This document shows, piece after piece, positions 1 through 64,000 of a stretch of 64,000 nt of DNA; positions within the stretch are counted from its first letter, which is position 1, and each line of letters begins with the position of its first letter. A program made the translations under genes and the position numbers. The notes beneath the pieces were generated by a model that did no database searches, was not told the origin of the DNA, and worked only from the letters and a program-made list of their open reading frames with translations. The stretch is from Candidatus Sysuiplasma jiujiangense (lineage in GTDB: Archaea; Thermoplasmatota; Thermoplasmata; Sysuiplasmatales; Sysuiplasmataceae), in contig JAHEAD010000001.1 of the NCBI GenBank assembly GCA_019721075.1, positions 186,001-250,000 of the forward strand, read 5' to 3'.

Positions 1-706
1 CACATTGACGGGATCGGCATGGCAGTCAGCGGCGACAAAATGGTGTCTCTGGATATTCCGTTCGAATGAGAACGATGTGCTCGCCGTCATAACGGATTCG
101 AGGGGAAGGAAAGCCGTCAGGGAAGACATGTGGGATGGTTTTCATGGTCCTGCAGTTGTTGACGAATGGAGCACATACGGTAATCAGACTGCAATACAGA
201 GATGCTGGGCGCATCTGCTGAGGGAGGTCGCGCATTCAAAGAGGCATCTGAGCATGGCAGTGCGCTTTCAGAACGCATGCACACCATGTTCACCGAACTC
301 AACCGAACTCAAGAAATTGCAGGAGAGCAATCCTCCAATGAATGCCGGGGAAGATGCGAAGCAGAAGCCCGACGGCGTCATAGAGAAACTGGTCGAGGAA
401 TACAGTGAATACACGGAACTGTCAAAACCCGTCACTTACATACGCAACGGCCTCGGACACTGGTACACATGCCTCCTCTATCCGCGCATGGAGCCGACGA
501 ACAATCTGGGCGAGCAGGCAATAAGGGAGCATGTCCTCATACGCAAGATCACAGGAACATTCCGTTCAGAGAACGGATCACAGAACTACCAGTACATAGC
601 ATCGCTCCTCTCAACATGGAAACTCAAGGACATGAACATGTTCGAGGAGCTTGAGAAACTGATGAGGCAGCGGCTCTGTCTCTCGACAGGTACAGACCAT
701 GGATGA
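1..706 (+). pseudogene. IS66-family transposase (TnpC) remnant, truncated by the window edge and frameshifted near nt 40
   Basis: IS66 motifs QRCWAHLLRE and EPTNNLGEQAIR...GTFRSENG. The upstream HIDGIG (degenerate HxDET) lies in a different frame from WCLW. Confidence 0.8.
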
Positions 707-956
707 GATTATTGAGAAATATCGCGGCATATTTGATAAGGAGCTATGCAAATATATGCCGCATTTCCACATACATGATAGACTGACACAACCCGACACA
801 TTCCGTCATGCACCCGTATGCCCTCTACAGCTCTCACTGGAGGGATAAAGTACGCAATCGCAGTCCATTAAAAAATGACATTCGACGTAAAGACCTTGCG
901 GCAGCATAACGGTGTAATACTATATATCCATAAGATTGATCCCAAGGTCGGACAAC

Positions 957-1883
957 ATGGTTCGCGTTTTCACTTTGGGGATTTGCTCCGTTGACGAGTC
1001 TTCGGGGCTGGAACGACTCATTTCACTCATCAACGAGGAAACTCTTCCAGACAGCACTATAATCAGTGACATCGTGATTGTGGTTAGCGGTGATTCTGCC
1101 GATACTATCTCAGTCGCAATGAATGCCAAATCCAGATTCCAGAAAACGGTTATTGTTGAACATGAGAGGAAGGGAAAAGCAGATGCAATTAATCGGATAA
1201 TTGATGCCATGAAGGGGAAAAACCTTCTTCTGATTAATGCAGATGCTCTGCCGATGAAGGGTTCCATCGGATCAATAATGAAGGAATTTGCAGCTTCCAA
1301 TGTTGGGATGATGTGCGCAATGCCGGTGCCGGCTGATTCTGAATGCAGTTCTTTTGTCCGGGCATTATCAAGATTCACCTGGTCCCTTCACAATTCAACT
1401 ATGGAAACACTCCAGGACAGAGGCGGCATTATGCATCTCACCGACGAAATGATCGCAATAGCGGACAAGACCATAACTATGCTACCTGAAGGTACTGTGA
1501 ATGATGGAGCCTATCTCAGCACTTTGTGCCAGATTGGGGGAGAAAAGGTGTCGTATTCAAAAAGTGCCGTCGTTATGATTTCAATCCCCCGCACTGTTCA
1601 GGATTTCATTAAACAGCGAATCAGGATAATTTATGGTCACCTTCAAGTAAACAAATTGATTGGAGAATTTCCAGGAACCGCTGAGTTCGCAAGTTTGAAA
1701 AATCCCATGACTGGGGCCAGAATTCTTGTTGATTTTGCCAAGAGAAAACCACTTGAATCACTTCTTCTTCCGTCAGCCCTGTTTTTTGAATTTATTGCAA
1801 TAAAACACGCATTGAAAGAGATGAAGAGAAAGGAAAATCCACACAAAGTCTGGAAAAGGGTTTCAAGCGCCACTTGGAAGTGA
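957..1883 (+). CDS. Glycosyltransferase family 2
   Basis: GKADAIN, DxD-like INADALP, NDG, and QRIR (QxxRW-like) motifs. Start placed at ATG 957 of ORF 936..1883. Confidence 0.8.
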   Translation: MVRVFTLGICSVDESSGLERLISLINEETLPDSTIISDIVIVVSGDSADTISVAMNAKSRFQKTVIVEHERKGKADAINRIIDAMKGKNLLLINADALPMKGSIGSIMKEFAASNVGMMCAMPVPADSECSSFVRALSRFTWSLHNSTMETLQDRGGIMHLTDEMIAIADKTITMLPEGTVNDGAYLSTLCQIGGEKVSYSKSAVVMISIPRTVQDFIKQRIRIIYGHLQVNKLIGEFPGTAEFASLKNPMTGARILVDFAKRKPLESLLLPSALFFEFIAIKHALKEMKRKENPHKVWKRVSSATWK

Positions 1884-1887
1884 TAAA

Positions 1888-2811
1888 ATGACATCCGAGG
1901 CAACATTCAACCTTGAGCGGGCGAAGAATGAGGTTATGCAGGAACTGAAAAACTCGGCTTTTTGTGGATTCAGCTCAACAGTAGATTTTTTGCAGGAAAA
2001 GCTGGGCCCCGATGATGAAAAGTTCAAGAAGGTCTACCGGGACGCAATAAATTCACTTGTGGCACAGGGCAAACTTGTAATAAGGGAAGAAGAAATAACA
2101 CTAGCAGAAAGATTTGATATCCTTGGCAGCCGGAAGGAAAGCAGTAATCGTGCCAGGTATAGATACGATTTTGCATCGTCCTTTCTGAAAAATGTCCTGT
2201 CTTGCTCTACGGATGTCCTGACTGCTGGAATAAGTGGATCGGTATCCTATGATTCGGCTGGAGAAAACGATGATGTGGACATCATGGTAATTGCAAAGGA
2301 TGGAACCCTATGGACAGTACTCTGGAAACTTCTCCTTGAAGCGCGGAAGAAAAGAAAGCTATTTCCTGGCGGCCCCATAATCTGCCTGAGCTATTGCATG
2401 GAAGACACGCCGTTCAGGAAAGAGGCACAGAAGCACCGGACTCGCCTTTTTGCGAGTGATTTCCTCAACACTAAAGTTGTCATAGGAATGCCCTACTTCA
2501 AAGAGGTACTGAGGGACAACAGCTGGATGGCGGATTTCTATCCCCGGAGTTATGCACGTCTCGCAGGCAGAAACGTGGGTCTGTATTGTATGGAAAATCA
2601 GGCCGCTGCGTCAGTGAAAGGAAAGTGGAATGGCATCAAATATCTTGTGGCAGGGACATATCTCGGCATGTTCGCAAGAGGCAGAAATCTTCGCTTTTCT
2701 ATTAGCGGCATGAGTCGCTCCAAGTTTAAAGCGAACATAGCTGTAGACAGATGTATATATGAATCATCCAAATGGAATCACCTTGAGAAGCTCAGCAGTC
2801 AGAATGAATGA
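1888..2811 (+). CDS. Nucleotidyltransferase-domain protein (Pol-beta superfamily) with an N-terminal helical/wHTH-like region
   Basis: GISGSVS...DDVDIMVI matches the hG[GS]x9-13DhD motif. Starts 4 nt after the GT2 stop. Confidence 0.7.
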   Translation: MTSEATFNLERAKNEVMQELKNSAFCGFSSTVDFLQEKLGPDDEKFKKVYRDAINSLVAQGKLVIREEEITLAERFDILGSRKESSNRARYRYDFASSFLKNVLSCSTDVLTAGISGSVSYDSAGENDDVDIMVIAKDGTLWTVLWKLLLEARKKRKLFPGGPIICLSYCMEDTPFRKEAQKHRTRLFASDFLNTKVVIGMPYFKEVLRDNSWMADFYPRSYARLAGRNVGLYCMENQAAASVKGKWNGIKYLVAGTYLGMFARGRNLRFSISGMSRSKFKANIAVDRCIYESSKWNHLEKLSSQNE

Positions 2812-2883
2812 TTTATTCCTTGGAATACATTCATTTGAGTATATTTTTGACTAATTACTGATTAATTGACTGACTTTATTGCT

Positions 2884-2897
2884 GAAAACCTTAAATA
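2884..2897 (+). promoter_or_regulatory. Putative BRE/TATA promoter for glnA
   Basis: GAAAACCTTAAATA about 45 nt upstream of the proposed TTG start. Confidence 0.45.
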
Positions 2898-2940
2898 TGA
2901 TTTCATCAAGTTCCATTCCGTAGACGGAGGCTGTCGTTGT

Positions 2941-4392
2941 TTGAATAAACGGGAATTTTCTGCGCAGAATGTGATTGAGTCTGTTTCAAAAGAAGGTGTA
3001 AAATGGATAGATCTGCAGTTCACTGATCTTCTTGGCGGACTGCAGCATATAACAATACCATCTTCTGCCCTGACAGACAAGAGCTTTTTGAAAGGGGTAA
3101 ACAAACTCGACGGCTCTTCAATAAAGGGATTCAAGGAGATTCACGAATCTGACATGGTAATGAGACCTGACCCATCGACATATGCTGTCCTGCCTTTCTT
3201 CAAGGATGATCAAAAAACAGCAAGACTCCTTGTGGATATTTATGAAGGTGGCTCAAATGAGAGATTCAGCAGGGATCCCAGGTATGTTGCCCAGAAAGCA
3301 GTTGATTATGCAAGAATTAACGGATACGACGCAACTTACTGGGGCCCGGAGCCTGAGTTTTTTGTTTTTGACGGCATTAAAGTAACACCTACCCCTCTGA
3401 GCGCAAGAGACGGCTGGGGAGGTTCAGGGTATGAGATCATATCCAAAGAAGCTCCGTGGTACAACGACAGCGGTAAGCAATTTCCGATTAGATTCAAAGA
3501 AGGCTATTATCCTGCGCCCCCGCAGGATACGCTCGTTGATTTCAGAAACGAAGCTGCCGGAATACTCACAAATACCTTCGGAATGGAGGTTGATGCGCAC
3601 CACCACGAAGTTGCGACTGCAGGGCAATGCGAGTTAAATCTGCACTTTGATGAACTCGTCAGAATGGCGGACAACGTAATAACTATGAAATATGTTCTCA
3701 AGAACGTTGCAAAGAATATGGGAATGATTTGTACCTGGATGCCAAAACCGGTATTCGGTGACAATGCCTCTGGAATGCACGTTCACCAGAGTCTGTGGAG
3801 CTCAAGCAAAAATGCATTCTATGATCCTTCCGACGATTACGCAGAGATAAGTCAGAGTTGCAGATACTATATCGGCGGACTCATGGATCATGCCAGGGCT
3901 CTGTGTGCAATAACAAATCCGACTACAAATTCATACAGAAGGCTCGTGCCGGGATACGAGGCACCTGTATTTATTGCTTGGAGCAAGCGCAACAGATCTG
4001 CCAACATAAGGATACCCATGTATGAGAGAGGGGAAGAGAAGAGCAAAAGACTCGAATACAGGACTCCTGACCCAAGTTCAAATATTTACCTTGCAGAAGC
4101 GGCGATGCTTGCTGCTGGTATCGACGGCATAAAAAAGAAGATTGATCCGGGCAATCCTGTGGACAGGGACATTTACAAATTGACTCAGATGGACAGGAGG
4201 GAACTCGGAATCAAGGAATTGCCAGGGAGCCTGAAGGAGAGCCTAGATGAGCTTGAATCTGACCATGACTTCCTGTTGCCGGTTTTCTCCAAGGATCTCA
4301 TTGAGAGGCACATTGAACTGAAAATGGAAGAGTTTCTCAATGTATCCATACGGACAACACCCTATGAGGTTTACAGGTATATGGATATCTGA
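2941..4392 (+). CDS. glnA: Glutamine synthetase type I
   Basis: DGSSIKGF, GPEPEFF, HHHEVATAGQCE, MPKP..GDNASGMHVHQSL, NRSANIRIP and RLEYRTPD motifs. TTG 2941 follows GGAGG; the ORF track start at 2866 is probably too far upstream. Confidence 0.96.
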   Translation: MNKREFSAQNVIESVSKEGVKWIDLQFTDLLGGLQHITIPSSALTDKSFLKGVNKLDGSSIKGFKEIHESDMVMRPDPSTYAVLPFFKDDQKTARLLVDIYEGGSNERFSRDPRYVAQKAVDYARINGYDATYWGPEPEFFVFDGIKVTPTPLSARDGWGGSGYEIISKEAPWYNDSGKQFPIRFKEGYYPAPPQDTLVDFRNEAAGILTNTFGMEVDAHHHEVATAGQCELNLHFDELVRMADNVITMKYVLKNVAKNMGMICTWMPKPVFGDNASGMHVHQSLWSSSKNAFYDPSDDYAEISQSCRYYIGGLMDHARALCAITNPTTNSYRRLVPGYEAPVFIAWSKRNRSANIRIPMYERGEEKSKRLEYRTPDPSSNIYLAEAAMLAAGIDGIKKKIDPGNPVDRDIYKLTQMDRRELGIKELPGSLKESLDELESDHDFLLPVFSKDLIERHIELKMEEFLNVSIRTTPYEVYRYMDI

Positions 4393-4471
4393 TGCTTCAT
4401 TCGTGATCACTTGTTCCCTTTCAATAACGGACTGCATACGGTTAAATAGGAAGGTTATGGCTTTTTGACTC

Positions 4472-5233
4472 GTGAGTCCGGAAGAGACACCACTTTCAGT
4501 AGAATCACTGACAATCAGATATGGAGACAAAACCGCTGTCGAAGATTTGTCATTCGAGGTGAAGGAGGGACAGATATTTGGCCTCCTCGGCCCAAACGGC
4601 GCGGGTAAAACATCCACGCTCAAAGCGGTACTTGGGCTAGTGGAAAGGAAAGCGGGCAGGGCACTTGTTTATGGACGGGATGTTTCAGATGACCCTACAT
4701 ATGTTAAAAACAAAATAGGAACCGTTCTGGAAAGCCCGATACTGTTCGATTCACTTACACCAAATGAATTCATGGAATTCGTAGCATCAATAAGGAAGGT
4801 GAGTAATGAAAACAGAATCAGGCAGCTTGTAAATGCATTCGGTCTGGAAGAATACATGGAGACGCCAATTGCCAGTCTGTCTATGGGCAACAGACAGAAG
4901 ACAACCATAATAGCTGCATTGATGTCTGAACCACAGTTGCTCCTGCTTGATGAACCGTTCAACGGTCTTGATATCAGATCTGTTAAGATATTCAGGGAAC
5001 TCATAATAAACCATATCAGAAAGGGAAATTCAGTGCTCTTTTCAACTCACATACTCGACGTTGCTGAAAAGATGTGTGACGAAGTGGGAATTATTGACGG
5101 GGGGAGGATGATTGAGCATGGAACCGTGGATGAACTTAGAGGGAGACTGAAAGGATCAAGCCTGGAGGATGTGTTTCTCAAGGCGACAAAAATGGATGAG
5201 GAGATCGAAGCAATTTTGCGTGGGCTGGAGTGA
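4472..5233 (+). CDS. ABC transporter ATP-binding protein (exporter type)
   Basis: Walker A GPNGAGKTS, signature LSMGNRQ, Walker B LLLLDEP, H-loop STH. Confidence 0.93.
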   Translation: MSPEETPLSVESLTIRYGDKTAVEDLSFEVKEGQIFGLLGPNGAGKTSTLKAVLGLVERKAGRALVYGRDVSDDPTYVKNKIGTVLESPILFDSLTPNEFMEFVASIRKVSNENRIRQLVNAFGLEEYMETPIASLSMGNRQKTTIIAALMSEPQLLLLDEPFNGLDIRSVKIFRELIINHIRKGNSVLFSTHILDVAEKMCDEVGIIDGGRMIEHGTVDELRGRLKGSSLEDVFLKATKMDEEIEAILRGLE

Positions 5234-6777
5234 TCCGGTTGATCGGTGCAGGACCTGAAATTGAATTATCGCCGAATGTCAGAAGGCGTATAGTCTCTAG
5301 GATCTACGGGGAAATTGTTTTCCATGGATATACAGGAATGGGCATTACAGGGATGCCAGTAAAAAATGCAGGAAAGATGATCGCAAGTGCAGCCGTTTAC
5401 AAGTATGTCTTGACAGTGTTTGTAGCTGTTGCAATGTCGCTGCTGGTAGCATATGCTGCAATAGGCGGTGCTTATAACAAGTCGATATTCCCCGTGTCCG
5501 TACTTGTCTGGACTATGCTTATATCTTTGGTCACGGCAATGCAACTTTCTTATGGTGCTTCAGGGAGCGGAAACATCAGAAATTTTCTCTCGACTATGCC
5601 ATTGAGCAGGAAAGTGGCTTCAAGACTTGCGGCAACAGCCATGATAAAGACAATAGATTTGCCGCTGACCTCTTCGTTGCTGATAATTGTGCTATCGTTT
5701 TTCGTACTCGGCTTTTACGGCATGCTTGCCGGATTCCTCGCACTGATGACCGGCTTCTCAGTATTCCTGATAACAGCCTCACTCACAACAAAAATTTTCA
5801 GGAGCATACATGTGGATAACAGGATAAGCCTGCTTGTAAGGCTCCTTTCATCACTTCCTATAATTTTCTTTATAGCAGTTCCTACCGTACTTTTCAGACT
5901 TGACATAAGCCTTGACAGTACTGAAATAATGTATATTCCGATACTGAGCCTTGCAGGTGTTATGGACGGCTACTTCAGCTCCATAATAGTGTCGTCCATT
6001 TTCGGTATCGCACTGACAGTTTATGGTTCTCACCTGTTTGGAAGAAGTGCGATTCAATTAATTTCGCCTAATGAACTTGTCGGAAAAACAGCCGGACGAT
6101 TGAGACTTAAAATAAGAAGTCCTCTTGTATCGCTCATAATCACGGATTTGAGACAGGTTTTACGCTCTCCCAGGCTGGCAGGCCTTTTTTTCATCCCGTT
6201 TGTCCTGATGGTCGTTGTCGTATTTTACTTCACATCATCTTTCAATGGGCGCTTCATTATACCGTTTCCCGTGTTCTATACCGAAGACATATTACCAATG
6301 GCTCTGGTCAGTTCTTACATAGCATATGTTCTCTATATGACAGAACTTAAGGGACTGGCATACTTCAAGATGCTCTCTGTGTCTAAATATCTGAATCTTG
6401 CAGCAAAGCTTGTGGTGTCGCTTGCGCTGTACGCTGTATCGGCCGTCGTTCTGACAACGATATTGATTATTTCCGGAAAGGGGGAAAACTACATTACAGC
6501 GATCTATACACTGTTTTTTCCGCTGCTTGCGTCTGTTATTTTTACATCTGTCTATTTCCAGAACGCTGTGAGAGAGACGAAATTCGGCATAAGTAATCCT
6601 TCATCATACATGGTTTATGCCATTACGAATCTTGCAGTTTTTGCTGTTCCTGCGGGAGCATTCCTGGCAGCCTTCCTTCTTTCCGGAAACCAGATGTTCG
6701 CAGGACTGTCAATAGCGCTGGTTTCGTCAGTTGAAGCGGTCATAATGATGGTTTTGCTGTCCTTTGCCCCCGAATGA
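5230..6777 (+). CDS. ABC exporter permease (about 12 TM)
   Basis: Many hydrophobic segments in two halves; GTGA overlap with the ATPase gene. Confidence 0.75.
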   Translation: MIRLIGAGPEIELSPNVRRRIVSRIYGEIVFHGYTGMGITGMPVKNAGKMIASAAVYKYVLTVFVAVAMSLLVAYAAIGGAYNKSIFPVSVLVWTMLISLVTAMQLSYGASGSGNIRNFLSTMPLSRKVASRLAATAMIKTIDLPLTSSLLIIVLSFFVLGFYGMLAGFLALMTGFSVFLITASLTTKIFRSIHVDNRISLLVRLLSSLPIIFFIAVPTVLFRLDISLDSTEIMYIPILSLAGVMDGYFSSIIVSSIFGIALTVYGSHLFGRSAIQLISPNELVGKTAGRLRLKIRSPLVSLIITDLRQVLRSPRLAGLFFIPFVLMVVVVFYFTSSFNGRFIIPFPVFYTEDILPMALVSSYIAYVLYMTELKGLAYFKMLSVSKYLNLAAKLVVSLALYAVSAVVLTTILIISGKGENYITAIYTLFFPLLASVIFTSVYFQNAVRETKFGISNPSSYMVYAITNLAVFAVPAGAFLAAFLLSGNQMFAGLSIALVSSVEAVIMMVLLSFAPE

Positions 6778-6822
6778 TGATTGAAGAGAACACTTTTTAA
6801 AGGAATAGTAAAATCAACGTGT

Positions 6823-7185
6823 GTGTACAGGCGCGAAACCCTTGAGGCCAGAAGAATAGCGAAGGAGAGAATTGAGAAACTCTTCACACTCGCAGAAAGC
6901 ACAGCTTCGGAAGGAGACAGGGAGAGAAGCAGGAAATACGTGCTTCTTGCGAGGAGGATAGGCATGAAACTGGACATACCCGTTGGACACAGGAAGGAAT
7001 TTTGCAGAGAGTGCAGCAGTTATCTGCTGCCTGGCAGGAACTGCAGGATTAGGATTTCAAACAGAAGACTTGCGATAACCTGCCTGGAATGTGGTAAAAT
7101 TTCCCGATTCCCCTTTTCCAGGAAACAGAAGAATGACAGAGTTAATGCCTGTGAGACTGTTAAAGGACAAGTGATATTACGATAG
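6823..7185 (+). CDS. rnp4: RNase P protein component 4 (Rpp21)
   Basis: IAKERIEKLF...RKYVLLARRIGMK and Zn ribbon FCRECSSYLLPG...ITCLECG. GTG 6823 lies about 25-30 nt after a TTTTTAAA box. Confidence 0.9.
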   Translation: MYRRETLEARRIAKERIEKLFTLAESTASEGDRERSRKYVLLARRIGMKLDIPVGHRKEFCRECSSYLLPGRNCRIRISNRRLAITCLECGKISRFPFSRKQKNDRVNACETVKGQVILR

Positions 7186-7421
7186 ACAGAAAAGAACGTG
7201 CAGAGGCACACCGTCTGAAAGCTACGATACAGGTAGGCAAAAGAGGGGTTACAGAAGACTCGATAAGGGAAACGATTTCGCAGATAAAGAAGAGGGGGAT
7301 GGTAAAGGTTAAATTCAACAGCAGTTCCGAAGAAATAGATTCGTTCATCGATTCCATAAGTGAAAATGCAACTCTCGTGATGAGAAGAGGTAGAACCATC
7401 GTGTTCAGAAAAATGAGGTAA
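7182..7421 (+). CDS. yhbY: YhbY/CRM-domain RNA-binding protein (missing from the ORF track; non-canonical start)
   Basis: Manual translation gives IDRKERAEAHRLKATIQVGKRGVTEDSIRETISQIKKRGMVKVKF...LVMRRGRTIVFRKMR*, with the CRM GKxG and vKvK motifs. It fills the rnp4-serS gap exactly. Confidence 0.85.
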   Translation: MDRKERAEAHRLKATIQVGKRGVTEDSIRETISQIKKRGMVKVKFNSSSEEIDSFIDSISENATLVMRRGRTIVFRKMR

Positions 7422-7426
7422 TCAGG

Positions 7427-8692
7427 ATGTTAGATGCTCGACTCATAAGAGAAAACAGGAAGCTTGTGATTGACTCGTTCATAAACAGAAACAGGGATAC
7501 ATCAATTCTGGACAGATTCGATGATATCGACAGAGCCTGGAAAAAAGCGGTTGACAGGCGAAATGCGATTAATAGAATTAGAAATGAAAGCGCAATAGCG
7601 ATTTCGAAACTTACTGGCATCGAGAGGGAAAAGGAGATTGAAGAAGCAAAAGGAATTGCAGCGGAGCTTAAGCATGTCAGCGATGAAATTCAAAAACTCG
7701 AAAAGGAGAGAGAAGAACTGCTTCTCTATTTTCCAAATATACCAGCAGTAAATACTCCTGTAGGCAAAAGCGAAGAAGAGAACGTAATAGTCGGCATGCC
7801 CATTGAGCCTAGGAGGTTTAGTTTCAAACCGCTACCCCATTATGAACTTTGTGAACGACTCAATATGCTTGATATGAAAAGGGGTGCAAAAATAACGGGA
7901 AGTGGATTCTATGTCCTGGAGGGTGAAGGGGCTAGACTGGAACGGGCGCTTATCAATTACATGATGGACATGCACAGAAGGCAGGGATATACAGAGGTTC
8001 AGGTTCCCGTAATTGTGAGGTCGAAATGCGCGCTTGGTACAGGTACGCTACCTGAAAAGAAGGATGACATGTACTGGGTAGAAGGTGAAGATCTCCTGCT
8101 GAATCCCACTGCAGAAGTACCGGTAACCAATCTGTTAAGTGAGGAGATACTCTCTAAGGAGGAGCTGCCGGTATACTATACCGCTTATCTTCGTTCCTTT
8201 AGAAAGGAGGCCGGAAAGCATGTGGATCTCAAAGGCATAGGGAGGGTGCACGAGTTTAACAAAGTTGAACTCGTAAAATTTGTCGAACCGGAAGCCAGGA
8301 TGGAGGAATTGCGGAAACTGCTGAACGATGCAGAGGAAGTGGTAAAGGGATTGAATCTGCCATACAGGATCAAGCACCTCTGTACCGGCGATCTCGGTTT
8401 CTCAAACGAGGAGACTTTTGACATAGAAGTTTATGCGCCTGGTGTTGACAACTGGCTTGAAGTCTCTTCCTGCAGTTCGTTCGGGGATTTTCAGGCAAGG
8501 AGGGCACATATAAAGTACAGGAAGGCGCCCCATCTAAAGAGCGAGTTTGTAGCCACACTGAACGGTTCAGGCCTTGCGCTGCCAAGGACCTTCATCGGGG
8601 TGGTGGAGAATTACCAGCTGGAAGACGGGAGAATTGAGATACCGGATGTTCTCAGGCCTTATATGGGCAATGAAAGAGTGATTTCTCAGTGA
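7427..8692 (+). CDS. serS: Seryl-tRNA synthetase (standard/bacterial type)
   Basis: N-terminal coiled coil, LNPTAEVP, motif 2 FRKEAG...RVHEFNKVE, EVSSCS, motif 3 TLNGSGLALPR. Confidence 0.97.
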   Translation: MLDARLIRENRKLVIDSFINRNRDTSILDRFDDIDRAWKKAVDRRNAINRIRNESAIAISKLTGIEREKEIEEAKGIAAELKHVSDEIQKLEKEREELLLYFPNIPAVNTPVGKSEEENVIVGMPIEPRRFSFKPLPHYELCERLNMLDMKRGAKITGSGFYVLEGEGARLERALINYMMDMHRRQGYTEVQVPVIVRSKCALGTGTLPEKKDDMYWVEGEDLLLNPTAEVPVTNLLSEEILSKEELPVYYTAYLRSFRKEAGKHVDLKGIGRVHEFNKVELVKFVEPEARMEELRKLLNDAEEVVKGLNLPYRIKHLCTGDLGFSNEETFDIEVYAPGVDNWLEVSSCSSFGDFQARRAHIKYRKAPHLKSEFVATLNGSGLALPRTFIGVVENYQLEDGRIEIPDVLRPYMGNERVISQ

Positions 8693-8791
8693 TTTCTCTG
8701 AAGTAAAACCCGTAGTGATAAATATAAGAACAATGAAGCTTCATTTACCCTTTATTCAGGCACAAATATTTCCTGAAAGTTTGGTGTCCAT

Positions 8792-9256
8792 ATGGAGGAA
8801 GTGGTAGAGATCATTGCCTGTCCGGTATGCAACCAGGAAGTTACGTTAGAGGATGCTTCTTGCCCGCATTGTGGCGCAGAATTCGCCCCTGGAGTGGTAA
8901 ACGACACAAAGATCGGTGGTAAAATGAAAACAGAGGCAGCAGACAGATCTGCCGGAAGATTGAGTCCTACAAAACCGATTGTCTCCACCGGAGTCCAGAC
9001 AATCCTTCTGGGTGCAACTTACCTTTTCGGCTATGCATCCATACTTGCCGGGAATTACATCTCACACGGCGGACTCCTAAACAACAGCTACATGACGATA
9101 CTAGTAGCATTCGGCGTGATAACAATCGCATTTGCTTTCATCGCAGCATTGCTGTTTGGCAGACTCGGGGGAGCGGTAAATTACAGGATCAACATACCTA
9201 TGATGATTGGTTTTCTGCTTCTTCTGCCGCCGCTCCTATTTATATTCAGGTGGTAA
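8792..9256 (+). CDS. Zinc-ribbon plus 3-TM membrane protein
   Basis: N-terminal CPVC...CPHC followed by three hydrophobic helices. Confidence 0.7.
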   Translation: MEEVVEIIACPVCNQEVTLEDASCPHCGAEFAPGVVNDTKIGGKMKTEAADRSAGRLSPTKPIVSTGVQTILLGATYLFGYASILAGNYISHGGLLNNSYMTILVAFGVITIAFAFIAALLFGRLGGAVNYRINIPMMIGFLLLLPPLLFIFRW

Positions 9257-9259
9257 AAC

Positions 9260-9919
9260 CTAGGCGTTTCCTTCTTCGGTTGACGTTTGCGTTGTTGCCG
9301 GCGGCTCTCTGCGTGTGGCCTGCATTATCATCCTCTTTTTCCTGGATATGCGGATAAATTGTGAAATTATACCGATGACAACAACTGCAAAAGAAATTTC
9401 CGTTGCATACTGTCCGAATCTTATATCCACCAGCCCATAATCCACAAGTAAACCGCCGGCAATCGAGGTAAAGACAGCTACCAGGTCTTTGAAATAGATT
9501 ATACAGATTATGAAAACCACTATTGCAACAATCAATGCAACGGCAAAGGGAAAAGTGGCTCCCTGAGAACGGCTGCTGAACACTCCTCCCGAAACACCGA
9601 AAAGATAGAGCACAAAAATCATAGTGAAATATGCGATCAGCAGAGAGATGCCGGCTTCAGCTATGTAGTAGAAAAGTATGGCGCCTATGAGTGCGCCTAT
9701 AAATCCTACAAGGAGACCGCCTAAAAGGCCAGCGATCAGTGTACCAAACGAGAGACCTATGACACCGCCAAGAACCGCTCCGATAAGGGTAGTAAGCGGC
9801 CTCCAGAGCTCTTCTCCAACAAAGGCGAGAATAAGGCCTATTATTATGGCGATGAAACCCACATAAGGATAGACTGAGTGAGGTATAGAGGGAACAACGG
9901 AATATAGCTGATTCAGCAT
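9260..9919 (-). CDS. Gly-rich multi-pass membrane protein (DUF4203/TMEM198-like)
   Basis: About 7 TM segments, GLILAFVG motif, basic C-terminal tail. Confidence 0.65.
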   Translation of the reverse strand: MLNQLYSVVPSIPHSVYPYVGFIAIIIGLILAFVGEELWRPLTTLIGAVLGGVIGLSFGTLIAGLLGGLLVGFIGALIGAILFYYIAEAGISLLIAYFTMIFVLYLFGVSGGVFSSRSQGATFPFAVALIVAIVVFIICIIYFKDLVAVFTSIAGGLLVDYGLVDIRFGQYATEISFAVVVIGIISQFIRISRKKRMIMQATRREPPATTQTSTEEGNA

Positions 9920-10002
9920 AAATGCAGATCACATCACAATGGTATAACTACTTTATTTAACAGAAATCAAACATGCTGACAACCACCTGGCATCATTTCA
10001 GC

Positions 10003-10030
10003 AAAAAAATGGAAAGGGGTCTTTGGACCC
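10003..10030 (-). terminator. Hairpin plus U-tract downstream of the DUF5679 gene
   Basis: Minus strand reads GGGTC-CAAA-GACCC then CTTTCCATTTTTTT. Confidence 0.55.
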
Positions 10031-10056
10031 GGTTTAATTTATGAATGTTAAACAAT

Positions 10057-10215
10057 TTATTTCCCAATTCTGAATACCTTTGTACCGCAGTTAGGACATG
10101 TGCCCTTTGTTGCAGGCTTCCCATTCTTTAGCTTTGTCTTAACCGGGTTCTTGACTTCAACCGACTTCTTGCACTTTACACAATATGCTTTGACTTTATC
10201 AGGCGTGGATTCCAC
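10057..10215 (-). CDS. Small basic DUF5679-type Zn-ribbon protein (Cren7-like)
   Basis: AYCVKCKK...KLKNGKPATKGTCPNCGTKVFRIG. GTG 10215 lies 30 nt after the first T of TTTATAAT, suggesting a leaderless transcript. Confidence 0.8.
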   Translation of the reverse strand: MESTPDKVKAYCVKCKKSVEVKNPVKTKLKNGKPATKGTCPNCGTKVFRIGK

Positions 10216-10406
10216 CTTTTGCGTCCATTCACAAGGTATTATAAAAAAGCATCGTGAAAACAAGCATTATTTGCTCTCAATTTTACCTCAAAGCCAGCTA
10301 AAAATAAGCGATGCAGGGGGCATGAAGCATCCTTCGCTATGAAAGAATCGTTAATAAATTATTAATATAAAGGTTATCAACCTAGTCCGCACTACCAGGT
10401 ACAGTC

Positions 10407-11414
10407 ATGCAGAAACCGCTGATAAGTGTAATAATAACAGCTTACGGGAGAAAGATGTTTTTGAAGGATGCGCTTATCTCCGTTGCGTCACAGGATATTG
10501 ACAGAGACAAATTCGAGATATTTGTTGTCAAGAATTTCAATGATACTGAAATAGATGAGCTTTGCCTTAAGACTGGAGCTGAAATGATAAACAGCGAAGA
10601 GAGCAACGTAACACTCTTCAGATATGCCGCCATTGACAGATGCCGAGGAGAGATACTCTGTTTTCTCGATGATGATGACAGATGGGAGAAAAGAAAACTC
10701 GAACATGTTCTGGAGGTGTTCAGGAAGTATCGCCGACTTGGCTTCTATAGAAATTCAATAAAATTCATTAACCATGACGGCAGGGTGATAGAGAATCCTT
10801 ATCGATACAGACCTGTCCAGTTTAATGAGCACGGTCACACTTTATATGTAGATGGCAGCAGGATGGAACGCTTCGCTTCACACGCGGTAAACAGGCGTTA
10901 CGATTTCAACTGCAGTTCAATTTCTATCAGAAAGGAGATACTTCTTAGATACAGAAACTTTGCACCCGGTATCATATCCTCATTCGATAGTTTCATGTTC
11001 TATTGCACAGCAATCAGCGGCTACTCTTTCCTTGCAGATGATAGCGAGTTGACACATTACAGGATTAATGGGGGAAGCATATCATTCTCCCCTACACTGA
11101 GCTTCTCCGGAAGACAGACGGTCACGTACAGAACGCTACTCGCAATGGCCGACTTCTACGGCAAGAGGAATCTTATCAAGATGCTCGAAAGACAGCTGGC
11201 TTTTTTTATGCTCATTAACACAATACATAAGCAGGAAGCGCAAAAGCGTGAAGTGCTAAGACTCACGGTCGAGTTTACGAGGCATATGCACATATACAAA
11301 ATCGCTGAAAATTTCGTGACTGCGGTCATCTCCACGATGTACATAATTCATCCAAGTTTAAGCAGATCTCTCTATGAAAAATTCACATCTGTTAAGATGC
11401 CTATCCTGCAATAA
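10407..11414 (+). CDS. Glycosyltransferase family 2
   Basis: ISVIITAY and ILCFLDDDD motifs. Confidence 0.9.
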   Translation: MQKPLISVIITAYGRKMFLKDALISVASQDIDRDKFEIFVVKNFNDTEIDELCLKTGAEMINSEESNVTLFRYAAIDRCRGEILCFLDDDDRWEKRKLEHVLEVFRKYRRLGFYRNSIKFINHDGRVIENPYRYRPVQFNEHGHTLYVDGSRMERFASHAVNRRYDFNCSSISIRKEILLRYRNFAPGIISSFDSFMFYCTAISGYSFLADDSELTHYRINGGSISFSPTLSFSGRQTVTYRTLLAMADFYGKRNLIKMLERQLAFFMLINTIHKQEAQKREVLRLTVEFTRHMHIYKIAENFVTAVISTMYIIHPSLSRSLYEKFTSVKMPILQ

Positions 11415-11570
11415 CATCTGCCCTGACATTTTCAATACATCCGTGCGGAGTTGAGAAAGCTCAGGACATATATGCGATGTGCACTATCAGAGTTGCTGAA
11501 GACTTCGAATGAGATGGTAGGAAAGCTTGGGTTCTAGCAGCAGATTATGCAAAATGGACCGAATCGGAGT

Positions 11571-13160
11571 TTAATTTTTCTTGCTGGTAGATCGTGCTAA
11601 AATGGAGTACAGATAATGGAAGCCGTCCGCCGGTCTATTGGGCAAACGTACTTTTTCAAGATAGTCCATGCTTATTTTTCCCAAACCATCCACAATGTAA
11701 GCCTGTGCATCCGCAGCCTGGAAGCAATCCGTAGATATTACAGGGATGCCCAGAAGAGGACCGAATCGCATTGAACCCGAAGATTGTATTATATTGACCT
11801 GAGCAAATAGAAAATGCGAGCAGGAACTCAGCTTGCTTATCAGCTCTTCTTGGGTGAAATAACCTGTTTCAATGTCTACGCCCGGGGAAAAACATTTTTT
11901 CGATATTCTCCTTGCATGCTTGGATGTTCTCTTTCTGTACTTCTCATTAGTATCAGAAATGCTCAAAAGTATTTTTGCATGCACCCCAAGCCTGCTGGAG
12001 AGTTTGCATATCTTTTCGACACGTTTGTACGGAGCGGCAAATCCAAATGTTCCAATGCATATGCTCCTCGCATTCCCAATTGTTCGTTCAGGAGGCATTT
12101 CCGAATTTTCCGAATAGTTTATGTGCGGCATCAAGTAATATTTTGTGAACCGGTACTGGGCAGCAGGCAACCTGTTAAAGACACAGGATAGTCTGCGCAG
12201 CGCTATCCTTAAGAATGTAATTGCGTGCCTGAAAGGATCGTTCTTGAATATGTAGAATATTGTTATGACCCTCTCAAAAATGCTGCCTCGATAAAGGTCC
12301 ATGGTTTCAACATTCTGTCTTAGTAGCAGGATTTTTCCTTCCAGGTTTCTTGCAAGGCGCGAATCGACAGGAATCGAATGACATTCTACAACAATATTCG
12401 ATGCAGACGGCAGGTCTATTACCATGTTTCTCTCATATTCTAGTACTGTCGGAATAGAGAGATTCACGTTTTCAAATGACTTGTAAAGATTTACTTTCAC
12501 ATTCCTGCTCTGAAATCGCTTTGACAACACCGCAACATATTCCCCGAGGCCATCCTTCTTACCCAGGAAAGGACAGACTATATTGACTTCAGTCAGTGGC
12601 GCCTTGTTGCTGTCCTCCTTTATTATCTTCTTGACTAACAGAATTGACGAGTCCATAATGTAGGCGTTTTCCGCTCCAAATTCATCAGATAGCCACGAAT
12701 AATTCACCAGAAGATCCTGGACAGGCTGGTGTGTTCCTGAAGGGGTTTCCAGCTTCTTCACTGCATTCTGCAGCAAAAGCGCAATAAATCCGCCTGTGTC
12801 AGTGAGTCTGACCATTTCGTCTAAAATGTCGCGGATGGGAATTTTCGCACACTCATTATTGATAATCCTGATTACAAATGAGTACATTCCGTCCGGAAGA
12901 TGTGTCATCACAGAAGTCGAAAACCAGCATTTTATCTGAGTACTGAAATCCTGACTCAGTATTGCGCTGTCGTCCGATACTGCAGTTAAGTTGTTGAATC
13001 CGGCGTTTTTGAAGGAAGTAAGAATTTTGTTTCCGTTTAGACCTGTAAGCCAAACAAGTAAAAACTGATCTGACTTAAGTCCTGTTTCCAGACATATCTC
13101 TTCGAGAGACTTTTTGTGTATTTCCATTGCCACTACCGTCTTCTTTCCTCTTTGCGCCAA
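11571..13160 (-). CDS. Fusion of a degenerate methyltransferase-like N-terminal domain and a GT-B (GT4-like) C-terminal domain
   Basis: ILDEMVRLTDTGGFIALL in the N-terminal part. KDGLGEYV, IGTFGFAAPYKRVE and SSGS...GIPVISTD in the C-terminal part. Confidence 0.6.
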   Translation of the reverse strand: MAQRGKKTVVAMEIHKKSLEEICLETGLKSDQFLLVWLTGLNGNKILTSFKNAGFNNLTAVSDDSAILSQDFSTQIKCWFSTSVMTHLPDGMYSFVIRIINNECAKIPIRDILDEMVRLTDTGGFIALLLQNAVKKLETPSGTHQPVQDLLVNYSWLSDEFGAENAYIMDSSILLVKKIIKEDSNKAPLTEVNIVCPFLGKKDGLGEYVAVLSKRFQSRNVKVNLYKSFENVNLSIPTVLEYERNMVIDLPSASNIVVECHSIPVDSRLARNLEGKILLLRQNVETMDLYRGSIFERVITIFYIFKNDPFRHAITFLRIALRRLSCVFNRLPAAQYRFTKYYLMPHINYSENSEMPPERTIGNARSICIGTFGFAAPYKRVEKICKLSSRLGVHAKILLSISDTNEKYRKRTSKHARRISKKCFSPGVDIETGYFTQEELISKLSSCSHFLFAQVNIIQSSGSMRFGPLLGIPVISTDCFQAADAQAYIVDGLGKISMDYLEKVRLPNRPADGFHYLYSILARSTSKKN

Positions 13161-13384
13161 TGTGCTTCCTGATTGAGCTTAAGTCTCCTTCCGTGCTTAT
13201 TGAATACACTGTTAGAAACAGATAATTACGTGTGCATTAAAAAGTATCCGTCTCGACGCCATTTCTGAAACCCTTGCATTAAATTGCTGAAGCTATAGAC
13301 ATAAACATGATTCAGATCTGACAGTTTCGTTTATCTAAAACCAGATTATATATGTATATCGCGCAACTGACGAAGGATCGAAAA

Positions 13385-14710
13385 ATGACCATAAATGAAA
13401 GACAAGAATTGCTCGATTGGCTATACGGTCTGGAAAATTTTGGCATCAAACTTGGTCTGGAAAATATGAAACGACTCCTTGATGGCCTTGGAAATCCGCA
13501 GAACAATTACCGGACCATACATGTTGCAGGCACAAATGGTAAAGGTTCAGTATGTGCAATAACCGCCTCGGTGCTTTCCTGTGAGGGTTATGTCACCGGC
13601 CTTTACACATCTCCTCACTTTGTTGATTTCGAAGAGAGAATCAAGATCGATGGCAAGTGCATAAGAGAAGAGGAATTGCTTCGATACGCAGGGGAGGTGA
13701 GGGAAATTTCTGAAAAGATATTCGGGAACGACCGAAGACAGATAACATTTTTCGAGATAACGACGGCAATTGCATTTCTCTATTTTTCGGAAAAGAGAGT
13801 GGATTATGCCGTCATTGAGGTTGGGCTCGGAGGTAGACTCGATGCAACGAATGTCATAGTCCCCGAAATATCGGCGATTACACACATCGCGCTGGAGCAT
13901 ACAGAATATCTTGGAGGGACGCTCAGAGAGATTGCCAGAGAGAAAGCAGGCATAATTAAGAGAAATGTTCCGGTTTTGACGGCGGAGACTCTTAATGAGC
14001 CTATTGAGGAATTCGTTAAGATATCAAATGACAGAGAAACAATTCTTGAAAAAGCCTACGAAATTGTTGACATAATAACGAAGGAGAACACATTCGGATA
14101 CCTCGAATTCAGCTCCTACGGAATATCTGCCCATGAAAACCTGAAGTGCCGGCTCTGGGGAGAATATCAGATACCAAACGTAACGCTGGCAATTGCGATC
14201 ATTGAAAAAATGCAGCGTATGGGTACATATGTATCAGACCGTGCTGTAATGAATGGAATTGAATCAGTGTTCTGGCCCGGAAGATTGCAAATAGCCAAAA
14301 ATAGCAGGGGGGGAGTATACATATTTGATTCTGCACACAATCCGGATGCAGCACGCGCCCTGTCCAAGTCTGTTTCAGACGTCACTCGGGAAAAATTTCT
14401 CTGTGTTATAGGGGTGCTCTCCGATAAGAATCTTGACGGCATTATTGAATCCATTGCCCAAATATCGGATGACTTCATTTGTGCGGAGCCAGTTACATCC
14501 AGAGCAAGAAGTGTAGACGACATAATTAAAGCAGTTGTGAGGGCAGGAAAGAAAGCAGTGAAAGCCAATAGTGTTCCCAACGCAATGAATATTGCGGATG
14601 AGGCTGCAGGTGGGAGAAAGGTTCTTGTTACTGGCTCATTGAGAACGGTAGGTGAAGCGATGAAATGGTGGTTTGATAGTTTTGGTGAGAGATTATGGAG
14701 AAATGACTGA
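13385..14710 (+). CDS. folC: Folylpolyglutamate synthase/dihydrofolate synthase
   Basis: HVAGTNGKGS, YTSPHF, EVGLGGRLDATN, DSAHNPD and VTGSL motifs. Confidence 0.95.
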   Translation: MTINERQELLDWLYGLENFGIKLGLENMKRLLDGLGNPQNNYRTIHVAGTNGKGSVCAITASVLSCEGYVTGLYTSPHFVDFEERIKIDGKCIREEELLRYAGEVREISEKIFGNDRRQITFFEITTAIAFLYFSEKRVDYAVIEVGLGGRLDATNVIVPEISAITHIALEHTEYLGGTLREIAREKAGIIKRNVPVLTAETLNEPIEEFVKISNDRETILEKAYEIVDIITKENTFGYLEFSSYGISAHENLKCRLWGEYQIPNVTLAIAIIEKMQRMGTYVSDRAVMNGIESVFWPGRLQIAKNSRGGVYIFDSAHNPDAARALSKSVSDVTREKFLCVIGVLSDKNLDGIIESIAQISDDFICAEPVTSRARSVDDIIKAVVRAGKKAVKANSVPNAMNIADEAAGGRKVLVTGSLRTVGEAMKWWFDSFGERLWRND

Positions 14711-15362
14711 TTTTGCGATCATGTTCGAAAGCCTCGAACGGTATTACGCCCAGCCTGGTCTGACAACAGCTCTAGAAAATATATCAAAAAATGAGAATGC
14801 CTTCCATGTTCTCATATCCACTGTTATTTCCCAGAGGAACAGAGACGAAATTACAGAGAAAATATCCAGGAGGCTATTCAAAAAATACCCTACTATCAGC
14901 CTTCTGGCCAAAGCATCACCCGGCGACATTGCAAAATGCATTCGCCAGTCCAACTTCTATAGAACGAAGTCTAGAGCGATAAGCGAAATATCAAAAAGAA
15001 TAGAATTGGATTATAATTGTAACGTACCGGAGAATATCGAAGAACTGATGGAACTGCCTCTCGTTGGACGGAAGACGGCAAACTGCGTACTGGTTTATGC
15101 CTTCAGGAAGAGCGCGATTCCGGTAGATACTCACGTACACCGGATATCAAATAGAATTGGAATTGTTGAAAGTAGGGATCCGAAGGAAACGGAAGAGCAA
15201 CTCAGGCAGAAGATACCTGAAATATACTGGATGAGACTGAACAATATCTTTGTGATCCATGGCAAAAAAATATGCAAGCCACTTCATCCACTGTGCTACA
15301 AATGCCCCATTTCCACGCATTGCGGGTATCCAAAGAAGAGCGTTCGGGATAGGAAGAAATAG
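14703..15362 (+). CDS. nth: Endonuclease III (HhH-GPD, 4Fe-4S)
   Basis: LPLVGRKTA, PVDTHVHR, and the Fe-S loop CKPLHPLCYKCPISTHC. Confidence 0.93.
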   Translation: MTDFAIMFESLERYYAQPGLTTALENISKNENAFHVLISTVISQRNRDEITEKISRRLFKKYPTISLLAKASPGDIAKCIRQSNFYRTKSRAISEISKRIELDYNCNVPENIEELMELPLVGRKTANCVLVYAFRKSAIPVDTHVHRISNRIGIVESRDPKETEEQLRQKIPEIYWMRLNNIFVIHGKKICKPLHPLCYKCPISTHCGYPKKSVRDRKK

Positions 15363-15439
15363 ACCCGGGCACGTATAAAAAGCCGGAACTTTCAGTAACA
15401 TACTTTAAGAACCTCTGATATCATAACGCGGTTTCCGAA

Positions 15440-15513
15440 GCGAGGTTAGTCTAGTCTGGTTAGGACATTAGCTTGCCAAGCTAGTAAGGCGGGTTCAAAT
15501 CCCGCACCCCGCA
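15440..15513 (+). tRNA. tRNA-Gly (GCC), CCA not encoded
   Basis: Cloverleaf: acceptor GCGAGGT/ACCCCGC (one mismatch), D-stem GTCT/GGAC, anticodon arm TTAGC-TTGCCAA-GCTAG, T-arm GCGGG-TTCAAAT-CCCGC. Confidence 0.93.
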
Positions 15514-15900
15514 TCTGCAGAAATCCCTGATTTCCCATCGTTCATTTTTTTCATCTTTCCAAAAGTGATTTTCCAATACGCTGATTGAACGTTCCACCGT
15601 TTCTACCATCCAAGGATGTGTGTAATGCTGTGTACTCCGGATATCCTCGCGACCGGCTGCAATTTGGACCTCCCGCATTTAAACGCCGCGCCTTATTACG
15701 TATGTCGCATAGAGAAACGTCTCAGGGCATGCGGTTGCATATTGGGGTTTCTGGCTCTGATGCCTTCCTCCTTGATAACCTTCCTGATAATTTCCCTCAC
15801 ACTCAATGTCAAAAGGGTCGCTGAGCTCCTGAAGAGAGTTGAGGAGTGACGCCTAACAACAGTCGAATCCCTCGTAGGATTACCAAGAATGTTCTCGCTT
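15481..15900 (-). pseudogene. Tyrosine recombinase/integrase C-terminal remnant
   Basis: Manual translation across a 2-nt frameshift and a stop: ...NMQPHALRRF/YATYVIRRGV*MREVQIAAGREDIRSTQHYTHP, matching HxLR...LGH...T..Y. The reading frame runs into the tRNA 3' half. The 5' boundary is approximate. Confidence 0.8.
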
Positions 15901-15989
15901 CTCTACAAGGAAAAACTAACGTCGTGAATCAAATTCCCGATGCACTAAAAAACGGTCCGACAATTATAACAAACCTCAGTAGTGATAAG

Positions 15990-17120
15990 GTTGTTTGAGC
16001 ATTTGCTCAATTGCTGATATGTTGCAGACGTTCTTCACTGTTGTTGGTGAAGTGTTCCCTGACAAATCGCCTTACTGAGCCAACCAGTTTCCTGTTCAAA
16101 CCGAAGTAATGGTTGTTGAGCAGTTTTGCCCTCTCATAGTTCCACCACTGTTCCTGCGAGTTGATATCAGGCGAGTATCTCGGGAGTGGCTTGAGCACAA
16201 CCCGTTGATGGTCTGCAATCCATTTCTACAGCACCTTCGACCTATGCACGGTCGGATTGTCAAGGTAAATCCTCAGGCCTCTTTCCTCTGTGCATGACAA
16301 GCAGCTTTTCAGGGAACCTTATCAGAGACTTCGGCTTTGCCTCCGCGGTGTTCATACTGAACACCATCCCCCTGAGCGGGTTGACTGTACCGAAGCCGTT
16401 TATGCGTTTCTCGTACGTGCGCTGTGGTGTCCTCAATGTGAGCCTCTGACCGAGTGCCCAGCCGTAGCCGCCGCTGTGCGAACGGTCTATCGGCATTTCG
16501 TCCTCGAAGAGGACGACAAGGTCATCCGACTTTGCATCAATGTCCCTGATGAACCGCCTGGCGAACTCCTCCTTCTCCCTGACTGCATCGGCACTGTATG
16601 TTCGGCGTATTCAAGCGTTGCCCTGCCATAGTGGGTGCCCCTATCCCTCAGACAGCAACTGATAGACTCTTCAAATACAGTGATGCCATTTTTCTGGAAG
16701 TGGAGCCTGAGTTCGATGCACGTCCAAGTCAACGAGTTGATGCCATGCTTACCGGGGTCATTCTCGTCGAGCAGGTGCTTCATATCCTTCTTCTCCTTCT
16801 CACCGGGTACCGTAGGCATACCGCTCCTGTCCCCGTATTTGACACTCCTTTCCCCATTCCACCGCTGTGCGCATCTGTAAATGGCATCTTCGGCTACAGA
16901 GAACACTCTTGAAGCATCTTTCACTGAATAAATGATGCTGAGCATGTAAAGTGCACGGAGACGATCCCTTTCCCTTGGATCCTTGCACTCCTTGCAAGTT
17001 TGTTGAGAAAGAAAGAATCAGGCTCTGGAATTGTGCCCATACCTGTCGCGAGAGCTTGTGGCATTCCCGAGATTTGATGTTTCTCATAGAACTTCTGTGG
17101 AGAGCTATAATTGGGCACAT
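15990..17120 (-). pseudogene. IS630-family transposase, multiply frameshifted
   Basis: PLPRYSPDINSQEQWW (DDE_3 motif), HTH-like N-terminal fragments (WTCIELRLH), and KRINGFGTVNP spread over several frames. Confidence 0.8.
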
Positions 17121-17133
17121 GGCTGAAAATAAT

Positions 17134-18309
17134 TCAAGAGATGCCGGTTATTATTGAATTCCTCCTGAACTTAATCAAAAACAGAGATGCAGAGAATGCC
17201 ACTGGAACGGTCAGGAAAAGAAAGGAATAATTAAGGCCTATAAAAGAGGATAACAGGCCTACCGCAAAAGGTACTCCGGCAAATAGCAGGTTATTAAATG
17301 CCATGAAATAGGAATTTACTGCGCTTCTCTCCTCCCTGCTTGAACCGCGGGCTATAAGTATTGTTGATAAGGGAAATATAGAACCATGGGGAAAACCAAG
17401 CAACGCCATTAGGATTAGGAAAAGTACGAATGATGGAGAAAACACCATACCAGCCAGTCCGACTAAAGTTATAACGACTGAGCAGATGAATAACGGATAG
17501 AGGGATTTACGCGGAAGAATGGCAATGGTAAGCCGTGTTATGAAGGATATCGTGAAGAAAGGAATAAATGAAAGGTATGCGACGCTTCTTGAGACCGCGA
17601 ATTTATCTGAAGCGTAAATGACAAGAAATGTCGTAATTGCAGCAAAAGGTACACTGTATGTCGAATTCGCCAGAAGCGATGAGAGAAAACCAGTGTTCCT
17701 GAGAACAATTCTGCCATGTAACTCCGATTTGATCTCCGGGAACTGCACAGCATAAGAAAGAGTAAACGCAATAACTGCCAGAGCAATAAAGAAAAGAAAC
17801 ACGCTCCTATAATTAAAATATTTTAAGATCTGTATCTCTATGAAAGGACCAATTATCAAGCTTGCGCTGAGACTAGTAGTATAGATCGCAAGGAGACGTT
17901 CGGTTGACTTAAGGTCTCTGACCATGGAGGCTGAAGTAATCAGATTCGGCATTATTATACCGCTTGCCAGGCCCGCGATTATTACGATGGGCCAGATTGT
18001 AGCAGCATTCGAGTAATAGAAAAGAAGCAATGCCGCGACTATTGCGAGGTTTGACAGAATGAAAGCTCGCCTCCTAGTTTGCCCCTGTAGATGGGGATTC
18101 AAATATGATGTTGCAGCAAAGGTTGCCATGAAGGAAAGCGCAGCGAGTATGCCTACTCCATTATTGCTGAAACCGAGTGTACTTTTTGCAAGGGGTGGAA
18201 CGGTAGTTGTGATCATGTTGTTGGTTGCCCTCACCGCAATTGTCATCAATGACAATATAACGGCCAAATATGCGAACTCCGGAATTTTTCGATTAGGAAC
18301 CATATTCAT
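17134..18309 (-). CDS. MFS transporter
   Basis: About 12 TM segments in a 6+6 arrangement. Confidence 0.85.
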   Translation of the reverse strand: MNMVPNRKIPEFAYLAVILSLMTIAVRATNNMITTTVPPLAKSTLGFSNNGVGILAALSFMATFAATSYLNPHLQGQTRRRAFILSNLAIVAALLLFYYSNAATIWPIVIIAGLASGIIMPNLITSASMVRDLKSTERLLAIYTTSLSASLIIGPFIEIQILKYFNYRSVFLFFIALAVIAFTLSYAVQFPEIKSELHGRIVLRNTGFLSSLLANSTYSVPFAAITTFLVIYASDKFAVSRSVAYLSFIPFFTISFITRLTIAILPRKSLYPLFICSVVITLVGLAGMVFSPSFVLFLILMALLGFPHGSIFPLSTILIARGSSREERSAVNSYFMAFNNLLFAGVPFAVGLLSSFIGLNYSFLFLTVPVAFSASLFLIKFRRNSIITGIS

Positions 18310-18429
18310 TGGATGAAGATTTACACCTCGGAAAAAGACGACTACCACTGTCTGATTTAAACATTTACATAACAGACTTGGATCAGTTGTTTGTGATATT
18401 CTTGCCCAAGCCGAAAGAGAATTATTAAT

Positions 18430-19145
18430 TGGTGTCTAGTGCCGTGTTTCAATAACTGAGTTCTGTGTCCTGAATTTCCGGATAACGATTTTGCTCCTGC
18501 AGTACTCGATGGTCTCTTCCCCTTTCATTGAAGGGGGGTGTGGCGGGCAGCGCTCTGCACGTCTGTTGATTGTAGTCGCTCAATCGTCGTTTGTAATGTG
18601 CCGGTGAAGGCGGAAGTCGTTTATCGAATCACGCCACTATCATCCATTCTGGCATCGTGAGCTTACTCCACGTGTCGTCAATGCGGTTGAAGACCATTGC
18701 CTAAATGAACTTTGCACCTAGCGGCCTTCACTTAACATGCGGCAGGACATCGTAGACAGCTGAATCCATGCCAAGTCTCGTTCACTTCGAATGCGCCAGT
18801 GCTGCCGTGCCGTGGCTGTATGAGTGCAGTGTCGTTATGCCGGAGGTATCGAGTATTCATCTGCCGGCATCATGTGGCTCTGTCCTTAGAAGCAGATTCC
18901 ACTTCATTGACTCTTCTTCGCTCAGTCTTCCCTGCTCCTTTATGATCCTCGTCTTTACCCTTCTATCCACGCTGACGGATTCGACGAGAGAATAGTAGGT
19001 ATTCCTTTGGCGACACTCCTCTTCTGAAACACGTAAGATGCATGCTGATGCATGTATACATGAGTTGCAATTACAACAAACAAAGATTGCCATACAAAAC
19101 AGAAATTTCACGAGGAAAAATAGTCATTTTGTCGAACTTCTGATA
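18430..19145 (-). pseudogene. IS1634-like transposase N-terminal remnant
   Basis: YYSLVESVSVDRRVKTRIIKEQGRL resembles the IS1634 N-terminus; downstream frames are broken. Confidence 0.5.
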
Positions 19146-19227
19146 TAAGAATTTGAAAATCTGGGGCTATTAATAAGATTAGTATCGTTCCTTTTATCAG
19201 CGGCATCTGAAAAGTGCGGAATTCAAT

Positions 19228-20478
19228 TCAGCCAAAAAGTGAAACTTTGCCAACTTCTGATACTTCAGGTAGCATGAAAATGCCTGCAATAATTAAAAGA
19301 TTTATCAGAGCAAGAACGGCGAACGCAAATGTCAGACCGGCGAACGATCCGCCTGTAATCAGAGGAGGAAGTAGAGGACCAATAACGGAGCCGCCTGTCA
19401 TTCCCAGTCCCCACACAAGGGCGTTCCCCGTAGTGGAGGATCCACGAGGAACGTAGTCCGAAGTAAGTGAAAAGAATAAAGGAAAACCGCTGAAAGTAAA
19501 CAAACCAAATAAAGCAAGAAAAAGGGTTGTGAACAATCCGGAAACATACAGATAGGCAAACAGGCTTAAGGAAGTGCCTATGAAACTAACGGCCAGAAGA
19601 ACTCTCTTGTTCATTTTGCCAACAAGCAATCCAAACATCGGCTGACCAATTATTCCGGCTGCATACATAGTTGTGAGCGCAATACCCAAAGACGCCGAAA
19701 AACCCAGAGATTTGCCATAAGTAAAATATTCAGGCGCCCATGATATTATACCTTGCGTTACGGCCGATCTCGCAAACGCTACCACAGTCAGTATGATTAT
19801 CCCTTTGGTAAGCGCATTTTTGAATCCATGACTGGCTTGAATCCCCTTGCTTTTTGTTGTTGCGCCTGGTTCTCTCCACATGAAAGCAAAAACGATCATA
19901 GAGGCAGCAAATCCGATTATACCAAAGGAAAGAAGGGAACCAGACTTTGCCATATAAGCCGAAAATATGAAAAACAATACCGGGTAGACTGCTCTGCCAA
20001 GACTCCCCACCGCACCGTTCACGCCGAGCGCCTTCCCCCTACTTTTTTCTTTAAATGAAGATTGCAAAATGGTGGCGCCGATAGGGTGATAGAATGCACT
20101 TCCTAAACCAGAAACCGCAGAGGAAACAAGTGAAATATCATAATATATTGGTTCCGCAAACGTCTGCACAGAAATAAAAAAACCGAAAAGGCCTGCTGCC
20201 AGAAGCAAGAGACCAAGTCCCATATAAAATCCACTCCTTCCTGATCTGTCGACAAGCCTTCCAACATAAGCACTTGAAGGTGAGGAGATACCGTAGAACA
20301 GAAGCAACATCAATGTCACAAGCAGCGGAGACATATCCCTCTCCACTGAGAGAAGATCTGCAACAAGAGGAACAAATATGACAGTGCCATCGTTGATGAA
20401 ATGTGAAAGGCTTGTAAGACCGAGATTCGCCAACCCTGAAAGATTTTTGCCATCGTTGAACAATTTTGCTGAACCCAT
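19228..20478 (-). CDS. MFS transporter (Fsr-like)
   Basis: SHFINDG, motif A GRLVDRSGR, GSAFYHPIG, 12 TM. Confidence 0.9.
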   Translation of the reverse strand: MGSAKLFNDGKNLSGLANLGLTSLSHFINDGTVIFVPLVADLLSVERDMSPLLVTLMLLLFYGISSPSSAYVGRLVDRSGRSGFYMGLGLLLLAAGLFGFFISVQTFAEPIYYDISLVSSAVSGLGSAFYHPIGATILQSSFKEKSRGKALGVNGAVGSLGRAVYPVLFFIFSAYMAKSGSLLSFGIIGFAASMIVFAFMWREPGATTKSKGIQASHGFKNALTKGIIILTVVAFARSAVTQGIISWAPEYFTYGKSLGFSASLGIALTTMYAAGIIGQPMFGLLVGKMNKRVLLAVSFIGTSLSLFAYLYVSGLFTTLFLALFGLFTFSGFPLFFSLTSDYVPRGSSTTGNALVWGLGMTGGSVIGPLLPPLITGGSFAGLTFAFAVLALINLLIIAGIFMLPEVSEVGKVSLFG

Positions 20479-20905
20479 GAATATCACTTTCCTTTCGAAA
20501 CAAGGCAGGGGAGGCGGCTGTGTCCTATTAAACGAAGACACTTTAATATAAAACGTCTTTGCACAATAAGGCATCATGAATTCTGAGTTAGAGTATAGCA
20601 ACAAGAGTTAGGTTAATTCGGTGTTGCGATTGATAAACAAAAGACCGAAACTGGTTTTGGTCGACAAATAATGTCTCAAATTTAAGTTTTTACCATCAAA
20701 AAAGGTAGTATTAGATGCCCATGCAACTGTACAATATTTTTTGACCTGGCGCGAAACTTATCCCGTTGTTGAATCTTTGATTTAAAGAAGGAATTCTATT
20801 AGCGATGCGGAAATCCACCAAGACCCTTCCGATGTGTGCGTCCAATTTTTCATTCAGATCACTCCGGCTTATTGACTCGACCTGCATAATCGTGATATAT
20901 CACGA

Positions 20906-21109
20906 TTAGGTCCTACGAAGGAATCTGTGTACACGCCCAATACGTGATTTGTGGAAAAGAAAGGAGATGACAACTATCTCTATCACGGATGATAAGTAAA
21001 TTATTGTGAGAAATCCAAAAGTCACTTGAATCGGTTTCTTCACAAATACACTCGCAATTACGTCGAATACATACATTACAGAAAGCACGGCAGTTACAGA
21101 CAGATTCAT
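20906..21109 (-). CDS. Possible small 2-TM membrane protein
   Basis: Two hydrophobic stretches, basic tail and a GAGGGG upstream of the ATG. No recognisable family. Confidence 0.3.
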   Translation of the reverse strand: MNLSVTAVLSVMYVFDVIASVFVKKPIQVTFGFLTIIYLSSVIEIVVISFLFHKSRIGRVHRFLRRT

Positions 21110-21270
21110 CAAATTCCCCTCGCGTCGACATTCTGTGATTATTGGCACAGAATACTCATCAAAACATTAGAGCTGCTTTGGATTTAATCTATTGCCTTGA
21201 ACTTCAGGGTTCTTTCCGATTGCTCGGGTAATGAACAAAATCAAAATTCTGCAATTTTGCTCATGAGTGA

Positions 21271-22140
21271 CTATCTGCCGTCTACGACTGTGCTCTCATA
21301 ACCTGCATCAGATACCGCTTTAGCCGCGTCTTCCGGTCTGATAGCTCTGGGAATCTTCGCGGTCGCCCTTTTATCCTTCAGAGATACCATGGCCGATTCG
21401 GCCCCAATTCCTTCAAGGGCCGACTTTACGGTCGTTACACAACTGTCGCACGTCATTCCTTCAATCTTGAGAGTGACGTCGGTAAAATCCACGTCGTCGC
21501 CTTTGAGTTTGTTTGCTACTACGGAAAGTTGAGACTTAACACGAGGTTCCTTTACCTGTTTAAGAAATTTTCCCACAATTCCGGGAAGATATTCCCTGCA
21601 GCATTTACCGCTTGGATTGGTTACAAAACACCATTTTCCGGTACCTGCCCTCGTATATTCCTCAATATCCTCGAGAGAATCACAACATCCTTTGTTAAGT
21701 ATCTCGTTCTTTATGTCGTCCTCCGTAATGCCAATACAGTAACATACAGGCCTGGGAGAAGCCAATTCCTTGAGTGCGTAAGGCGTTTTCACTTCATCAC
21801 TGAAGAAATATATCCCGTCCCGGTTGCTGTAATAAATTACATCGCAGCTAGACTCTGAAGAAAAGCGATATGAGTCATTTATGAGAGCCCAGTATTTTAC
21901 ATCCACATGATTTCTTATTGTGGTAGGGAAAGCTTTCGTTCCCTTTGTACCGCAGACGAGGCAATATTTTTCCTCATCACCTTTGTCAGCCAATGTAGCT
22001 TCCAGAAACTCCTTTGATGGAGTCACTCTCTTTCCTGTCACTGATTTCATTCTAAATTCATCTCTGTTCATTCTTAATCCGGCAAAGGTCCGCAAATCAG
22101 CTTTATCGTTTTCATTTGTTGCTGAGGCAATCTGCTTCAA
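21271..22140 (-). CDS. copZ: CopZ-type copper chaperone: Zn/[2Fe-2S] N-terminal domain plus C-terminal HMA domain
   Basis: CLVCG, PVCYC and GKWCFVTNPSGKCC as in Archaeoglobus CopZ-NT; HMA motif GMTCDSC. Confidence 0.85.
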   Translation of the reverse strand: MKQIASATNENDKADLRTFAGLRMNRDEFRMKSVTGKRVTPSKEFLEATLADKGDEEKYCLVCGTKGTKAFPTTIRNHVDVKYWALINDSYRFSSESSCDVIYYSNRDGIYFFSDEVKTPYALKELASPRPVCYCIGITEDDIKNEILNKGCCDSLEDIEEYTRAGTGKWCFVTNPSGKCCREYLPGIVGKFLKQVKEPRVKSQLSVVANKLKGDDVDFTDVTLKIEGMTCDSCVTTVKSALEGIGAESAMVSLKDKRATAKIPRAIRPEDAAKAVSDAGYESTVVDGR

Positions 22141-22227
22141 TCACTTAATCAGGCGTCTCTTTAAGAATTGATCTATTATCAGCGCACTTATGTCGAGTAC
22201 AACAATTATTTCACCCCCCATAACCCC

Positions 22228-22595
22228 TGTGGCCAAACTCAATGAGACACAAATCCGTTTCATCTGCAATCATATCGTTCACAGGAAAGACTGGCCTGTC
22301 TCACCTGACGCCATACAGTATGGCGTTACCGCAAGGAGGGTGAGGCAGCTGGTTTGCACAGTACATGAGGACAGGCATCTGTCCTGTGCTGAAACAGCCT
22401 GGCAGGAATGCATCGGCACCCCACACAGCAGAGGAGAGGAATGCAACAGACACTGTCTGTAACGAAATACGGCTGGGCGCACGCCTCCTGTTCAGGGAGC
22501 TGAGGAGGCGCGGATACCGCATACCGCATCATAAGCTCAACGAATACCTTATCGACACCGGCAGGGCGGTGCCCAATCTGGAAACGCCGTTCTAA
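22228..22595 (+). pseudogene. IS481-like transposase N-terminal remnant
   Basis: KLNETQIRFI...YGVTARRVRQL, a frameshift, then TGICPVLKQPGR...RLGARLL...IPHHKL. No catalytic core follows. Confidence 0.6.
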
Positions 22596-23401
22596 TTTTT
22601 GCCATTTTCTCCGGAGAAATACTTGCCAGATTCGCCGACGAATAGTTTCCAGAATCGCCGGTGAATATTTGCCACCCGGGCACCCTTCCTGGTGTCCCGG
22701 GAGGCGAGAAAATTCTGGACCGGCACTTACACCAGCAAGGAGGGGCATTTCAGCAACTGGAAGAAACACGTTGCTGCAGCTAAGACTGATAGTCTGCGGC
22801 TTCTGCAATGTGGACCTGTTCCTGACGCGCAACCTCTGCACAGTACTGGCTGTGACGCTCAGCAGGCTACGGCACGGCGTGAAGAATCATCCTTCATTCG
22901 TTGCATATCTGAGCAACGGTGCGGGTGTGGCGCCATAGCACACAAATATATGGTGAAAGAGGAACACATTTACGATTGAAGAGGAGGGGACAGGGAATGA
23001 GATAGCTGTCTAATGGAGAAGCGCCCTCGTTGGAAAGACCTGATCACTAAACTTTGTGCCGGGATAAAGGCCAAAATAGGTGGAAAAGGAATACTGAGCG
23101 AAAATCTTCTGGCTCTCAAATGTAAAGAATCGGAGAAGCTAAATCTCGTTGCGAAACAGGTAAATGGCGGAGATATATGTCTGCTGAATTTTCACTCACA
23201 GGAGGAGTGAGGAACTTGGGAACATTCTCATTCCGCTTTTTGACCGGATGGATGGGAGGAAAACGCTTATGACTGATTGGCACGGTTCTTATATTAACAT
23301 GCTGAATGTTGTTTGTTTGTTCGGCGACAAGATTATTTTATGATGAAATTTACTGCAATTTTCAGCTATCGTTAAAATTATTGAATGTAGCTGGCATAAT
23401 T

Positions 23402-23875
23402 ATGGTGAATACAAAAACTGAGATATTTAAAGGAAAAAGTCCAGAAGTTCATAAACAGGAAAGATTGAAAAAATTTTCTCTCTTTCTTGTTGTTTTCACA
23501 ATTATGATGATAGTGATCACAGTCCAAAAGAGTTTTCTTCTGGCACCTCCTTATGCGGTTTCGGCATATCTGCTGATTTTTGAAAGAGAAAGCAAATTTT
23601 CAAGACCCGAAAATATTGCTGTTTCGTACGTATTCGTCATCATAAGTTCTGAGGCAATACACCTGATTTTGGGAATTGACTTTACTGCACTTATGCTTAA
23701 TATGTTGGTTGTTTCTGCATTCATTTCGTTTACAAAATACAGTCATCCGCCAGCACTTGCCCTGACCATCTTTTCCTACATAGTACATAATTCGACAGAT
23801 TTTATCTACACATCGCTTATTGTGCTTGCAATAATAGTAATCTCCGACCTGTTGATTAAAAAGTATATATACTGA
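23402..23875 (+). CDS. HPP family membrane protein
   Basis: LLAPPYAVSA, FSRPENI and HPPALA motifs. Confidence 0.85.
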   Translation: MVNTKTEIFKGKSPEVHKQERLKKFSLFLVVFTIMMIVITVQKSFLLAPPYAVSAYLLIFERESKFSRPENIAVSYVFVIISSEAIHLILGIDFTALMLNMLVVSAFISFTKYSHPPALALTIFSYIVHNSTDFIYTSLIVLAIIVISDLLIKKYIY

Positions 23876-23979
23876 TGGCTACACCACCCCTGATGACGAC
23901 TTTCACCGTCAGTGGAAATAGACAAAATTAGTCCGGAATATCGTAATTCGATATTCACCTAATATAGCGGTTCAGCGGT

Positions 23980-24318
23980 TCAGGAAATACGGAGTCCAGG
24001 TTGAACATCCCTTTCTGGTTCAAGGAGAACTACCTCGCCTCCACCGGTATGTACACCTAAAACCAAGACCTCTGACAAGTAGTTTGCAATCTGCTTGGGC
24101 TTTAGATTTACGACCGCTATGACCTTCCTGTTGATAAGTTCGTCAGGCCTGTAAAGTGCAGTAATCTGTGCGCTGCTGTGCTTTAGTCCCAGAGATCCAA
24201 AGTCAATGAGAAGCTTGTAAGCGGGCTTCCTAGCCTCATTAAAATAAGTGGCTTCCTTCACAATGCCGACCCTCATATCAACGGCGCTGAAAGTATCTGA
24301 GTCTATCTGCTCTATCAT
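23980..24318 (-). CDS. csaA: CsaA tRNA-binding/export chaperone (OB fold)
   Basis: DMRVG, ARKPAYKL.IDFG..G.K.SSAQIT, VVNLKPKQIA...SEVLVLG. Confidence 0.92.
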   Translation of the reverse strand: MIEQIDSDTFSAVDMRVGIVKEATYFNEARKPAYKLLIDFGSLGLKHSSAQITALYRPDELINRKVIAVVNLKPKQIANYLSEVLVLGVHTGGGEVVLLEPERDVQPGLRIS

Positions 24319-24718
24319 AGCAAAAAAACAAATTGTTTCAGTTATTTAATTTAAACTGTAAAACCTGTTGGACTTAAACCAATGAAATATATACCTGCAC
24401 ATAACCATTAAATTTTAACCCAATAAGTCTCGACTTCGGAGACGGCAATAAAAATAACCACTGAAAATTCAACACTCATAGCAGGCTGCACCGCATTGGC
24501 AGTGAAACACATACTTGACAACAGCACTCCTGAGTAGAGTATGTAACTTCATTTCCCTGCCACAGTACCTGCAGATCTTATTCGTCAAATCACCAGTGAT
24601 TACTGCATACCATGGGACGGACCATATATAACTGGTATGCTAAATGCGAACTAACGCGGTTGGCACGCGATTGTAAGCACAGATATCGGCCAAAACTAAT
24701 TCGAGCAAAACCTGTCGA

Positions 24719-25075
24719 TCAGGAACCGCAGCCGCAACCGCAGCCTCCGCCGCCACAACTGCAGCCGGCGCCGTTGCTCACTCTGGCATTGGGATTATTT
24801 ATCGTGAAGCCGCCGCCTTCGATGGTTTCTACATAGTCGATCTGAGTGCCTTCCAGATGATTGGCGCTCTCCTTATCAACGACTATCTTGACACCATCCT
24901 GAACAAGTTCTATGTCTTGGGAAGGATCGGTATTTTCATCAAACGCCATACCGTATCTGAAGCCGTGGTCAGCAGCAGTCATATACACCCTGAGTAGAAG
25001 GTTCTTATTATCCTGTTCGGCGATAAGAGACTTGACCTTGTCTGTTGCCTTTTCGGTCAATACTAAACTGACCAT
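24719..25075 (-). CDS. A-type Fe-S carrier (IscA/SufA/HesB family)
   Basis: LTEKA, F.YGMAFD, IDYVE...GGF.I.NPN, and a Cys/Gly-rich tail CSCGGGGCGCGCGS. The usual GGCSG Cys is absent. Confidence 0.85.
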   Translation of the reverse strand: MVSLVLTEKATDKVKSLIAEQDNKNLLLRVYMTAADHGFRYGMAFDENTDPSQDIELVQDGVKIVVDKESANHLEGTQIDYVETIEGGGFTINNPNARVSNGAGCSCGGGGCGCGCGS

Positions 25076-25338
25076 TTTATATCACAGTGATTTGATTGAG
25101 GTCAAACTATTTAAATTTTGAGAAGCGGAAGGAGATACACAATTTCCAATACACAAAGAAATTCATCCCTTCAAATCGTTGACTGACAGCAAGTTCGGCG
25201 ATACAGTGCCCAGTGAACAAGAATGATAAAATTGATGATGTAAAACCACAATTTCCAATACGCAGCTTTAAGGATTTTAGTGCATTAGACCGCCCAAAAT
25301 AGATGGACACCATGAAGGTCGATAATCGGAGGTGGTAA

Positions 25339-27552
25339 TTGTTGGCAAGAAGCGAAATTTCCACGGAAGCCACATTTCATTTTGAAAATTCGGACGGGAA
25401 TATGACATTCCTCGCATTCCGGCATGGCGGAAGTAACATACTGAGGTTGAGCATAGGAAGGCGAAAGAATTTTACCAGACGCGGTAGAACCGTAAAAGCC
25501 ACACTTGGCAAATTCCTGATCAAAGAAACAGGCGATCGCTCGCTTCAGATAGCCTATGAAGGAAAGTTGATTTTCATTATACCTGGCAATCTCCCGCCCG
25601 GCAAGAGAGGTTTCCCTGAAAATCTTTCCGCGTCTGAAAACAGCATTAAGATTCCTTTCGAAATTTCAGATAACGAAGGTATATATGGACTGGGTGAATT
25701 TTTTGGCGACCTGAATAAAAATGGACAGAATTTAAGCGTGAATGTCAAGGATGCTTTCGGACTACCGAATGACGAAACCTATGTAACGTATCCGTTCTTC
25801 TGGAGCACAGGAGGGTATGGTCTTTTCGTTAATTCGACCAGGATTGTTGACTTTGATTTCGGTCATAATTTCAAAGGTATCGGTGAGATTAGTGTCAGAC
25901 AAAAGACTGCAGAACTTTTTCTGTACGCCGGCAGACCCAATGAAATTATCGCAGCGTACTGGAAAACAACAGGAAAACCGAAACTCCCCCCACTCTGGTC
26001 TTACGGACTCTGGATGAGCCGCTGCTCATATAAGAATCACAGGGAACTGGTTTCAGTAGCCAGGGAAATGAGAAGGAGGAAAATTCCCTGTGACGTAATT
26101 CATCTCGATCCGGACTGGCTCAGAAGACCGGTGCCTTATTCGATCAAGGAGATGATGAGGAAAAAAGGGGGCAATAATGCGGCATATGGAGATTACTACG
26201 GCAACCAAGATGTGCTGCTCAGCAGGATTGCGGCAGACTATCCGGATGAGATCAAGGAGATGGGATATCCTGGAGAAGGATGCACTTTTGAATGGGACCC
26301 TGATAAATTTCCGAATCCATCCAAAACGATCGAAGAACTGCATAAACTGTCTTTCAAGCTCTCTCTCTGGATAAATCCGTATATTCCCAGGGGATCGAAG
26401 GCATTTGACGAACTGCTCGTCAATGGACTCATGGTAAGCGATGAAGGAGGGGTTCCTATAACGATGTTTGACCACATAACACATGATTTCGGGGCTGTAG
26501 ACTTCACGAATCCGGATGCAAAGAAGTGGTTTGCAAATGAAATTGACAAACTCCTCGATCTTGGCGTTGACGTATTGAAAACAGATTACGGCGAAGGGGC
26601 ACCGTATTTCGGAAAATATAATGGAATGGAGGCAGAGGATGCGCATAACATATATCCCACGCTTTACAACGAGACTGTATTCGAAGCAGTGAGCAGGAGG
26701 AAGGGTGTTGGGATGGTATGGGGGAGAAGCGGCGGCCTGGGAATACATCAGTATCCAGTGCAGTGGGGAGGAGATCCACGTTGTTTTGAGAGGGACATGC
26801 TGGCATCTCTCAGAGGTGCACTGTCCTATGCTCTCTCTGGGGGTGCGTTCATGAGCTTTGATATTGGCGGCTTCGCAGGAAAACCATCGCCTGAACTCTA
26901 TATCAGATGGGCTGAGATGGGACTTCTCTTTTCGCATTCCAGAGCACATGGAAACACTCCGAGAGAGCCCTGGCATTTCGGAAAGAAGGCTCAGGAGATA
27001 TTCACCAAGTATGACAGATTGAGATACTCCCTCATTCCTTATCTTTACTGGCAATCGGCAAAGTCACTTAACGAAGGCAAGACGCTTGTCAGGGCAATCG
27101 TTTCTGAATTTGTAGACGATCCCTTTACAAGAGATATACAGGATGAATACATGCTGGGCGACTACATGCTTGTCGCGCCCATAGTTTCCGGGAAGGAGAG
27201 AAAAGTCTATCTGCCGGATGGCAAATGGTTTGATTTCTGGACAGGTAGATGCATTGAAGGCCCTTCAGTGATAGACTATTTTGCACCGCTGGAGACGATT
27301 CCCGTTTTCGTAAGGGACGGTGCGATACTTGTGACATCTGAAGGCTATCCGCAGTTTACGGATGAGACCATTTTCGGAACGTTGAAAATCACCATTTATG
27401 GTGATATAAGAGAGAGAGTACTGTCCTTTGGCGGCTACGGTGAATTGAAAATTGATTTGAACGGAAAAGGAATTGTGGTGAAGGGGACAGGATTGCTTGC
27501 ATCAGCCAGGATCAGTATAAAGAAAATGAGGAAATGTGAAAAAATTAAATAA
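25339..27552 (+). CDS. GH31 glycoside hydrolase (YicI/alpha-xylosidase-like)
   Basis: YGLGE, GLWMSR, nucleophile KTDYGE, acid/base WGGD, DIGGF, HSRAHG. Confidence 0.9.
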   Translation: MLARSEISTEATFHFENSDGNMTFLAFRHGGSNILRLSIGRRKNFTRRGRTVKATLGKFLIKETGDRSLQIAYEGKLIFIIPGNLPPGKRGFPENLSASENSIKIPFEISDNEGIYGLGEFFGDLNKNGQNLSVNVKDAFGLPNDETYVTYPFFWSTGGYGLFVNSTRIVDFDFGHNFKGIGEISVRQKTAELFLYAGRPNEIIAAYWKTTGKPKLPPLWSYGLWMSRCSYKNHRELVSVAREMRRRKIPCDVIHLDPDWLRRPVPYSIKEMMRKKGGNNAAYGDYYGNQDVLLSRIAADYPDEIKEMGYPGEGCTFEWDPDKFPNPSKTIEELHKLSFKLSLWINPYIPRGSKAFDELLVNGLMVSDEGGVPITMFDHITHDFGAVDFTNPDAKKWFANEIDKLLDLGVDVLKTDYGEGAPYFGKYNGMEAEDAHNIYPTLYNETVFEAVSRRKGVGMVWGRSGGLGIHQYPVQWGGDPRCFERDMLASLRGALSYALSGGAFMSFDIGGFAGKPSPELYIRWAEMGLLFSHSRAHGNTPREPWHFGKKAQEIFTKYDRLRYSLIPYLYWQSAKSLNEGKTLVRAIVSEFVDDPFTRDIQDEYMLGDYMLVAPIVSGKERKVYLPDGKWFDFWTGRCIEGPSVIDYFAPLETIPVFVRDGAILVTSEGYPQFTDETIFGTLKITIYGDIRERVLSFGGYGELKIDLNGKGIVVKGTGLLASARISIKKMRKCEKIK

Positions 27553-27576
27553 ATTTAGGGGAAGTGAAGCTGTTTT

Positions 27577-29775
27577 TCACTGCCCTTCCTTTTTCTTCTC
27601 TATTGACTTGCCGAACAGACCGGATTTCTTTGCGATATATGCAACAGCCGCTATTGCAACGACAATTATGACAACAAGCGCGATGATGAGGTAGAACAGA
27701 TTCGTGGCAGTGACTGGAGGATAAACCTGCGTGAATTTCATAGTGAGTGTTGTTGCACCAGTTACAGTCAGTGACTGCACCAGTTTCTGCGATACCGGTG
27801 TAAGGTCGTAAGTTGTGTAGAACGATGCCGTTACTGCATAACTGCCTCCGGCGACTTCGAATGTGGCATAGCCGCTGCTTGATGTAACTGCAGACAGGAT
27901 GGTTCCTGTTTCGTTGCTGTATATATTAACAACGACATTCCCGAGAGGCTGTCCGGCGGCCGTGACTGCTCTGACAGTCACCGTGTATATTGAAGCGTTG
28001 AGAACCATAGCAGGTGCAGTCGGGTTGTTGAGCAGAACCTGTCTGTTCTGGTAGACAAGAATGCCCTTCCAGTAAACAAAGACGGAGTATGAACCGTAAG
28101 GTATCACCGATGATGCAAGGCCTGAGGCGTTTGTAGTGTTGAAGCCTATGTCGGTTCCCGTCGTCGTATTAACAACGAGCACGTTTGCTGTCGGAACCGC
28201 AGTTCCCGAAGCACTGACTACTTTGAATGTCTGGCTGAATGCATTTACATTCACAGGTATGTTTCCGTTGGCATTGAAGTCAATAGAACCGCTGAATACA
28301 AGGGAGCTGTGCCAGTAGACAACCGTGGAGTAGTTTCCGCCTGCCATTTCGTCGAGCGGATAAGAACCGTTGCTTGAAGTGACAAGGAGAGGCAGGGCAG
28401 TTCCGTTTGGCGATGTCAGATATACGAAAGCATCCGTGAGAGGCATTCCGGACTGATCCTCAAATATGTATGTAGGCGAATACACCTTTGCCTTCAGTGT
28501 GAAAGCATAACTGGTGTTGTTGACAGCAACAGCAAATGCGCCTACATTTACTTGCTGCCAGTATACTTCAACGGTGTAATTGCCACCAAACAGGAATAGA
28601 CCTGCCACGCCGGTGCCATTGGTGCGATTGGATGCGATGAAGGAGGCTGAATAGTATGCCCTGACAACAGCCCCGTTCAGTGTTTTTCCAAGAGTGTCCT
28701 GAACAGTGAAAACCGCCTTAACCGGTGGCAGTCCGACAGACAGTTGCAGGCTCCCGTGTGCGTTCCTTCCATAGATCACGCCAAGCGAGGCCAGATAATT
28801 GTGCATTGTGTTGTCGGTGCCATTTACGGTTATCGTGTAAATACCGAGGGCGAAGCCACTGTAATTGAATTCGAATTTATACAACTCGTAGTAGCTGTTG
28901 ACTGAAAAAACGGTAACTGCAGTCATAAAACCTCTTACGACGGTGGCAGTGGAATTGCTGATTGTGTAATCCACGGGCCATGAGTAGAAATCGTACGCCC
29001 CGAGAGGGTCTGTCAGGTTTGCATAGACAGTAATATTCTTATTTGTCGCATTGCTGGGCAGAGAATATACTTGTGTGCCGGCGCTGTTGACCGCATACAT
29101 GTTGCTGACTTCAAGATAGGATGAGGCAGAAACTACCGTTTCTGAATAATAGTATGTATTTTTTACATGCCCCCACAACGCATTGTAAGTCTGGCTTGTA
29201 CCGCCGTTCACCACTATAACGAAGGAGAGGCTGAAGTTTGTCTTAACTGTCATGTTTACAGTGGGACCGGTTATTCTGATCAGTGTTGGTGCCGTGCCGG
29301 GATAGGTGACTGATGTCGAAGTTGCAGGCCCCGTAGCTACTAATTGAGATGTTCCGTTGGGAGCGTCCAGGTAAAGAGACATTGTTATATGCCCGGATGT
29401 GGGGGCTGAACCGTTCTGCGTCATATACAAATAAGTGAACATTGTGCCGTTCAACTGCAGTGGACCTGACAGTTGCGGATATAGCGTGAAGTTAAGAGAC
29501 AGGTAATGTACCGCTGAAATATTGTCTCCAGAATTGGCATACTTGGCAACAGTGTCATTGAGTGTGTTCGCAATATGAAGATGCGGGGCACCTCCCACAG
29601 TAACGGGCGAGGAGAGATTGTGGAAATAAACGGTAAGGTTGGTTGGCGTTGGAGGGTTGCCTGCATACGGAGATGCGAATGCTGTTGTTACCGCGCCCTG
29701 GGTCACAATTAAAGCTGAAACAATAATCAGCGCCGTCAATAATCCTGCCTTAATGGAGGTGCTTAAGCTCTTCAT
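27577..29775 (-). CDS. Cell-surface glycoprotein with repeated carboxypeptidase-regulatory/transthyretin-like beta domains and a C-terminal TM anchor
   Basis: Signal peptide, many N-x-S/T sequons, repeats of G.PL..A.V...T...G...GxY.V.VYW, TM helix plus basic tail. Confidence 0.75.
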   Translation of the reverse strand: MKSLSTSIKAGLLTALIIVSALIVTQGAVTTAFASPYAGNPPTPTNLTVYFHNLSSPVTVGGAPHLHIANTLNDTVAKYANSGDNISAVHYLSLNFTLYPQLSGPLQLNGTMFTYLYMTQNGSAPTSGHITMSLYLDAPNGTSQLVATGPATSTSVTYPGTAPTLIRITGPTVNMTVKTNFSLSFVIVVNGGTSQTYNALWGHVKNTYYYSETVVSASSYLEVSNMYAVNSAGTQVYSLPSNATNKNITVYANLTDPLGAYDFYSWPVDYTISNSTATVVRGFMTAVTVFSVNSYYELYKFEFNYSGFALGIYTITVNGTDNTMHNYLASLGVIYGRNAHGSLQLSVGLPPVKAVFTVQDTLGKTLNGAVVRAYYSASFIASNRTNGTGVAGLFLFGGNYTVEVYWQQVNVGAFAVAVNNTSYAFTLKAKVYSPTYIFEDQSGMPLTDAFVYLTSPNGTALPLLVTSSNGSYPLDEMAGGNYSTVVYWHSSLVFSGSIDFNANGNIPVNVNAFSQTFKVVSASGTAVPTANVLVVNTTTGTDIGFNTTNASGLASSVIPYGSYSVFVYWKGILVYQNRQVLLNNPTAPAMVLNASIYTVTVRAVTAAGQPLGNVVVNIYSNETGTILSAVTSSSGYATFEVAGGSYAVTASFYTTYDLTPVSQKLVQSLTVTGATTLTMKFTQVYPPVTATNLFYLIIALVVIIVVAIAAVAYIAKKSGLFGKSIEKKKEGQ

Positions 29776-29926
29776 AATTCTCGGCTTAATTTTCTTCAAA
29801 CCCATATATAAGACAACAGCTGTCATTTGCGTCCTTCGATACTTGTCAAAGCCAGCATCACAAAACAGAAACTTTGCAATTTAAGGCAAGGATCTGTCCA
29901 GTAGCAATGTTCTTTATCGCTGGCAT

Positions 29927-30640
29927 TTACAATACACCAGAAGAAGAGGGCTTCCTCAGGAGCAGCGACACCGTGTGTGACACGAGCTTATTCCCGGCCG
30001 GTGTATTCCTGCGCCTCAGGCACTCTTCCCAATCCACCAAAGCAAAAGGAGCGAAAAGTTCCGTCAGATCCTGTCTTGATAGAAACCGGCAGGCGGAAAG
30101 GTCGCCCGTTTCAGATGCGCTGAACGAATGTCGCGCTCTTGAGTCCATTGGGCCCCTTTCTTCGATTATGAGGAAACCGCCTTCCCTTAAAACTGCAGAG
30201 AAAGACAGCGAGAGCTGTTGAATCTCCTCCTTCATGTAACCTTCCATAATCTGCCTTGTAAGAATCACGTTAAAGCTGCCTGATGGGAAGGGTAGAGAAA
30301 ACATGTCTGAACATATGATCTGCATACCCTTCTTGCACCTAAGAAGTGCTTCCATGCAGATGTCCACTCCGGTTACTTCAGGAATATTCCTTTCAGCGAA
30401 GAATTTCATGGAGTGCAGATGCCGGATTGTTCTGCCGGTTCCGCATCCGACGTCAAGCACGCTCATACCGTCCTCCAGGTATGCTTGAAGGACACGTGAT
30501 GCAAAATCGTTCAAGGGACAGCCGCCAATTTCCATACCGCTCGAATAAACATTTGCCCATTTCTCAACGACAGGATGTTTTTGCACAAAATGACAAGAAC
30601 CAGTCTTCCTGGAAATAACCGCTTCTTCCACAGGCTTCAC
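29927..30640 (-). CDS. Class I SAM-dependent methyltransferase
   Basis: VLDVGCGTG and LPFPSGSF motifs; overlaps the valS stop. Confidence 0.85.
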   Translation of the reverse strand: MKPVEEAVISRKTGSCHFVQKHPVVEKWANVYSSGMEIGGCPLNDFASRVLQAYLEDGMSVLDVGCGTGRTIRHLHSMKFFAERNIPEVTGVDICMEALLRCKKGMQIICSDMFSLPFPSGSFNVILTRQIMEGYMKEEIQQLSLSFSAVLREGGFLIIEERGPMDSRARHSFSASETGDLSACRFLSRQDLTELFAPFALVDWEECLRRRNTPAGNKLVSHTVSLLLRKPSSSGVL

Positions 30641-33219
30641 TTTCTTATGAATAACAATACATCCCCGGACTGGACGGCATCGGCTTCAGCTCCTCCGGCC
30701 ATATATGAATAAGTGAGGAAGAAAGCCTCCTTCTCAATAATCATATCTCCGCATGAAATGCTTCCATCGTCATTGAGGGTAACCGCTGAAGGCTGAAGTG
30801 ATTTGATAACATCCACGATTTCTTTTGCCTTCTCCCTGTATCTCGGACCTATGTACTGGTAGTTCGGCCTGATTGCGGAAATAACCTTTCTGTAATCCCC
30901 TTTTTGTGCAAAATTTACCTCAGACGCCCTGCATGCAGAGGCGATTTCAGAGGCGGAATCTGCCGTCTCATTCGAATCGAGTGGAATAATTATGCTCGCC
31001 AGAGGGCCGTTGAAATTGTTCCTTGCACGCCAGTCCCTGACAGCGTGTATTATGTTCACAGCCTTCTGGACGCCGCTGCTGTCCATTTTTTTGATCCTGA
31101 CAGGCATTGGCCATCCTGAAACATGTATACTCCTTTCAACGGACTTGAATAACTGCTGATATACCGCTTCTGTCACATGCGGCAGGAATGGCGCGAGCAG
31201 TTTTACAATTCCGATTGAAACAGTCCTGAGCGTCCAGGCTGCTGCTTCATCACCTTCCCTTGCTCTTTTTTTGACCATCTCGATGTAGTCATCGGCAAAA
31301 TCATGCCAGGCAAACTGCTCAATAACTTTCATTGCTTTGTCAAATTCATATTTCTCCATATGCCCGGTTGCGTCTTTGACTGATTTACTGTAGAGGGAAA
31401 GAATCCACATGTCCGTCTGTCTAAGCCTGGGTCTTCTGGATTGTGCTGCAATTTTGAACGATGAGGAGAAGAGTGCAATGTTCCAGATTTTGTTGCACAG
31501 CCTCTGCCCATGGACGACGTCCCTCTCCCTGAATGCCTGATCCGTTCCAAGGCTGCAGGTGGCAGCATAATAGCGCAGAGCGTCTGAGCCGTACTTCCTA
31601 ATCAGAGGAACAGGATCTATCACGTTACCGAGGTGTGTGTGCATCGGCGTCCTGTCTGGGGCCATAATGAAACCCGTAATCATGATGTCTTTCCATGGAA
31701 TATCATCCAGAAGCAGAAAGACTCTGAGAAGTGTGTAATATGTCCATGTTCGTATTATCTCGTGCGCCTGGGCTCTCAGGCTCATCGGAAAGAGACGGTG
31801 GAACAGGCTATTGTTCCTTTCCCAGAAAGTATTGTAAAGCACGCTTATGCTCGAATCCATCCAGGTGTCGAACACATCCCTGCTTCCCTTCAGTTCTGAA
31901 TTGCAGCGAGGACAGATGCGCCCGGTCTCGGTCTCCTGCGGGTCAACATAGCATTCATTCTCATCAGCAGCTACAACATCGTCGCACTTCGTACATTCCC
32001 AGACAGGTATGGGAGTTGCAAATAATCTCTGTCTTGAAATGACCCAGTCCCAGTTGAGTGATTCTGTCCAATCCTTAAGTCTCTGTTTCATGAATTCAGG
32101 AAACCAGTTCAGCCTGTCTGCCTTCTGGAGAATCTGTTTCCTGAATTCAACACTCTTCAGAAACCACTGCTTCTTTTCAATTATTTCTACCGGATTGGAA
32201 CAGCGCCAGCAAACTCCGACGCTTTGCTCTATCTCCTCCTCCCGGGTAATTAGACCTCTTTCCTTCAGCAATGAGATCATTTTCTCCCTTGCTTCCTCTG
32301 CTGAAAGTCCGGATAGGAAATCCGCATAGGAATTCAACTTTCCAAATTCATCAACTATAACGACTGCCGGGAGCCTGTGTCTGAGTATCCATTCAACATC
32401 CTCCTTGTCCCCATATGAGCATACCATGACAGCGCCGCTTCCATAGGCCGCATCCACACCATCGTCTGCAATTATAGGCACCTCCCTGGAATACATGGGG
32501 AGGACTGCATTTCTTCCCTCCAGTTCACTGTACCTCTTATCTCCTGTCTTGAAAAGTATGGCCTGGCATGCACCGATCAGTTCAGGCCGGCTTGTAGCGA
32601 TTGTTATTTTGTCCCGCTCTCTGACAGGAAATTCGACATAATACAGCTTCGACTTCCTGTCTTCCCTCTCAACTTCGGCGTCTGCAAGGGAAGTATTACA
32701 ATGCGGACACCAGTTGACAGGAAATGTTCCTCTGTAGGCAAGACCCCCCTTCAGCATTCTCAGAAATGTTATCTGAGTGAGCCTTCTATAGTCGGGGGAG
32801 TCAGTTTGATAGTAAATTGAGGAATCAAGGCTCATTCCAAGCATTTCGAACTGCTGTGTCATCGTTCCTATGAACTGGTTCGCATATTCGGAGCAGAGTC
32901 GCAGATAGGTCTTCCTGTCGACGCTGAACTTCGTAATGCCATATTTCTTCTCTGTTGCTGTCTCAACCGGCATACCGTTCGTGTCGAAACAGAGCGGAAA
33001 GAAAACGTTGTATCCTCTCATCCTCCTGTATCTTGCGGCAAAATCGATTATAGGATAGCCGGTCGCGTGACCCAGGTGAAGGGAGCCGGACGTGTAACGA
33101 GGCGGGTTGTCGATACTGTATATCTCTGCATCACTTGATGGATCGAAATGATATATTTTCCAATCCTTCCAGCTTCGCTGCCATTTAGGCTCTTCGGTGG
33201 CATGATTATAGGAAGACAT
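30637..33219 (-). CDS. valS: Valyl-tRNA synthetase (archaeal type)
   Basis: HLGH, DWVISRQRLFATPIP, DTWMDSS and QAHEIIRTW. The KMSKS equivalent reads PMHTH. Confidence 0.95.
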   Translation of the reverse strand: MSSYNHATEEPKWQRSWKDWKIYHFDPSSDAEIYSIDNPPRYTSGSLHLGHATGYPIIDFAARYRRMRGYNVFFPLCFDTNGMPVETATEKKYGITKFSVDRKTYLRLCSEYANQFIGTMTQQFEMLGMSLDSSIYYQTDSPDYRRLTQITFLRMLKGGLAYRGTFPVNWCPHCNTSLADAEVEREDRKSKLYYVEFPVRERDKITIATSRPELIGACQAILFKTGDKRYSELEGRNAVLPMYSREVPIIADDGVDAAYGSGAVMVCSYGDKEDVEWILRHRLPAVVIVDEFGKLNSYADFLSGLSAEEAREKMISLLKERGLITREEEIEQSVGVCWRCSNPVEIIEKKQWFLKSVEFRKQILQKADRLNWFPEFMKQRLKDWTESLNWDWVISRQRLFATPIPVWECTKCDDVVAADENECYVDPQETETGRICPRCNSELKGSRDVFDTWMDSSISVLYNTFWERNNSLFHRLFPMSLRAQAHEIIRTWTYYTLLRVFLLLDDIPWKDIMITGFIMAPDRTPMHTHLGNVIDPVPLIRKYGSDALRYYAATCSLGTDQAFRERDVVHGQRLCNKIWNIALFSSSFKIAAQSRRPRLRQTDMWILSLYSKSVKDATGHMEKYEFDKAMKVIEQFAWHDFADDYIEMVKKRAREGDEAAAWTLRTVSIGIVKLLAPFLPHVTEAVYQQLFKSVERSIHVSGWPMPVRIKKMDSSGVQKAVNIIHAVRDWRARNNFNGPLASIIIPLDSNETADSASEIASACRASEVNFAQKGDYRKVISAIRPNYQYIGPRYREKAKEIVDVIKSLQPSAVTLNDDGSISCGDMIIEKEAFFLTYSYMAGGAEADAVQSGDVLLFIRK

Positions 33220-33523
33220 AATGGAGTGTGAAAATGTGATGAATTAAAATACATTCCTAATTGAGGGACGGCTAACAATGGGCAAAAATAACCGCTTCAC
33301 ACTCGAACTTTTGATGGGCTGGTGTTTAGCTGACAGGTTAGGCTTAAGGCAGCTGGGCGGTCAGGATTTGTTGACAAAACATATACGGCACAGTAGCACG
33401 CCTCCAGTATCGTCTTGCCGGCATATTCTCTGCTTATCCGGCTTCATCTGCAGGAGGCGCAGTGAGCAGCTGAGCTAATGCTGCACGAACCTGATCGGCC
33501 TGATGTGTTGAATTACGCTCGCC

Positions 33524-34153
33524 TTACTCATAGATGGGATGGCCGAGATGTCCAGTGTTCCTTAACTCCAGCAGATCATCAAATAAGGCAGGTGCCACTT
33601 TTATGACCTCGTCAAATGCAAGTCGTGCCAGATCTCTGATTTCCCACTGAGCACTTATGTCCAGCCGCATTACAAAAAAATGTCTGAGAGATCTTGCATT
33701 CGTTGTCCAGAAAAGTCGTGTTTCAGCAGCATTTGTGAGAACAAACCTGGCATCTTCCTTCTTTACTCCGAGTTTTATAAGAGAAGCGTATACTTCATAG
33801 CTCCTTTTGATGTATTCTCTCATGACAGAGGAAGCTTCTTCCCTTTTTTCCGGACTTACATACTCAAGGGAAGGTAAGATAAAACTGCTTTCCTTCTCGG
33901 ATACATACCTCTGGCTCCTCTGGCTGAAAGAGCTGTGCCTGTGCCGGACAAGTTGATGAGAGCATGCCCGGCTTATTCCCTCCACCCTGAACGTAAAATT
34001 TGCATGTTCAATGACATCCATGTGCCCGTAACTGATTATTCTTTTTATGAATGAGCCGTAATCTTCCTTTTGCTCCTTGTCATAACAAATTCCAGCCGCC
34101 CTGCCACAGGACTCCACCGGATTCGGTGTGTAACTTACAAGTTCAACCTTCAA
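33524..34153 (-). CDS. thyX: FAD-dependent thymidylate synthase
   Basis: SRACSHQLVRHRHSSFSQRSQRY (RHRx7S), EDARFVL and AQWEIR motifs. Confidence 0.96.
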   Translation of the reverse strand: MKVELVSYTPNPVESCGRAAGICYDKEQKEDYGSFIKRIISYGHMDVIEHANFTFRVEGISRACSHQLVRHRHSSFSQRSQRYVSEKESSFILPSLEYVSPEKREEASSVMREYIKRSYEVYASLIKLGVKKEDARFVLTNAAETRLFWTTNARSLRHFFVMRLDISAQWEIRDLARLAFDEVIKVAPALFDDLLELRNTGHLGHPIYE

Positions 34154-34412
34154 TTAATCCACTTCCTTCAGATTGATTCACCGACACAGTATTACAGACT
34201 GCTGTTTAAACGATTGTCTTTCCTTCTTCCGGAACGCCAATCGAACATCCACTCTACAGCTCACATGCCCCGTATGCCGTAAAATATGCCAGCTTAGTGG
34301 TGTATTACAGCTTAGTAATTTAAGTACTGCCCTGCGGAAAAAACACTAATGAGAAAAATTGGAGTACAAGACAGTTTTACGCTCATCACTTAAGGTGTCA
34401 ATCTTTTGGAGG

Positions 34413-35388
34413 TTATGAATCGATGGCACCAAATGTTCTGAAATGATCCTTTATAAGCTTTCCATGCCGTATGACACTCTCAACATTTTCTGGAGCCAGC
34501 ATGGACGGATTTCTCTCAGCCCTCTCCCTTACTGTAATTACGTCTGCCACCGCTCCCTCCTTTAGGATTCCGGTATATTCGATGCCAAGGCATTTGGAGC
34601 CTTCAAACGTGGCTGATTTCAGTACATCCAGGCGGTGCCTTACCGCATAATTCCATGCTCTATGGAATCGACATCACGGTCCACAGCTGCTGCTATTGCT
34701 TCTTCACCGTACGCTTGAGCGGCCATCCTGATTCCCATTTTATGCGGTTCAGCGACTATTGCCTTCGGCTCATCCTCAGACAGCTGGGCCTGATTTTTCT
34801 ACCCGTATGAAACCGCCGGAGGATAGACTTTGATTACGTTGGCTCCATCTCTGACCAACTTCCCTCACAGCCTTTCGGCATTCCCAGGGGCTGTCGCAAT
34901 GAATTAAATAGGACAGTCTTTCGGCAATGTCTTTGGAAAAAATATGCGGATCGTCATTAACGCCTGTTTCAGACAGAGAGCGACCGCTGTCACAATCTCC
35001 TGACCATCCAAATCATCCTCATCCACAAACTGGAGAAGGAATATGCCTGCGTTCGAACACATATCTCTGTCATTTGTGATACCGGCGTTGAGAAGATTCA
35101 GCATGTCTCTCACGCATCTCAATGCTGACATAACCGGATAGGTTCAACCTATTCCAGCAGATCGTACTTTCTCGCTCTTGTGAAGTGTATGTGAGCATCG
35201 ATTAATCCCGGCATCATGAGTTCCTCTGTTTTCTTTACGATAGGATTCTCTCGGCTGCCGGACTGCACATACCCTCCTTTCTCGATTGCTTCTATAAGAC
35301 CAGAAGAAGAATCGACGATCATCGTGCTTTCAAATATCTCATCCGAGACACCATCAAAAATTTGTCAACTAATTGCAGTGACCACCAT
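34413..35388 (-). pseudogene. Metal-dependent amidohydrolase (prolidase/imidazolonepropionase-like) pseudogene
   Basis: Manual translation gives MVVTAIS*QIFDG...MPGLIDAHIHF, AGIT..RD, AQAYGEEAI and GILKEGAVADVI, interrupted by stops and frameshifts. Confidence 0.8.
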
Positions 35389-35653
35389 ATTACCCCGGAG
35401 GGGATGGAACTTGTGTAACTGAACCTTTCCGCCATCCAGACAGCTGCATACAGATGAAAGGCATGAAGCAAAAGCCCGAATGATCCAATCATATACAGTT
35501 CCTCGTCCTGAACCAAAACTTGCTTAACCGAGCGTAAAGTGCGCTGCCATGTCTGATCCAGGAATATCGATTAAAAAGGGAACACAGTTTAATATCGATA
35601 GGCAATTAAGTAATGGTCCGCGGTGGGTTGATAATAACTTGGCTTCTGAAAGT

Positions 35654-36862
35654 ATGAGCCAGAGAGTTGGTTACATCAGAGTCCTTGGAAACAGGGGATT
35701 TTTCTTCCTCTGGTCTGCAACCCTGATTTCCAGAACAGGCGACTATCTGCTGTCTATAGCAATGATCTGGTTCGTCTACGGCATACTGACACACAACCCT
35801 CTTTATGCCGGGCTGATAACGGCCTTCTACTACATTCCAAATTTCATATTTGCACCGTATTTCGGCAGGATTGTCGATACATACAGCAGGAAGAAAGTCA
35901 TGATCGTTGCGACACTCATGCAGTTCATTTTTGCCATAATGCTCTACGCTTCAGTTGCCCTGAAATTTATGATCCTCGATTTTTCATTTATATCTGTTTT
36001 CGCAATAGCAACCTTCGGCATGCTTGTTTCCATATCCAGAAGCAGCAGCATTCCTCTTGCAGTCCCCAGAGAGGAGTTGACTGCAGCCAACTCCCTGCAA
36101 CAGGCTACAACCCAGCTTACAAGGATATTCGGCTATGCTGCCGGAGGCGTACTCCTTCTTCTGGTTTCCATTAAGGGCATAATAGCAATAGAGATCGCGA
36201 TTTTCCTGTTCAGTTCACTTATACTGAGTATGATGAAGATAAGAAGCAGTCCGGAAAACAACCGCAGAAAAAGCAGCCTTGACGGTTTTCGTTACATCAG
36301 GAATGAGAAACTCTTCTTTGAGATAGTGATTTTTCTTTCAATTGTAAATTTTACCGGCGCAGGCATGACAGTCCTTCCGGCAATAATGTCGAGAACGGTA
36401 TTCAGTTCCGGTTCGAGTCTCTTTGTCTCCATTCTCGTTTCTCTTGCCATTGGAACAGTTGCCGGCAACTACGCAGTGACACGATTCAGGATAGGTCTTG
36501 TCGCCGGAAAGATACTGATAGCAACGAATGCGATTGATGCGCTTTTGTATGTATTGTTTGCTTATTCTCCCTCACCGCTTTTCGCAACTGCAGCCGCAGC
36601 TGCGATTGGTTTTGTCGAAGGCATATCGATAGTGCCTTTCGTCACTCTCATCCAGGCAAAGACACCGAACGACAGACTTGGAAGCGTTCTTGCAGCGCTA
36701 TCAATGCTGCTGCTGGGGAGCGCATCGCTTTCAATGATATCAAGCGGCTTCCTGGTATCACTTGTCGGGGTCAAAGCTGTCTACATTCTTTTCGCAATTG
36801 TTCTGGTAATAATGTCCGCAGTGGGAATGAATATGAAAGAGTTGCGCAATGCATCCTACTGA
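35654..36862 (+). CDS. MFS transporter (MefA/DHA3-like)
   Basis: LISRTGD, GRIVDTYSRKKVM and ELTAANSL motifs; 12 TM. Confidence 0.9.
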   Translation: MSQRVGYIRVLGNRGFFFLWSATLISRTGDYLLSIAMIWFVYGILTHNPLYAGLITAFYYIPNFIFAPYFGRIVDTYSRKKVMIVATLMQFIFAIMLYASVALKFMILDFSFISVFAIATFGMLVSISRSSSIPLAVPREELTAANSLQQATTQLTRIFGYAAGGVLLLLVSIKGIIAIEIAIFLFSSLILSMMKIRSSPENNRRKSSLDGFRYIRNEKLFFEIVIFLSIVNFTGAGMTVLPAIMSRTVFSSGSSLFVSILVSLAIGTVAGNYAVTRFRIGLVAGKILIATNAIDALLYVLFAYSPSPLFATAAAAAIGFVEGISIVPFVTLIQAKTPNDRLGSVLAALSMLLLGSASLSMISSGFLVSLVGVKAVYILFAIVLVIMSAVGMNMKELRNASY

Positions 36863-36875
36863 GAGGGTATAATTT

Positions 36876-37463
36876 TTGTCCAGCAAGAGAAAGAGAAAAT
36901 TCCCCGTCGGAATAGGGGACACGCTGTTGAGCGAGGAAAGGCTGAAGCTGATTGATCCTGTATCCGTCCTTGATTCATTCGGTGTCCGCAGCGGAAATAC
37001 AATTGCCGATATAGGTTGCGGGCCGGGAGCGTTTCTTCAGGCAGCTTCAGAGCGTGTTGGCTCGAAAGGCAAAGTCATGGCGATTGACATTCAGGAACCG
37101 TTCATAAATATGGCAAAGAGACTCGCCGAGGAGAAAAATCTTTCAAACGTCTCATTCCTTATTTCCAGGGAAAATCACATACCGCTGGACAATAACTCTG
37201 TAGATATAGCTCTAATAGTGACCAGTCTTCATGAGTTTGAGGGGGAGGGCACTCTCAAGGAGGTTCATAGAATACTCAGGCAAGGCGGAAAAGTAGCCCT
37301 GGTTGAGTGGGAAAAGATTAAGTCGCCGATAGGTCCTCCGCTTCCTGAAAGGCTTTCGCAGGAAGACTCCGAAAAAATACTCACTTCATCACGTTTCACG
37401 GTCGAGAAGATCTTCCAGATCGGAAAGTACCACTACGGAGTGGAGGCAAAGAAGGGGAAGTAA
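36876..37463 (+). CDS. Class I SAM-dependent methyltransferase
   Basis: IADIGCGPG, AIDIQ, EVHRILRQGG and GPP..ERLS motifs. Confidence 0.88.
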   Translation: MSSKRKRKFPVGIGDTLLSEERLKLIDPVSVLDSFGVRSGNTIADIGCGPGAFLQAASERVGSKGKVMAIDIQEPFINMAKRLAEEKNLSNVSFLISRENHIPLDNNSVDIALIVTSLHEFEGEGTLKEVHRILRQGGKVALVEWEKIKSPIGPPLPERLSQEDSEKILTSSRFTVEKIFQIGKYHYGVEAKKGK

Positions 37464-37464
37464 A

Positions 37465-37671
37465 TTGTCTGTTTCAACGTACTGGTCCGCAAATGGCAGG
37501 CGCCCAGGCTCTGATCATTCCGGCTATGCTGTTGCATCTGTTATTGCTCTTACGCCGCTTGATGGGGTGATTATTTCAATAATTGTGCTGCTGCTAATAC
37601 TTTCTTTTATCATATGGAGAAGACGAAACAGGAGAAAGAACAAGGGCAGTTCGGTATATCTGTTCCACTGA
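37465..37671 (+). CDS. Small single-TM protein
   Basis: One hydrophobic helix followed by RRRNRRK; directly follows the methyltransferase. Confidence 0.4.
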   Translation: MSVSTYWSANGRRPGSDHSGYAVASVIALTPLDGVIISIIVLLLILSFIIWRRRNRRKNKGSSVYLFH

Positions 37672-37674
37672 GTT

Positions 37675-38100
37675 TCAGGCTTCATTCTCCACAGTCTCAT
37701 TAACGAATTTTGCAGCATCTTCGGAGAGGCGCCAGGAACGTACTCCTGCTATGCTGCCGAGCATGACACTGACTATAAGGTATGAATAAGAAGGCCACGC
37801 ATTTTTCCTGTCAAATTCCGACGGAACAGCCGGATGATCCGGATGTGAATGGTAATAGCCGAGAATACTGAGACCTTTTGCATTTGCGTCCCTTTCGCAT
37901 TTCATAATCTCCGCCGGATCTATTACATACCTGGTTTTCCGTGAATTATGCGATGAGTTTTTTGCCGGAAGAGTTGCAGAAATTATTCTGTCCTGATCCC
38001 CTCTGCCTAAAAGGAACCCGCAGCACTCCTCGGGATATGTCTGGACCGCATGTGCATATACCTCTTCCAGAAGATTTTGCCTGATGCGGAGCGTCATCAT
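37675..38100 (-). CDS. mec: JAB/MPN+ metalloprotease (Mec/CysO-cysteine peptidase family)
   Basis: PEECCGFLLG and YHSHPDHPAVPSEFD give an intact E...HxH-x7-S-x2-D JAMM motif. Confidence 0.92.
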   Translation of the reverse strand: MMTLRIRQNLLEEVYAHAVQTYPEECCGFLLGRGDQDRIISATLPAKNSSHNSRKTRYVIDPAEIMKCERDANAKGLSILGYYHSHPDHPAVPSEFDRKNAWPSYSYLIVSVMLGSIAGVRSWRLSEDAAKFVNETVENEA

Positions 38101-38129
38101 CTATCCCCCATGTAAAGGTGGATGCACTA

Positions 38130-39362
38130 TCATGCAAAAACTTTTCTGACCGTGTCGAGTGCTTCTGCAAGGGCGTCTATGTCTTTCCTGCCATTGTAAA
38201 GATAGAATGATGCACGGGAGGCAGAAGATATATTGAGCCTGTCCATCAGCGGCTGAGCGCAGTGATGGCCGGAGCGGATGGATACCCCCTGTCTGCCAAG
38301 TATCTCTGCTGTGTCATGACCATGAATGCCATTGATGTTGAACGCTATGACACCGCTCCTCTCCTCGACATCCTTCGGACCGTAAATTTCGATGTCGTTT
38401 CTTTCAGAGAGTCTAGACAGCGCATAAGAAAGCAACAGTTTGTCGTATTTCTCCACATTTTCCATTCCAATGGAGTTGAGATAGTCCACTGCGGCACCGA
38501 GCCCGACGGCACCGCTGATATTAGGGGTTCCGGCCTCAAACTTATATGGCGGGACATTCCAGCTGCAGCTGTTCTGATGTACTTCGCTTATCATTTCACC
38601 TCCGCCAAAGGCTGGTTCAATTGCCCTGAGATGCTCCGACTTCCCGTATAGGGCGCCAATCCCGGTTGGTGCGAGCATTTTATGACCGGACAGCGCAAAA
38701 AAATCACAGTCCAGTTTTTCTACATCCACTGGCATGTGAGGTGCAGACTGCGCTCCGTCTACAATAAGTAAAGAGGAATTATCATGAGCGAGATCGGCTA
38801 TTTCTCTGACAGGATTCACGGTTCCGAGAACATTCGATACCTGTGCAACCGAGACTACTTTCGTCCTATCTGTGAGCTTTGCCCTGAAATCCTCCATATC
38901 AAGGCGCCCCTCACTGTCAATATCCGCGAACTTCAGCCTTATTCCCCTCCATGCGAGCATCTGCCATGGCACAACGTTTGAATGATGCTCCATGACGGTC
39001 GTGAGGACTTCATCACCCGGCTTGAGTTTCCATATGCCAAGACTCAATGCCAGTACGTTTATCGCTTCAGTCGTTCCACGAAGAAAGATTATTTCATCAG
39101 GAGAGCCTGCATGGAGGAAGCCGGCAACCTTGCCTCTTGCATTTTCATAGAACTCAGTCGCTTCTTCCCCGAGCGGATAAATTCCCCTATGGACATTCGC
39201 ATTATGCATTCTTTCGAATGAACTTACCGCATCTATCACCTGAAATGGCCTCTGGCTCGTTGCGGCACTGTCCAGGTAGATGAGCTTCTCCCTTCTTTCG
39301 GAGAATATAGGAAAATCACCAATCAGAGGGGACACGTCTCCAAGTGTTTCCGGGAGCTTCAT
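38130..39362 (-). CDS. sufS: Cysteine desulfurase, group II
   Basis: YLDSAATSQ, SGHKM (PLP Lys), FEAGTP and RSGHHCA motifs. Confidence 0.96.
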   Translation of the reverse strand: MKLPETLGDVSPLIGDFPIFSERREKLIYLDSAATSQRPFQVIDAVSSFERMHNANVHRGIYPLGEEATEFYENARGKVAGFLHAGSPDEIIFLRGTTEAINVLALSLGIWKLKPGDEVLTTVMEHHSNVVPWQMLAWRGIRLKFADIDSEGRLDMEDFRAKLTDRTKVVSVAQVSNVLGTVNPVREIADLAHDNSSLLIVDGAQSAPHMPVDVEKLDCDFFALSGHKMLAPTGIGALYGKSEHLRAIEPAFGGGEMISEVHQNSCSWNVPPYKFEAGTPNISGAVGLGAAVDYLNSIGMENVEKYDKLLLSYALSRLSERNDIEIYGPKDVEERSGVIAFNINGIHGHDTAEILGRQGVSIRSGHHCAQPLMDRLNISSASRASFYLYNGRKDIDALAEALDTVRKVFA

Positions 39363-39371
39363 GATAAAGCC

Positions 39372-39677
39372 TCAAACTTCAACATAGATATACCCGTCTT
39401 CAATCTTGACATTATATTTTTTCAGCGGCTCCGTCGCAGGAGGACTTTCCACTGCCCCTGTTTCCAGATTGAAGCGAGACAGGTGAAGCGGGCATACAAC
39501 TGCGTTGCCCATAAGTATACCCCTTGACAGGTCTGCATCCTCATGTGTGCAGGTAGCATCCAGAGCATGATAATTGTCCCCCAGACGAATTATCATTATA
39601 TCGTTGCCGTCAAGCTCTACCTTCATTATCTTCGCCGAATCCATATCCTTTAAAGAGAGAGTGCGCTTAAACGGCAT
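39372..39677 (-). CDS. Rieske [2Fe-2S] ferredoxin
   Basis: CTH...CPLH Rieske ligand motifs. Confidence 0.92.
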   Translation of the reverse strand: MPFKRTLSLKDMDSAKIMKVELDGNDIMIIRLGDNYHALDATCTHEDADLSRGILMGNAVVCPLHLSRFNLETGAVESPPATEPLKKYNVKIEDGYIYVEV

Positions 39678-39684
39678 CGGTAAA

Positions 39685-41088
39685 TCACCTGTACTTGTAG
39701 TGGCCCTCGAATATGCTTTCTCCGGGTCCCTTGATCTGGTCCTTCACATACTTCTCAAACTCCAGCTCATCAAGATGCCTGGAAGCCTGGAGGGAGATGA
39801 CATTGTTCCACTTGTCCTCGATCTGAAATCGCATCTTGTCCCTGACAGTGTCGATGGGTATCCTTGAGATTACAGGATCAAAGAATCCAAGGACAAGCAG
39901 CTTTTCAGCTTCATTTCTGTCAAGACCTCTTGTCTGAAGATAATATAACTGCTGTTCGTCCATCTGCGAAACAGATGCCGAATGGGTCGCCTTGACACCG
40001 TTTGTGAGTATCTCCAGACCGGGAATGGCATCGCATTTTGCATCTTTGCTGAGAAGCATTCCGTGCTCGGCAAGATAGGCGCTTGTATTGCCCGCCTTCT
40101 CGCCGATACGTATCATGCCCCTTAGCAGGGCTCGCGATTTTCCCTTCAGGACACTTCTGACAGTTATTCTTCCGCTCGTTGATTCGACATTGTGATGCAG
40201 ATCGGTAACGACGTCAAACTTCTGGCTCCCGTTGCCGAACAGTATTTCATAGTCTTCCGTTGAAGCTCCCTGGCCGGCAAAATCTGTGTCTGCCCTTGCC
40301 CTGGTTATATCCGCTCCCATATAGCTTGAAACCCAGTGTATTCTGCTGTCTCTGCCCGCAACAGCGCGTTTATTGCTCAGGAAAATCGAGCCCGCAGACA
40401 AATTTTCAAGAGATGCGTGATGCAGCACTGCTCCCTGGGACAGTATGACATCGGTCACCGTGGAGAAAAGCGACTTTTCATTGAAATTTTCGACCGAAAG
40501 TATTTCCTCTGTTACGTTTGCACTGCTTCCCTCGTTCATCATTATAATGTTCTGCTGAAACTGGGCTTTGCCGGGGGAATCCTCTATGTGCACTATGTGA
40601 ACAGGAGTGTCAAGTACTGTATTCTTTTCCACCTTCAGGAAAAAGCCGGAGGTGAAAAGCGAATTGTTCAGTGCCACATATATGTCGTCCTGAGGTCTCA
40701 GACCCTTACTCTTAAAATATCGCTCAAAAATATCAGGATATTTTCTGGCTGCTTCACCAAGTTCCTCGAATATTACTCCGTTAGGAACTGAACCTGTTTT
40801 GAAGACGGAACCCCCTGAGTGAAGCATGAACAGGCTGCTGTCACCCATCTCGGCATATCTGTCCGGGATCCTGTCTGAAAGTTCAGGATTGCGGGCGAGC
40901 GAAATGCCTGACGGATCAAATTTTGTCAGCTGCTCATATTTGGTGTAAAGCGGATTGGGCTCGGCTCTGGAACTCCGGAATACGGAAATTGCCTCCTTCC
41001 TGTAGTTTGATAGCCAGCCCGGTTCATGTGCCAGAGAGGGAAGATCCGCCTCTCCCGTCTGCAGTATATTCTGTGTGATTGTGGTCAT
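39685..41088 (-). CDS. sufD: Fe-S cluster assembly protein SufD
   Basis: DAIPGLEI, VKATHSASV and LYYLQTRGL motifs. Confidence 0.92.
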   Translation of the reverse strand: MTTITQNILQTGEADLPSLAHEPGWLSNYRKEAISVFRSSRAEPNPLYTKYEQLTKFDPSGISLARNPELSDRIPDRYAEMGDSSLFMLHSGGSVFKTGSVPNGVIFEELGEAARKYPDIFERYFKSKGLRPQDDIYVALNNSLFTSGFFLKVEKNTVLDTPVHIVHIEDSPGKAQFQQNIIMMNEGSSANVTEEILSVENFNEKSLFSTVTDVILSQGAVLHHASLENLSAGSIFLSNKRAVAGRDSRIHWVSSYMGADITRARADTDFAGQGASTEDYEILFGNGSQKFDVVTDLHHNVESTSGRITVRSVLKGKSRALLRGMIRIGEKAGNTSAYLAEHGMLLSKDAKCDAIPGLEILTNGVKATHSASVSQMDEQQLYYLQTRGLDRNEAEKLLVLGFFDPVISRIPIDTVRDKMRFQIEDKWNNVISLQASRHLDELEFEKYVKDQIKGPGESIFEGHYKYR

Positions 41089-41112
41089 GCACGATTCACC
41101 CGCGGGAGTTAT

Positions 41113-42519
41113 TCACCCGACTGATCCCGTCATCTCAAGCTGTATTAGCCTGTTGAGCTCAACAGCATATTCCATCGGTAGCTCCTTTGAAAACACATCG
41201 AGGAATCCCATGACAATCATATTAAGCGCATCTGCTTCGCTCAGCCCCCTTGACATGAGATAGAAGAGTTGCTCTTCGCTGATCTTTCCGACGGTTGCTT
41301 CATGTGTTGTCGAAGCCGTCTCCTCATTGATGGTGTTGTACGGGTAGGTATCTGTCCTGGACTTCTCATCAAGCAGGAGTGCATCGCATCTTACGCTGCT
41401 CTTTGCATTTGTAGAGCCCTTCTCTATATGAAGGAGACCGCGGTAGGTTGTTCTTCCTCCGTCCTTGCTGACGCTCTTAGATGTTATTCTTGAAGTTGTC
41501 TCAGGTGCAAAATGCAGTATCTTCGCGCCCGCATCCTGGTGCTGATCCCTGCCTGCAAATGCGACTGATATCACTTCCCCCTTGGCCCTCGGGCCGAGAA
41601 GGTAGACAGACGGATATTTCATCGTAAGTTTTGACCCGAGGTTACCGTCAATCCATTCCACGGTGGCATCCTCATGTGCGAATGCCCTCTTTGTCACCAG
41701 ATTATATACGTTGTTGGACCAGTTCTGTATCGTTGTGTAGCGTACATAGGCACCCTTCTTTGCTATGATCTCCACAACTGCAGAATGCAGCGAGTCCTTG
41801 GAATATACAGGCGCAGTGCATCCCTCTATGTAGTGCACCCGGCTGTTCTTCTCCGCAATAATGAGCGTTCTTTCAAACTGACCGACGCTCTTCGCGTTTA
41901 TCCTGAAATATGCCTGCAGCGGTATATCAACTTCCACTCCTTCAGGGACATATATGAAACTGCCTCCACTCCAGACTGCGCTGTTCAGCGCTGCAAATTT
42001 ATTATCCTCAGGCGGTATTATCGTTCCGAAATGTTCTCTGAATATTTCCGGGTATTCCCTGAGTCCTTCGTCCGTGCCCAGAAAAATGACGCCCTTCTTG
42101 CTTAAATCCTCCCTGATCTTGTGATAGACGACTTCGCTGTCATATTGAGCGCCGACGCCGCCAAGAAACTTCTTTTCAGCTTCGGGTATTCCCAGCTTGT
42201 CGAATGTCCTCTTCACATAGTCGGGCACGTCGTCCCAGCTGTCACTGTTCTTCCCTGACGGTGCCATGTAGTAGTAGATGTCGTTGAAATCAATCTCCTT
42301 TAGATCCTCGCCCCAGGGGGGTAGCGGTTTCTTGTAGAAAATGTCAAGAGATCTGAGCCTGAAATTTTTCATCCATTCAGGTTCCTTTTTAAATCTGGAG
42401 ATGGCCTCCACTACCTCTCTGTTAAGGCCCTTCTGCGTCTGAAATACGTACTTTGCGTCCTCATCATGGAAGCCGTATCTGCTGTAGTCACGATCCATTC
42501 CCTGTTCATTTATTACCAT
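41113..42519 (-). CDS. sufB: Fe-S cluster assembly protein SufB
   Basis: [33 protein letters not shown] and HEATV motifs. Confidence 0.97.
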
Positions 42520-42568
42520 TTTATCTCTTCTCCTCAGCATTCATCGTCACACAATTGAAACAGTGATC

Positions 42569-43990
42569 CTAATAACGCGGCATCGCAGGGTCCACCTTCT
42601 CCGCCCATGCGTTAATCCCTCCCTTCAAGTTCTTTACCTTTCGGAACCCTATATCCTTCATGAAGTTCAGTGCATATGCACTTCTCTGCCCCACCTTGCA
42701 GTACAGAACAATCTCATCGGCCGTGCTAAGCTCGCTGACCCTTGTGGGTATATCGTTGAGTGGAATCAGTCTAGACCCTTCGATGCGGCATATCTCCCAT
42801 TCCTGCGGCTCCCTGACATCGACAAGCACAATATGCTCTCCTTCCCTCATCCTTCTGCTCAGCTCTTCGGGGGAAATACTGTCCTGCTCGTTCTGTTCGT
42901 CGTGCCTAATACCGCAGAATTGTTCATAATCGATGAGTTCTCTGATGGTCGGATTTTCGCCGCACACGGGGCAGCCTGGATTTTTTCTGAGCTTGAGCTC
43001 CTTGAAGCGCATCTTCATTGCGTCGAACAGGAGAAGCCGGCCAATGAGAGGTTCCCCTTCACCCAGTATGAGTTTTATTGCCTCCATGGCTTGGAGTGTC
43101 CCGATGGTCCCCGGAAGGACGCCGACAACTCCGCCTTCTGCGCATGACGGAACGAGACCCGGGGGCGGTGGACTTTCGTAAAGGCACCTGTAGCAAGGCC
43201 CCTGCTTTGCATCAAAAACAGATACCTGCCCCTCAAACCTGTAAATTGAACCGTATACATTTGGCTTTCCCAGCAGAACACATGCGTCATTTACGAGATA
43301 GCGGGTTGGAAAATTATCGGTTCCATCAATAACGATGTCGTATTTGCCTATTATGTCTATGGCATTCAGTGAATTAAGCTGAACCTCATGCTTCACAACT
43401 TTAATGCCTGGGTTTATTCCCTTGATCTTCTCTTCGGCAGAGTCAATCTTCTTTCTTCCGACGTCCTTCTGGGAATGAATAATCTGCCTCTGCAGATTGC
43501 TGAAATCAACCGTGTCGAAATCCACTATTCCCAGTGTTCCGACGCCGGCCGCAGCGAGATAAAGCAGCAGCGGGGAACCCAAGCCGCCAGCTCCTATAAC
43601 AAGAACCTTAGCCCGTTTCAGTTTTAGCTGACCTTCGAGTCCTACTTCCGGCAGAAGCAGGTGTCTGCTGTATCGCTGTATATCTTCATATGTAAATTCG
43701 CTCGCCACGCTGCTCGAGCCGCCCGCGATCGAGGGGATTATTGAAACGATGTCTCCTTCCTTGACGGACGTCCTGCCTCTTTCCAGATAACGTATGTCCT
43801 CTTCATTGAGATACACGTTGACGAAATTCCGCATCTTTCCGTTTTCGTCAAAAATGTGATGCCTGAGCTGCGGGCTAGATCCTGCCAGCTTCTGCAGCAC
43901 TTCATCAACATTTGACCCCTCGACCTCCACTGATTCGGAGTTTCCGACGTACTGCCTGAGCGGTGTTGGTATCATTACCCTGACTTTCAT
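42569..43990 (-). CDS. Three-domain fusion: MoaD/CysO/SAMP-type ubiquitin-like domain (91 aa, ends IAGG), MoeB/E1 adenylyltransferase and rhodanese
   Basis: The beta-grasp domain MKVRVMIPTPLRQY...VNVYLNEEDIR...IIPSIAGG continues in frame into RYSRHLLL, GAGGLG, SNLQRQ, CYRC, PSCAEGG, CPVC and rhodanese YCKVGQRS. ATG 43990 overlaps the cysM stop (ATGA). Confidence 0.93.
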   Translation of the reverse strand: MKVRVMIPTPLRQYVGNSESVEVEGSNVDEVLQKLAGSSPQLRHHIFDENGKMRNFVNVYLNEEDIRYLERGRTSVKEGDIVSIIPSIAGGSSSVASEFTYEDIQRYSRHLLLPEVGLEGQLKLKRAKVLVIGAGGLGSPLLLYLAAAGVGTLGIVDFDTVDFSNLQRQIIHSQKDVGRKKIDSAEEKIKGINPGIKVVKHEVQLNSLNAIDIIGKYDIVIDGTDNFPTRYLVNDACVLLGKPNVYGSIYRFEGQVSVFDAKQGPCYRCLYESPPPPGLVPSCAEGGVVGVLPGTIGTLQAMEAIKLILGEGEPLIGRLLLFDAMKMRFKELKLRKNPGCPVCGENPTIRELIDYEQFCGIRHDEQNEQDSISPEELSRRMREGEHIVLVDVREPQEWEICRIEGSRLIPLNDIPTRVSELSTADEIVLYCKVGQRSAYALNFMKDIGFRKVKNLKGGINAWAEKVDPAMPRY

Positions 43991-44919
43991 AAACTCGCCT
44001 CCCAGAATCTCTCGGCCAGATAGCGCTGACCGCTGTCGGGAAAGATTGTAACAATGCTGCTCGGCCCTTCCCTCTCGGACAGTTCCATGCATGCCTTAAG
44101 GACGGCTCCGGAACTGACACCAATCAGGAGTCCTTCCTTCCTTGCTGCCTCAATAACTGTTTTCTGCGCGTCTTCTGTTCTGACGAAAATATGCTCGTCT
44201 GCAAGTCTTTCATCATAAATACCCGGTTTAATCGACGAGTCCATTCTCTTCAGACCCTCTATTCCATGGAGAGGGCTGTCCGGTTCCACCGCTATTGTCT
44301 TTACACCAGGGATGCGCTCTTTGAGAATCCTGCTCGTTCCGGTAAAGGTGCCTCCGGTTCCCAAGCCAGCGACAAAATAATCGACATGCCCTCCTGTCTG
44401 CCTGATTATTTCCTGCCCTGTACCCCTGTAATGTGCAAGCCAGTTGTTCCTGTTGTTATACTGGTCTGCATAATAATAGAGTTCGGGATTTTCTGAATAC
44501 ATCTTTTTCGCAAGCCGCTGAGCCCCATCCGTTCCTTCCATTGGATCGCTGAGTATCACCTCGGATCCGTATGCTCTCAGCATTTCAAGTTTTTCCTTGC
44601 CGACATTTCCCGGGACTACAATGGCTGACCTGAATCCCCTGACAGCACATATCATCGAGTATGCGATGCCTGTATTGCCTGACGAAGCGTCAAGGAGAAT
44701 CTTTTCCTCCGTCAGGCTGCCGCTCTTCACAGCGTCCTCAATGATAGCGCATGCTGCCCTGTCCTTCACGCTGCCTCCCGGATTGAACCATTCTGCCTTT
44801 GCAAAAACGCTTGTAGCGCTTGAACCTGAAAACATTCGTTCAAGCTTTATAAGGGGAGTATTTCCGATTCTGGAAAGAATGTTTTCGCCGTATTCCAGTC
44901 TGAGATCGTTGCATATCAT
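43987..44919 (-). CDS. cysM: PLP-dependent cysteine synthase (CysM/O-phosphoserine sulfhydrylase-like)
   Basis: IGNTPL, NPGGSVKDR, SSGNTG, GLGTGGT and FPDSGQRYL motifs. ATG 44919 overlaps the sufU stop. Confidence 0.9.
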   Translation of the reverse strand: MICNDLRLEYGENILSRIGNTPLIKLERMFSGSSATSVFAKAEWFNPGGSVKDRAACAIIEDAVKSGSLTEEKILLDASSGNTGIAYSMICAVRGFRSAIVVPGNVGKEKLEMLRAYGSEVILSDPMEGTDGAQRLAKKMYSENPELYYYADQYNNRNNWLAHYRGTGQEIIRQTGGHVDYFVAGLGTGGTFTGTSRILKERIPGVKTIAVEPDSPLHGIEGLKRMDSSIKPGIYDERLADEHIFVRTEDAQKTVIEAARKEGLLIGVSSGAVLKACMELSEREGPSSIVTIFPDSGQRYLAERFWEASL

Positions 44920-45299
44920 TGCTGCGCACCTACCCGTGTGGCTATGGCTTCCTGCAGTGTCTTGAGAGACAGTGTCGCGCACTTCATTCTGACAGCGCTC
45001 AGCGGAATGTGAAGCATCTCCCTGACAAATTCAGGGGACATCCTACCGACATCCTCAAGGCTCATCCCCTTAACATGGTCCGTAAGCATTGATGCGGATG
45101 CCTGGCTTATCGCACACCCTCTGCCGTCGAATGCAATATCACTGATAGCACCGTTCTCCACCTTGACATAAATAGTGATATCGTCCCCGCAAACCGGATT
45201 ATTGCCATGGCTGAACAAGTCCGGCTTTTCTATCTGCTTCTTGTTGTGGGGGCTCTTGTAATGTTCAATTATCTCTTCCTGGTAAATGTCAAATGCCAT
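44916..45299 (-). CDS. sufU: SufU/IscU-type sulfur-transfer or scaffold protein
   Basis: NPVCGD, GCAISQASAS and RMKCA; three conserved Cys. Confidence 0.92.
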   Translation of the reverse strand: MAFDIYQEEIIEHYKSPHNKKQIEKPDLFSHGNNPVCGDDITIYVKVENGAISDIAFDGRGCAISQASASMLTDHVKGMSLEDVGRMSPEFVREMLHIPLSAVRMKCATLSLKTLQEAIATRVGAQQ

Positions 45300-45312
45300 C
45301 TTTACACTCCGT

Positions 45313-46068
45313 TCAGTTGGTTATTTCCGGTTCTTTGAGCCAGTCATAACCCTTTTCCTCAAGTTCCTTTGCAAGTTCTTTCCCGCCGCTCTTGACGACG
45401 CGACCGTCAACAACCACATGCACGAAATCCGGCGTTATGTACTGAAGGAGGCGCTGGTAATGGGTAACGAGTATCAGACCGATGTCCGGTCCTGCCATTG
45501 AATTGATTGCCGATGCAACAATCCTGAGTGAATCGATGTCCAGCCCGCTGTCCGTCTCATCGAGTATGCCAAACTTTGGCTGTAGGATTGCCATCTGCAG
45601 AACCTCAGCCCTCTTTTTTTCTCCTCCGGAGAAACCCTCATTTAGCGACCTGCCGATGAAGTTTTCGTCAATGCCTAGCTGATTTACCTTCTCTTTGAGA
45701 AGTCTGAAGAATTTTGTCGGACTCAGCGGATTTGCAGGATGAGCACTGTTATAAGCTATCCTCAGAAAATTACCCAGGCGTACGCCGGGGACCTCTACTG
45801 GGTACTGAAAACCCAGAAAAAGTCCAGCCCTTGCCCTCTTGTCCGATGTCATCGCCAGGATGTCCTGCCCATCGAGCAAAATCTGACCGCCGGCAATCTG
45901 ATACTTAGGGTGACCCATCAGGGCATAGCTCATCGTACTTTTGCCGGAGCCGTTAGGGCCCATTATTGCATGTATCTCTCCCTGCCTGACAGTAAGATTT
46001 ATTCCCTTGAGTATCTGTTTTCCTTCTATGTTTACCTTCAGTTCCCTGATTTCGAGTTCCGATGTCAT
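45313..46068 (-). CDS. sufC: Fe-S cluster assembly ATPase SufC
   Basis: GPNGSGKST, FQYPVEVPGV, NEGFSGGEKKR and LDETDSGLD motifs. Confidence 0.97.
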   Translation of the reverse strand: MTSELEIRELKVNIEGKQILKGINLTVRQGEIHAIMGPNGSGKSTMSYALMGHPKYQIAGGQILLDGQDILAMTSDKRARAGLFLGFQYPVEVPGVRLGNFLRIAYNSAHPANPLSPTKFFRLLKEKVNQLGIDENFIGRSLNEGFSGGEKKRAEVLQMAILQPKFGILDETDSGLDIDSLRIVASAINSMAGPDIGLILVTHYQRLLQYITPDFVHVVVDGRVVKSGGKELAKELEEKGYDWLKEPEITN

Positions 46069-46097
46069 TCTTCATACCTCAGTTAAAGCGGGTGATA

Positions 46098-46153
46098 CAT
46101 TATTCGCATTATTCGATAAGACCCATCGTATTTAAACATATCTTAGTGTCTAA
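46098..46153. promoter_or_regulatory. Candidate operator elements in the divergent sufC/regulator promoter
   Basis: Tandem repeat CATTATTCG x2 (46098-46115) and inverted repeat TTAG-N3-CTAA (46143-46153), lying between AT-rich TATA-like boxes. Confidence 0.35.
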
Positions 46154-46201
46154 ACTGCATAAATTTAATATATGAACAGAGTGGTATGATATCAGGTCAG
46201 T

Positions 46202-46834
46202 ATGGACAATGATATATCCCTTCTTGGCGAATCAAAAACAAAGATTATCACTCTACTTGGTGCAGGTGAGCGGTCAGGGCAGGAGCTGGCAAGGCAGCTT
46301 AATATCAACACGACAGCTGTGAGGGAGCACATCGATGTCCTTGAGAGAATGGGGCTGGTTACCTCAAAGTTCGTCAATCTTGGTGTCGGCAGGCCCAGAA
46401 AAATATACAGCCTGACAACTTCCGGAATCGAACTGCTGCCCAAGCACTATGATATTCTCCTCAATCTTCTCATCAAGAAAATCCATGAGAAAGGAGGCGA
46501 CATCCTTTTGAGCCAGCTTATATCGGACGTTGTCAGGGAGTTCAAAGACAGTGTTGAAAGTACTGATTTATTGACGACAGAAATGCGCATAAAGAGCGTT
46601 GTTTCATTTCTGAACAAACTTGGGTTCATGGCTACGGTAGAGAAGGACGGTGACAAGATCTTTGTCGTCAGGCACAACTGCATTTTCAATAAGACAGCGA
46701 AACTTTATTCCGGTGTGCTGTGCAACGAGTGTGACAGTTCCTTTGTCAAGGAACCGATAGGACCGGCAGAGGTTGAGCTGATTTCCTGTATCGGAAAGGG
46801 GGACACTTCCTGCAAGAATCTTATCAAATCGTAA
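46202..46834 (+). CDS. SufR-like wHTH transcriptional regulator with a Cys-rich C-terminal domain
   Basis: ELARQLNINTTAVREHI...GRPRKIYSLT...LPKHY, then HNC, CNEC and C-x6-C. Divergent from sufC. Confidence 0.85.
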   Translation: MDNDISLLGESKTKIITLLGAGERSGQELARQLNINTTAVREHIDVLERMGLVTSKFVNLGVGRPRKIYSLTTSGIELLPKHYDILLNLLIKKIHEKGGDILLSQLISDVVREFKDSVESTDLLTTEMRIKSVVSFLNKLGFMATVEKDGDKIFVVRHNCIFNKTAKLYSGVLCNECDSSFVKEPIGPAEVELISCIGKGDTSCKNLIKS

Positions 46835-46885
46835 TTGGAAGTCCGGGAATAATTTCGAAATATGTAAAAGAAGAGTTTTATACCC

Positions 46886-47911
46886 ATGATAGGCTTTTTT
46901 AGCCATATGGAAGGTCATCGCTTCCTCAAGATAGCTACCATAGCACTTGCAGCACTGCTACTCATGCCAGTCCTTGCCTCGTCACTTGCCCTTGGAGACA
47001 ATGGGCAGAAAGACAGGGAGGTGTCGGTTGACACATCAAATGACGGATATTTTCAAATACTGTCGAAGGTCCAGGGGCAGCCAGGAAATGAGTTCGAGCT
47101 TCAGTTTGCGGGAAATACACTTCTGATGACATTCACAAACGAGTCCTCCCAGCAGAACATATCTCTTGAGTTTTCTATAAGCCTTCATAAGCTGGTATAC
47201 ACCGATTCCTCCGGCAGCAACACTACACTCATATCATTTGAGGACTCAGGATTCTCGATGATGGGCAATTCAATGCTTGGCCAGTATGCGCCGGTTAATG
47301 CCAGCGAAAAAGTTTTTGGCATACTCGCTTCAGGAAATGGCGCAATTTTCATGATGGTTGTTCAGGTGAACGGAAAGCCGGTGCAGGTAATCTCTCCTGT
47401 AACAAACAGTCCGTTTGAACTTTTCCCGAATGAGGTCAAGATCTCTTTTGTAATACTGACTACAAATCTCTCAAAGGTAATGTCGATATCACCGCTGCAG
47501 ACACCTATCAGCCAGCCACAGGGCAACATTTCCATAGTGATGAGTGTGAGTTCGCCATACGCGACACCCTATCTTTCAACATCGCAGTCCGATATACAGC
47601 TGAATTTTGGCCAGGGCAACAGCACTGGCTATTTTGCATGGAACAACAGTGCGTTCACAACCAACAGCTTAGGCAATAACTGGAACAAAAGCAGAGTAAG
47701 CTACCAGTTTAACGGGGAGGAACTTACACTTACATATCCTGCCGCGTTGAAAATAGTTCATGACCCGGTGATTGCCATTTCCCCCCAGTCCCTTTCAGGT
47801 GCCATATCTACAGCAGTCAAAGCTGCCGGGAACATAATAATATACGGAATCGCGTTGACACTCGCTGTCGTCCTTGTGGCTTCATCCTCCCTTTACAGAC
47901 GGAGACGCTAA
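46886..47911 (+). CDS. Secreted, C-terminally membrane-anchored protein of unknown function
   Basis: Signal peptide, Ser/Asn-rich beta-like body, YP...IVHDP motif, TM helix plus RRRR. Confidence 0.7.
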   Translation: MIGFFSHMEGHRFLKIATIALAALLLMPVLASSLALGDNGQKDREVSVDTSNDGYFQILSKVQGQPGNEFELQFAGNTLLMTFTNESSQQNISLEFSISLHKLVYTDSSGSNTTLISFEDSGFSMMGNSMLGQYAPVNASEKVFGILASGNGAIFMMVVQVNGKPVQVISPVTNSPFELFPNEVKISFVILTTNLSKVMSISPLQTPISQPQGNISIVMSVSSPYATPYLSTSQSDIQLNFGQGNSTGYFAWNNSAFTTNSLGNNWNKSRVSYQFNGEELTLTYPAALKIVHDPVIAISPQSLSGAISTAVKAAGNIIIYGIALTLAVVLVASSSLYRRRR

Positions 47912-47931
47912 GAGCGGCAGAATGTGTCTGA

Positions 47932-48213
47932 ATGTCCATTCTGAGCCTCGTCACTTTGCAGAATTTCGTCGCAGCATGGGTTACAGCAATAGCGCTCGTC
48001 CTTTTTCTCATATCGGTGATTGCATACAGACGCAGCCGCAATTCAAGAATCGGGATTGTTTCTGCAGCCTTCTTCCTGTTCTTCATTGAGGGCATCGTTT
48101 TCACATATCAGCTGTTTGACCAGTATTTTGCTCTCTCTGCATTTTTCATCATCGTCGGTGTGATGGATATAGGCATACTGTTGCTCATTTTTGCAGCAAC
48201 TCTGAAGAAGTAG
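47932..48213 (+). CDS. Small 3-TM membrane protein
   Basis: Three hydrophobic helices with an AYRRSRNSR loop. Confidence 0.7.
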   Translation: MSILSLVTLQNFVAAWVTAIALVLFLISVIAYRRSRNSRIGIVSAAFFLFFIEGIVFTYQLFDQYFALSAFFIIVGVMDIGILLLIFAATLKK

Positions 48214-48225
48214 GAGTGTTGCCTG

Positions 48226-48777
48226 ATGGACGATGATGTCCTGGAACTGGAGACAAGGAGAAAAATCTACGACGAAGTCTGTCGTTTTCCAGGCCTCCAT
48301 CTCAGAGAGCTTTCCCGGCAACTGAATGAGAGTGTTCCGCTGATAGAATATCACCTCAACTTTATGGAAAGATACGGAATTGTGACAGCAATAACAGATG
48401 GCCAGTACAGGCGTTATTATCCGCGGGATCCTATCGGCTCAGAGAAAAGGACAGACACTCTTTCATCCGACGAAAAGAGAATAATGGGACTCATGAGACA
48501 GAAAATACCGCTACAGATCGTTCTTTACCTGCTGAAAAACGGGAAAGGACAGCATAAAGACATGCTTCCCTTGATGAATGTTTCTGCGTCAACGCTTTCA
48601 CATCACCTCAATAAACTCGCCAGAAGAGGCGTTGTGGAAAAGATAGCCTCTGGGGTGGAAAGAGGATACAGGATCAGGGACGAGAACAAAATCGTAAAAC
48701 TGCTTATGAGCTATCAACCCCCTCCCGGAACAATAGTGGACAGTTTCATAGAGATCTGGGAAGAGCTGAAGCAGTAA
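48226..48777 (+). CDS. Tandem winged-HTH transcriptional regulator (COG3398-like)
   Basis: LELETRRKIY...PGLHLRELSR...EYHL and a second HTH SASTLSHHLNKL. Confidence 0.85.
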   Translation: MDDDVLELETRRKIYDEVCRFPGLHLRELSRQLNESVPLIEYHLNFMERYGIVTAITDGQYRRYYPRDPIGSEKRTDTLSSDEKRIMGLMRQKIPLQIVLYLLKNGKGQHKDMLPLMNVSASTLSHHLNKLARRGVVEKIASGVERGYRIRDENKIVKLLMSYQPPPGTIVDSFIEIWEELKQ

Positions 48778-48845
48778 ACTTCGGATATCTTAAAATAATC
48801 TTTGGAAGTCTGATTAGTACCTTGATGCGGACGAAGGGCTTTTGA

Positions 48846-49322
48846 ATGAAAATTTCAATAGATGGCTGGGAAACAGGAATCAAATTTGTGGCGGGCCACT
48901 TTCTGCCCACGATAGAGAAGTGCAGCAGGCTTCACGGTCATAACTATGCTATGGGCCTGATAATTGAGGGCGAACCGGACAGGAACGGCATAATACTCGA
49001 TTTCATTGAGCTGAAGAAAGCTGCCCACCGGATTGTTGACAGTATCGACCATAAAATGGTTCTTCCATCAGACGGTACGTCGATGAAAATAACGAAGTTC
49101 GGTGAAGAGTATACCGTCAAATTTAACGGCAAGAGATACGTCATTCCGGCATCGGATGTGGTAATCCTGCCATTGATAAACGTAAGCGCAGAAGAACTCT
49201 CGAGATACTTTGCATTTGAACTCAAGAAGATCGGCGTCTTCGGAAAAAATATTTACTCGTTCACGGTGATCGTTTCGGAAGGAAGGGGACAGGAGGCATT
49301 GTGGGAGGAAAGGTTAAGGTGA
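48846..49322 (+). CDS. queD: 6-carboxytetrahydropterin synthase
   Basis: F.AGHFL, C.RLHGHNY, DH and SAEEL motifs. Confidence 0.92.
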   Translation: MKISIDGWETGIKFVAGHFLPTIEKCSRLHGHNYAMGLIIEGEPDRNGIILDFIELKKAAHRIVDSIDHKMVLPSDGTSMKITKFGEEYTVKFNGKRYVIPASDVVILPLINVSAEELSRYFAFELKKIGVFGKNIYSFTVIVSEGRGQEALWEERLR

Positions 49323-49987
49323 CTGATGCTGTTCTTCTCCTCTCAGGAGGGCTTGATTCGACGACGGTGGCTGCACTCCTCTCCTCGGAAAAATATTCAA
49401 TCAGGGCCCTTACTCTAAATTACGGCCAGAGGCATTCAAAGGAGCTGGAATCGGCTAAGAGAGTTGCCAGATACTACAGCGTTGAAGAACACATCATTAT
49501 TGATCTAGATCTTTCCCTTATAGGGGGAAGTGCGCTCACCGACAGCTCAACACCTTTGCCTGCTGCAGGTGCTGCCGGCATACCCTCCACCTATGTTCCT
49601 GCAAGAAATACTGTTTTCCTTTCCATTGCGCTTGGTCTGGCTGAAGCCAGAGGTTGCAGATTGATCTATACAGGAGTAAATGCGGTTGACTACAGCGGTT
49701 ATCCGGATTGTCGCCCCGAGTTCATTGATGAGTTCAACAGGCTCTCTGCTGTGGCAACAAAGGTAGGTGTCGAAAAAAGAGCAATAAAAGTGATTGCTCC
49801 ACTGATTAAAATGGAAAAATCCGATATTGTCAGGTTGGGCAAAGCGAAAGGAGCGCCATACGAGTTGACTTGGAGCTGTTACAAAGGGGGGAAAAGAGCC
49901 TGCGGCGTTTGCGATTCGTGCGTTTTGAGGCTGAAGGGATTCAGGGACGCCGGAATAGAGGACCCTGTCGAATATGAAAATAAATGA
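49319..49987 (+). CDS. queC: 7-cyano-7-deazaguanine synthase
   Basis: SGGLDS, TYVPARN, GYPDCR and TWSCY...CGVCDSC motifs; GTGA overlap with queD. Confidence 0.96.
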   Translation: MTDAVLLLSGGLDSTTVAALLSSEKYSIRALTLNYGQRHSKELESAKRVARYYSVEEHIIIDLDLSLIGGSALTDSSTPLPAAGAAGIPSTYVPARNTVFLSIALGLAEARGCRLIYTGVNAVDYSGYPDCRPEFIDEFNRLSAVATKVGVEKRAIKVIAPLIKMEKSDIVRLGKAKGAPYELTWSCYKGGKRACGVCDSCVLRLKGFRDAGIEDPVEYENK

Positions 49988-50612
49988 AATATTCAAGTCA
50001 GTGCAGGGCGAGGGATTGCTTATAGGAATTCCAACGCTCTTCATCAGGACTGCCGGATGCGACCTGCGCTGCGTATGGTGTGATACTCCTTACGCACTGC
50101 TGAAGAGCCAGGGAACAGAGTGGTCTGTTGAAGATATAATCAGCGAGGCTGATAGGCATGGCACTAGCGAAGTCTGCCTAACGGGAGGTGATCCGCTAAT
50201 GCAGATGGAAGATTCATTGGAAGTGATATCGGCACTCATCGGAAAAGGTTACAGAGTTTTGCTGGAAACTAGCGGTGCCTACACCATAGAGCACATGCCT
50301 TTAACAGAGAAACTGATAATAAGCATGGACCTGAAACTGCCAGGTTCGGGCATGGTGGACAGAAACAGATATGAGAACATTTCGTTACTAAGGAAGTGGG
50401 ACCAGCTCAAATTTATAATTGCCGACAGGAAAGATTACGATTATGCAAAGCGTCTGCTTTTGGAATACAGCATCCGCTGTGAGGTCATAGCGACACCCGT
50501 TGGCGGAAAGGATCTCAGGTGGCTTGTGGAGAGCGTACTTGAAGATGATTTAAAATTAAGGGTACTCCCACAGTTGCACAAATATATATGGGGTGATGAA
50601 AGAGGCAGATGA
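49974..50612 (+). CDS. queE: 7-carboxy-7-deazaguanine synthase (radical SAM)
   Basis: SVQGEG, CDLRCVWCDT, TGGDP and PQLHK motifs. Confidence 0.95.
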   Translation: MKINEIFKSVQGEGLLIGIPTLFIRTAGCDLRCVWCDTPYALLKSQGTEWSVEDIISEADRHGTSEVCLTGGDPLMQMEDSLEVISALIGKGYRVLLETSGAYTIEHMPLTEKLIISMDLKLPGSGMVDRNRYENISLLRKWDQLKFIIADRKDYDYAKRLLLEYSIRCEVIATPVGGKDLRWLVESVLEDDLKLRVLPQLHKYIWGDERGR

Positions 50613-50641
50613 ACCCGAACCCTCTGAAGGCAGATTCCTGA

Positions 50642-51664
50642 TTACTGCTCTGACAGTATCTGATCGAATCTGAATTCAGAGAACTTCTTCAAACCGATCG
50701 CAATTTCCGCTTCAACAGGCGTTAGTATGGGTTTGGCATATCGTGAATAATCATCAATCGCGACCCTGGGGCACACTGTAGAGGCGAAGGCATCAAAATC
50801 ATATGATCCAATCAATTCGGGTGTCACGACGTTTGTCTGAATCAGTGATGCTCTTCTTCCGGAATTCTCAATTTCCTTTAGAAGTCTTTCAGCAAGCTGT
50901 TTCCTCCTCTGACCTAACTTCGAGCTTACCAGTATTCCAAAAGACCTTGCGTTCATTGAACGTTCAACGGCAAGGAGGCGCTGTTTCATTATCGAGTCGC
51001 GAATCGATTCTATTGTCCTGACAGTTCCATCCATGGGATTAGCGCAGATAAGTGATTTGTCAGTAAGCATAACAAGTCCAATTGGATGAAAATCACCGTC
51101 ACCGACATACAGAAAGGAATCCACGCTGTCTTCGATGCCAAGGGCTGAGGTGTAATCGCATCCAAGCAGTTGTGCGTATCCGCCCAGTCTGCTGTCACCG
51201 CGCGAATATACTGCACGTATGCCGGAACGGTTAATGTAAGCAATTATAGCATCAAGGTAATGCATGTGCTGGGCTGTGGTCACTACACCGACAATACCCT
51301 TCAGGTAAGAGAGAGCCTTCTCCACCACAGGAATCGGATCAATGCTGACAAAAATGTTTGCAAAGTACATCTTTGGTATTGCACCTATACTCGGCATTTC
51401 AGTGTGGCCCATTTGAATAACAAGATCAGAAATTCCAAACAGATGAACAGGTATGTCGCATGCACCGAAGCAGGGTTCCGAGTCGATTATCACACGGACG
51501 TTTGCCGCCGATTCGATTGTCGCGGCAATCTCTGATGCGAAAACCCTCAATCCTTCGGGGAGCTGGAGCGCGACAGTCTTTGCATTCCTCTTCCGTACGG
51601 CAGCGCAAATGCCATCATAATCGGCGAGGAGCTTCGATCCGTCGACAACAGGAACAAGCGACAT
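50642..51664 (-). CDS. dph2: Diphthamide biosynthesis enzyme Dph2
   Basis: LQLPEGL, CFGACD, QLLGCD, FHPIG and CPRVAIDD motifs. Confidence 0.95.
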   Translation of the reverse strand: MSLVPVVDGSKLLADYDGICAAVRKRNAKTVALQLPEGLRVFASEIAATIESAANVRVIIDSEPCFGACDIPVHLFGISDLVIQMGHTEMPSIGAIPKMYFANIFVSIDPIPVVEKALSYLKGIVGVVTTAQHMHYLDAIIAYINRSGIRAVYSRGDSRLGGYAQLLGCDYTSALGIEDSVDSFLYVGDGDFHPIGLVMLTDKSLICANPMDGTVRTIESIRDSIMKQRLLAVERSMNARSFGILVSSKLGQRRKQLAERLLKEIENSGRRASLIQTNVVTPELIGSYDFDAFASTVCPRVAIDDYSRYAKPILTPVEAEIAIGLKKFSEFRFDQILSEQ

Positions 51665-51830
51665 ATTGTTTTCAGGATTTCAATCAACGCTGACTGTAAT
51701 TAAACATTTGCAGTGATCCCTCTCTAAATTTTTAAAGTCCGCCGTTCAGGCAGTAAACGAACCTGGGAAAGTGGCGCATAAAAAGACGATGCGAAAACAA
51801 TATCTCACCGACAAGACAGAATTTTTGCTT

Positions 51831-52826
51831 TCAGGTAATGACATCTGTATCCGGAAAGTATCTCAGATCAGAAAATCCTTCGCGACCCTCGGTGTGAAAT
51901 CTGCAGGTATTGCATTGTATATTCACTGTGTCATCCCATAGTTCAAGCGGATTATTACATCGGGGGCAGCAGAATATATCATCGAAATTCCGTATCAAAT
52001 TACCCTTACCCTGCGCTTTCGAGGCGAGAATAAATCTTGTAGGCATCAAAGGCGCTCTTCGGAAACTGAGTGCAAGATTTAAGAAAAATTCCAAAGGAAG
52101 GAGTTCCGTCAGTCTGTAATCTTCCAGACCTGAGGACAAGCATGTCACCTCCGAGAGATTTGTTTCCGCCAGAAGCGCATTAACATAGTTACCACTGAAA
52201 GAGAAAGTCGGAATCTCCGCCGGCTCGAGTCGCGCAATATCCCTTCTTGAAAATGTAATCGGCTTCCAGGAATTTTTCAGCGCCGCCTTCTTTTCCTGAA
52301 ACCTGATTACAAACTTAATGTCATCGGTCAGTGTAGCAATCGATGGTCTGGGACTGTATGAGAATATCAAGGATCCGCCAGGGATGAGTACGCGTGCCAT
52401 CTCGCGCAGCGCCTTAACCGGGTTAGAAAGGAAATTGAACACGCGTATCATTATTACAGTGTCAAAAGAGTTATCTCTGAAAGGCAGAGAGTAGAGGTTG
52501 GAAGACAACAGTCTTGCTTTACGGAAGTCAGACAGTTTCCTGAGGTTCCTCAAAAATGCCGGATTAATGTCTGTTCCTACGTATTCAACGGAAGTCGAAT
52601 AGATAATATCTGAGAGTCTCCCGTTACCTGTACCTACTTCCAGTCCACGTCTATTACCTGTTTTTCGGAGAAGAGCAGACAGTATGGCACGTTCAACAGC
52701 GGTGACTTTTTCGCGCCCCGTCCAGAGTTTTTGAAAATCTAAGTTTGTGAACCCACAAGTAAACTCCGGAAGGTCATTCCTTCCGGCAGATTCATTTCCC
52801 GTTTCCTTGAAGGTTAAAAATATCAT
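51831..52826 (-). CDS. Class I SAM-dependent methyltransferase with a C-terminal Zn-ribbon
   Basis: LEVGTGNGR, LPFRDNSFD and EMARVLIPGG; C-terminal CPRC...CNTC. Confidence 0.85.
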   Translation of the reverse strand: MIFLTFKETGNESAGRNDLPEFTCGFTNLDFQKLWTGREKVTAVERAILSALLRKTGNRRGLEVGTGNGRLSDIIYSTSVEYVGTDINPAFLRNLRKLSDFRKARLLSSNLYSLPFRDNSFDTVIMIRVFNFLSNPVKALREMARVLIPGGSLIFSYSPRPSIATLTDDIKFVIRFQEKKAALKNSWKPITFSRRDIARLEPAEIPTFSFSGNYVNALLAETNLSEVTCLSSGLEDYRLTELLPLEFFLNLALSFRRAPLMPTRFILASKAQGKGNLIRNFDDIFCCPRCNNPLELWDDTVNIQCNTCRFHTEGREGFSDLRYFPDTDVIT

Positions 52827-52876
52827 CCTCCAACAGCATTAATCAAGCACTAAGTCGGTATTTCAATTATTGATGT

Positions 52877-53098
52877 TCAGGGTGAATATCTGTCATCATG
52901 CCGGATTGCAGCTTCAATCATATCTATTTCATATCCCAGGTTTTCTACTACCTTATCCCCCACAGGTCTGACCCTGAAAATGAAGCCATGTTTTGAAAGA
53001 ATAAAAAGGTACGAACATCGTTTAGTATCCAGGCCGAGGCAAACACCCTTTCCAGAAAATAAATATTTCAACGGAAAATATTCGGAATATACCTTCAT
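52877..53098 (-). CDS. Small hypothetical protein (73 aa)
   Basis: GGAGG 9 nt before the ATG; protein-like composition; co-oriented with and upstream of the methyltransferase. Confidence 0.55.
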   Translation of the reverse strand: MKVYSEYFPLKYLFSGKGVCLGLDTKRCSYLFILSKHGFIFRVRPVGDKVVENLGYEIDMIEAAIRHDDRYSP

Positions 53099-53175
53099 TT
53101 ATGACAGCCTCCCACTGACAGTCTTCAGTCCATGATACATGAATCAATCATTACGTATTTGAAGCAGTCATAAGC

Positions 53176-53991
53176 ATGAGAAAGCAGCATTCCCAGGTTA
53201 AGAAGATTCTGGCTATGACGGAAAAGGATATCGATAAAATTTCAGCCGTTGACGTGGTGATACGAACATTCAATTCAGATCGATTGCTCCAAAAGTGCAT
53301 TTCATCCATCAGATCGCTTCTGCCCGTAAACAGATTGATAGTAGTGGACCACTACAGCACAGACAGAACTGTCCCTGTTGCCAGATCTTACGGTGCGGAA
53401 ATATATTTTGAGGACAGGGGACTTGGATATGCAACTTCCCTGGGAGCATCTCTGGCAAACACTGAATACACACTGTTTATTGATAGCGATGTAATAGTTA
53501 CAAATGCCGACTTTTACAGAGACGCGGTCAAATTTTTCAGTGATTACAGAACAGGGGCAGTTGTAGGAGTCGAAAGAAATCATCCGTTTCACTATGGACT
53601 CCCTCTGGGGCTTACACTATTTAAATCAGAATTCATCAAAAGTGTCGATATACCAGAGTATACTATGGGAAGGGAAACTTACTTCATACAGAAGGCAATT
53701 TCAAGAAGAAAGCTGAAAATTAAATATTTAAGCGATGCAATGGTACACGATTCAATATATCGAAGCTGGAACCGGTGGCCTGAATGGCAGGGTGCCCAGA
53801 TCAGATTCTGTGCCGGCCTGAATCCCTGGCAGCTTGTAGATTCATTTTTTGTTGTCCTTCTTATGCACATGAACAGCAAAAAACCGAAGAATATCCTGTA
53901 CACTCCCCTGTTCTATCTCAAGTTGCTGAGAGGTTTTCTCTTTCCATTCAAGTGGGGTTATCTGGACAGAAGAAAGATTAAGCTCTTTTAA
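53176..53991 (+). CDS. Glycosyltransferase family 2
   Basis: VDVVIRTFN, VVDHYSTDRT and LFIDSD motifs. Confidence 0.9.
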   Translation: MRKQHSQVKKILAMTEKDIDKISAVDVVIRTFNSDRLLQKCISSIRSLLPVNRLIVVDHYSTDRTVPVARSYGAEIYFEDRGLGYATSLGASLANTEYTLFIDSDVIVTNADFYRDAVKFFSDYRTGAVVGVERNHPFHYGLPLGLTLFKSEFIKSVDIPEYTMGRETYFIQKAISRRKLKIKYLSDAMVHDSIYRSWNRWPEWQGAQIRFCAGLNPWQLVDSFFVVLLMHMNSKKPKNILYTPLFYLKLLRGFLFPFKWGYLDRRKIKLF

Positions 53992-54041
53992 TAAACAAGT
54001 CAACCATTTTATCACTAGATCTACGCTTAGTCAGGGATAGT

Positions 54042-55202
54042 ATGAAAAAACCAGGGATTATATTCGACGAAAATGAAACTATTCAGCTGTCGTCGGGAAA
54101 CAGCTGGATCACGCTTTCATATTTTGAAGACGGAAAAAATCTCTATTTGATGTCAACAGGTCAGAATTCAAGATGGCCATCGGAAGTACTCAGAAAGGGC
54201 AGTGCTGTTTTCAGGCTGAAAGGCGAGATCCGTTCAGGAACAGCAGAGCTCATAGGTAATTCCCTTGAGAGAAAGAGAATCATGGACAGCTTTCGAATTA
54301 AATACGGCGATGAAAAATACAGTAGATGGTTTCAGACAACAGCAAGGGTGATTAAAATCACCAATGCGCAGAACAGGATACCGGAAAACGAACTATACTA
54401 CAGATGGCTGGAATCTGAGTTCGATTCAGTCGCTTATGATTATGACAGGCACATTACCGGTAACAGCATAAACATGCTTTTGAGAGATCGTTCGCTTAAA
54501 CTTATGAGGCATATTTTTTCTAACTCACACACGCTACTCGAAATAGGGTGCGGATCAGGAATGGAAACGCTGCCGATGCTCAGAGAGGGGCATGACGTTG
54601 TTGCACTGGACATTTCATCTGAAATGCTCAGGGTGGTTGAAAACAAATCTAAGTCTGCTGGCCTCAGTGGTCAACTCATTACAAGAAAGATGAAGGCATC
54701 GCAAATAGAAGAGCTGGCGGCTGAATTCGGAGAAGAGTTTTTCGACGGGGCATATTCCACATATGGTGCACTGAATTGTGAGCCTTCGCTTATTGAAATA
54801 CCCCGGGCGCTCGGCCTGCTGTTGAAAAAAGAAAGCCGCTTCGTTGCCGGTATTTATAATAAATTTTGCCTGACCGAAATCCTTGGTTACGGCTTGACAC
54901 TCAGGCTGGGCAGAATTACCGGCAGGGTAGAGAGCAGAGTCCTCGAAGGGAACTCGAGATTCTGCATAGACGTCTATCCGTACAGCGTCCTTGATTTCGA
55001 GACCATATTCAGTCCGTTTTTTAAAAAGGAAAGTGTTATTGGCGTTCCTGTAATACTTCCTCCGTCAGACCTGGACCGGTATGCCAGAAAATTCTCCAGC
55101 CATAGGGAAAAACTGTATAAAATTGACATGCTGCTCGGTAGAATTTGGCCATTCTACGCTCTGGGCGATCACTTCCTCATGACGCTGTCAAAGAAAAACT
55201 GA
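54042..55202 (+). CDS. Fusion of a split-barrel (deazaflavin nitroreductase/PNPOx-like) N-terminal domain and a class I methyltransferase
   Basis: Methyltransferase motifs LLEIGCGSG, ALDISSEML and FDGAYSTYGALNC. The N-terminal ~105 aa pattern (LYL...S.W...F..KYG) suggests a split barrel, a weaker call. Confidence 0.7.
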   Translation: MKKPGIIFDENETIQLSSGNSWITLSYFEDGKNLYLMSTGQNSRWPSEVLRKGSAVFRLKGEIRSGTAELIGNSLERKRIMDSFRIKYGDEKYSRWFQTTARVIKITNAQNRIPENELYYRWLESEFDSVAYDYDRHITGNSINMLLRDRSLKLMRHIFSNSHTLLEIGCGSGMETLPMLREGHDVVALDISSEMLRVVENKSKSAGLSGQLITRKMKASQIEELAAEFGEEFFDGAYSTYGALNCEPSLIEIPRALGLLLKKESRFVAGIYNKFCLTEILGYGLTLRLGRITGRVESRVLEGNSRFCIDVYPYSVLDFETIFSPFFKKESVIGVPVILPPSDLDRYARKFSSHREKLYKIDMLLGRIWPFYALGDHFLMTLSKKN

Positions 55203-55259
55203 CCTGAATGCTCTCTTCATGTTGCAACCATTATATTTGTCATTAAAGATGTGGTCAAT

Positions 55260-56525
55260 ATGAAGCTGTCAATTGTGGGCTCCGGATATGTAGGCATGGT
55301 TACCGGCGCATGCTTTTCGAGGATCGGCAACGATGTAATAATGGTGGACAGCGTTGAAAGTAAGGTCAAACTGGTTAACGCAGGGATCCCCACTGTTTAT
55401 GAGAAGGATCTCGAAGAAATTGTTGCCGGCACAGTTAGAGAAGGCAGGTTGAAGGCAGTCAATAGTATTGACAAAGCCATAAATTCAAGCGATCTTTCTT
55501 TCATATGCGTCGGGACTCCGTCAACGAGCGACGGCAAACAAAATCTGGATTATATAAAGAAAGTGTCAGAAGAGATAGGAATGTCAATAAGGAGGAAGGC
55601 AGGATACCACACAGTCGTCGTAAAGAGCACGGTTGTCCCCGGCACAACTGAAGGGGTGGTGAAGAAAATCATCGAAAACATCAGCGGGAAAAAAGCTGGA
55701 ATTGATTTCGGCCTCGGAATGAATCCCGAATTCCTGAAAGAGGGCGGCGCGGTTAATGATTTTATGAAACCGGACAGAGTGGTGATCGGAAGTTTTGATG
55801 AAACGACAAAAAAGGTGCTTGAGGATATCTACGCGCCTTTCACTGCACCAAAGATATTCACAGACTGCACGACGGCCGAGATGATAAAGTACGCGTCCAA
55901 CATATTTCTGTCTGCAAGGGTTGCGCTTATTAACGAAATAGGCAATGTTTCCAAGGTTCTTGGCATAGATACGCGTGTTGTTGCGAGAACGATCGGGATG
56001 GACAGGCGGATAGGCCCGCTGTTCCTTAACGCAGGAGCTGGCTTTGGCGGCAGCTGCTTCAGGAAGGATGCTTCTGCCTTTTCTTCGCTTGCCGATGAAC
56101 TGGGTGTGGACACGCCGATAGTAGATGCGGTACTCACACAAAACGAGAGGCAGCCTCTGAAACTTGTAGAGATGCTTGAGAAAAGAATGAAAATAGCAGG
56201 AAAGAGGGTTGCCGTCCTTGGTCTCTCATTCAAGCCAGATTCAGATGACGTCAGGGATGCGCCTTCAATCAGGGTTGTCGGCGAACTGCTCAAAAAGGGG
56301 GCCGAGGTTATTGCTTTCGATCCCAAAGCAATGGAAAATTTCAGAAAGCTCTTTCCTGGAATCACTTATGCCGCCTCCCCCGCAGAAGCCGCCGGTGGTT
56401 CTGATGCCATAATCATTGTCACTGAGTGGAAAGAATTCTCAGACCCGCTCATATATGGTGGAAAGCTTGTTGTGGACGGCAGAGGAGTAACGAAAACGAG
56501 TAACTATGAAGGGATATGCTGGTGA
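55260..56525 (+). CDS. ugd: UDP-glucose 6-dehydrogenase
   Basis: GSGYVG, CVGTP, KSTVVPGT, NPEFLKEG and GFGGSCF motifs. Confidence 0.93.
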   Translation: MKLSIVGSGYVGMVTGACFSRIGNDVIMVDSVESKVKLVNAGIPTVYEKDLEEIVAGTVREGRLKAVNSIDKAINSSDLSFICVGTPSTSDGKQNLDYIKKVSEEIGMSIRRKAGYHTVVVKSTVVPGTTEGVVKKIIENISGKKAGIDFGLGMNPEFLKEGGAVNDFMKPDRVVIGSFDETTKKVLEDIYAPFTAPKIFTDCTTAEMIKYASNIFLSARVALINEIGNVSKVLGIDTRVVARTIGMDRRIGPLFLNAGAGFGGSCFRKDASAFSSLADELGVDTPIVDAVLTQNERQPLKLVEMLEKRMKIAGKRVAVLGLSFKPDSDDVRDAPSIRVVGELLKKGAEVIAFDPKAMENFRKLFPGITYAASPAEAAGGSDAIIIVTEWKEFSDPLIYGGKLVVDGRGVTKTSNYEGICW

Positions 56526-57384
56526 TTTACTGAAAGCAGTCATACCGGCGGCAGGAATGGGAACACGTTTCCTTCCGCTGACAAAAGTTCAACCCAAGGA
56601 GATGCTCCCTGTCGTGGATAAGCCGGTTATACAATATGTGGTTGAGGAAGCGGTTAGAGCCGGAATAAAGGACATAATAATAGTCACCGGAAAGGAGAAA
56701 AGGGCAATAGAGGACCACTTTGATTCATCCCCCGAACTTGAAAGGCTGCTAACTGAACGCGGAAAGGGGGAATATCTTCAGAAGGTCAGAGAAATTTCGT
56801 CACTGGCCGAAATACATTATATCAGACAGAAACACCCGAAAGGTCTTGGAGATGCCGTATACTGTGCACGTCACCATGTAGGAAACGAAAGTTTTGCTGT
56901 TATGCTCGGGGATACGATAAACATATCAAGTGTTCCTGTTGTGAAACAGCTGATGGACATACACAAAGAGACGGCTTCTTCAGTAATAGCTATAGAAAAA
57001 GTAAGGAAGGAGAAGATAAAAGACTATGGTATAATAAAGGGAAAACAGATTGCAAAGGGATTGTTCGACATTGAAAAAATGGTAGAGAAGCCGTCTGTGG
57101 CAGAAGCTCCGTCAAACCTGGGAATTACGGGAACATACATTCTGACACCCGGTATTTTCGATGCTATTGAAAAGACCGAAGCTGATGGTAAGGGTGAAAT
57201 ACAACTTACGGACGCGCTCTCAGTTCTGAAACAGAGCGAAAAGATATATGGATATGTCTTTGAGGGGAAGAGATACGACATAGGAGACATGTATCTCTGG
57301 ATGAAGGTCAATATTGAGCTCACGCTCAAAAGCTCAAAGTACGGAAGCAGGCTGAGAAGAGAAATGGGGGAATACAAACAGTGA
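56506..57384 (+). CDS. galU: UTP-glucose-1-phosphate uridylyltransferase
   Basis: KAVIPAAGMGTRFLP.TK..PKEMLP, VEKP and GEIQLTDA motifs. Confidence 0.94.
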   Translation: MKGYAGDLLKAVIPAAGMGTRFLPLTKVQPKEMLPVVDKPVIQYVVEEAVRAGIKDIIIVTGKEKRAIEDHFDSSPELERLLTERGKGEYLQKVREISSLAEIHYIRQKHPKGLGDAVYCARHHVGNESFAVMLGDTINISSVPVVKQLMDIHKETASSVIAIEKVRKEKIKDYGIIKGKQIAKGLFDIEKMVEKPSVAEAPSNLGITGTYILTPGIFDAIEKTEADGKGEIQLTDALSVLKQSEKIYGYVFEGKRYDIGDMYLWMKVNIELTLKSSKYGSRLRREMGEYKQ

Positions 57385-58340
57385 AAATCCTCGTAACTGG
57401 CGGTGCAGGATTCATCGGTTCCGCACTGTGTGAAAGACTGCTCAGAAACGGAGATTCGGTTATCTGCGTAGACAATCTTTCCAGCGGCAGGAGGGTAAAT
57501 ATTTCACATCTTGAATCGGACGACCGAATGACATTTCTGAAGAGAGATATCACAGAACCGCTGGGCATAGATGGGAAAATAGACAGAATATATCATCTGG
57601 CATCTATGGCCTCCCCGATAGATTTTGAGACGCATGCACTTGAAATTGCATTGACAGGTTCGCTGGGAACAATAAATGTGCTGCAGCTCGCAAGAGAGAA
57701 GAAAGCAAGGTTTCTTCTGTCTTCGACATCGGAAGTCTATGGTCAGCCGGCAAGACATCCGCAATCCGAAGACTACTGGGGAAATGTAAATCCCGTGGGT
57801 GTCAGGGCTTGCTACGATGAGTCAAAGCGCTTTTCTGAAATGATGACTACAGTCTTCGGGAGGACTCACGACCTTGATGCCAGGATAGCCAGAATTTTCA
57901 ACACATACGGACCCGGAATGAGACCCGGGGATGGGAGGGTGATACCAAATTTTGTAACCCAGGCGCTTTCAAACAGGCCGATGACGATTAACGGAGATGG
58001 CCAGCAGACACGATGCTTCTGCTATATCGACGACATGGTTGATGGCCTTATCAAACTCATGGAAACCGACGATATCAGGAATGCCGGCCCGGTAAATCTG
58101 GGAAGCGACAAGGAGATCACTGTTTTGCAGCTTGCAAACATGATCAGGGATATGACCTCATCTGACAGCAGGTTGGTTTTCAATGACATGCCTTCGGATG
58201 ACCCGGTGAGGAGGAGGCCGGACATAAGGAAGGCGGCCCAGATACTTGGATGGAAACCTAAAACCACACTTGGCGCCGGTTTAAAGAAAGTAATCGAAAA
58301 ATACCATGCCGCCAAAACAGCTGACCAGAATATGAGATGA
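57381..58340 (+). CDS. UDP-glucuronate decarboxylase (UDP-xylose synthase)-like SDR
   Basis: GGAGFIG, HLASMASP, STSEVYG, YWGNVNPVG.RACYDESKR and DDP.RRRPDI motifs. Confidence 0.88.
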   Translation: MKILVTGGAGFIGSALCERLLRNGDSVICVDNLSSGRRVNISHLESDDRMTFLKRDITEPLGIDGKIDRIYHLASMASPIDFETHALEIALTGSLGTINVLQLAREKKARFLLSSTSEVYGQPARHPQSEDYWGNVNPVGVRACYDESKRFSEMMTTVFGRTHDLDARIARIFNTYGPGMRPGDGRVIPNFVTQALSNRPMTINGDGQQTRCFCYIDDMVDGLIKLMETDDIRNAGPVNLGSDKEITVLQLANMIRDMTSSDSRLVFNDMPSDDPVRRRPDIRKAAQILGWKPKTTLGAGLKKVIEKYHAAKTADQNMR

Positions 58341-58380
58341 GATTAAACGGCAACCATACAGGAATGTTTTTATTTCAACA

Positions 58381-59610
58381 GTGAGCATTAAACCTGTGCG
58401 CCAGCAGAAAGCAGATGTCGTCCCGAGGGAACTGTCATTTTCTAAGGAGGCATTCATCCGGTATTACACATCACATCCGGTTGAGCCTCCCCTGAAGACG
58501 TCCTCCAGAGAGTTCGGTTTCATGTTCTTTGACAGGAATTACGTTCAGAGACATGTAAGTCTCAGGAACGAGACAGAACTCAACAATTTTCTCAAAATTC
58601 GCGGTCCTTCCCATTCCTATTATTCTGCCGCATATTACGAGAAACCAGACGCGCAGACAATGGCGGAGAAGGGGTGGGGAGGCGCAGATCTCATTTTCGA
58701 TCTTGATGCAGATCACGTCAGAGGGTCGGAGAAACTGCCATACGAGGAAATGCTGAAAGTTGTAAAGAGTGTGATGATTCATCTCTACGATGACTTCATA
58801 ATTTCCGATCTGGGCTTCGACGAGAAGGAAACTGAAATTGTTTTTTCAGGAGGTCGCGGTTATCACATACATGTTTACAGTGAGTCCGTCATATCGCTGG
58901 GCAATCATGAGAGACGTGAAATTGTGGATTACATTACAGCAACAGGCCTGGATGCAGGCGCACTATTCCGGACACAGGTTGTAGGAGTGGATGAAGATCG
59001 AGGGGGGAAGAGAATAACAACAATGAAAATCCCTTCTGAAGATGACGGTGGCTGGTATGCAAAGGCATTTGGCGTAATGAACGAAGTGCTTTCGCAGATG
59101 GAAAACGAGGATAGTGCTGTCAGGCTTCTAACGGAATACGGCATTCCCGAAAAACAGGCCAGGAGAATGGCCGCCAATCTGGCGGATAAAGGGGGCAGGG
59201 AGAGGATCAGGGAAACGGGCCTCATAGACATATTCGGCAACTCATCCAGACAAGACGACAACAGAATTTTCACAGAAATGCTGACCAGAAGAACGGTCGA
59301 CAAAAAGGGGGGCCAGACAGACGAACCTGTGACCAGTGACATCCATAGACTTATAAGACTTCCGGGAACACTTCATGGAAAAACCGCACTGAAGGTTGTT
59401 TCGTTGAAGAGAGATGAACTTGACAATTTCGATCCGCTGACCGATGCCGTTCCTGACTTTGGAGATGAGAGAGTGAAGATAACCACAGTGAATTCTTTCG
59501 CAACCCCTCCTTTTATGGGGCAGCCTATAAACATAAAGGAGGGAATAAACGAAATACCTGTCAATATTGCGTTATTCCTGATGCTGAGGAGACAGGCCAG
59601 ACTCCCGTAG
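58381..59610 (+). CDS. priS: DNA primase catalytic (small) subunit
   Basis: REFGF, DLIFDLDAD, FSGGRGYHIH and DEPVTSDIHRLIRLPGTLHGKT motifs. Confidence 0.95.
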   Translation: MSIKPVRQQKADVVPRELSFSKEAFIRYYTSHPVEPPLKTSSREFGFMFFDRNYVQRHVSLRNETELNNFLKIRGPSHSYYSAAYYEKPDAQTMAEKGWGGADLIFDLDADHVRGSEKLPYEEMLKVVKSVMIHLYDDFIISDLGFDEKETEIVFSGGRGYHIHVYSESVISLGNHERREIVDYITATGLDAGALFRTQVVGVDEDRGGKRITTMKIPSEDDGGWYAKAFGVMNEVLSQMENEDSAVRLLTEYGIPEKQARRMAANLADKGGRERIRETGLIDIFGNSSRQDDNRIFTEMLTRRTVDKKGGQTDEPVTSDIHRLIRLPGTLHGKTALKVVSLKRDELDNFDPLTDAVPDFGDERVKITTVNSFATPPFMGQPINIKEGINEIPVNIALFLMLRRQARLP

Positions 59611-59688
59611 GAGTGTCTGCCGCAATGGAAGTTTTGCTGATAACCGGTCAGAAACTTATATAAAAAGACATTGAAAATAGCTGTAGGG

Positions 59689-60516
59689 ATGAAGACAAAG
59701 GATCTTGAGAATGACCCCAGACTTGCAAGGATACTGAGAACAAGGGGTCTTCTATTTGGACTGGAGGGGGCCGTTGCGGCTGTAATGGCAGCGCTGGTCA
59801 TGTTCTTGAACGGTTTTTCGCTCCGGCCTCCCTATTTTCCTATATCGAATGTAATACTCATTGCGATATTCATATTTCTGGTAATGTCTGCAGAGCGAAT
59901 ATTCTTTTTCAGGCTGTCAATGAGATACGGGAAGAGGAAGGGTGTGATGTTTCTCATTGCGAAACGCGCCTTCAGATCTTCAATGGCAATACTTGGCGTG
60001 TCGCTGCTGGCTGTTGTACTGCTATTTGCAATAAACTACATGCCGGTGTTCAATGTTCACGGCACTCTCTCTGGTCCTGTTGGAACAACGAATTTCGAGT
60101 CCGGAAACGACCTTGGCCTTTATACCGTAGGATATGTTACCATCTACAATCCTAGCGGTAACAATCTGACTTTTGTAATAGTCACACAGGGCGATTACAT
60201 TGCGTCCGGTGCAACACCGCAGGCGGCAAATGAGTCGGTGCTGATATCGTCAAATCTTGCGGGCGGGAACGATTTTGTGCCCGCAGGAGGCTACACAACA
60301 GTGCAAGTGACGACCATTCCAAGTACAGGATATTATATTGTCGCGTTCTCCAGTTCCGGGAACGTACAGGCGCAGTATACTCTTGGAATGAGGGCGTCGC
60401 CGTCGATATTCTATTCTTTTGTTTTCGCGGCAGCAATCATTCCTTTCTCGGGTTATATGGGGATGATCGCAAGAAGAGAAATGTCCGTGCTCAGGGTGGA
60501 AACGATATTTAAATAG
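59689..60516 (+). CDS. Membrane protein with an extracellular beta domain
   Basis: 3 TM, a soluble domain, then 1 TM. TATA box CTTATATAAAA about 30 nt upstream of the ATG. Confidence 0.65.
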   Translation: MKTKDLENDPRLARILRTRGLLFGLEGAVAAVMAALVMFLNGFSLRPPYFPISNVILIAIFIFLVMSAERIFFFRLSMRYGKRKGVMFLIAKRAFRSSMAILGVSLLAVVLLFAINYMPVFNVHGTLSGPVGTTNFESGNDLGLYTVGYVTIYNPSGNNLTFVIVTQGDYIASGATPQAANESVLISSNLAGGNDFVPAGGYTTVQVTTIPSTGYYIVAFSSSGNVQAQYTLGMRASPSIFYSFVFAAAIIPFSGYMGMIARREMSVLRVETIFK

Positions 60517-60603
60517 TGTTGTGGCAAAATCCGGTATCTTTGAGCCGTCCTTTGGGAAAAGCGTTTATTTAACCACTGATTAGGATTGCAGCAGGTGAAT
60601 GTT

Positions 60604-60837
60604 ATGAAAGCATTTCTGGTCTCGGGAAAATTCAAAATTTCGGAAAGAAATTGGCAGAATTTCAACATAGAGGTTGCATCAGGGGATGAGAGCGCCGCGA
60701 GGGAGAAAATAATGACGATTCTGGGGAGCAGACACAAAGTGCCCAGGAGGCTGATAGACATTCAAAAAGTGCAGGAGCTGGCCTCAGACAAGATTACCGA
60801 CAACGTGGTGAAACATCAGGCGGGCGCAGGATCTTGA
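60604..60837 (+). CDS. rplX: 50S ribosomal protein L18Ae/LX
   Basis: AREK....LGSRHKV.R..I.I motif; conserved synteny with pfdA-ftsY. Confidence 0.92.
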   Translation: MKAFLVSGKFKISERNWQNFNIEVASGDESAAREKIMTILGSRHKVPRRLIDIQKVQELASDKITDNVVKHQAGAGS

Positions 60838-61262
60838 ACGAGAATGAATTGCGGCAGGCCCTGACTGCTCTGGAAACATTGAGGGGGCAGGCCGAAAATC
60901 TTTCCGGGCAGCTCCAGCTTATACAGGACTCGGTCAATGAATTCTCGAGAGCCAGGGAAACGGCGAGCAATTATGGCCAGGCTGATGACGGGGCGGACCT
61001 CATGGTGCCTGTAGGAGGGGGAGTCTACCTTCCTGTAAAAGCTGTCAAAAGCGGAAGAGGAGTCCTTTCAACAGCGGTAGGCTATTCGTTCGAGGAACCG
61101 CTTTCCAGGATAGTAGAATCAATGGATATCAGAATCAAGGAACTCGTTGAGGCGTCGCAAAAGATATACGATCGCATGGCCGAACTTCAAAAGCAGATCA
61201 ACGAACTTCAATCAATGATCGAGGAGGAGGCCGCCAGAGAGCAACAGCCTCGAACAGGATGA
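60834..61262 (+). CDS. pfdA: Prefoldin alpha subunit
   Basis: Coiled coils flanking LMVPVGGGVY...VG beta hairpins. Confidence 0.9.
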   Translation: MNENELRQALTALETLRGQAENLSGQLQLIQDSVNEFSRARETASNYGQADDGADLMVPVGGGVYLPVKAVKSGRGVLSTAVGYSFEEPLSRIVESMDIRIKELVEASQKIYDRMAELQKQINELQSMIEEEAAREQQPRTG

Positions 61263-61266
61263 TCTG

Positions 61267-62193
61267 ATGTTTTCCGCCCTGAAGAAGAGGCTCGGGCTGC
61301 TGAAAGATGATTCGGCTAAGCCCGTATCCGAAACAGCCATTGGCGAGGAAGGTAAAAAAATCAGTGATGAAAAACTGGATGAAATATGCTGGGAGCTGGA
61401 ACTGGGATTGCTTGAATCCGATGTCGCACAGGGCGTTGCGTCGGAAATAATCGCCGGAATGAAAAAAGAACTCCGTGGAAAAAGAATTGCAAGAGGACAC
61501 GATCTTGCTAAAGCAATTGAAGCATCGCTTAAGGAAAACGTCAAAAAGATACTTTCTGAATACAGTGTGGACTTTGACAGTGTAGTCGCAGGAACCGAAC
61601 GACCGACAAAAATCATGTTCGTAGGAATAAACGGCACAGGCAAAACCACCGCCGTTGCCAAGTTGGCAAACATGTTGAAGAAGAAGGGTTACACAGTGAT
61701 TATCGCAGCGGGTGATACGTTTCGAGCGGGAGCAATTGAGCAGCTTAAGGTTCATGGAGAAGCGCTTGATGTCAGGATTGTTTCGCATGAACATGGCGGA
61801 GATGCTGCGGCTGTTGCATATGACGCCATAGAGCATGCTGGAGCCAGACATCGTGATTTTGTTCTCATAGACACCGCAGGAAGAATGCAGACCAACAACA
61901 ATCTGATGGACGAAATGAAAAAGATAAAACGTGTAGCCGAACCGCACATAACAATTTTTGTGGGAGATGCTCTGGCCGGAAACGACATGATTGAGCAGGC
62001 AAAGAAATTCGATGAAGCTGTTGGTGTGGATATGGTGATTCTCACCAAGATAGACGCGGATGCGAAGGGAGGAAGTGCCTTGTCTGTCACCAGAGCAATC
62101 AGGAAACCGATAGTCTTTCTTGGAACCGGTCAGAAATACGAGGATCTAATGCCATTCAGGCCAGAGTGGATGGCAGAGAGGCTGGTTTCCTGA
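61267..62193 (+). CDS. ftsY: Signal recognition particle receptor FtsY
   Basis: LLESDVA, GINGTGKTT, DTFRAGA, DTAGR and TKIDADAKGG motifs. Confidence 0.97.
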   Translation: MFSALKKRLGLLKDDSAKPVSETAIGEEGKKISDEKLDEICWELELGLLESDVAQGVASEIIAGMKKELRGKRIARGHDLAKAIEASLKENVKKILSEYSVDFDSVVAGTERPTKIMFVGINGTGKTTAVAKLANMLKKKGYTVIIAAGDTFRAGAIEQLKVHGEALDVRIVSHEHGGDAAAVAYDAIEHAGARHRDFVLIDTAGRMQTNNNLMDEMKKIKRVAEPHITIFVGDALAGNDMIEQAKKFDEAVGVDMVILTKIDADAKGGSALSVTRAIRKPIVFLGTGQKYEDLMPFRPEWMAERLVS

Positions 62194-62220
62194 AATTTTT
62201 GAAGCACCGGTGATTCTGAA

Positions 62221-63489
62221 ATGAGGTACGATGCAATTGTGGTGGGAGCCGGCGTAACAGGCCTTTCTACGGCATTCAGCCTTTCCGCCCTATCCAGGGG
62301 AATGAAAATATGTGTAGTGGAGGCAAGCAGCGGCATAGCGATGGGCAATACTTCAAGGAGCGCCTCAGGATTCAGGACTTCATTTACATCAGAAATCAAC
62401 AGAATTCTTGCAAAATCTACAGCCAGGTACTTCCTTGACATAGCTGCAAAAGGAGATGACATTGGTCTCAGGCAGGTTGGCTACCTCTATCTCCTCGGAG
62501 AGGATAGAGCAGATCACTTTTTCAATATAGCGGACGACCTGAACAGAAACGGCTCTTCGCTGGTCGTGATGGACGGGAGAGAGATTTCAAAGAGAATACC
62601 GGAAATAGTTGTTGAGCCGAAGGGGGAGGACGCCTCCGTTATGAATTTGAAGAGAATAAGCGGCGGAATATTCGATCCTGTTGCGGGAATCATCGATCCT
62701 GTGAAAGTATGCGAACATTACTATGCCGGGTGTGTTAAGAACGGGGTCGAGTTCAAATTCAACACCAGGGTCAAGGGTTTCATTGCCGATGCCAGACCAA
62801 AACTCGGCATATCTGGTGAACCGTTCGGATGGCAAAATGCAGAGGTCACCGGCGTATCGACGGAGGGCGGCGATCTGACCGGCAGAGTTATTGTGGCTGC
62901 CGGCACCTGGACGCCTGATCTCGTCAATGAGATAGGAGTGGATGCAAGGGCAAGACCGAAAACAAGACAGATATTTGTTTTGAGAGGGCAACAGTTGTCC
63001 TCCCTCTACAGGAATCCCGGGTTCACCGGGGCCGGCATCCTCCCATTCACATTCCTTCCAGGGGGGGCCTATCTGAGACCTGAGCTGAACGATGTCTCCT
63101 TTGATATTGGATTTGCGGACGACTTCGGCCGCCCTTATAGATTTGAGGAATATCCTACGCCTGATGACAATTTTTACGAAATGCATATCAGACCTGTGCT
63201 TAAGGAATATCTCCCGGTATTCGAAAACCTGCGACCGGCGGGAAGTTGGGCCGGTCAGTACATAATCAACACATTCGACAGCAACCCGGTCATATTCAAT
63301 GAATACAATATGTTGACTGTTACCGGAATGAGCGGCAGCGGCATACTGAAGAGTTTTGCAATCGGAAGAATTGCAGCTTCCCTTTTCCTTGGCCAGGAGG
63401 AGGCAGATCTCGGGAATGGATTGAAGGCGAAAACCAGCATTCTGGATTTCAGAAACAGAACTGTACAGGCTGAAGAGCTTGTTTTTTGA
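62221..63489 (+). CDS. FAD-dependent oxidoreductase (DadA/sarcosine oxidase beta family)
   Basis: VVGAGVTG, GNTSRSASG, VAAGTW and GMSGSG motifs. Confidence 0.88.
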   Translation: MRYDAIVVGAGVTGLSTAFSLSALSRGMKICVVEASSGIAMGNTSRSASGFRTSFTSEINRILAKSTARYFLDIAAKGDDIGLRQVGYLYLLGEDRADHFFNIADDLNRNGSSLVVMDGREISKRIPEIVVEPKGEDASVMNLKRISGGIFDPVAGIIDPVKVCEHYYAGCVKNGVEFKFNTRVKGFIADARPKLGISGEPFGWQNAEVTGVSTEGGDLTGRVIVAAGTWTPDLVNEIGVDARARPKTRQIFVLRGQQLSSLYRNPGFTGAGILPFTFLPGGAYLRPELNDVSFDIGFADDFGRPYRFEEYPTPDDNFYEMHIRPVLKEYLPVFENLRPAGSWAGQYIINTFDSNPVIFNEYNMLTVTGMSGSGILKSFAIGRIAASLFLGQEEADLGNGLKAKTSILDFRNRTVQAEELVF

Positions 63490-63495
63490 ACAATG

Positions 63496-64000
63496 CTACT
63501 GATGCCAGAGGGTGAAGAGCGATGCCATAACTTTTGCATCCTCCACCATATTCCTTATCAGCGAATACTCGTTTGGCTGGTGCGCCATGCCGCATTCGGT
63601 GCTCCAGACCGCTGCATTGAAGCCTCTGATTCTGACTATGTTTGCGCATGTCCCTCCGCCAATACCCACGAATCTTGGGTCGACCTTTCTCAACTCCTTG
63701 ACAGCCTGATATATTTTTCTGAATACTCCCTCCTCAGTGGATGAGGGCTTAGCCGCTGTGCTCTTCTTGAAAACATCAATGGTTATCTGTGCACCTGTTT
63801 GTTCGCTGAAGATCGACGCAATCTTCTTCATATCGGCCAGGACTGCGGAAACACTGTACGACGGAAGAATCCTGCAGTCAAAATAAAATTCGTCGGTGCC
63901 AGGTATTGTATTGACGTTCTCAACATTTGACAGACGTTTTGTTGGTTCGAAAGTGGAGTAAGGCAACGGTTTGAATAGTTCATCTTTGGCACCGTATTTA
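63496..64000 (-). CDS. M20 metallohydrolase (DapE/ArgE-related), 5' end outside the window
   Basis: STFEPTK...NVNTIPG...FDCRILP, GIGGGT and AHQPNEY motifs. Confidence 0.88.
   Translation of the reverse strand, partial: KYGAKDELFKPLPYSTFEPTKRLSNVENVNTIPGTDEFYFDCRILPSYSVSAVLADMKKIASIFSEQTGAQITIDVFKKSTAAKPSSTEEGVFRKIYQAVKELRKVDPRFVGIGGGTCANIVRIRGFNAAVWSTECGMAHQPNEYSLIRNMVEDAKVMASLFTLWHQ

Follow-up and report, generated by a model that had tools for sequence, protein, structure and literature searches.

Why would an archaeal operon for Fe-S cluster assembly have the genes of a cysteine synthesis pathway set among its suf genes? This question is raised by a locus in the window, a stretch of 64,000 nucleotides from an uncultured acid-environment archaeon of the class Thermoplasmata. 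In M. tuberculosis, cysteine is reportedly made through a protein thiocarboxylate by CysO, CysM and Mec+ (described by Burns in 2005), and a SUF operon layout of the SufS-SufU type is known from Bacillus. The interpretation favored here, with moderate confidence, is that the archaeon's only SUF Fe-S system contains a built-in bacterial-type protein-thiocarboxylate cysteine pathway, with the supply of cysteine and its consumption by SufS co-expressed from one promoter. Every part of the operon is of a known kind; the unusual feature is their conserved combination. A literature search found no published description of a suf-embedded cysteine synthesis cassette, in line with the view of an earlier note on this DNA that the arrangement was undescribed in archaea.

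Operon layout and regulation

Profile searches, with families assigned from scores in bits against curated cut-offs, recovered all nine co-oriented genes read by the earlier note, with the identities it had given them, in the order sufC-sufU-cysM-[Ubl::E1::rhodanese]-sufB-sufD-Rieske-sufS-JAB on the minus strand. Packing is tighter than the gaps of under about 50 nt claimed there: the intergenic distances are 13, -4, -4, 28, 24, 7, 9 and 29 nt, and thus at most 29 nt. sufU starts 13 nt past sufC, and ATGA overlaps join the sufU stop to the cysM start and the cysM stop to the fusion-gene start. The real start of cysM is at 44919, overlapping the sufU stop; that of the fusion gene is the ATG at 43990, giving 473 aa versus 507 aa for the maximal ORF. 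The divergent SufR-like regulator noted beside the operon is also present, as an HTH gene.

46202..46834, plus strand: SufR-like regulator, N-terminal winged HTH and Cys-rich C-terminal domain (HTH_11 and HTH_5 about 30 bits; MetOD1 26.7)
46164..46172, plus strand: TATA-like box TTTAATATA, 30-38 nt upstream of the regulator ATG, read from sequence and conserved in the window's family (f1)
46131..46154, no strand: 24-bp inverted repeat TTTAAACA-N8-TGTCTAAA, candidate operator between the putative divergent promoters
46129..46136, minus strand: TATA-like box TTTAAATA, 61-68 nt upstream of the sufC ATG, read from sequence, overlapping the left half of the repeat
45313..46068, minus strand: sufC, Fe-S assembly ATPase, first operon gene (TIGR01978 342, cut-off 212.8)
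44916..45299, minus strand: sufU, sulfur-transfer partner of SufS (TIGR01994 121.1, cut-off 92.5; PF01592 95.6)
43987..44919, minus strand: cysM-type PLP cysteine synthase, 310 aa (PF00291 226.8; TIGR01138 322.6, below its cut-off of 394.2)
42569..43990, minus strand: CysO-like carrier, MoeZ-like E1 adenylyltransferase and rhodanese in a single ORF of 473 aa (three Pfam domains in one frame)
43718..43990, minus strand: carrier domain of that ORF, beta-grasp ThiS/MoaD-family, residues 1-91, ending ...PSIAGG (PF02597 50.5)
41113..42540, minus strand: sufB, scaffold subunit (TIGR01980 710.7, cut-off 346.4)
39685..41088, minus strand: sufD (TIGR01981 233.7, cut-off 222)
39372..39677, minus strand: small Rieske-type [2Fe-2S] ferredoxin (PF00355 60.1)
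38130..39362, minus strand: sufS, cysteine desulfurase (TIGR01979 546.3, cut-off 475.1)
37675..38100, minus strand: JAB/JAMM metalloprotease, Mec-like, last operon gene (Prok-JAB PF14464 92.6)

As in bacterial SufS-SufU-type systems, SufC, SufB, SufD, SufS and SufU all score over their equivalog cut-offs; in the archaeal operon, unlike in them, a cysM-fusion pair is inserted and the last gene is a JAB gene, whose translation shows a readable E...HSHx7SxxD motif. SufS shares 53-54% identity with proteins labelled Bacillus or Alicyclobacillus. The genome's only two SUFBD genes are the sufB and sufD of this operon.

The regulator aligns with cyanobacterial SufR over its full length but weakly (TIGR02702 51.1 bits, cut-off 178.8) and falls outside that equivalog; its C160, C174 and C204 are invariant in 20/20 orthologues. 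The exact inverted repeat matches the 2.29-Mb genome only once, and at most one mismatch allows 2 matches within the window versus 0.26 expected. It is conserved in all 9 intergenic regions of the window's family, and half-sites and spacing are identical in 9 of the 11 regions of a back-to-back layout typical of a second family (f10). These two families differ strongly in GC content. The sufC-side box was called with the archaeal TATA consensus and, judged from sequence, both boxes are putative promoter elements. The Cys-rich SufR-like protein would bind the repeat over the TATA box, and one divergent promoter would set expression of all nine genes, so that cysteine supply and demand would rise together. 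The earlier note saw in such coupling a possible way of handling sulfur without free sulfide under oxidative or acid stress. One RNA library labelled mine drainage metagenome, in which DNA carry-over is possible, contains contigs that match sufU, sufC, sufD/sufB, the regulator gene and the fusion gene in part, at an identity of 99% or more; none of the matching contigs bridged an operon gene junction by at least 31 nt.

Carrier release and cysteine synthesis

All four functions of the claimed CysO/MoeZ/CysM/Mec-type module are found in the operon. The functions assigned to Ubl, E1 and rhodanese hold, but their description does not, since one fused ORF carries all three (ThiS PF02597 50.5, ThiF PF00899 284.4, Rhodanese PF00581 75.4), free of internal stops. 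Similar to the M. tuberculosis CysO/CysM/Mec+/MoeZ(R) pathway, as outlined in the introduction of Voss 2011 (PMC3227635), the module combines a Gly-Gly beta-grasp carrier, an E1 bearing a rhodanese domain at its C terminus, a PLP enzyme of the CysM type and a JAMM protease. Among solved structures, those closest to the carrier are CysO-type (4n6e_B, E 8e-14; 3dwg_C, E 2e-13), and its modelled tail enters the CysM active site. Unlike in M. tuberculosis, the host is an archaeon, all parts lie in one operon inside suf, and the carrier is fused to its own E1; the gene table of PMC3227635 places moeZR (Rv3206c) far from cysM (Rv1336).

Because carrier, E1 and rhodanese form a single polypeptide, the carrier must be released by a cut after Gly-Gly91, and the module is complete, as had been claimed, only if this happens. 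Cleavage is predicted after Gly91, ahead of the linker SSSVASEF. The AGG motif is present in 87/87 loci examined. Among 90 loci the carrier is fused in 50, split in 36 and has no nearby counterpart in 4; 34 of the 36 split carriers have 1 to 15 or more residues beyond Gly-Gly, which makes trimming by the ever-present JAB a general need of the cassette. The carrier-E1-rhodanese fusion is conserved across thousands of proteins, and in 14 sequences neither the rhodanese active-site cysteine C431 nor the CxxC pairs vary. JAMM proteases cleave carrier precursors in the QbsE/QbsD and SAMP-fusion systems. In these, as in M. tuberculosis MoaX, whose cleavage is the subject of PMC4326299, residues or a whole protein after Gly-Gly need removal before activation; here, in contrast, what extends beyond Gly-Gly is the very enzyme that activates the carrier, and the cleavage is a prediction.

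We propose that the fusion protein would be produced as a precursor from which the JAB protease would free the carrier by cutting after Gly91. By analogy with its family, the E1 domain would adenylate the carrier's C-terminal glycine, and a rhodanese persulfide would turn the adenylated carrier into a thiocarboxylate. CysM would condense this with an activated serine, JAB would then release cysteine, and SufS/SufU would strip its sulfur for SufBC2D. According to Voss 2011 (PMC3227635), no sulfur donor of the rhodanese is known in mycobacteria.

The activated serine is probably O-phosphoserine because serine acetyltransferase was not found: in this 97% complete assembly of 55 contigs, on which absence calls depend, no CysE exceeded the cut-off of 210.65 (highest score 19.8). 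SepCysS was also not found in the 97%-complete genome (25.2 against 365.25). A SerA-like gene adjoining a class-V aminotransferase gene could supply O-phosphoserine. Among six PALP genes of the genome, the operon cysM is the only one of cysteine-synthase type.

E. coli CysM uses free sulfide or thiosulfate. The archaeal CysM is no nearer the mycobacterial enzyme than it is to E. coli CysM, matching the latter better (2bhs, 221 bits) than the former (3dki, 168 bits). CysM and E1 both fall under their NCBIfam equivalog cut-offs (322.6 against 394.2; 521.1 against 647 for NF005902 MoeZ), which, like the closer match to E. coli CysM, counts against a CysO/MoeZ-type reading. A structure model of CysM with the carrier scored 0.66, with the best control at 0.00, and passed a mark reached by 116/157 solved complexes and 2/215 mismatched pairs. 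Contact agreement between runs was at least 93%, partner pLDDT at least 83, and carrier tail residues 85-90 contact CysM residues 80-81 in the active-site loop. It should be noted that this pass may reflect a similar M. tuberculosis complex (3DWG) that has been solved. The model suggests that CysM may accept the carrier thiocarboxylate.

Distribution and origin of the cassette

Synteny in relatives had been proposed as a check. The nine-gene order and divergent regulator are identical in 9/9 other same-family genomes (three genera), at protein identities of 50 to 94% and with some loci interrupted at contig ends, so the arrangement is not due to chance. A survey of 401 Thermoplasmata genomes from 35 families, the window's own included, identified the fusion E1 and its cassette in 103 genomes and 5 families: f1 (9/9 and the window's genome), f10 (58/59), f22 (9/11), f25 (24/33) and f27 (2/3). 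The f10 and total counts include three unpublished genomes (G097, G211 and G301). None of the genomes surveyed from the other 30 families had the fusion E1.

Outside the window's family, 21 of the 24 loci that could be evaluated have the cassette next to suf, in three other arrangements. All 5 f25-type loci read sufB-C-D-U-(B')-S-U-cysM-JAB-fusion, all 4 f22 loci have sufC-sufS-sufU-cysM-JAB-fusion divergent from sufC-B-D, and 11 of 13 evaluable f10-type loci have regulator-cysM-JAB-fusion back-to-back with sufC-sufS-sufB; in f27 suf linkage was found in 1 of 2 loci. At L021 and L149, from one f10 genus, and L138 (f27), suf genes are absent from about 6-9 kb around the cassette. Interleaving with suf, as described for the window, applies to its own family only; elsewhere there is a sufS-sufU-cysM-JAB-fusion core or a back-to-back order. 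The suggested coupling of cysteine synthesis to suf gains comparative support, since linkage persists through four Thermoplasmata gene orders.

The module does normally lie apart from suf in bacteria, as had been stated: 76/77 bacterial loci have no SufB/C/D gene nearby, the single case within about 10 kb being L043. At the acidobacterial locus L052 the cassette is directly upstream of an Rrf2-regulator-iscS-iscU-iscA array. The same four functions (ThiS/MoaD, E1-rhodanese, JAB and cysteine synthase) make up operon type 4c of Iyer, Burroughs and Aravind 2006 (PMC1779556), whose cysM-JAB-carrier/E1 order was seen in 80 loci and is common in bacteria. That paper lists type 4c for bacteria only, versus an archaeon here, and its relevant passages mention a different Ubl-ThiF fusion but not the present carrier-E1 fusion; its text contains 0 mentions of SufS or desulfurase.

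The archaeal fusion protein shares 62-65% identity with proteins labelled Acidobacteria or Armatimonadota. In the E1-rhodanese tree one branch splits 34 Thermoplasmata from 77 bacterial sequences (SH-aLRT 90.7, not starred), with one group per Thermoplasmata family, a grouping compatible with one interdomain transfer. Archaeal labels need 2 changes in the CysM tree and 3 in the JAB tree, so these genes do not show that the entire cassette was transferred in one event. We propose a single entry of the cassette into an ancestor of the five families, most likely from a bacterial source, after which it would have stayed beside suf.

Competing accounts of the suf linkage

Linkage to suf could reflect a shared sulfur source rather than cysteine supply, with SufS/SufU persulfide loading the rhodanese and the E1 converting several carriers to thiocarboxylates that would serve homocysteine, molybdopterin and tRNA thiolation. 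The conserved core indeed has sufS-sufU directly adjoining the cassette, and some f10 loci (L143 without cysM, L144 without cysM and JAB) retain the E1, which therefore has roles besides cysteine synthesis. Three more ThiS-family carriers are encoded in the genome, whose only rhodanese-fused E1 found with the operon-E1 query is that of the operon. One extra carrier, MoaD-type and ending SGG, directly follows a ThrC-like gene (C45), as in the MetM/MetO/MoeZ/Mec route to homocysteine in Streptomyces (Hasebe 2024, listed in Table 2 of GapMind 2026, PMC13759103). Its neighborhood suggests a homocysteine-route function for this pair, which sits on another contig, unlike the MoeZ/Mec-type partners in the suf operon, and would need an E1-rhodanese and JAB such as these; they probably serve free-standing carriers as well, including this pair. 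However, translation of cysM and of the fusion gene is coupled, nearly all cassettes retain cysM, and the fused carrier is CysO-like and modelled in the CysM active site. With CysM present, a loop fed by SufS gives no net cysteine, and if the rhodanese received its sulfur from SufS, the loop through cysteine would be a futile one. A general relay, which is not mutually exclusive with cysteine supply, is considered unlikely.

Cysteine supply coupled to SufS use must also be weighed against plain inertia, in which a transferred bacterial island landed by suf in an ancestor and stayed there without functional coupling. A single Thermoplasmata origin is compatible with one insertion, the cassette works apart from suf in nearly all bacterial loci, and at three archaeal loci the linkage has been lost. 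We nevertheless regard such an accident as improbable: linkage persists in four gene orders, including re-shuffled interleaving with 4-nt overlaps, regulator and operator are common to different layouts, and a separate bacterial clade also has the cassette beside isc/suf genes. It is very improbable that the carrier is instead a SAMP-like tag on Suf proteins or other targets with JAB as deconjugase. This idea draws on weak matches to SAMP1 (52.8 bits), the SAMP-activating E1 UbaA (356.2) and desampylase (89.7), all of which fall under their cut-offs of 60, 450 and 130; the nearest relatives are bacterial cysM-linked cassettes, and the rhodanese domain and CysM indicate sulfur chemistry. The genome also has a separate E1 gene (C34), followed about 0.8 kb downstream by a JAB gene, away from the operon.

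Gene content and layout of the operon

The operon consists of nine open reading frames on the minus strand of the window, named by profile search and listed here in gene order together with the divergent regulator gene.

37675-46068, minus strand: SufC, SufU, CysM-type PLP enzyme, ThiS+ThiF+rhodanese protein (from here on the fusion), SufB, SufD, small Rieske ferredoxin, SufS, prokaryotic JAB/JAMM protease
46202-46834, plus strand: SufR-like regulator

Read from the DNA, the cysM ATG overlaps the sufU stop as ATGA, and the ATG of the fusion gene at 43990 overlaps the cysM stop by 4 nt in an ATGA-type arrangement. The remaining gaps of 13, 28, 24, 7, 9 and 29 nt leave no space for separate promoters within the operon, and the earlier note's description of nine co-oriented, tightly packed genes is borne out by these 7-29-nt gaps and overlaps. 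On its transcribed strand, the operon has a sole run of at least six T, at 38697-38703 (minus strand) within sufS, where it might bear on archaeal termination ahead of JAB. SufB, SufC, SufD, SufS and SufU all score above their curated NCBIfam equivalog cut-offs (5/5), identifying a SUF system of the SufBC2D and SufS-SufU kind. Its two SUFBD genes are the only two in the 97%-complete genome. The archaeal character of the window is apparent from its other genes, which include RNase P Rpr2, primase small subunit, prefoldin and diphthamide synthase, and close relatives are labelled Thermoplasmata or Methanomassiliicoccales archaeon in the databases.

The fusion, cysM and JAB are referred to as the cassette. 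The true fusion product is 473 aa long and consists of a 91-residue carrier, an eight-residue linker, an E1 and a rhodanese domain. The carrier is a beta-grasp protein of the ThiS/MoaD family (PF02597, 50.5 bits) ending in PSIAGG at residue 91, and its closest solved proteins are CysO-type. It is followed by an E1-like adenylyltransferase (PF00899, 284.4) and a C-terminal rhodanese (PF00581, 75.4) whose active-site cysteine, C431, is invariant in 14 sequences; against the MoeZ model NF005902, the score of 521.1 lies below the equivalog cut-off of 647. The CysM-type PLP synthase encoded with the carrier matches PF00291 (226.8) and scores 322.6 against TIGR01138, below the cut-off of 394.2. In the JAB protein (PF14464, 92.6 bits), E24 and HSHPDHPAVPSEFD are legible in the translation, and the JAMM/MPN+ metal-binding motif is intact. 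A protein-modifier role of the carrier, like that of archaeal SAMPs, is a less likely reading of these parts: carrier, E1 and JAB differ from the archaeal SAMP/UbaA/desampylase conjugation system in that they fall under all three equivalog cut-offs (SAMP1 52.8 vs 60, UbaA 356.2 vs 450, desampylase 89.7 vs 130). A second E1 of 268 aa, lacking a rhodanese, is encoded elsewhere in the genome (contig C34, ~9067-10959, locus L107) with a weak JAB-family gene ~0.8 kb downstream, and this pair is probably the archaeon's native SAMP-type system, apart from the transferred cassette.

Conservation in Thermoplasmata and bacterial relatives

Synteny in relatives, which the earlier note had proposed as a check, is kept: all nine other genomes of the window's own family (f1), which span three genera, match the window in the order of the operon genes, of the divergent regulator and of the genes on either side, with protein identities of 50-94% and some loci ending at contig edges. 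Across Thermoplasmata, the fusion E1 was found in 103 of 401 genomes, counting the window's genome, and is confined to five families.

Genomes encoding the fusion E1 (f10 and total survey counts include three unpublished genomes)
f1: 9/9, and the window's genome
f10: 58/59
f22: 9/11
f25: 24/33
f27: 2/3
30 other Thermoplasmata families: 0

Gene order outside f1 was compared in 20 further excised loci, leaving out unpublished genomes, and in the named Thermoplasmata contigs among the best homologous loci; one locus (L148) was too short and was left out of the linkage count. Of the 24 evaluable loci, 21 have suf genes next to the cassette.

Layout of cassette and suf genes outside f1
f25-type, 5/5: sufB-sufC-sufD-sufU-(second sufB)-sufS-sufU-cysM-JAB-fusion, co-oriented
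f22, 4/4: sufC-sufS-sufU-cysM-JAB-fusion, with sufC-sufB-sufD divergent to it
f10-type, 11/13: regulator-cysM-JAB-fusion back-to-back with sufC-sufS-sufB
f27, 1/2: cassette beside suf

The exceptions are two loci of one f10 genus (L021 and L149) and one of f27 (L138). Since suf linkage outside f1 takes other forms, the interleaving seen in the window is an f1-specific reshuffle of an older conserved neighbourhood; the earlier proposal of a cysteine module interleaved with suf thus stands for f1 and fails elsewhere, where the cassette sits beside suf in three other layouts. Historical accident alone, as an explanation for this neighbourhood, is a less likely account. Two further f10 loci carry reduced cassettes, L143 lacking cysM and L144 lacking both cysM and JAB. 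The genome of L144 has a stop codon within its E1 match, and the regulator and suf genes persist in both; these two cassettes are decaying. In some f10-type genomes, sufB matches in two same-strand parts (residues 18-241 and 238-475) ~1.05 kb apart (L140:15213-17657, L145:15294-17738, L073:3161-5605), the pattern that an intein or some other insertion within SufB would give.

Outside archaea, bacterial proteins numbering in the thousands share 62-65% identity with the fusion protein. The best 80 loci, drawn from one genome for each species, include 77 bacterial ones, chiefly from Acidobacteriota, Gemmatimonadota and Bacteroidota, and these show the order cysM-JAB-carrier/E1, which corresponds to operon type 4c in the available part of Iyer et al. 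2006 (PMC1779556). Only one of these 77 (L043) has SufB, SufC or SufD within its ~10-kb flanks, weak SufC matches of 23-28% having been discarded as generic ABC ATPases. The assertion that the module normally lies apart from suf is in agreement with the other 76. In L043 and the acidobacterial L052, the cassette is located immediately upstream of genes for an Rrf2 regulator, IscS and IscU/IscA, and in three loci of the same tree clade (L041, L051, L101) desulfurase- or IscU-like matches are found 3' of the cassette.

In an E1-rhodanese tree of 111 sequences, 34 archaeal sequences fall on one side of a branch with an SH-aLRT of 90.7, a branch that is not starred, and each archaeal family forms a single group. 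This pattern is compatible with a single transfer and vertical inheritance thereafter, and the far wider spread in bacteria suggests a direction from bacteria to archaea. In the trees of the shorter CysM and JAB proteins, which do not resolve a single transfer, the archaeal label has to change 2 and 3 times, respectively. No donor of SufS could be named, as its matches outside f1, at 53-58% identity, carry both archaeal and bacterial labels.

The earlier note knew of no description of this arrangement in archaea, and our search of the literature, with subscription journals outside its coverage, likewise found no paper linking CysO/MoeZ-type genes with suf. Neither SufS nor Suf occurs in the available text of Iyer 2006 and Makarova 2010, and neither thiocarboxylate nor CysO in that of Johnson 2021. 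Each part is of a known kind and the cassette is already catalogued.

Control region and transcripts

The divergent intergenic region is 133 nt long and contains a block conserved in f1, within which the operator candidate is found.

46131-46154: 24-bp inverted repeat, TTTAAACA-N8-TGTCTAAA

The left half of the repeat overlaps a TATA-like box of sufC; the regulator gene has a TATA-like box of its own. In GC-rich f10-type genomes, 9 of 11 back-to-back regions contain these half-sites at identical spacing. Genome-wide, the repeat has one exact copy, at the suf promoter, and allowing at most one mismatch gives 2 matches in the window vs 0.26 expected. No further regulon members can be claimed from the 4 other one-mismatch sites in the genome, a reversed-pattern control being no lower (5 vs 6 per strand). 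This wider 8-N8-8 repeat replaces a short palindrome in the promoter, TTAG-N3-CTAA, which looked compensatory between two f1 genera and was rejected, its left half not being retained in f10.

The regulator combines a winged HTH with three cysteines that are invariant in 20/20 orthologues. Its score against the SufR equivalog TIGR02702 is 51.1 bits vs a cut-off of 178.8, with an alignment spanning residues 14-207 of 210, and it is not classed as a SufR member. The divergent position, the three invariant cysteines and the conserved repeat over the promoter suggest that its mode of action may be SufR-like. Where cassette and suf stand back-to-back, the regulator is the first gene on the cysteine-cassette side and faces suf, which indicates that a common control region has been retained across layouts. 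The f22 locus L136 encodes a 259-aa HTH_3 protein (4874-5653, plus strand) between its two divergent suf arrays, at the place held in f1 and f10 by the SufR-like regulator, so the type of regulator varies by family.

One RNA library, labelled mine drainage metagenome, yielded contigs at least 99% identical to parts of the operon, for which DNA carry-over is possible. They match parts of sufD/sufB, the fusion gene, sufU, sufC and the regulator gene and leave several operon parts uncovered. None of these 245-515-nt contigs bridges a gene junction by at least 31 nt on each side, making them uninformative on co-transcription and on the uncovered parts. Two further runs of the same study contained nothing beyond 33-nt matches that were 90-95% identical.

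Proposed cysteine synthesis and sulfur supply

cysM is the sole cysteine-synthase-type gene in the 97%-complete genome, the other five PALP genes reading as two dehydratases, a threonine synthase, a ThrC-like protein and TrpB. Profile searches of the same genome found neither serine acetyltransferase (CysE) nor SepCysS above cut-off. In the structural model of CysM with the carrier domain, a score of 0.66 was obtained, the best of three controls reaching 0.00; 116 of 157 solved complexes, and 2 of 215 mismatched pairs, attain the mark that the model passed. Model runs agreed in at least 93% of contacts, with a partner pLDDT of at least 83, and the modelled carrier tail (85-90) lies against the active-site loop at CysM 80-81. 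The M. tuberculosis complex is already solved, so the model indicates likeness and is not proof. Read most simply, the operon would produce the cysteine consumed by its own SufS, a prediction drawn from the sole SUFBD genes, the sole cysteine synthase, the lack of CysE and SepCysS matches, the CysO-like carrier and the CysM-carrier model. A SerA-like gene adjoining a class-V aminotransferase gene could supply O-phosphoserine. An attempt to judge O-phosphoserine vs O-acetylserine use from likeness to solved enzymes was dropped, since E. coli CysM ranks above the M. tuberculosis enzyme.

In the primary translation, Gly91 of the carrier is followed by 382 in-frame residues, and a free C-terminal glycine could arise only via proteolysis. 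Of 90 loci, 50 have the carrier fused to E1, 36 encode it separately and 4 have none nearby, and the P-[SA]-[IV]-A-G-G motif is kept in all 87 loci having a carrier. Only 2 of the 36 separate carriers end exactly at Gly-Gly, the other 34 bearing 1 to 15 or more extra residues. Fusions and tailed carriers together indicate that the carrier of the cassette is nearly always made as a precursor, with the carrier-E1 fusion as the most extreme form. JAB is likewise almost never missing from the cassette. Among relatives, carrier precursors are cleaved by JAMM-type proteases. By likeness to these relatives and from the title of PMC4326299, according to which its subject is MoaX cleavage, JAB would be expected to cut the fusion after Gly91 and also to release cysteine from the carrier.

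The full route would run from a rhodanese persulfide to the carrier thiocarboxylate, to cysteine on the carrier, to a SufS persulfide and through SufU to SufBC2D. The sulfur origin for archaeal Fe-S clusters is stated as an open question in the accessible text of Hidese 2024 (PMC11323500), as is the loader of MoeZ-type rhodanese domains, in mycobacteria too, in that of Voss 2011 (PMC3227635). A relay of sulfur from SufS to the rhodanese domain is a live rival of the cysteine-supply reading, or a complement to it, given that the genome encodes extra carriers and that two f10 loci retain E1 without cysM. Contig C45 (~14342-15645; L106:5340-7015, minus strand) encodes a 465-aa ThrC-like PLP enzyme with an N-terminal Cys-rich stretch, directly followed by a MoaD-type carrier ending in AVSGG. 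This pair resembles MetM/MetO, whose thiocarboxylate-based route to homocysteine is listed in the available part of GapMind 2026 (PMC13759103), and it would depend on the E1-rhodanese and JAB of the suf operon. The operon E1 and JAB may serve further carriers too. On contig C23 (12065-12301, plus strand), a ThiS-family carrier ends in PVSGGL, one residue past Gly-Gly, and would need trimming before activation.

Under the cysteine-supply reading, a cysteine-making route and a cysteine-consuming desulfurase share one promoter in the operon, and the cassette concerned is present in more than 100 genomes. The operon would offer a compact, clonable nine-gene system for questions of sulfur donor, precursor cleavage and cysteine-to-Fe-S tuning, and clearly illustrates how archaea took up a metabolic cassette from bacteria and went on to integrate it into a core housekeeping operon. 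Should the coupling be positional alone, what is left is a tidy example of operon growth through gene transfer and no more. A bolder extension, which we regard as improbable, is that proteins pass sulfur from uptake to cofactor without any free small molecule. A physical assembly line would then underlie the conserved sufS-sufU-cysM-JAB-fusion core, and a single Fe-S-sensing repressor would control cysteine synthesis and, via the common E1 and JAB, also methionine synthesis. Sulfur assimilation of the whole cell would in that case be set by Fe-S status.

A NirA-family sulfite/nitrite reductase gene is located on contig C4; sulfate assimilation beside it was considered and dropped, with no Sat-, CysH- or CysC-like neighbours recognised among the ORFs scanned. 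The remaining features belong to the window.

5-706, plus strand: IS66-family transposase fragment at the window's start
21271-22140, minus strand: single protein with CopZ-type zinc-binding, BFD-like [2Fe-2S] and heavy-metal-associated domains
24719-25075, minus strand: A-type Fe-S carrier gene (PF01521, 53.7 bits), ~12.6 kb from the operon
46886-47911, plus strand: 341-aa ORF 3' of the regulator gene
48846-50612, plus strand: consecutive PTPS, QueC and radical-SAM (QueE-like) genes, as for 7-deazaguanine (preQ0/archaeosine) synthesis

The 341-aa ORF is conserved at this place in f1 (29-55% identity); its product starts with a signal-like stretch, continues as a Ser/Asn-rich body and closes with a C-terminal anchor whose last residues are RRRR. 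It was considered as a sulfur transporter and rejected, having no family match and an architecture that favours a surface protein; going by its sequence, the product is probably a glycoprotein of the cell surface. Of the 7-deazaguanine genes, at least the first (48846-49322) stays beside the suf region in relatives.

Follow-up and report, generated by a model that had tools for sequence, protein, structure and literature searches.

Cysteine biosynthesis from a protein thiocarboxylate was reportedly first worked out in Mycobacterium tuberculosis by Burns et al. in 2005, and the moeZ gene of this bacterium presumably lies unlinked to the other pathway genes. The roles of the four proteins, CysO, CysM, Mec+ and MoeZR, are described in excerpts of PMC3227635. 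A corresponding operon was listed by Iyer, Burroughs and Aravind in 2006 (PMC1779556, excerpts) as type 4c in their Table 1, composed of a ThiS/MoaD protein, an E1-rhodanese, a JAB protease and a cysteine synthase. In the same source it was proposed that JAB could cleave a ThiS/MoaD domain fused to another protein, thus freeing its C-terminus.

Cleavage of related fusions is documented for several JAMM substrates. The JAMM protease DR0402 cleaves the linear MoaD-MoaE fusion of D. radiodurans (DR2607), and HvJAMM1 cleaves linear SAMP1 fusions in H. volcanii (both cited in excerpts of PMC8832034). In the M. tuberculosis protein MoaX, the cut falls between Gly82 and Ser83, and the protein is active only once it has been cleaved (PMC4326299, excerpts). 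Removal by JAMM enzymes has been proposed for the tails of QbsE and CxnE (PMC5925218, excerpts).

The window analysed here, a stretch of 64,000 nucleotides, comes from an archaeon of mine waters. It contains the same gene set as operon type 4c, within a nine-gene operon of the order SufC-SufU-CysM-fusion-SufB-SufD-Rieske-SufS-JAB, with a divergent gene at its head:

45313..46068, minus strand: SufC ATPase, first gene of the operon (NCBIfam TIGR01978, 342 bits)
44916..45299, minus strand: Fe-S scaffold or sulfur-transfer protein of the SufU/NifU-N type (NCBIfam TIGR01994, 121 bits, above cut-off; Pfam NifU_N)
43987..44982, minus strand: CysM-like PLP cysteine synthase, whose stop overlaps the ATG of the fusion (ATGA) (Pfam PALP)
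41113..42540, minus strand: SufB, starting 28 nt downstream of the fusion stop (NCBIfam TIGR01980, 710.7 bits)
39685..41088, minus strand: SufD (NCBIfam TIGR01981, 233.7 bits, above cut-off)
39372..39677, minus strand: Rieske [2Fe-2S] protein (Pfam Rieske, 2e-16)
38130..39362, minus strand: SufS cysteine desulfurase (NCBIfam TIGR01979, 546 bits, above cut-off)
37675..38100, minus strand: JAB/JAMM metalloprotease (Mec+/desampylase-like), last gene of the operon and proposed maturase (Pfam Prok-JAB, 1.9e-26)
46202..46834, plus strand: divergent HTH (ArsR-like) regulator with a MetOD1 domain (Pfam HTH_5, HTH_11, MetOD1), a possible regulator of the operon

Like the CysO/CysM/Mec+/MoeZR system of M. 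tuberculosis, the operon thus brings together four components: a GG-bearing carrier of the ThiS/MoaD fold, an E1 that ends in a rhodanese domain, a PLP enzyme of the CysM type and a protease of the JAMM family. Unlike that system, the cluster is embedded in a SUF operon and its host is an archaeon.

The fusion gene occupies positions 42569-43990 of the minus strand as a single open frame of 473 aa (ATG at 43990, stop at 42569-42571), as seen by inspection of the window's open reading frames. The longest possible frame would start at 44092; the start at 43990 is likely because the N-termini of the aligned homologues lie only a few residues from MKVRV and because the ATG overlaps the cysM stop. 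The sequence-only reading had described a ubiquitin-like (Ubl) domain of 91 aa ending in IIPSIAGG that runs in frame into an E1 and a rhodanese, and both the reading frame and the Pfam matches agree with this layout. The GG codons (43718-43723) continue in frame into SSSVASEF, and the product divides as follows:

43718..43990, minus strand: Ubl domain (ThiS/MoaD, CysO-like), residues 1-91, C-terminal IIPSIAGG (Pfam ThiS 5-91, 2.8e-13)
43694..43717, minus strand: linker SSSVASEF, residues 92-99, variable in sequence and length among homologues, with the putative cleavage site at G91/S92
42965..43672, minus strand: E1-like adenylyltransferase domain of the MoeB/MoeZ/Uba4 type (Pfam ThiF 107-342, 5.9e-85)
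42599..42874, minus strand: C-terminal rhodanese domain with the active-site loop C431-K-V-G-Q-R (Pfam Rhodanese 373-464, 4.6e-21)

The Ubl domain aligned end to end with the solved CysO of M. tuberculosis (3dwg_C; residues 1-91 against 1-93 of 93, E 1.8e-13), so its GG corresponds to the CysO C-terminus. CysO is a separate chain of 93 aa, whereas here the carrier forms the N-terminus of the E1 and the GG is internal in the translated product; a free C-terminus therefore requires cleavage. The E1 domain exhibited the GxGxxG and DGTDNF motifs, C283 and both CxxC pairs (C266/C269 and C340/C343), the latter being a MoeBR-type feature according to excerpts of PMC3227635. Its matches to MoeB and MoeZ in NCBIfam were very strong (E 1e-156 to 1e-158), yet under the equivalog cut-offs (521 versus 647 bits for MoeZ, 527 versus 633 bits for MoeB). 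The closeness to MoeB was also seen with the PDB entry 1jw9_B, both in sequence (3.9e-62) and in Foldseek (TM 0.94, rmsd 1.8 Å). The rhodanese residues C431, G434 and R436 were invariant in the homologue alignments, and the E1 is hence followed by a C-terminal rhodanese with an active-site cysteine, as a pathway of the CysO/CysM/Mec+/MoeZ type requires. In the AlphaFold2 model of the whole fusion (pTM 0.66), pLDDT fell below 50 in residues 88-93 alone. The equivalog cut-offs of the SAMP/UbaA/HvJAMM1 system were not reached by SAMP1 (52.9 versus 60 bits), UbaA (356.4 versus 450) or the desampylase (89.7 versus 130). The suggestion in the sequence-only reading that the freed Ubl might serve as a SAMP-like protein modifier is speculative; an E1-E2-JAB operon lies elsewhere in the genome.

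The CysM-like protein is a PLP sulfhydrylase whose gene adjoins that of the carrier, and no other gene of the genome gave a strong match to a cysteine synthase. Against the NCBIfam cysM/cysKM models it scored 312-323 bits, under their cut-offs. Its nearest solved relatives were "cysteine synthase B" entries (2bhs_A, 3.2e-64) rather than M. tuberculosis CysM (3dwg_A, 6.3e-48). Since it is no nearer to the latter than to other cysteine synthases, we infer its use of a protein thiocarboxylate from gene context. No CysE above cut-off was found in this 97%-complete genome (top score 19.8 versus 210.65 bits), so O-phosphoserine is probably the activated serine. With SufS in the same operon, a persulfide derived from cysteine would make a futile loop if it were the sulfur source.

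An in-frame junction of this kind could result from a lost stop codon or an assembly error, and the sequence-only reading had asked for homologues and reads to be checked on this point. Such an artefact is ruled out by three lines of evidence. The same three domains were recovered in all 120 best database homologues (61-99% identity), each of which kept the GG, and G90 and G91 were invariant in 71 of 71 aligned sequences. The fusion was found in nine of nine genomes of the same family, eight times full-length without stops and once split over contig ends. Finally, contigs from three runs of three other studies spanned the junction region 43400-44100. They were free of indels and showed no difference other than two synonymous A>G changes, and two of them may be the source of the present DNA. 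One metatranscriptome run (X20) provided contigs on 43400-43588 and 43731-43980, neither of which bridges the junction. An internal GTG at V95 could serve as the start of a separate E1, but the Ubl would stay blocked.

In the homologue alignments, conservation dropped sharply directly after the GG and returned at the N-terminal helix of the E1, the distance from GG to RYSRH ranging from 11 to 29 residues. In this layout the gene resembles MoaX and DR2607: a Ubl precedes its pathway partner, an internal GG is conserved where the two join, and the linker varies. The residue after GG is serine in MoaX and in 98 of 119 fused homologues. The partner differs: in MoaD-MoaE fusions it is the sulfur-using MoaE of molybdopterin synthesis, whereas here it is the activating E1 of cysteine synthesis.

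We then compared the related loci, taken as the best 80 of at least 602 matches. They comprised 40 fused loci, 36 split loci, mostly ordered CysM-JAB-Ubl-E1, and four without Ubl. Within this set of 80, a JAB orthologue was present in all 40 genomes with the fused form, in 38 cases in the locus itself (37 together with CysM, one without) and in two elsewhere in the genome; a CysM homologue occurred in 63 of the 76 loci with a Ubl. The carriers of the split loci, from the same best 80 of at least 602 matches, ended exactly at GG in only two cases, the other 34 of 36 bearing tails of 1-27 residues. The short Ubl matches of a database search gave a similar picture: none of the best 120 ended at GG, 100 having tails of 1-30 aa and 20 longer ones, mostly fusion fragments, although the query held nine post-GG residues and may slightly favour tailed matches, a bias from which the count of 36 carriers is free. 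Tailed carriers paired with JAMM enzymes are known elsewhere, HcyS-Ala and HcyD of Wolinella being one such pair. In the same manner, the QbsE-CF carrier with QbsD and the CxnE decapeptide carrier with CxnF have residues beyond the GG and a JAMM maturase (PMC5925218, excerpts), and the 34 tailed carriers resemble them. The tails of these known carriers are of 1-10 residues, whereas the "tail" of the present carrier is a two-domain enzyme of 382 residues.

In a quick tree of the E1-rhodanese, fused and split forms interleaved, with 15 changes between them of which at least seven were forced by well-supported branches. The fusion was present in many bacterial lineages and in one whole archaeal family; the Ubl-E1-rhodanese layout is real and widespread. 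The repeated swaps between the two forms, together with the blocked C-termini of 34 of 36 split carriers, point to a relaxed constraint on stop-codon position in the CysO-like clade and not to a selected stoichiometry. They lend no support to the earlier suggestion that the fusion fixes a 1:1 ratio of carrier to E1.

We thus favour, with a probability of about 0.7, a reading of the gene as a precursor, in which a CysO-like carrier joined to its own MoeZ/MoeB-type E1-rhodanese would be released by the JAB protease and would function in a CysO/CysM/Mec+-type cysteine pathway within the SUF operon. The JAB enzyme would cut after G91 and produce a Ubl with a C-terminal GG. The freed E1 would adenylate the terminal glycine, which the persulfide of rhodanese Cys431 would convert into a thiocarboxylate, and CysM would transfer the sulfur to activated serine, probably O-phosphoserine, giving Ubl-Cys. 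The same JAB would hydrolyse the bond between GG and Cys, so that free cysteine is formed and the Ubl can enter a new cycle. As this last step would need a GG-X peptidase at every turnover, any residues beyond the GG would be removed at no extra cost and the position of the stop codon would be weakly constrained in the clade, hence the tails on nearly all unfused orthologues and the repeated fusion to and separation from an E1 gene that always lies just downstream. Carriers of the clade would then generally start out in a "blocked carrier" state, of which the fusion would be the extreme case, tolerated and perhaps convenient, but not evolved to set a stoichiometry. Since the carrier is encoded in one piece with its E1, the operon protease very probably must free it. 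The sequence-only reading had assigned both the release of the Ubl and the hydrolysis of Ubl-Cys to the operon JAB, and the comparative data fit this assignment: besides the invariant GG and the presence of JAB orthologues in all genomes with the fused form, the enzyme is a JAMM/MPN+ metalloprotease with an intact E...HxH...S..D motif, of which E25, H84-S85-H86, S94 and D97 were invariant in 48 orthologues. The cleavage itself is a prediction from these patterns.

The fusion might instead never be cleaved. The Ubl would then stay attached to the E1 for good, in a structural or regulatory capacity, and the real carrier would be another, free Ubl. There is a precedent in the Campylobacter-type thiamine fusions, in which a beta-grasp domain likewise lies N-terminal to an E1-like enzyme, ThiF; according to excerpts of PMC1779556, this fused Ubl differs from ThiS, is found alongside a separate ThiS protein and was inferred to have a different role. 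Free Ubl proteins are encoded in the present genome as well: three ThiS/MoaD genes stand alone, and the products of two of them stop exactly at GG. The present fused domain, in contrast, matches ThiS/CysO itself and retains the GG throughout, and its operon consists of SUF genes, cysM and JAB, with neither a solo carrier nor thiamine genes; in a profile search, the fusion was the only ThiS-family match on the window's contig. The solo genes adjoin a propeller protein, a ThrC-like gene or MoaE, and the nearest of them is only 33% identical to the fused Ubl, versus 58-66% for unfused orthologues elsewhere. A permanent domain is also hard to square with the repeated switching between fused and split forms, and we consider this explanation very unlikely. 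We assign a similarly small chance to cleavage after GG by an agent other than the operon JAB, whether another JAB of the genome, a different protease or the fusion itself. The genome does encode three JAB-family genes, the window's JAB is not adjacent to the fusion but separated from it by 5 kb as the last gene of the operon, and the protease that cleaves mycobacterial MoaX is left unnamed in excerpts of PMC4326299. Against this, orthologues of the operon JAB adjoin Ubl/E1 genes in 67 of the 76 loci with a Ubl (among the top 80 of at least 602 matches). In the majority of related loci, among them L007, L030 and L053 of Thermoplasmata, they lie directly upstream of these genes. The two other JABs of the genome reach only about 30 bits against Prok-JAB, one of them belonging to a separate E1-E2-JAB operon, and no self-cleavage motif was evident in the fusion.

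The fusion could also be an adaptive device that sets a 1:1 ratio of carrier to E1, or that keeps E1 and Ubl inactive until their release by JAB, perhaps under metal or redox control, and so couples cysteine supply to Fe-S assembly. Its stability over the archaeal family and many bacterial lineages would agree with such a role, as would the embedding in SUF operons, observed in the window, in L007, L030 and L053 and in the cyanobacterial locus L023. The alternation of the two forms among close relatives and the similar spread of the split form (36 versus 40 loci among the best 80 of at least 602 matches) give no sign of a strong selective difference, and a 1:1 ratio has no obvious use if the carrier cycles many times per E1; an adaptive origin therefore appears improbable. 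A bolder version of the precursor reading is speculative and, in our opinion, rather unlikely: the carrier of this clade would essentially never be made with a free GG, so that JAB would be indispensable for maturation in addition to its part in turnover, and the polyprotein would be a zymogen with the E1 N-terminal helix and the Ubl tail locked until the JAB cut. Metal or redox state would in this way control cysteine synthesis, which would be tied to the Fe-S assembly of the SUF proteins. This would make the fusion a prokaryotic counterpart of ubiquitin-fusion precursors with many independent origins.

The precursor that we favour extends a known cysteine-making pathway and does not amount to a system of a new kind. 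Its chemistry, its type of operon and the idea of cleavage had all been published, so the advance is incremental; the novelty claimed from the sequence was overstated, given that PMC1779556 had in 2006 both listed such an operon and proposed that JAB releases fused ThiS/MoaD domains. In the excerpts of PMC1779556, the carrier of type 4c is listed separately, with no mention of a fusion to E1-rhodanese, an archaeal example or a SUF link. PMC13325395 does not mention fusions. We found no description of a GG-retaining ThiS/MoaD carrier fused to an E1-rhodanese in the literature searched; the work of Burroughs, Iyer and Aravind (2009) on the E1 superfamily, which was outside the search, may well contain one.

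If the JAB enzyme truly matures the precursor, the carrier-E1 fusion would be a clean natural substrate for the recognition of Ubl tails by prokaryotic JAMM proteases, and this maturation would explain why JAB genes travel with sulfur-carrier operons. The blocked C-termini of almost all unfused orthologues are relevant to genome annotation and pathway reconstitution, as an annotated carrier expressed without its protease would be inert. For the archaeal family itself, apparently devoid of CysE, our results suggest a dependence on the fusion/CysM/JAB route for cysteine.

The Ubl, a CysO-like sulfur carrier of the ThiS/MoaD type, and its E1-rhodanese are encoded in one open frame on the minus strand, running from an ATG at 43990 to the stop codon at 42569-42571 (473 aa) and matching three Pfam domains.

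Pfam domains of the fusion protein
Residues 5-91, minus strand: ThiS
Residues 107-342, minus strand: ThiF
Residues 373-464, minus strand: Rhodanese

The Ubl part ends in IIPSIAGG (GG codons at 43718-43723); SSSVASEF follows without a break in the frame and leads on to the E1. The sequence-only reading, which had described this frame, its three domains, the GG codons and the junction, was right in every detail. A longer open reading frame starting at 44092 is possible; 43990 is the likely start, since the N-termini of homologues fall within a few residues of MKVRV and this ATG overlaps the stop codon of the upstream cysM-like gene (ATGA). The Ubl aligned end to end with all 93 residues of Mycobacterium tuberculosis CysO (3dwg_C, E 1.8e-13), as well as with the ThiS/MoaD carrier 4n6e_B, so that the GG of the fusion corresponds to the C-terminus of both. 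The alignment of the E1 part with Escherichia coli MoeB (1jw9_B) begins at residue 98 of the fusion, opposite MoeB residue 3, which leaves a linker of only about 6-8 residues between the GG and the E1 fold. In the AlphaFold2 model from 71 sequences (mean pLDDT 85.1, pTM 0.66), the sole stretch with pLDDT below 50 was residues 88-93, the Ubl-E1 junction; superposition of the E1 part on MoeB gave a TM of 0.94 and an rmsd of 1.8 Å.

The sequence-only reading had advised checking reads and homologues for a lost stop codon; homologues and contigs of public runs showed the fusion to be genuine. The same three domains were present in all of the 120 best database homologues (identity 61-99%), those named being labelled Thermoplasmata, Methanomassiliicoccales, Acidobacteria, Armatimonadota and Bryobacteraceae. 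The GG was likewise kept in 120/120; the motif script caught 119, the single miss (protein P0092) having PAIAGG and a variant E1 motif. Among the 31 related genomes examined, the fusion gene was found in 9/9 members of the same family (eight genes full length, without stops, 74-85% identity; one broken across two contig ends) and in 2/2 members of a second family (57-58% identity). The stretch 43400-44100 was present in 20 public runs from six studies of mine drainage, tailings and sediment, and was spanned in one piece, without indel, by contigs from three runs of three studies, two of these contigs being marked as a possible source of this DNA. They differed only by two A>G changes, at 43582 and at 43682, which in our own codon reading leave the amino acid unaltered. 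A lost stop codon or assembly error was therefore rejected on the homologues, the nine family genomes and the indel-free contigs.

The fusion belongs to a run of nine genes on one strand, overlapping or separated by at most 29 nt, with a divergently oriented HTH regulator upstream.

Genes of the operon, in order (Pfam/NCBIfam profile matches; fusion, Pfam)
1, minus strand: SufC
2, minus strand: SufU
3, minus strand: CysM-like PLP enzyme
4, 42569-43990, minus strand: fusion
5, minus strand: SufB
6, minus strand: SufD
7, minus strand: Rieske protein
8, minus strand: SufS
9, 37675-38100, minus strand: JAB/JAMM protease

The JAB has a complete JAMM motif (E25, H84-S-H86, S94, D97), invariant across 48 aligned orthologues. 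The operon resembles a known type, listed in Table 1, row 4c, of Iyer, Burroughs and Aravind 2006 (PMC1779556), in its ThiS/MoaD carrier, E1-rhodanese, JAB and cysteine synthase.

Related stretches numbered at least 602 in a scan with one genome per species, and the best 80 were searched by tblastn with the window's proteins.

State of the Ubl in the best 80 of at least 602 loci
Fused in frame with E1-rhodanese, 40 loci: JAB and CysM in the locus 37, JAB only 1, neither 2
Separate, just upstream of E1, 36 loci: JAB and CysM 26, JAB only 3, neither 7
Absent from the locus, 4 loci

The motif [SA][IV]AGG was conserved in 76/76 Ubl-bearing loci of these 80, and the commonest gene order was CysM-JAB-Ubl(-)E1-rhodanese. 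One of the two fused loci with neither JAB nor CysM nearby ends 144 nt upstream of the gene, and a JAB orthologue with a strong match (144 and 102 bits) lies elsewhere in each of the two genomes. Linkage to SUF genes recurred in all three other Thermoplasmata loci and one cyanobacterial locus of the 80. When the E1-rhodanese parts (81 rows) were placed on a quick, unrooted maximum-likelihood tree, the fused forms were intermixed with the split ones, with 15 state changes, at least seven of them forced by well-supported branches; the two states have thus interconverted repeatedly. In the same tree the archaea occupied two separate places among bacteria, and archaeal and bacterial E1-rhodaneses shared 62-65% identity, which suggests, with weak support, that the gene cluster was transferred between domains.

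Only 2/36 separate carrier genes in the best 80 loci ended exactly at GG; the other 34 extended 1-27 residues beyond it (e.g., GGL, GGD, GGAA, GGMY, GG...RCICR). The tail had no bearing on this count, since E1 motifs served to find the loci. A second tally, on the 120 best database hits among short relatives of fusion residues 1-100, gave none ending at GG, 100 with tails of 1-30 aa and 20 that were longer, mostly fusion fragments; the query holds nine post-GG residues, so a slight lean to tailed hits is possible. In the clade of this CysO-like carrier a blocked C-terminus is therefore the rule and the fusion its extreme case.

Several unfused acidobacterial carriers share a Cys-x-Cys tail after the GG (...RCICR/RCICS; loci L043, L062 and L069, proteins P0143, P0155, P0156, P0158 and P0192), which might bind metal or mark a precursor, as its conservation exceeds that expected of a neutral tail. 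In protein P0121 (182 aa) a second Ubl-like domain directly follows the GG, a tandem di-Ubl resembling a mini-polyubiquitin.

In ThiS/MoaD/CysO systems adenylation and thiocarboxylation require a free C-terminal glycine (PMC3227635), so the uncut product could not act as a carrier before cleavage after G91. The natural candidate protease is the operon JAB. Its M. tuberculosis homologue Mec+ splits a GG-X peptide bond, that of the CysO-cysteine adduct (PMC3227635); taking off a tail or a whole E1 is the same reaction. Linear MoaD-MoaE fusions are demonstrated substrates of JAMM cleavage in D. radiodurans and H. volcanii (cited in PMC8832034), the activity of M. tuberculosis MoaX depends on cleavage at Gly82|Ser83 (PMC4326299), and the short tails of the QbsE and CxnE carriers are proposed JAMM substrates (PMC5925218). 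In full-text searches of the literature we found no account of a GG-retaining carrier fused to its own E1-rhodanese, nor of near-universal carrier tails in this clade; a 2009 E1-superfamily survey by the group of Iyer and colleagues may cover this.

Release of the Ubl by the operon JAB, as the sequence-only reading proposed, is putative but well supported by comparison (GG and JAMM conservation, gene co-occurrence, tails), but the purpose it gave, a fixed 1:1 stoichiometry of carrier and E1, gains no support from the repeated switching between fused and split forms. We infer instead that a GG-X peptidase would be needed in every cycle, which would make the sequence after GG nearly irrelevant; the stop codon could then drift, tails arise and the carrier repeatedly merge with the always-downstream E1 gene. 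The CysM-like enzyme would use the Ubl thiocarboxylate, with O-phosphoserine as probable substrate. It is encoded by the single strong cysteine-synthase gene of the genome (311.8 bits; runner-up 78.4), and no serine acetyltransferase exceeded the model cut-off (19.8 vs 210.65 bits) in this 97%-complete genome. Among solved structures it is nearest to those named "cysteine synthase B" (2bhs_A, 3.2e-64) and shows no special closeness to M. tuberculosis CysM, which depends on CysO (6.3e-48). If SufS supplied the sulfur from cysteine, the pathway would run in a circle.

The genome encodes further Ubl, E1 and JAB proteins outside the window.

Other loci of the same genome (G000)
L086 247-2289, contig C34, minus strand: three adjacent genes, E1-E2-JAB
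L002 383-1785, contig C2, minus strand: solo ThiS/MoaD carrier and propeller
L003 1498-3173, contig C45, minus strand: solo carrier and threonine-synthase-like enzyme
L004 1459-2171, contig C23, plus strand: MoaD-like gene and MoaE

The trio comprises a 268-aa E1-like ThiF protein, a ubiquitin-conjugating E2 (Pfam UQ_con, 6.5e-12; FHPNI...C motif) and a 180-aa JAB/MPN protease, and resembles an E1-E2-deubiquitinase operon of the eukaryotic type, here in a member of the Thermoplasmata; it makes the SAMP-like modifier role once suggested for the freed Ubl less necessary. The L002 carrier (95 aa, ...PSVAGG) directly adjoins a 369-aa BNR/Asp-box propeller protein. Immediately upstream of the L003 carrier (92 aa, ...PAVSGG) is the gene for a threonine-synthase-like PLP enzyme of 465 aa that has a Cys-rich N-terminal stretch; the two may form a second amino-acid pathway that depends on a thiocarboxylate, of the homocysteine/methionine type. 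The MoaD-like gene of L004 overlaps MoaE and ends in ...PPVSGGL, one residue beyond GG, so that the molybdopterin carrier of this genome would likewise need trimming.

The fusion is open to an easy and decisive experiment, and the practical warning is that carriers of this clade are precursors.
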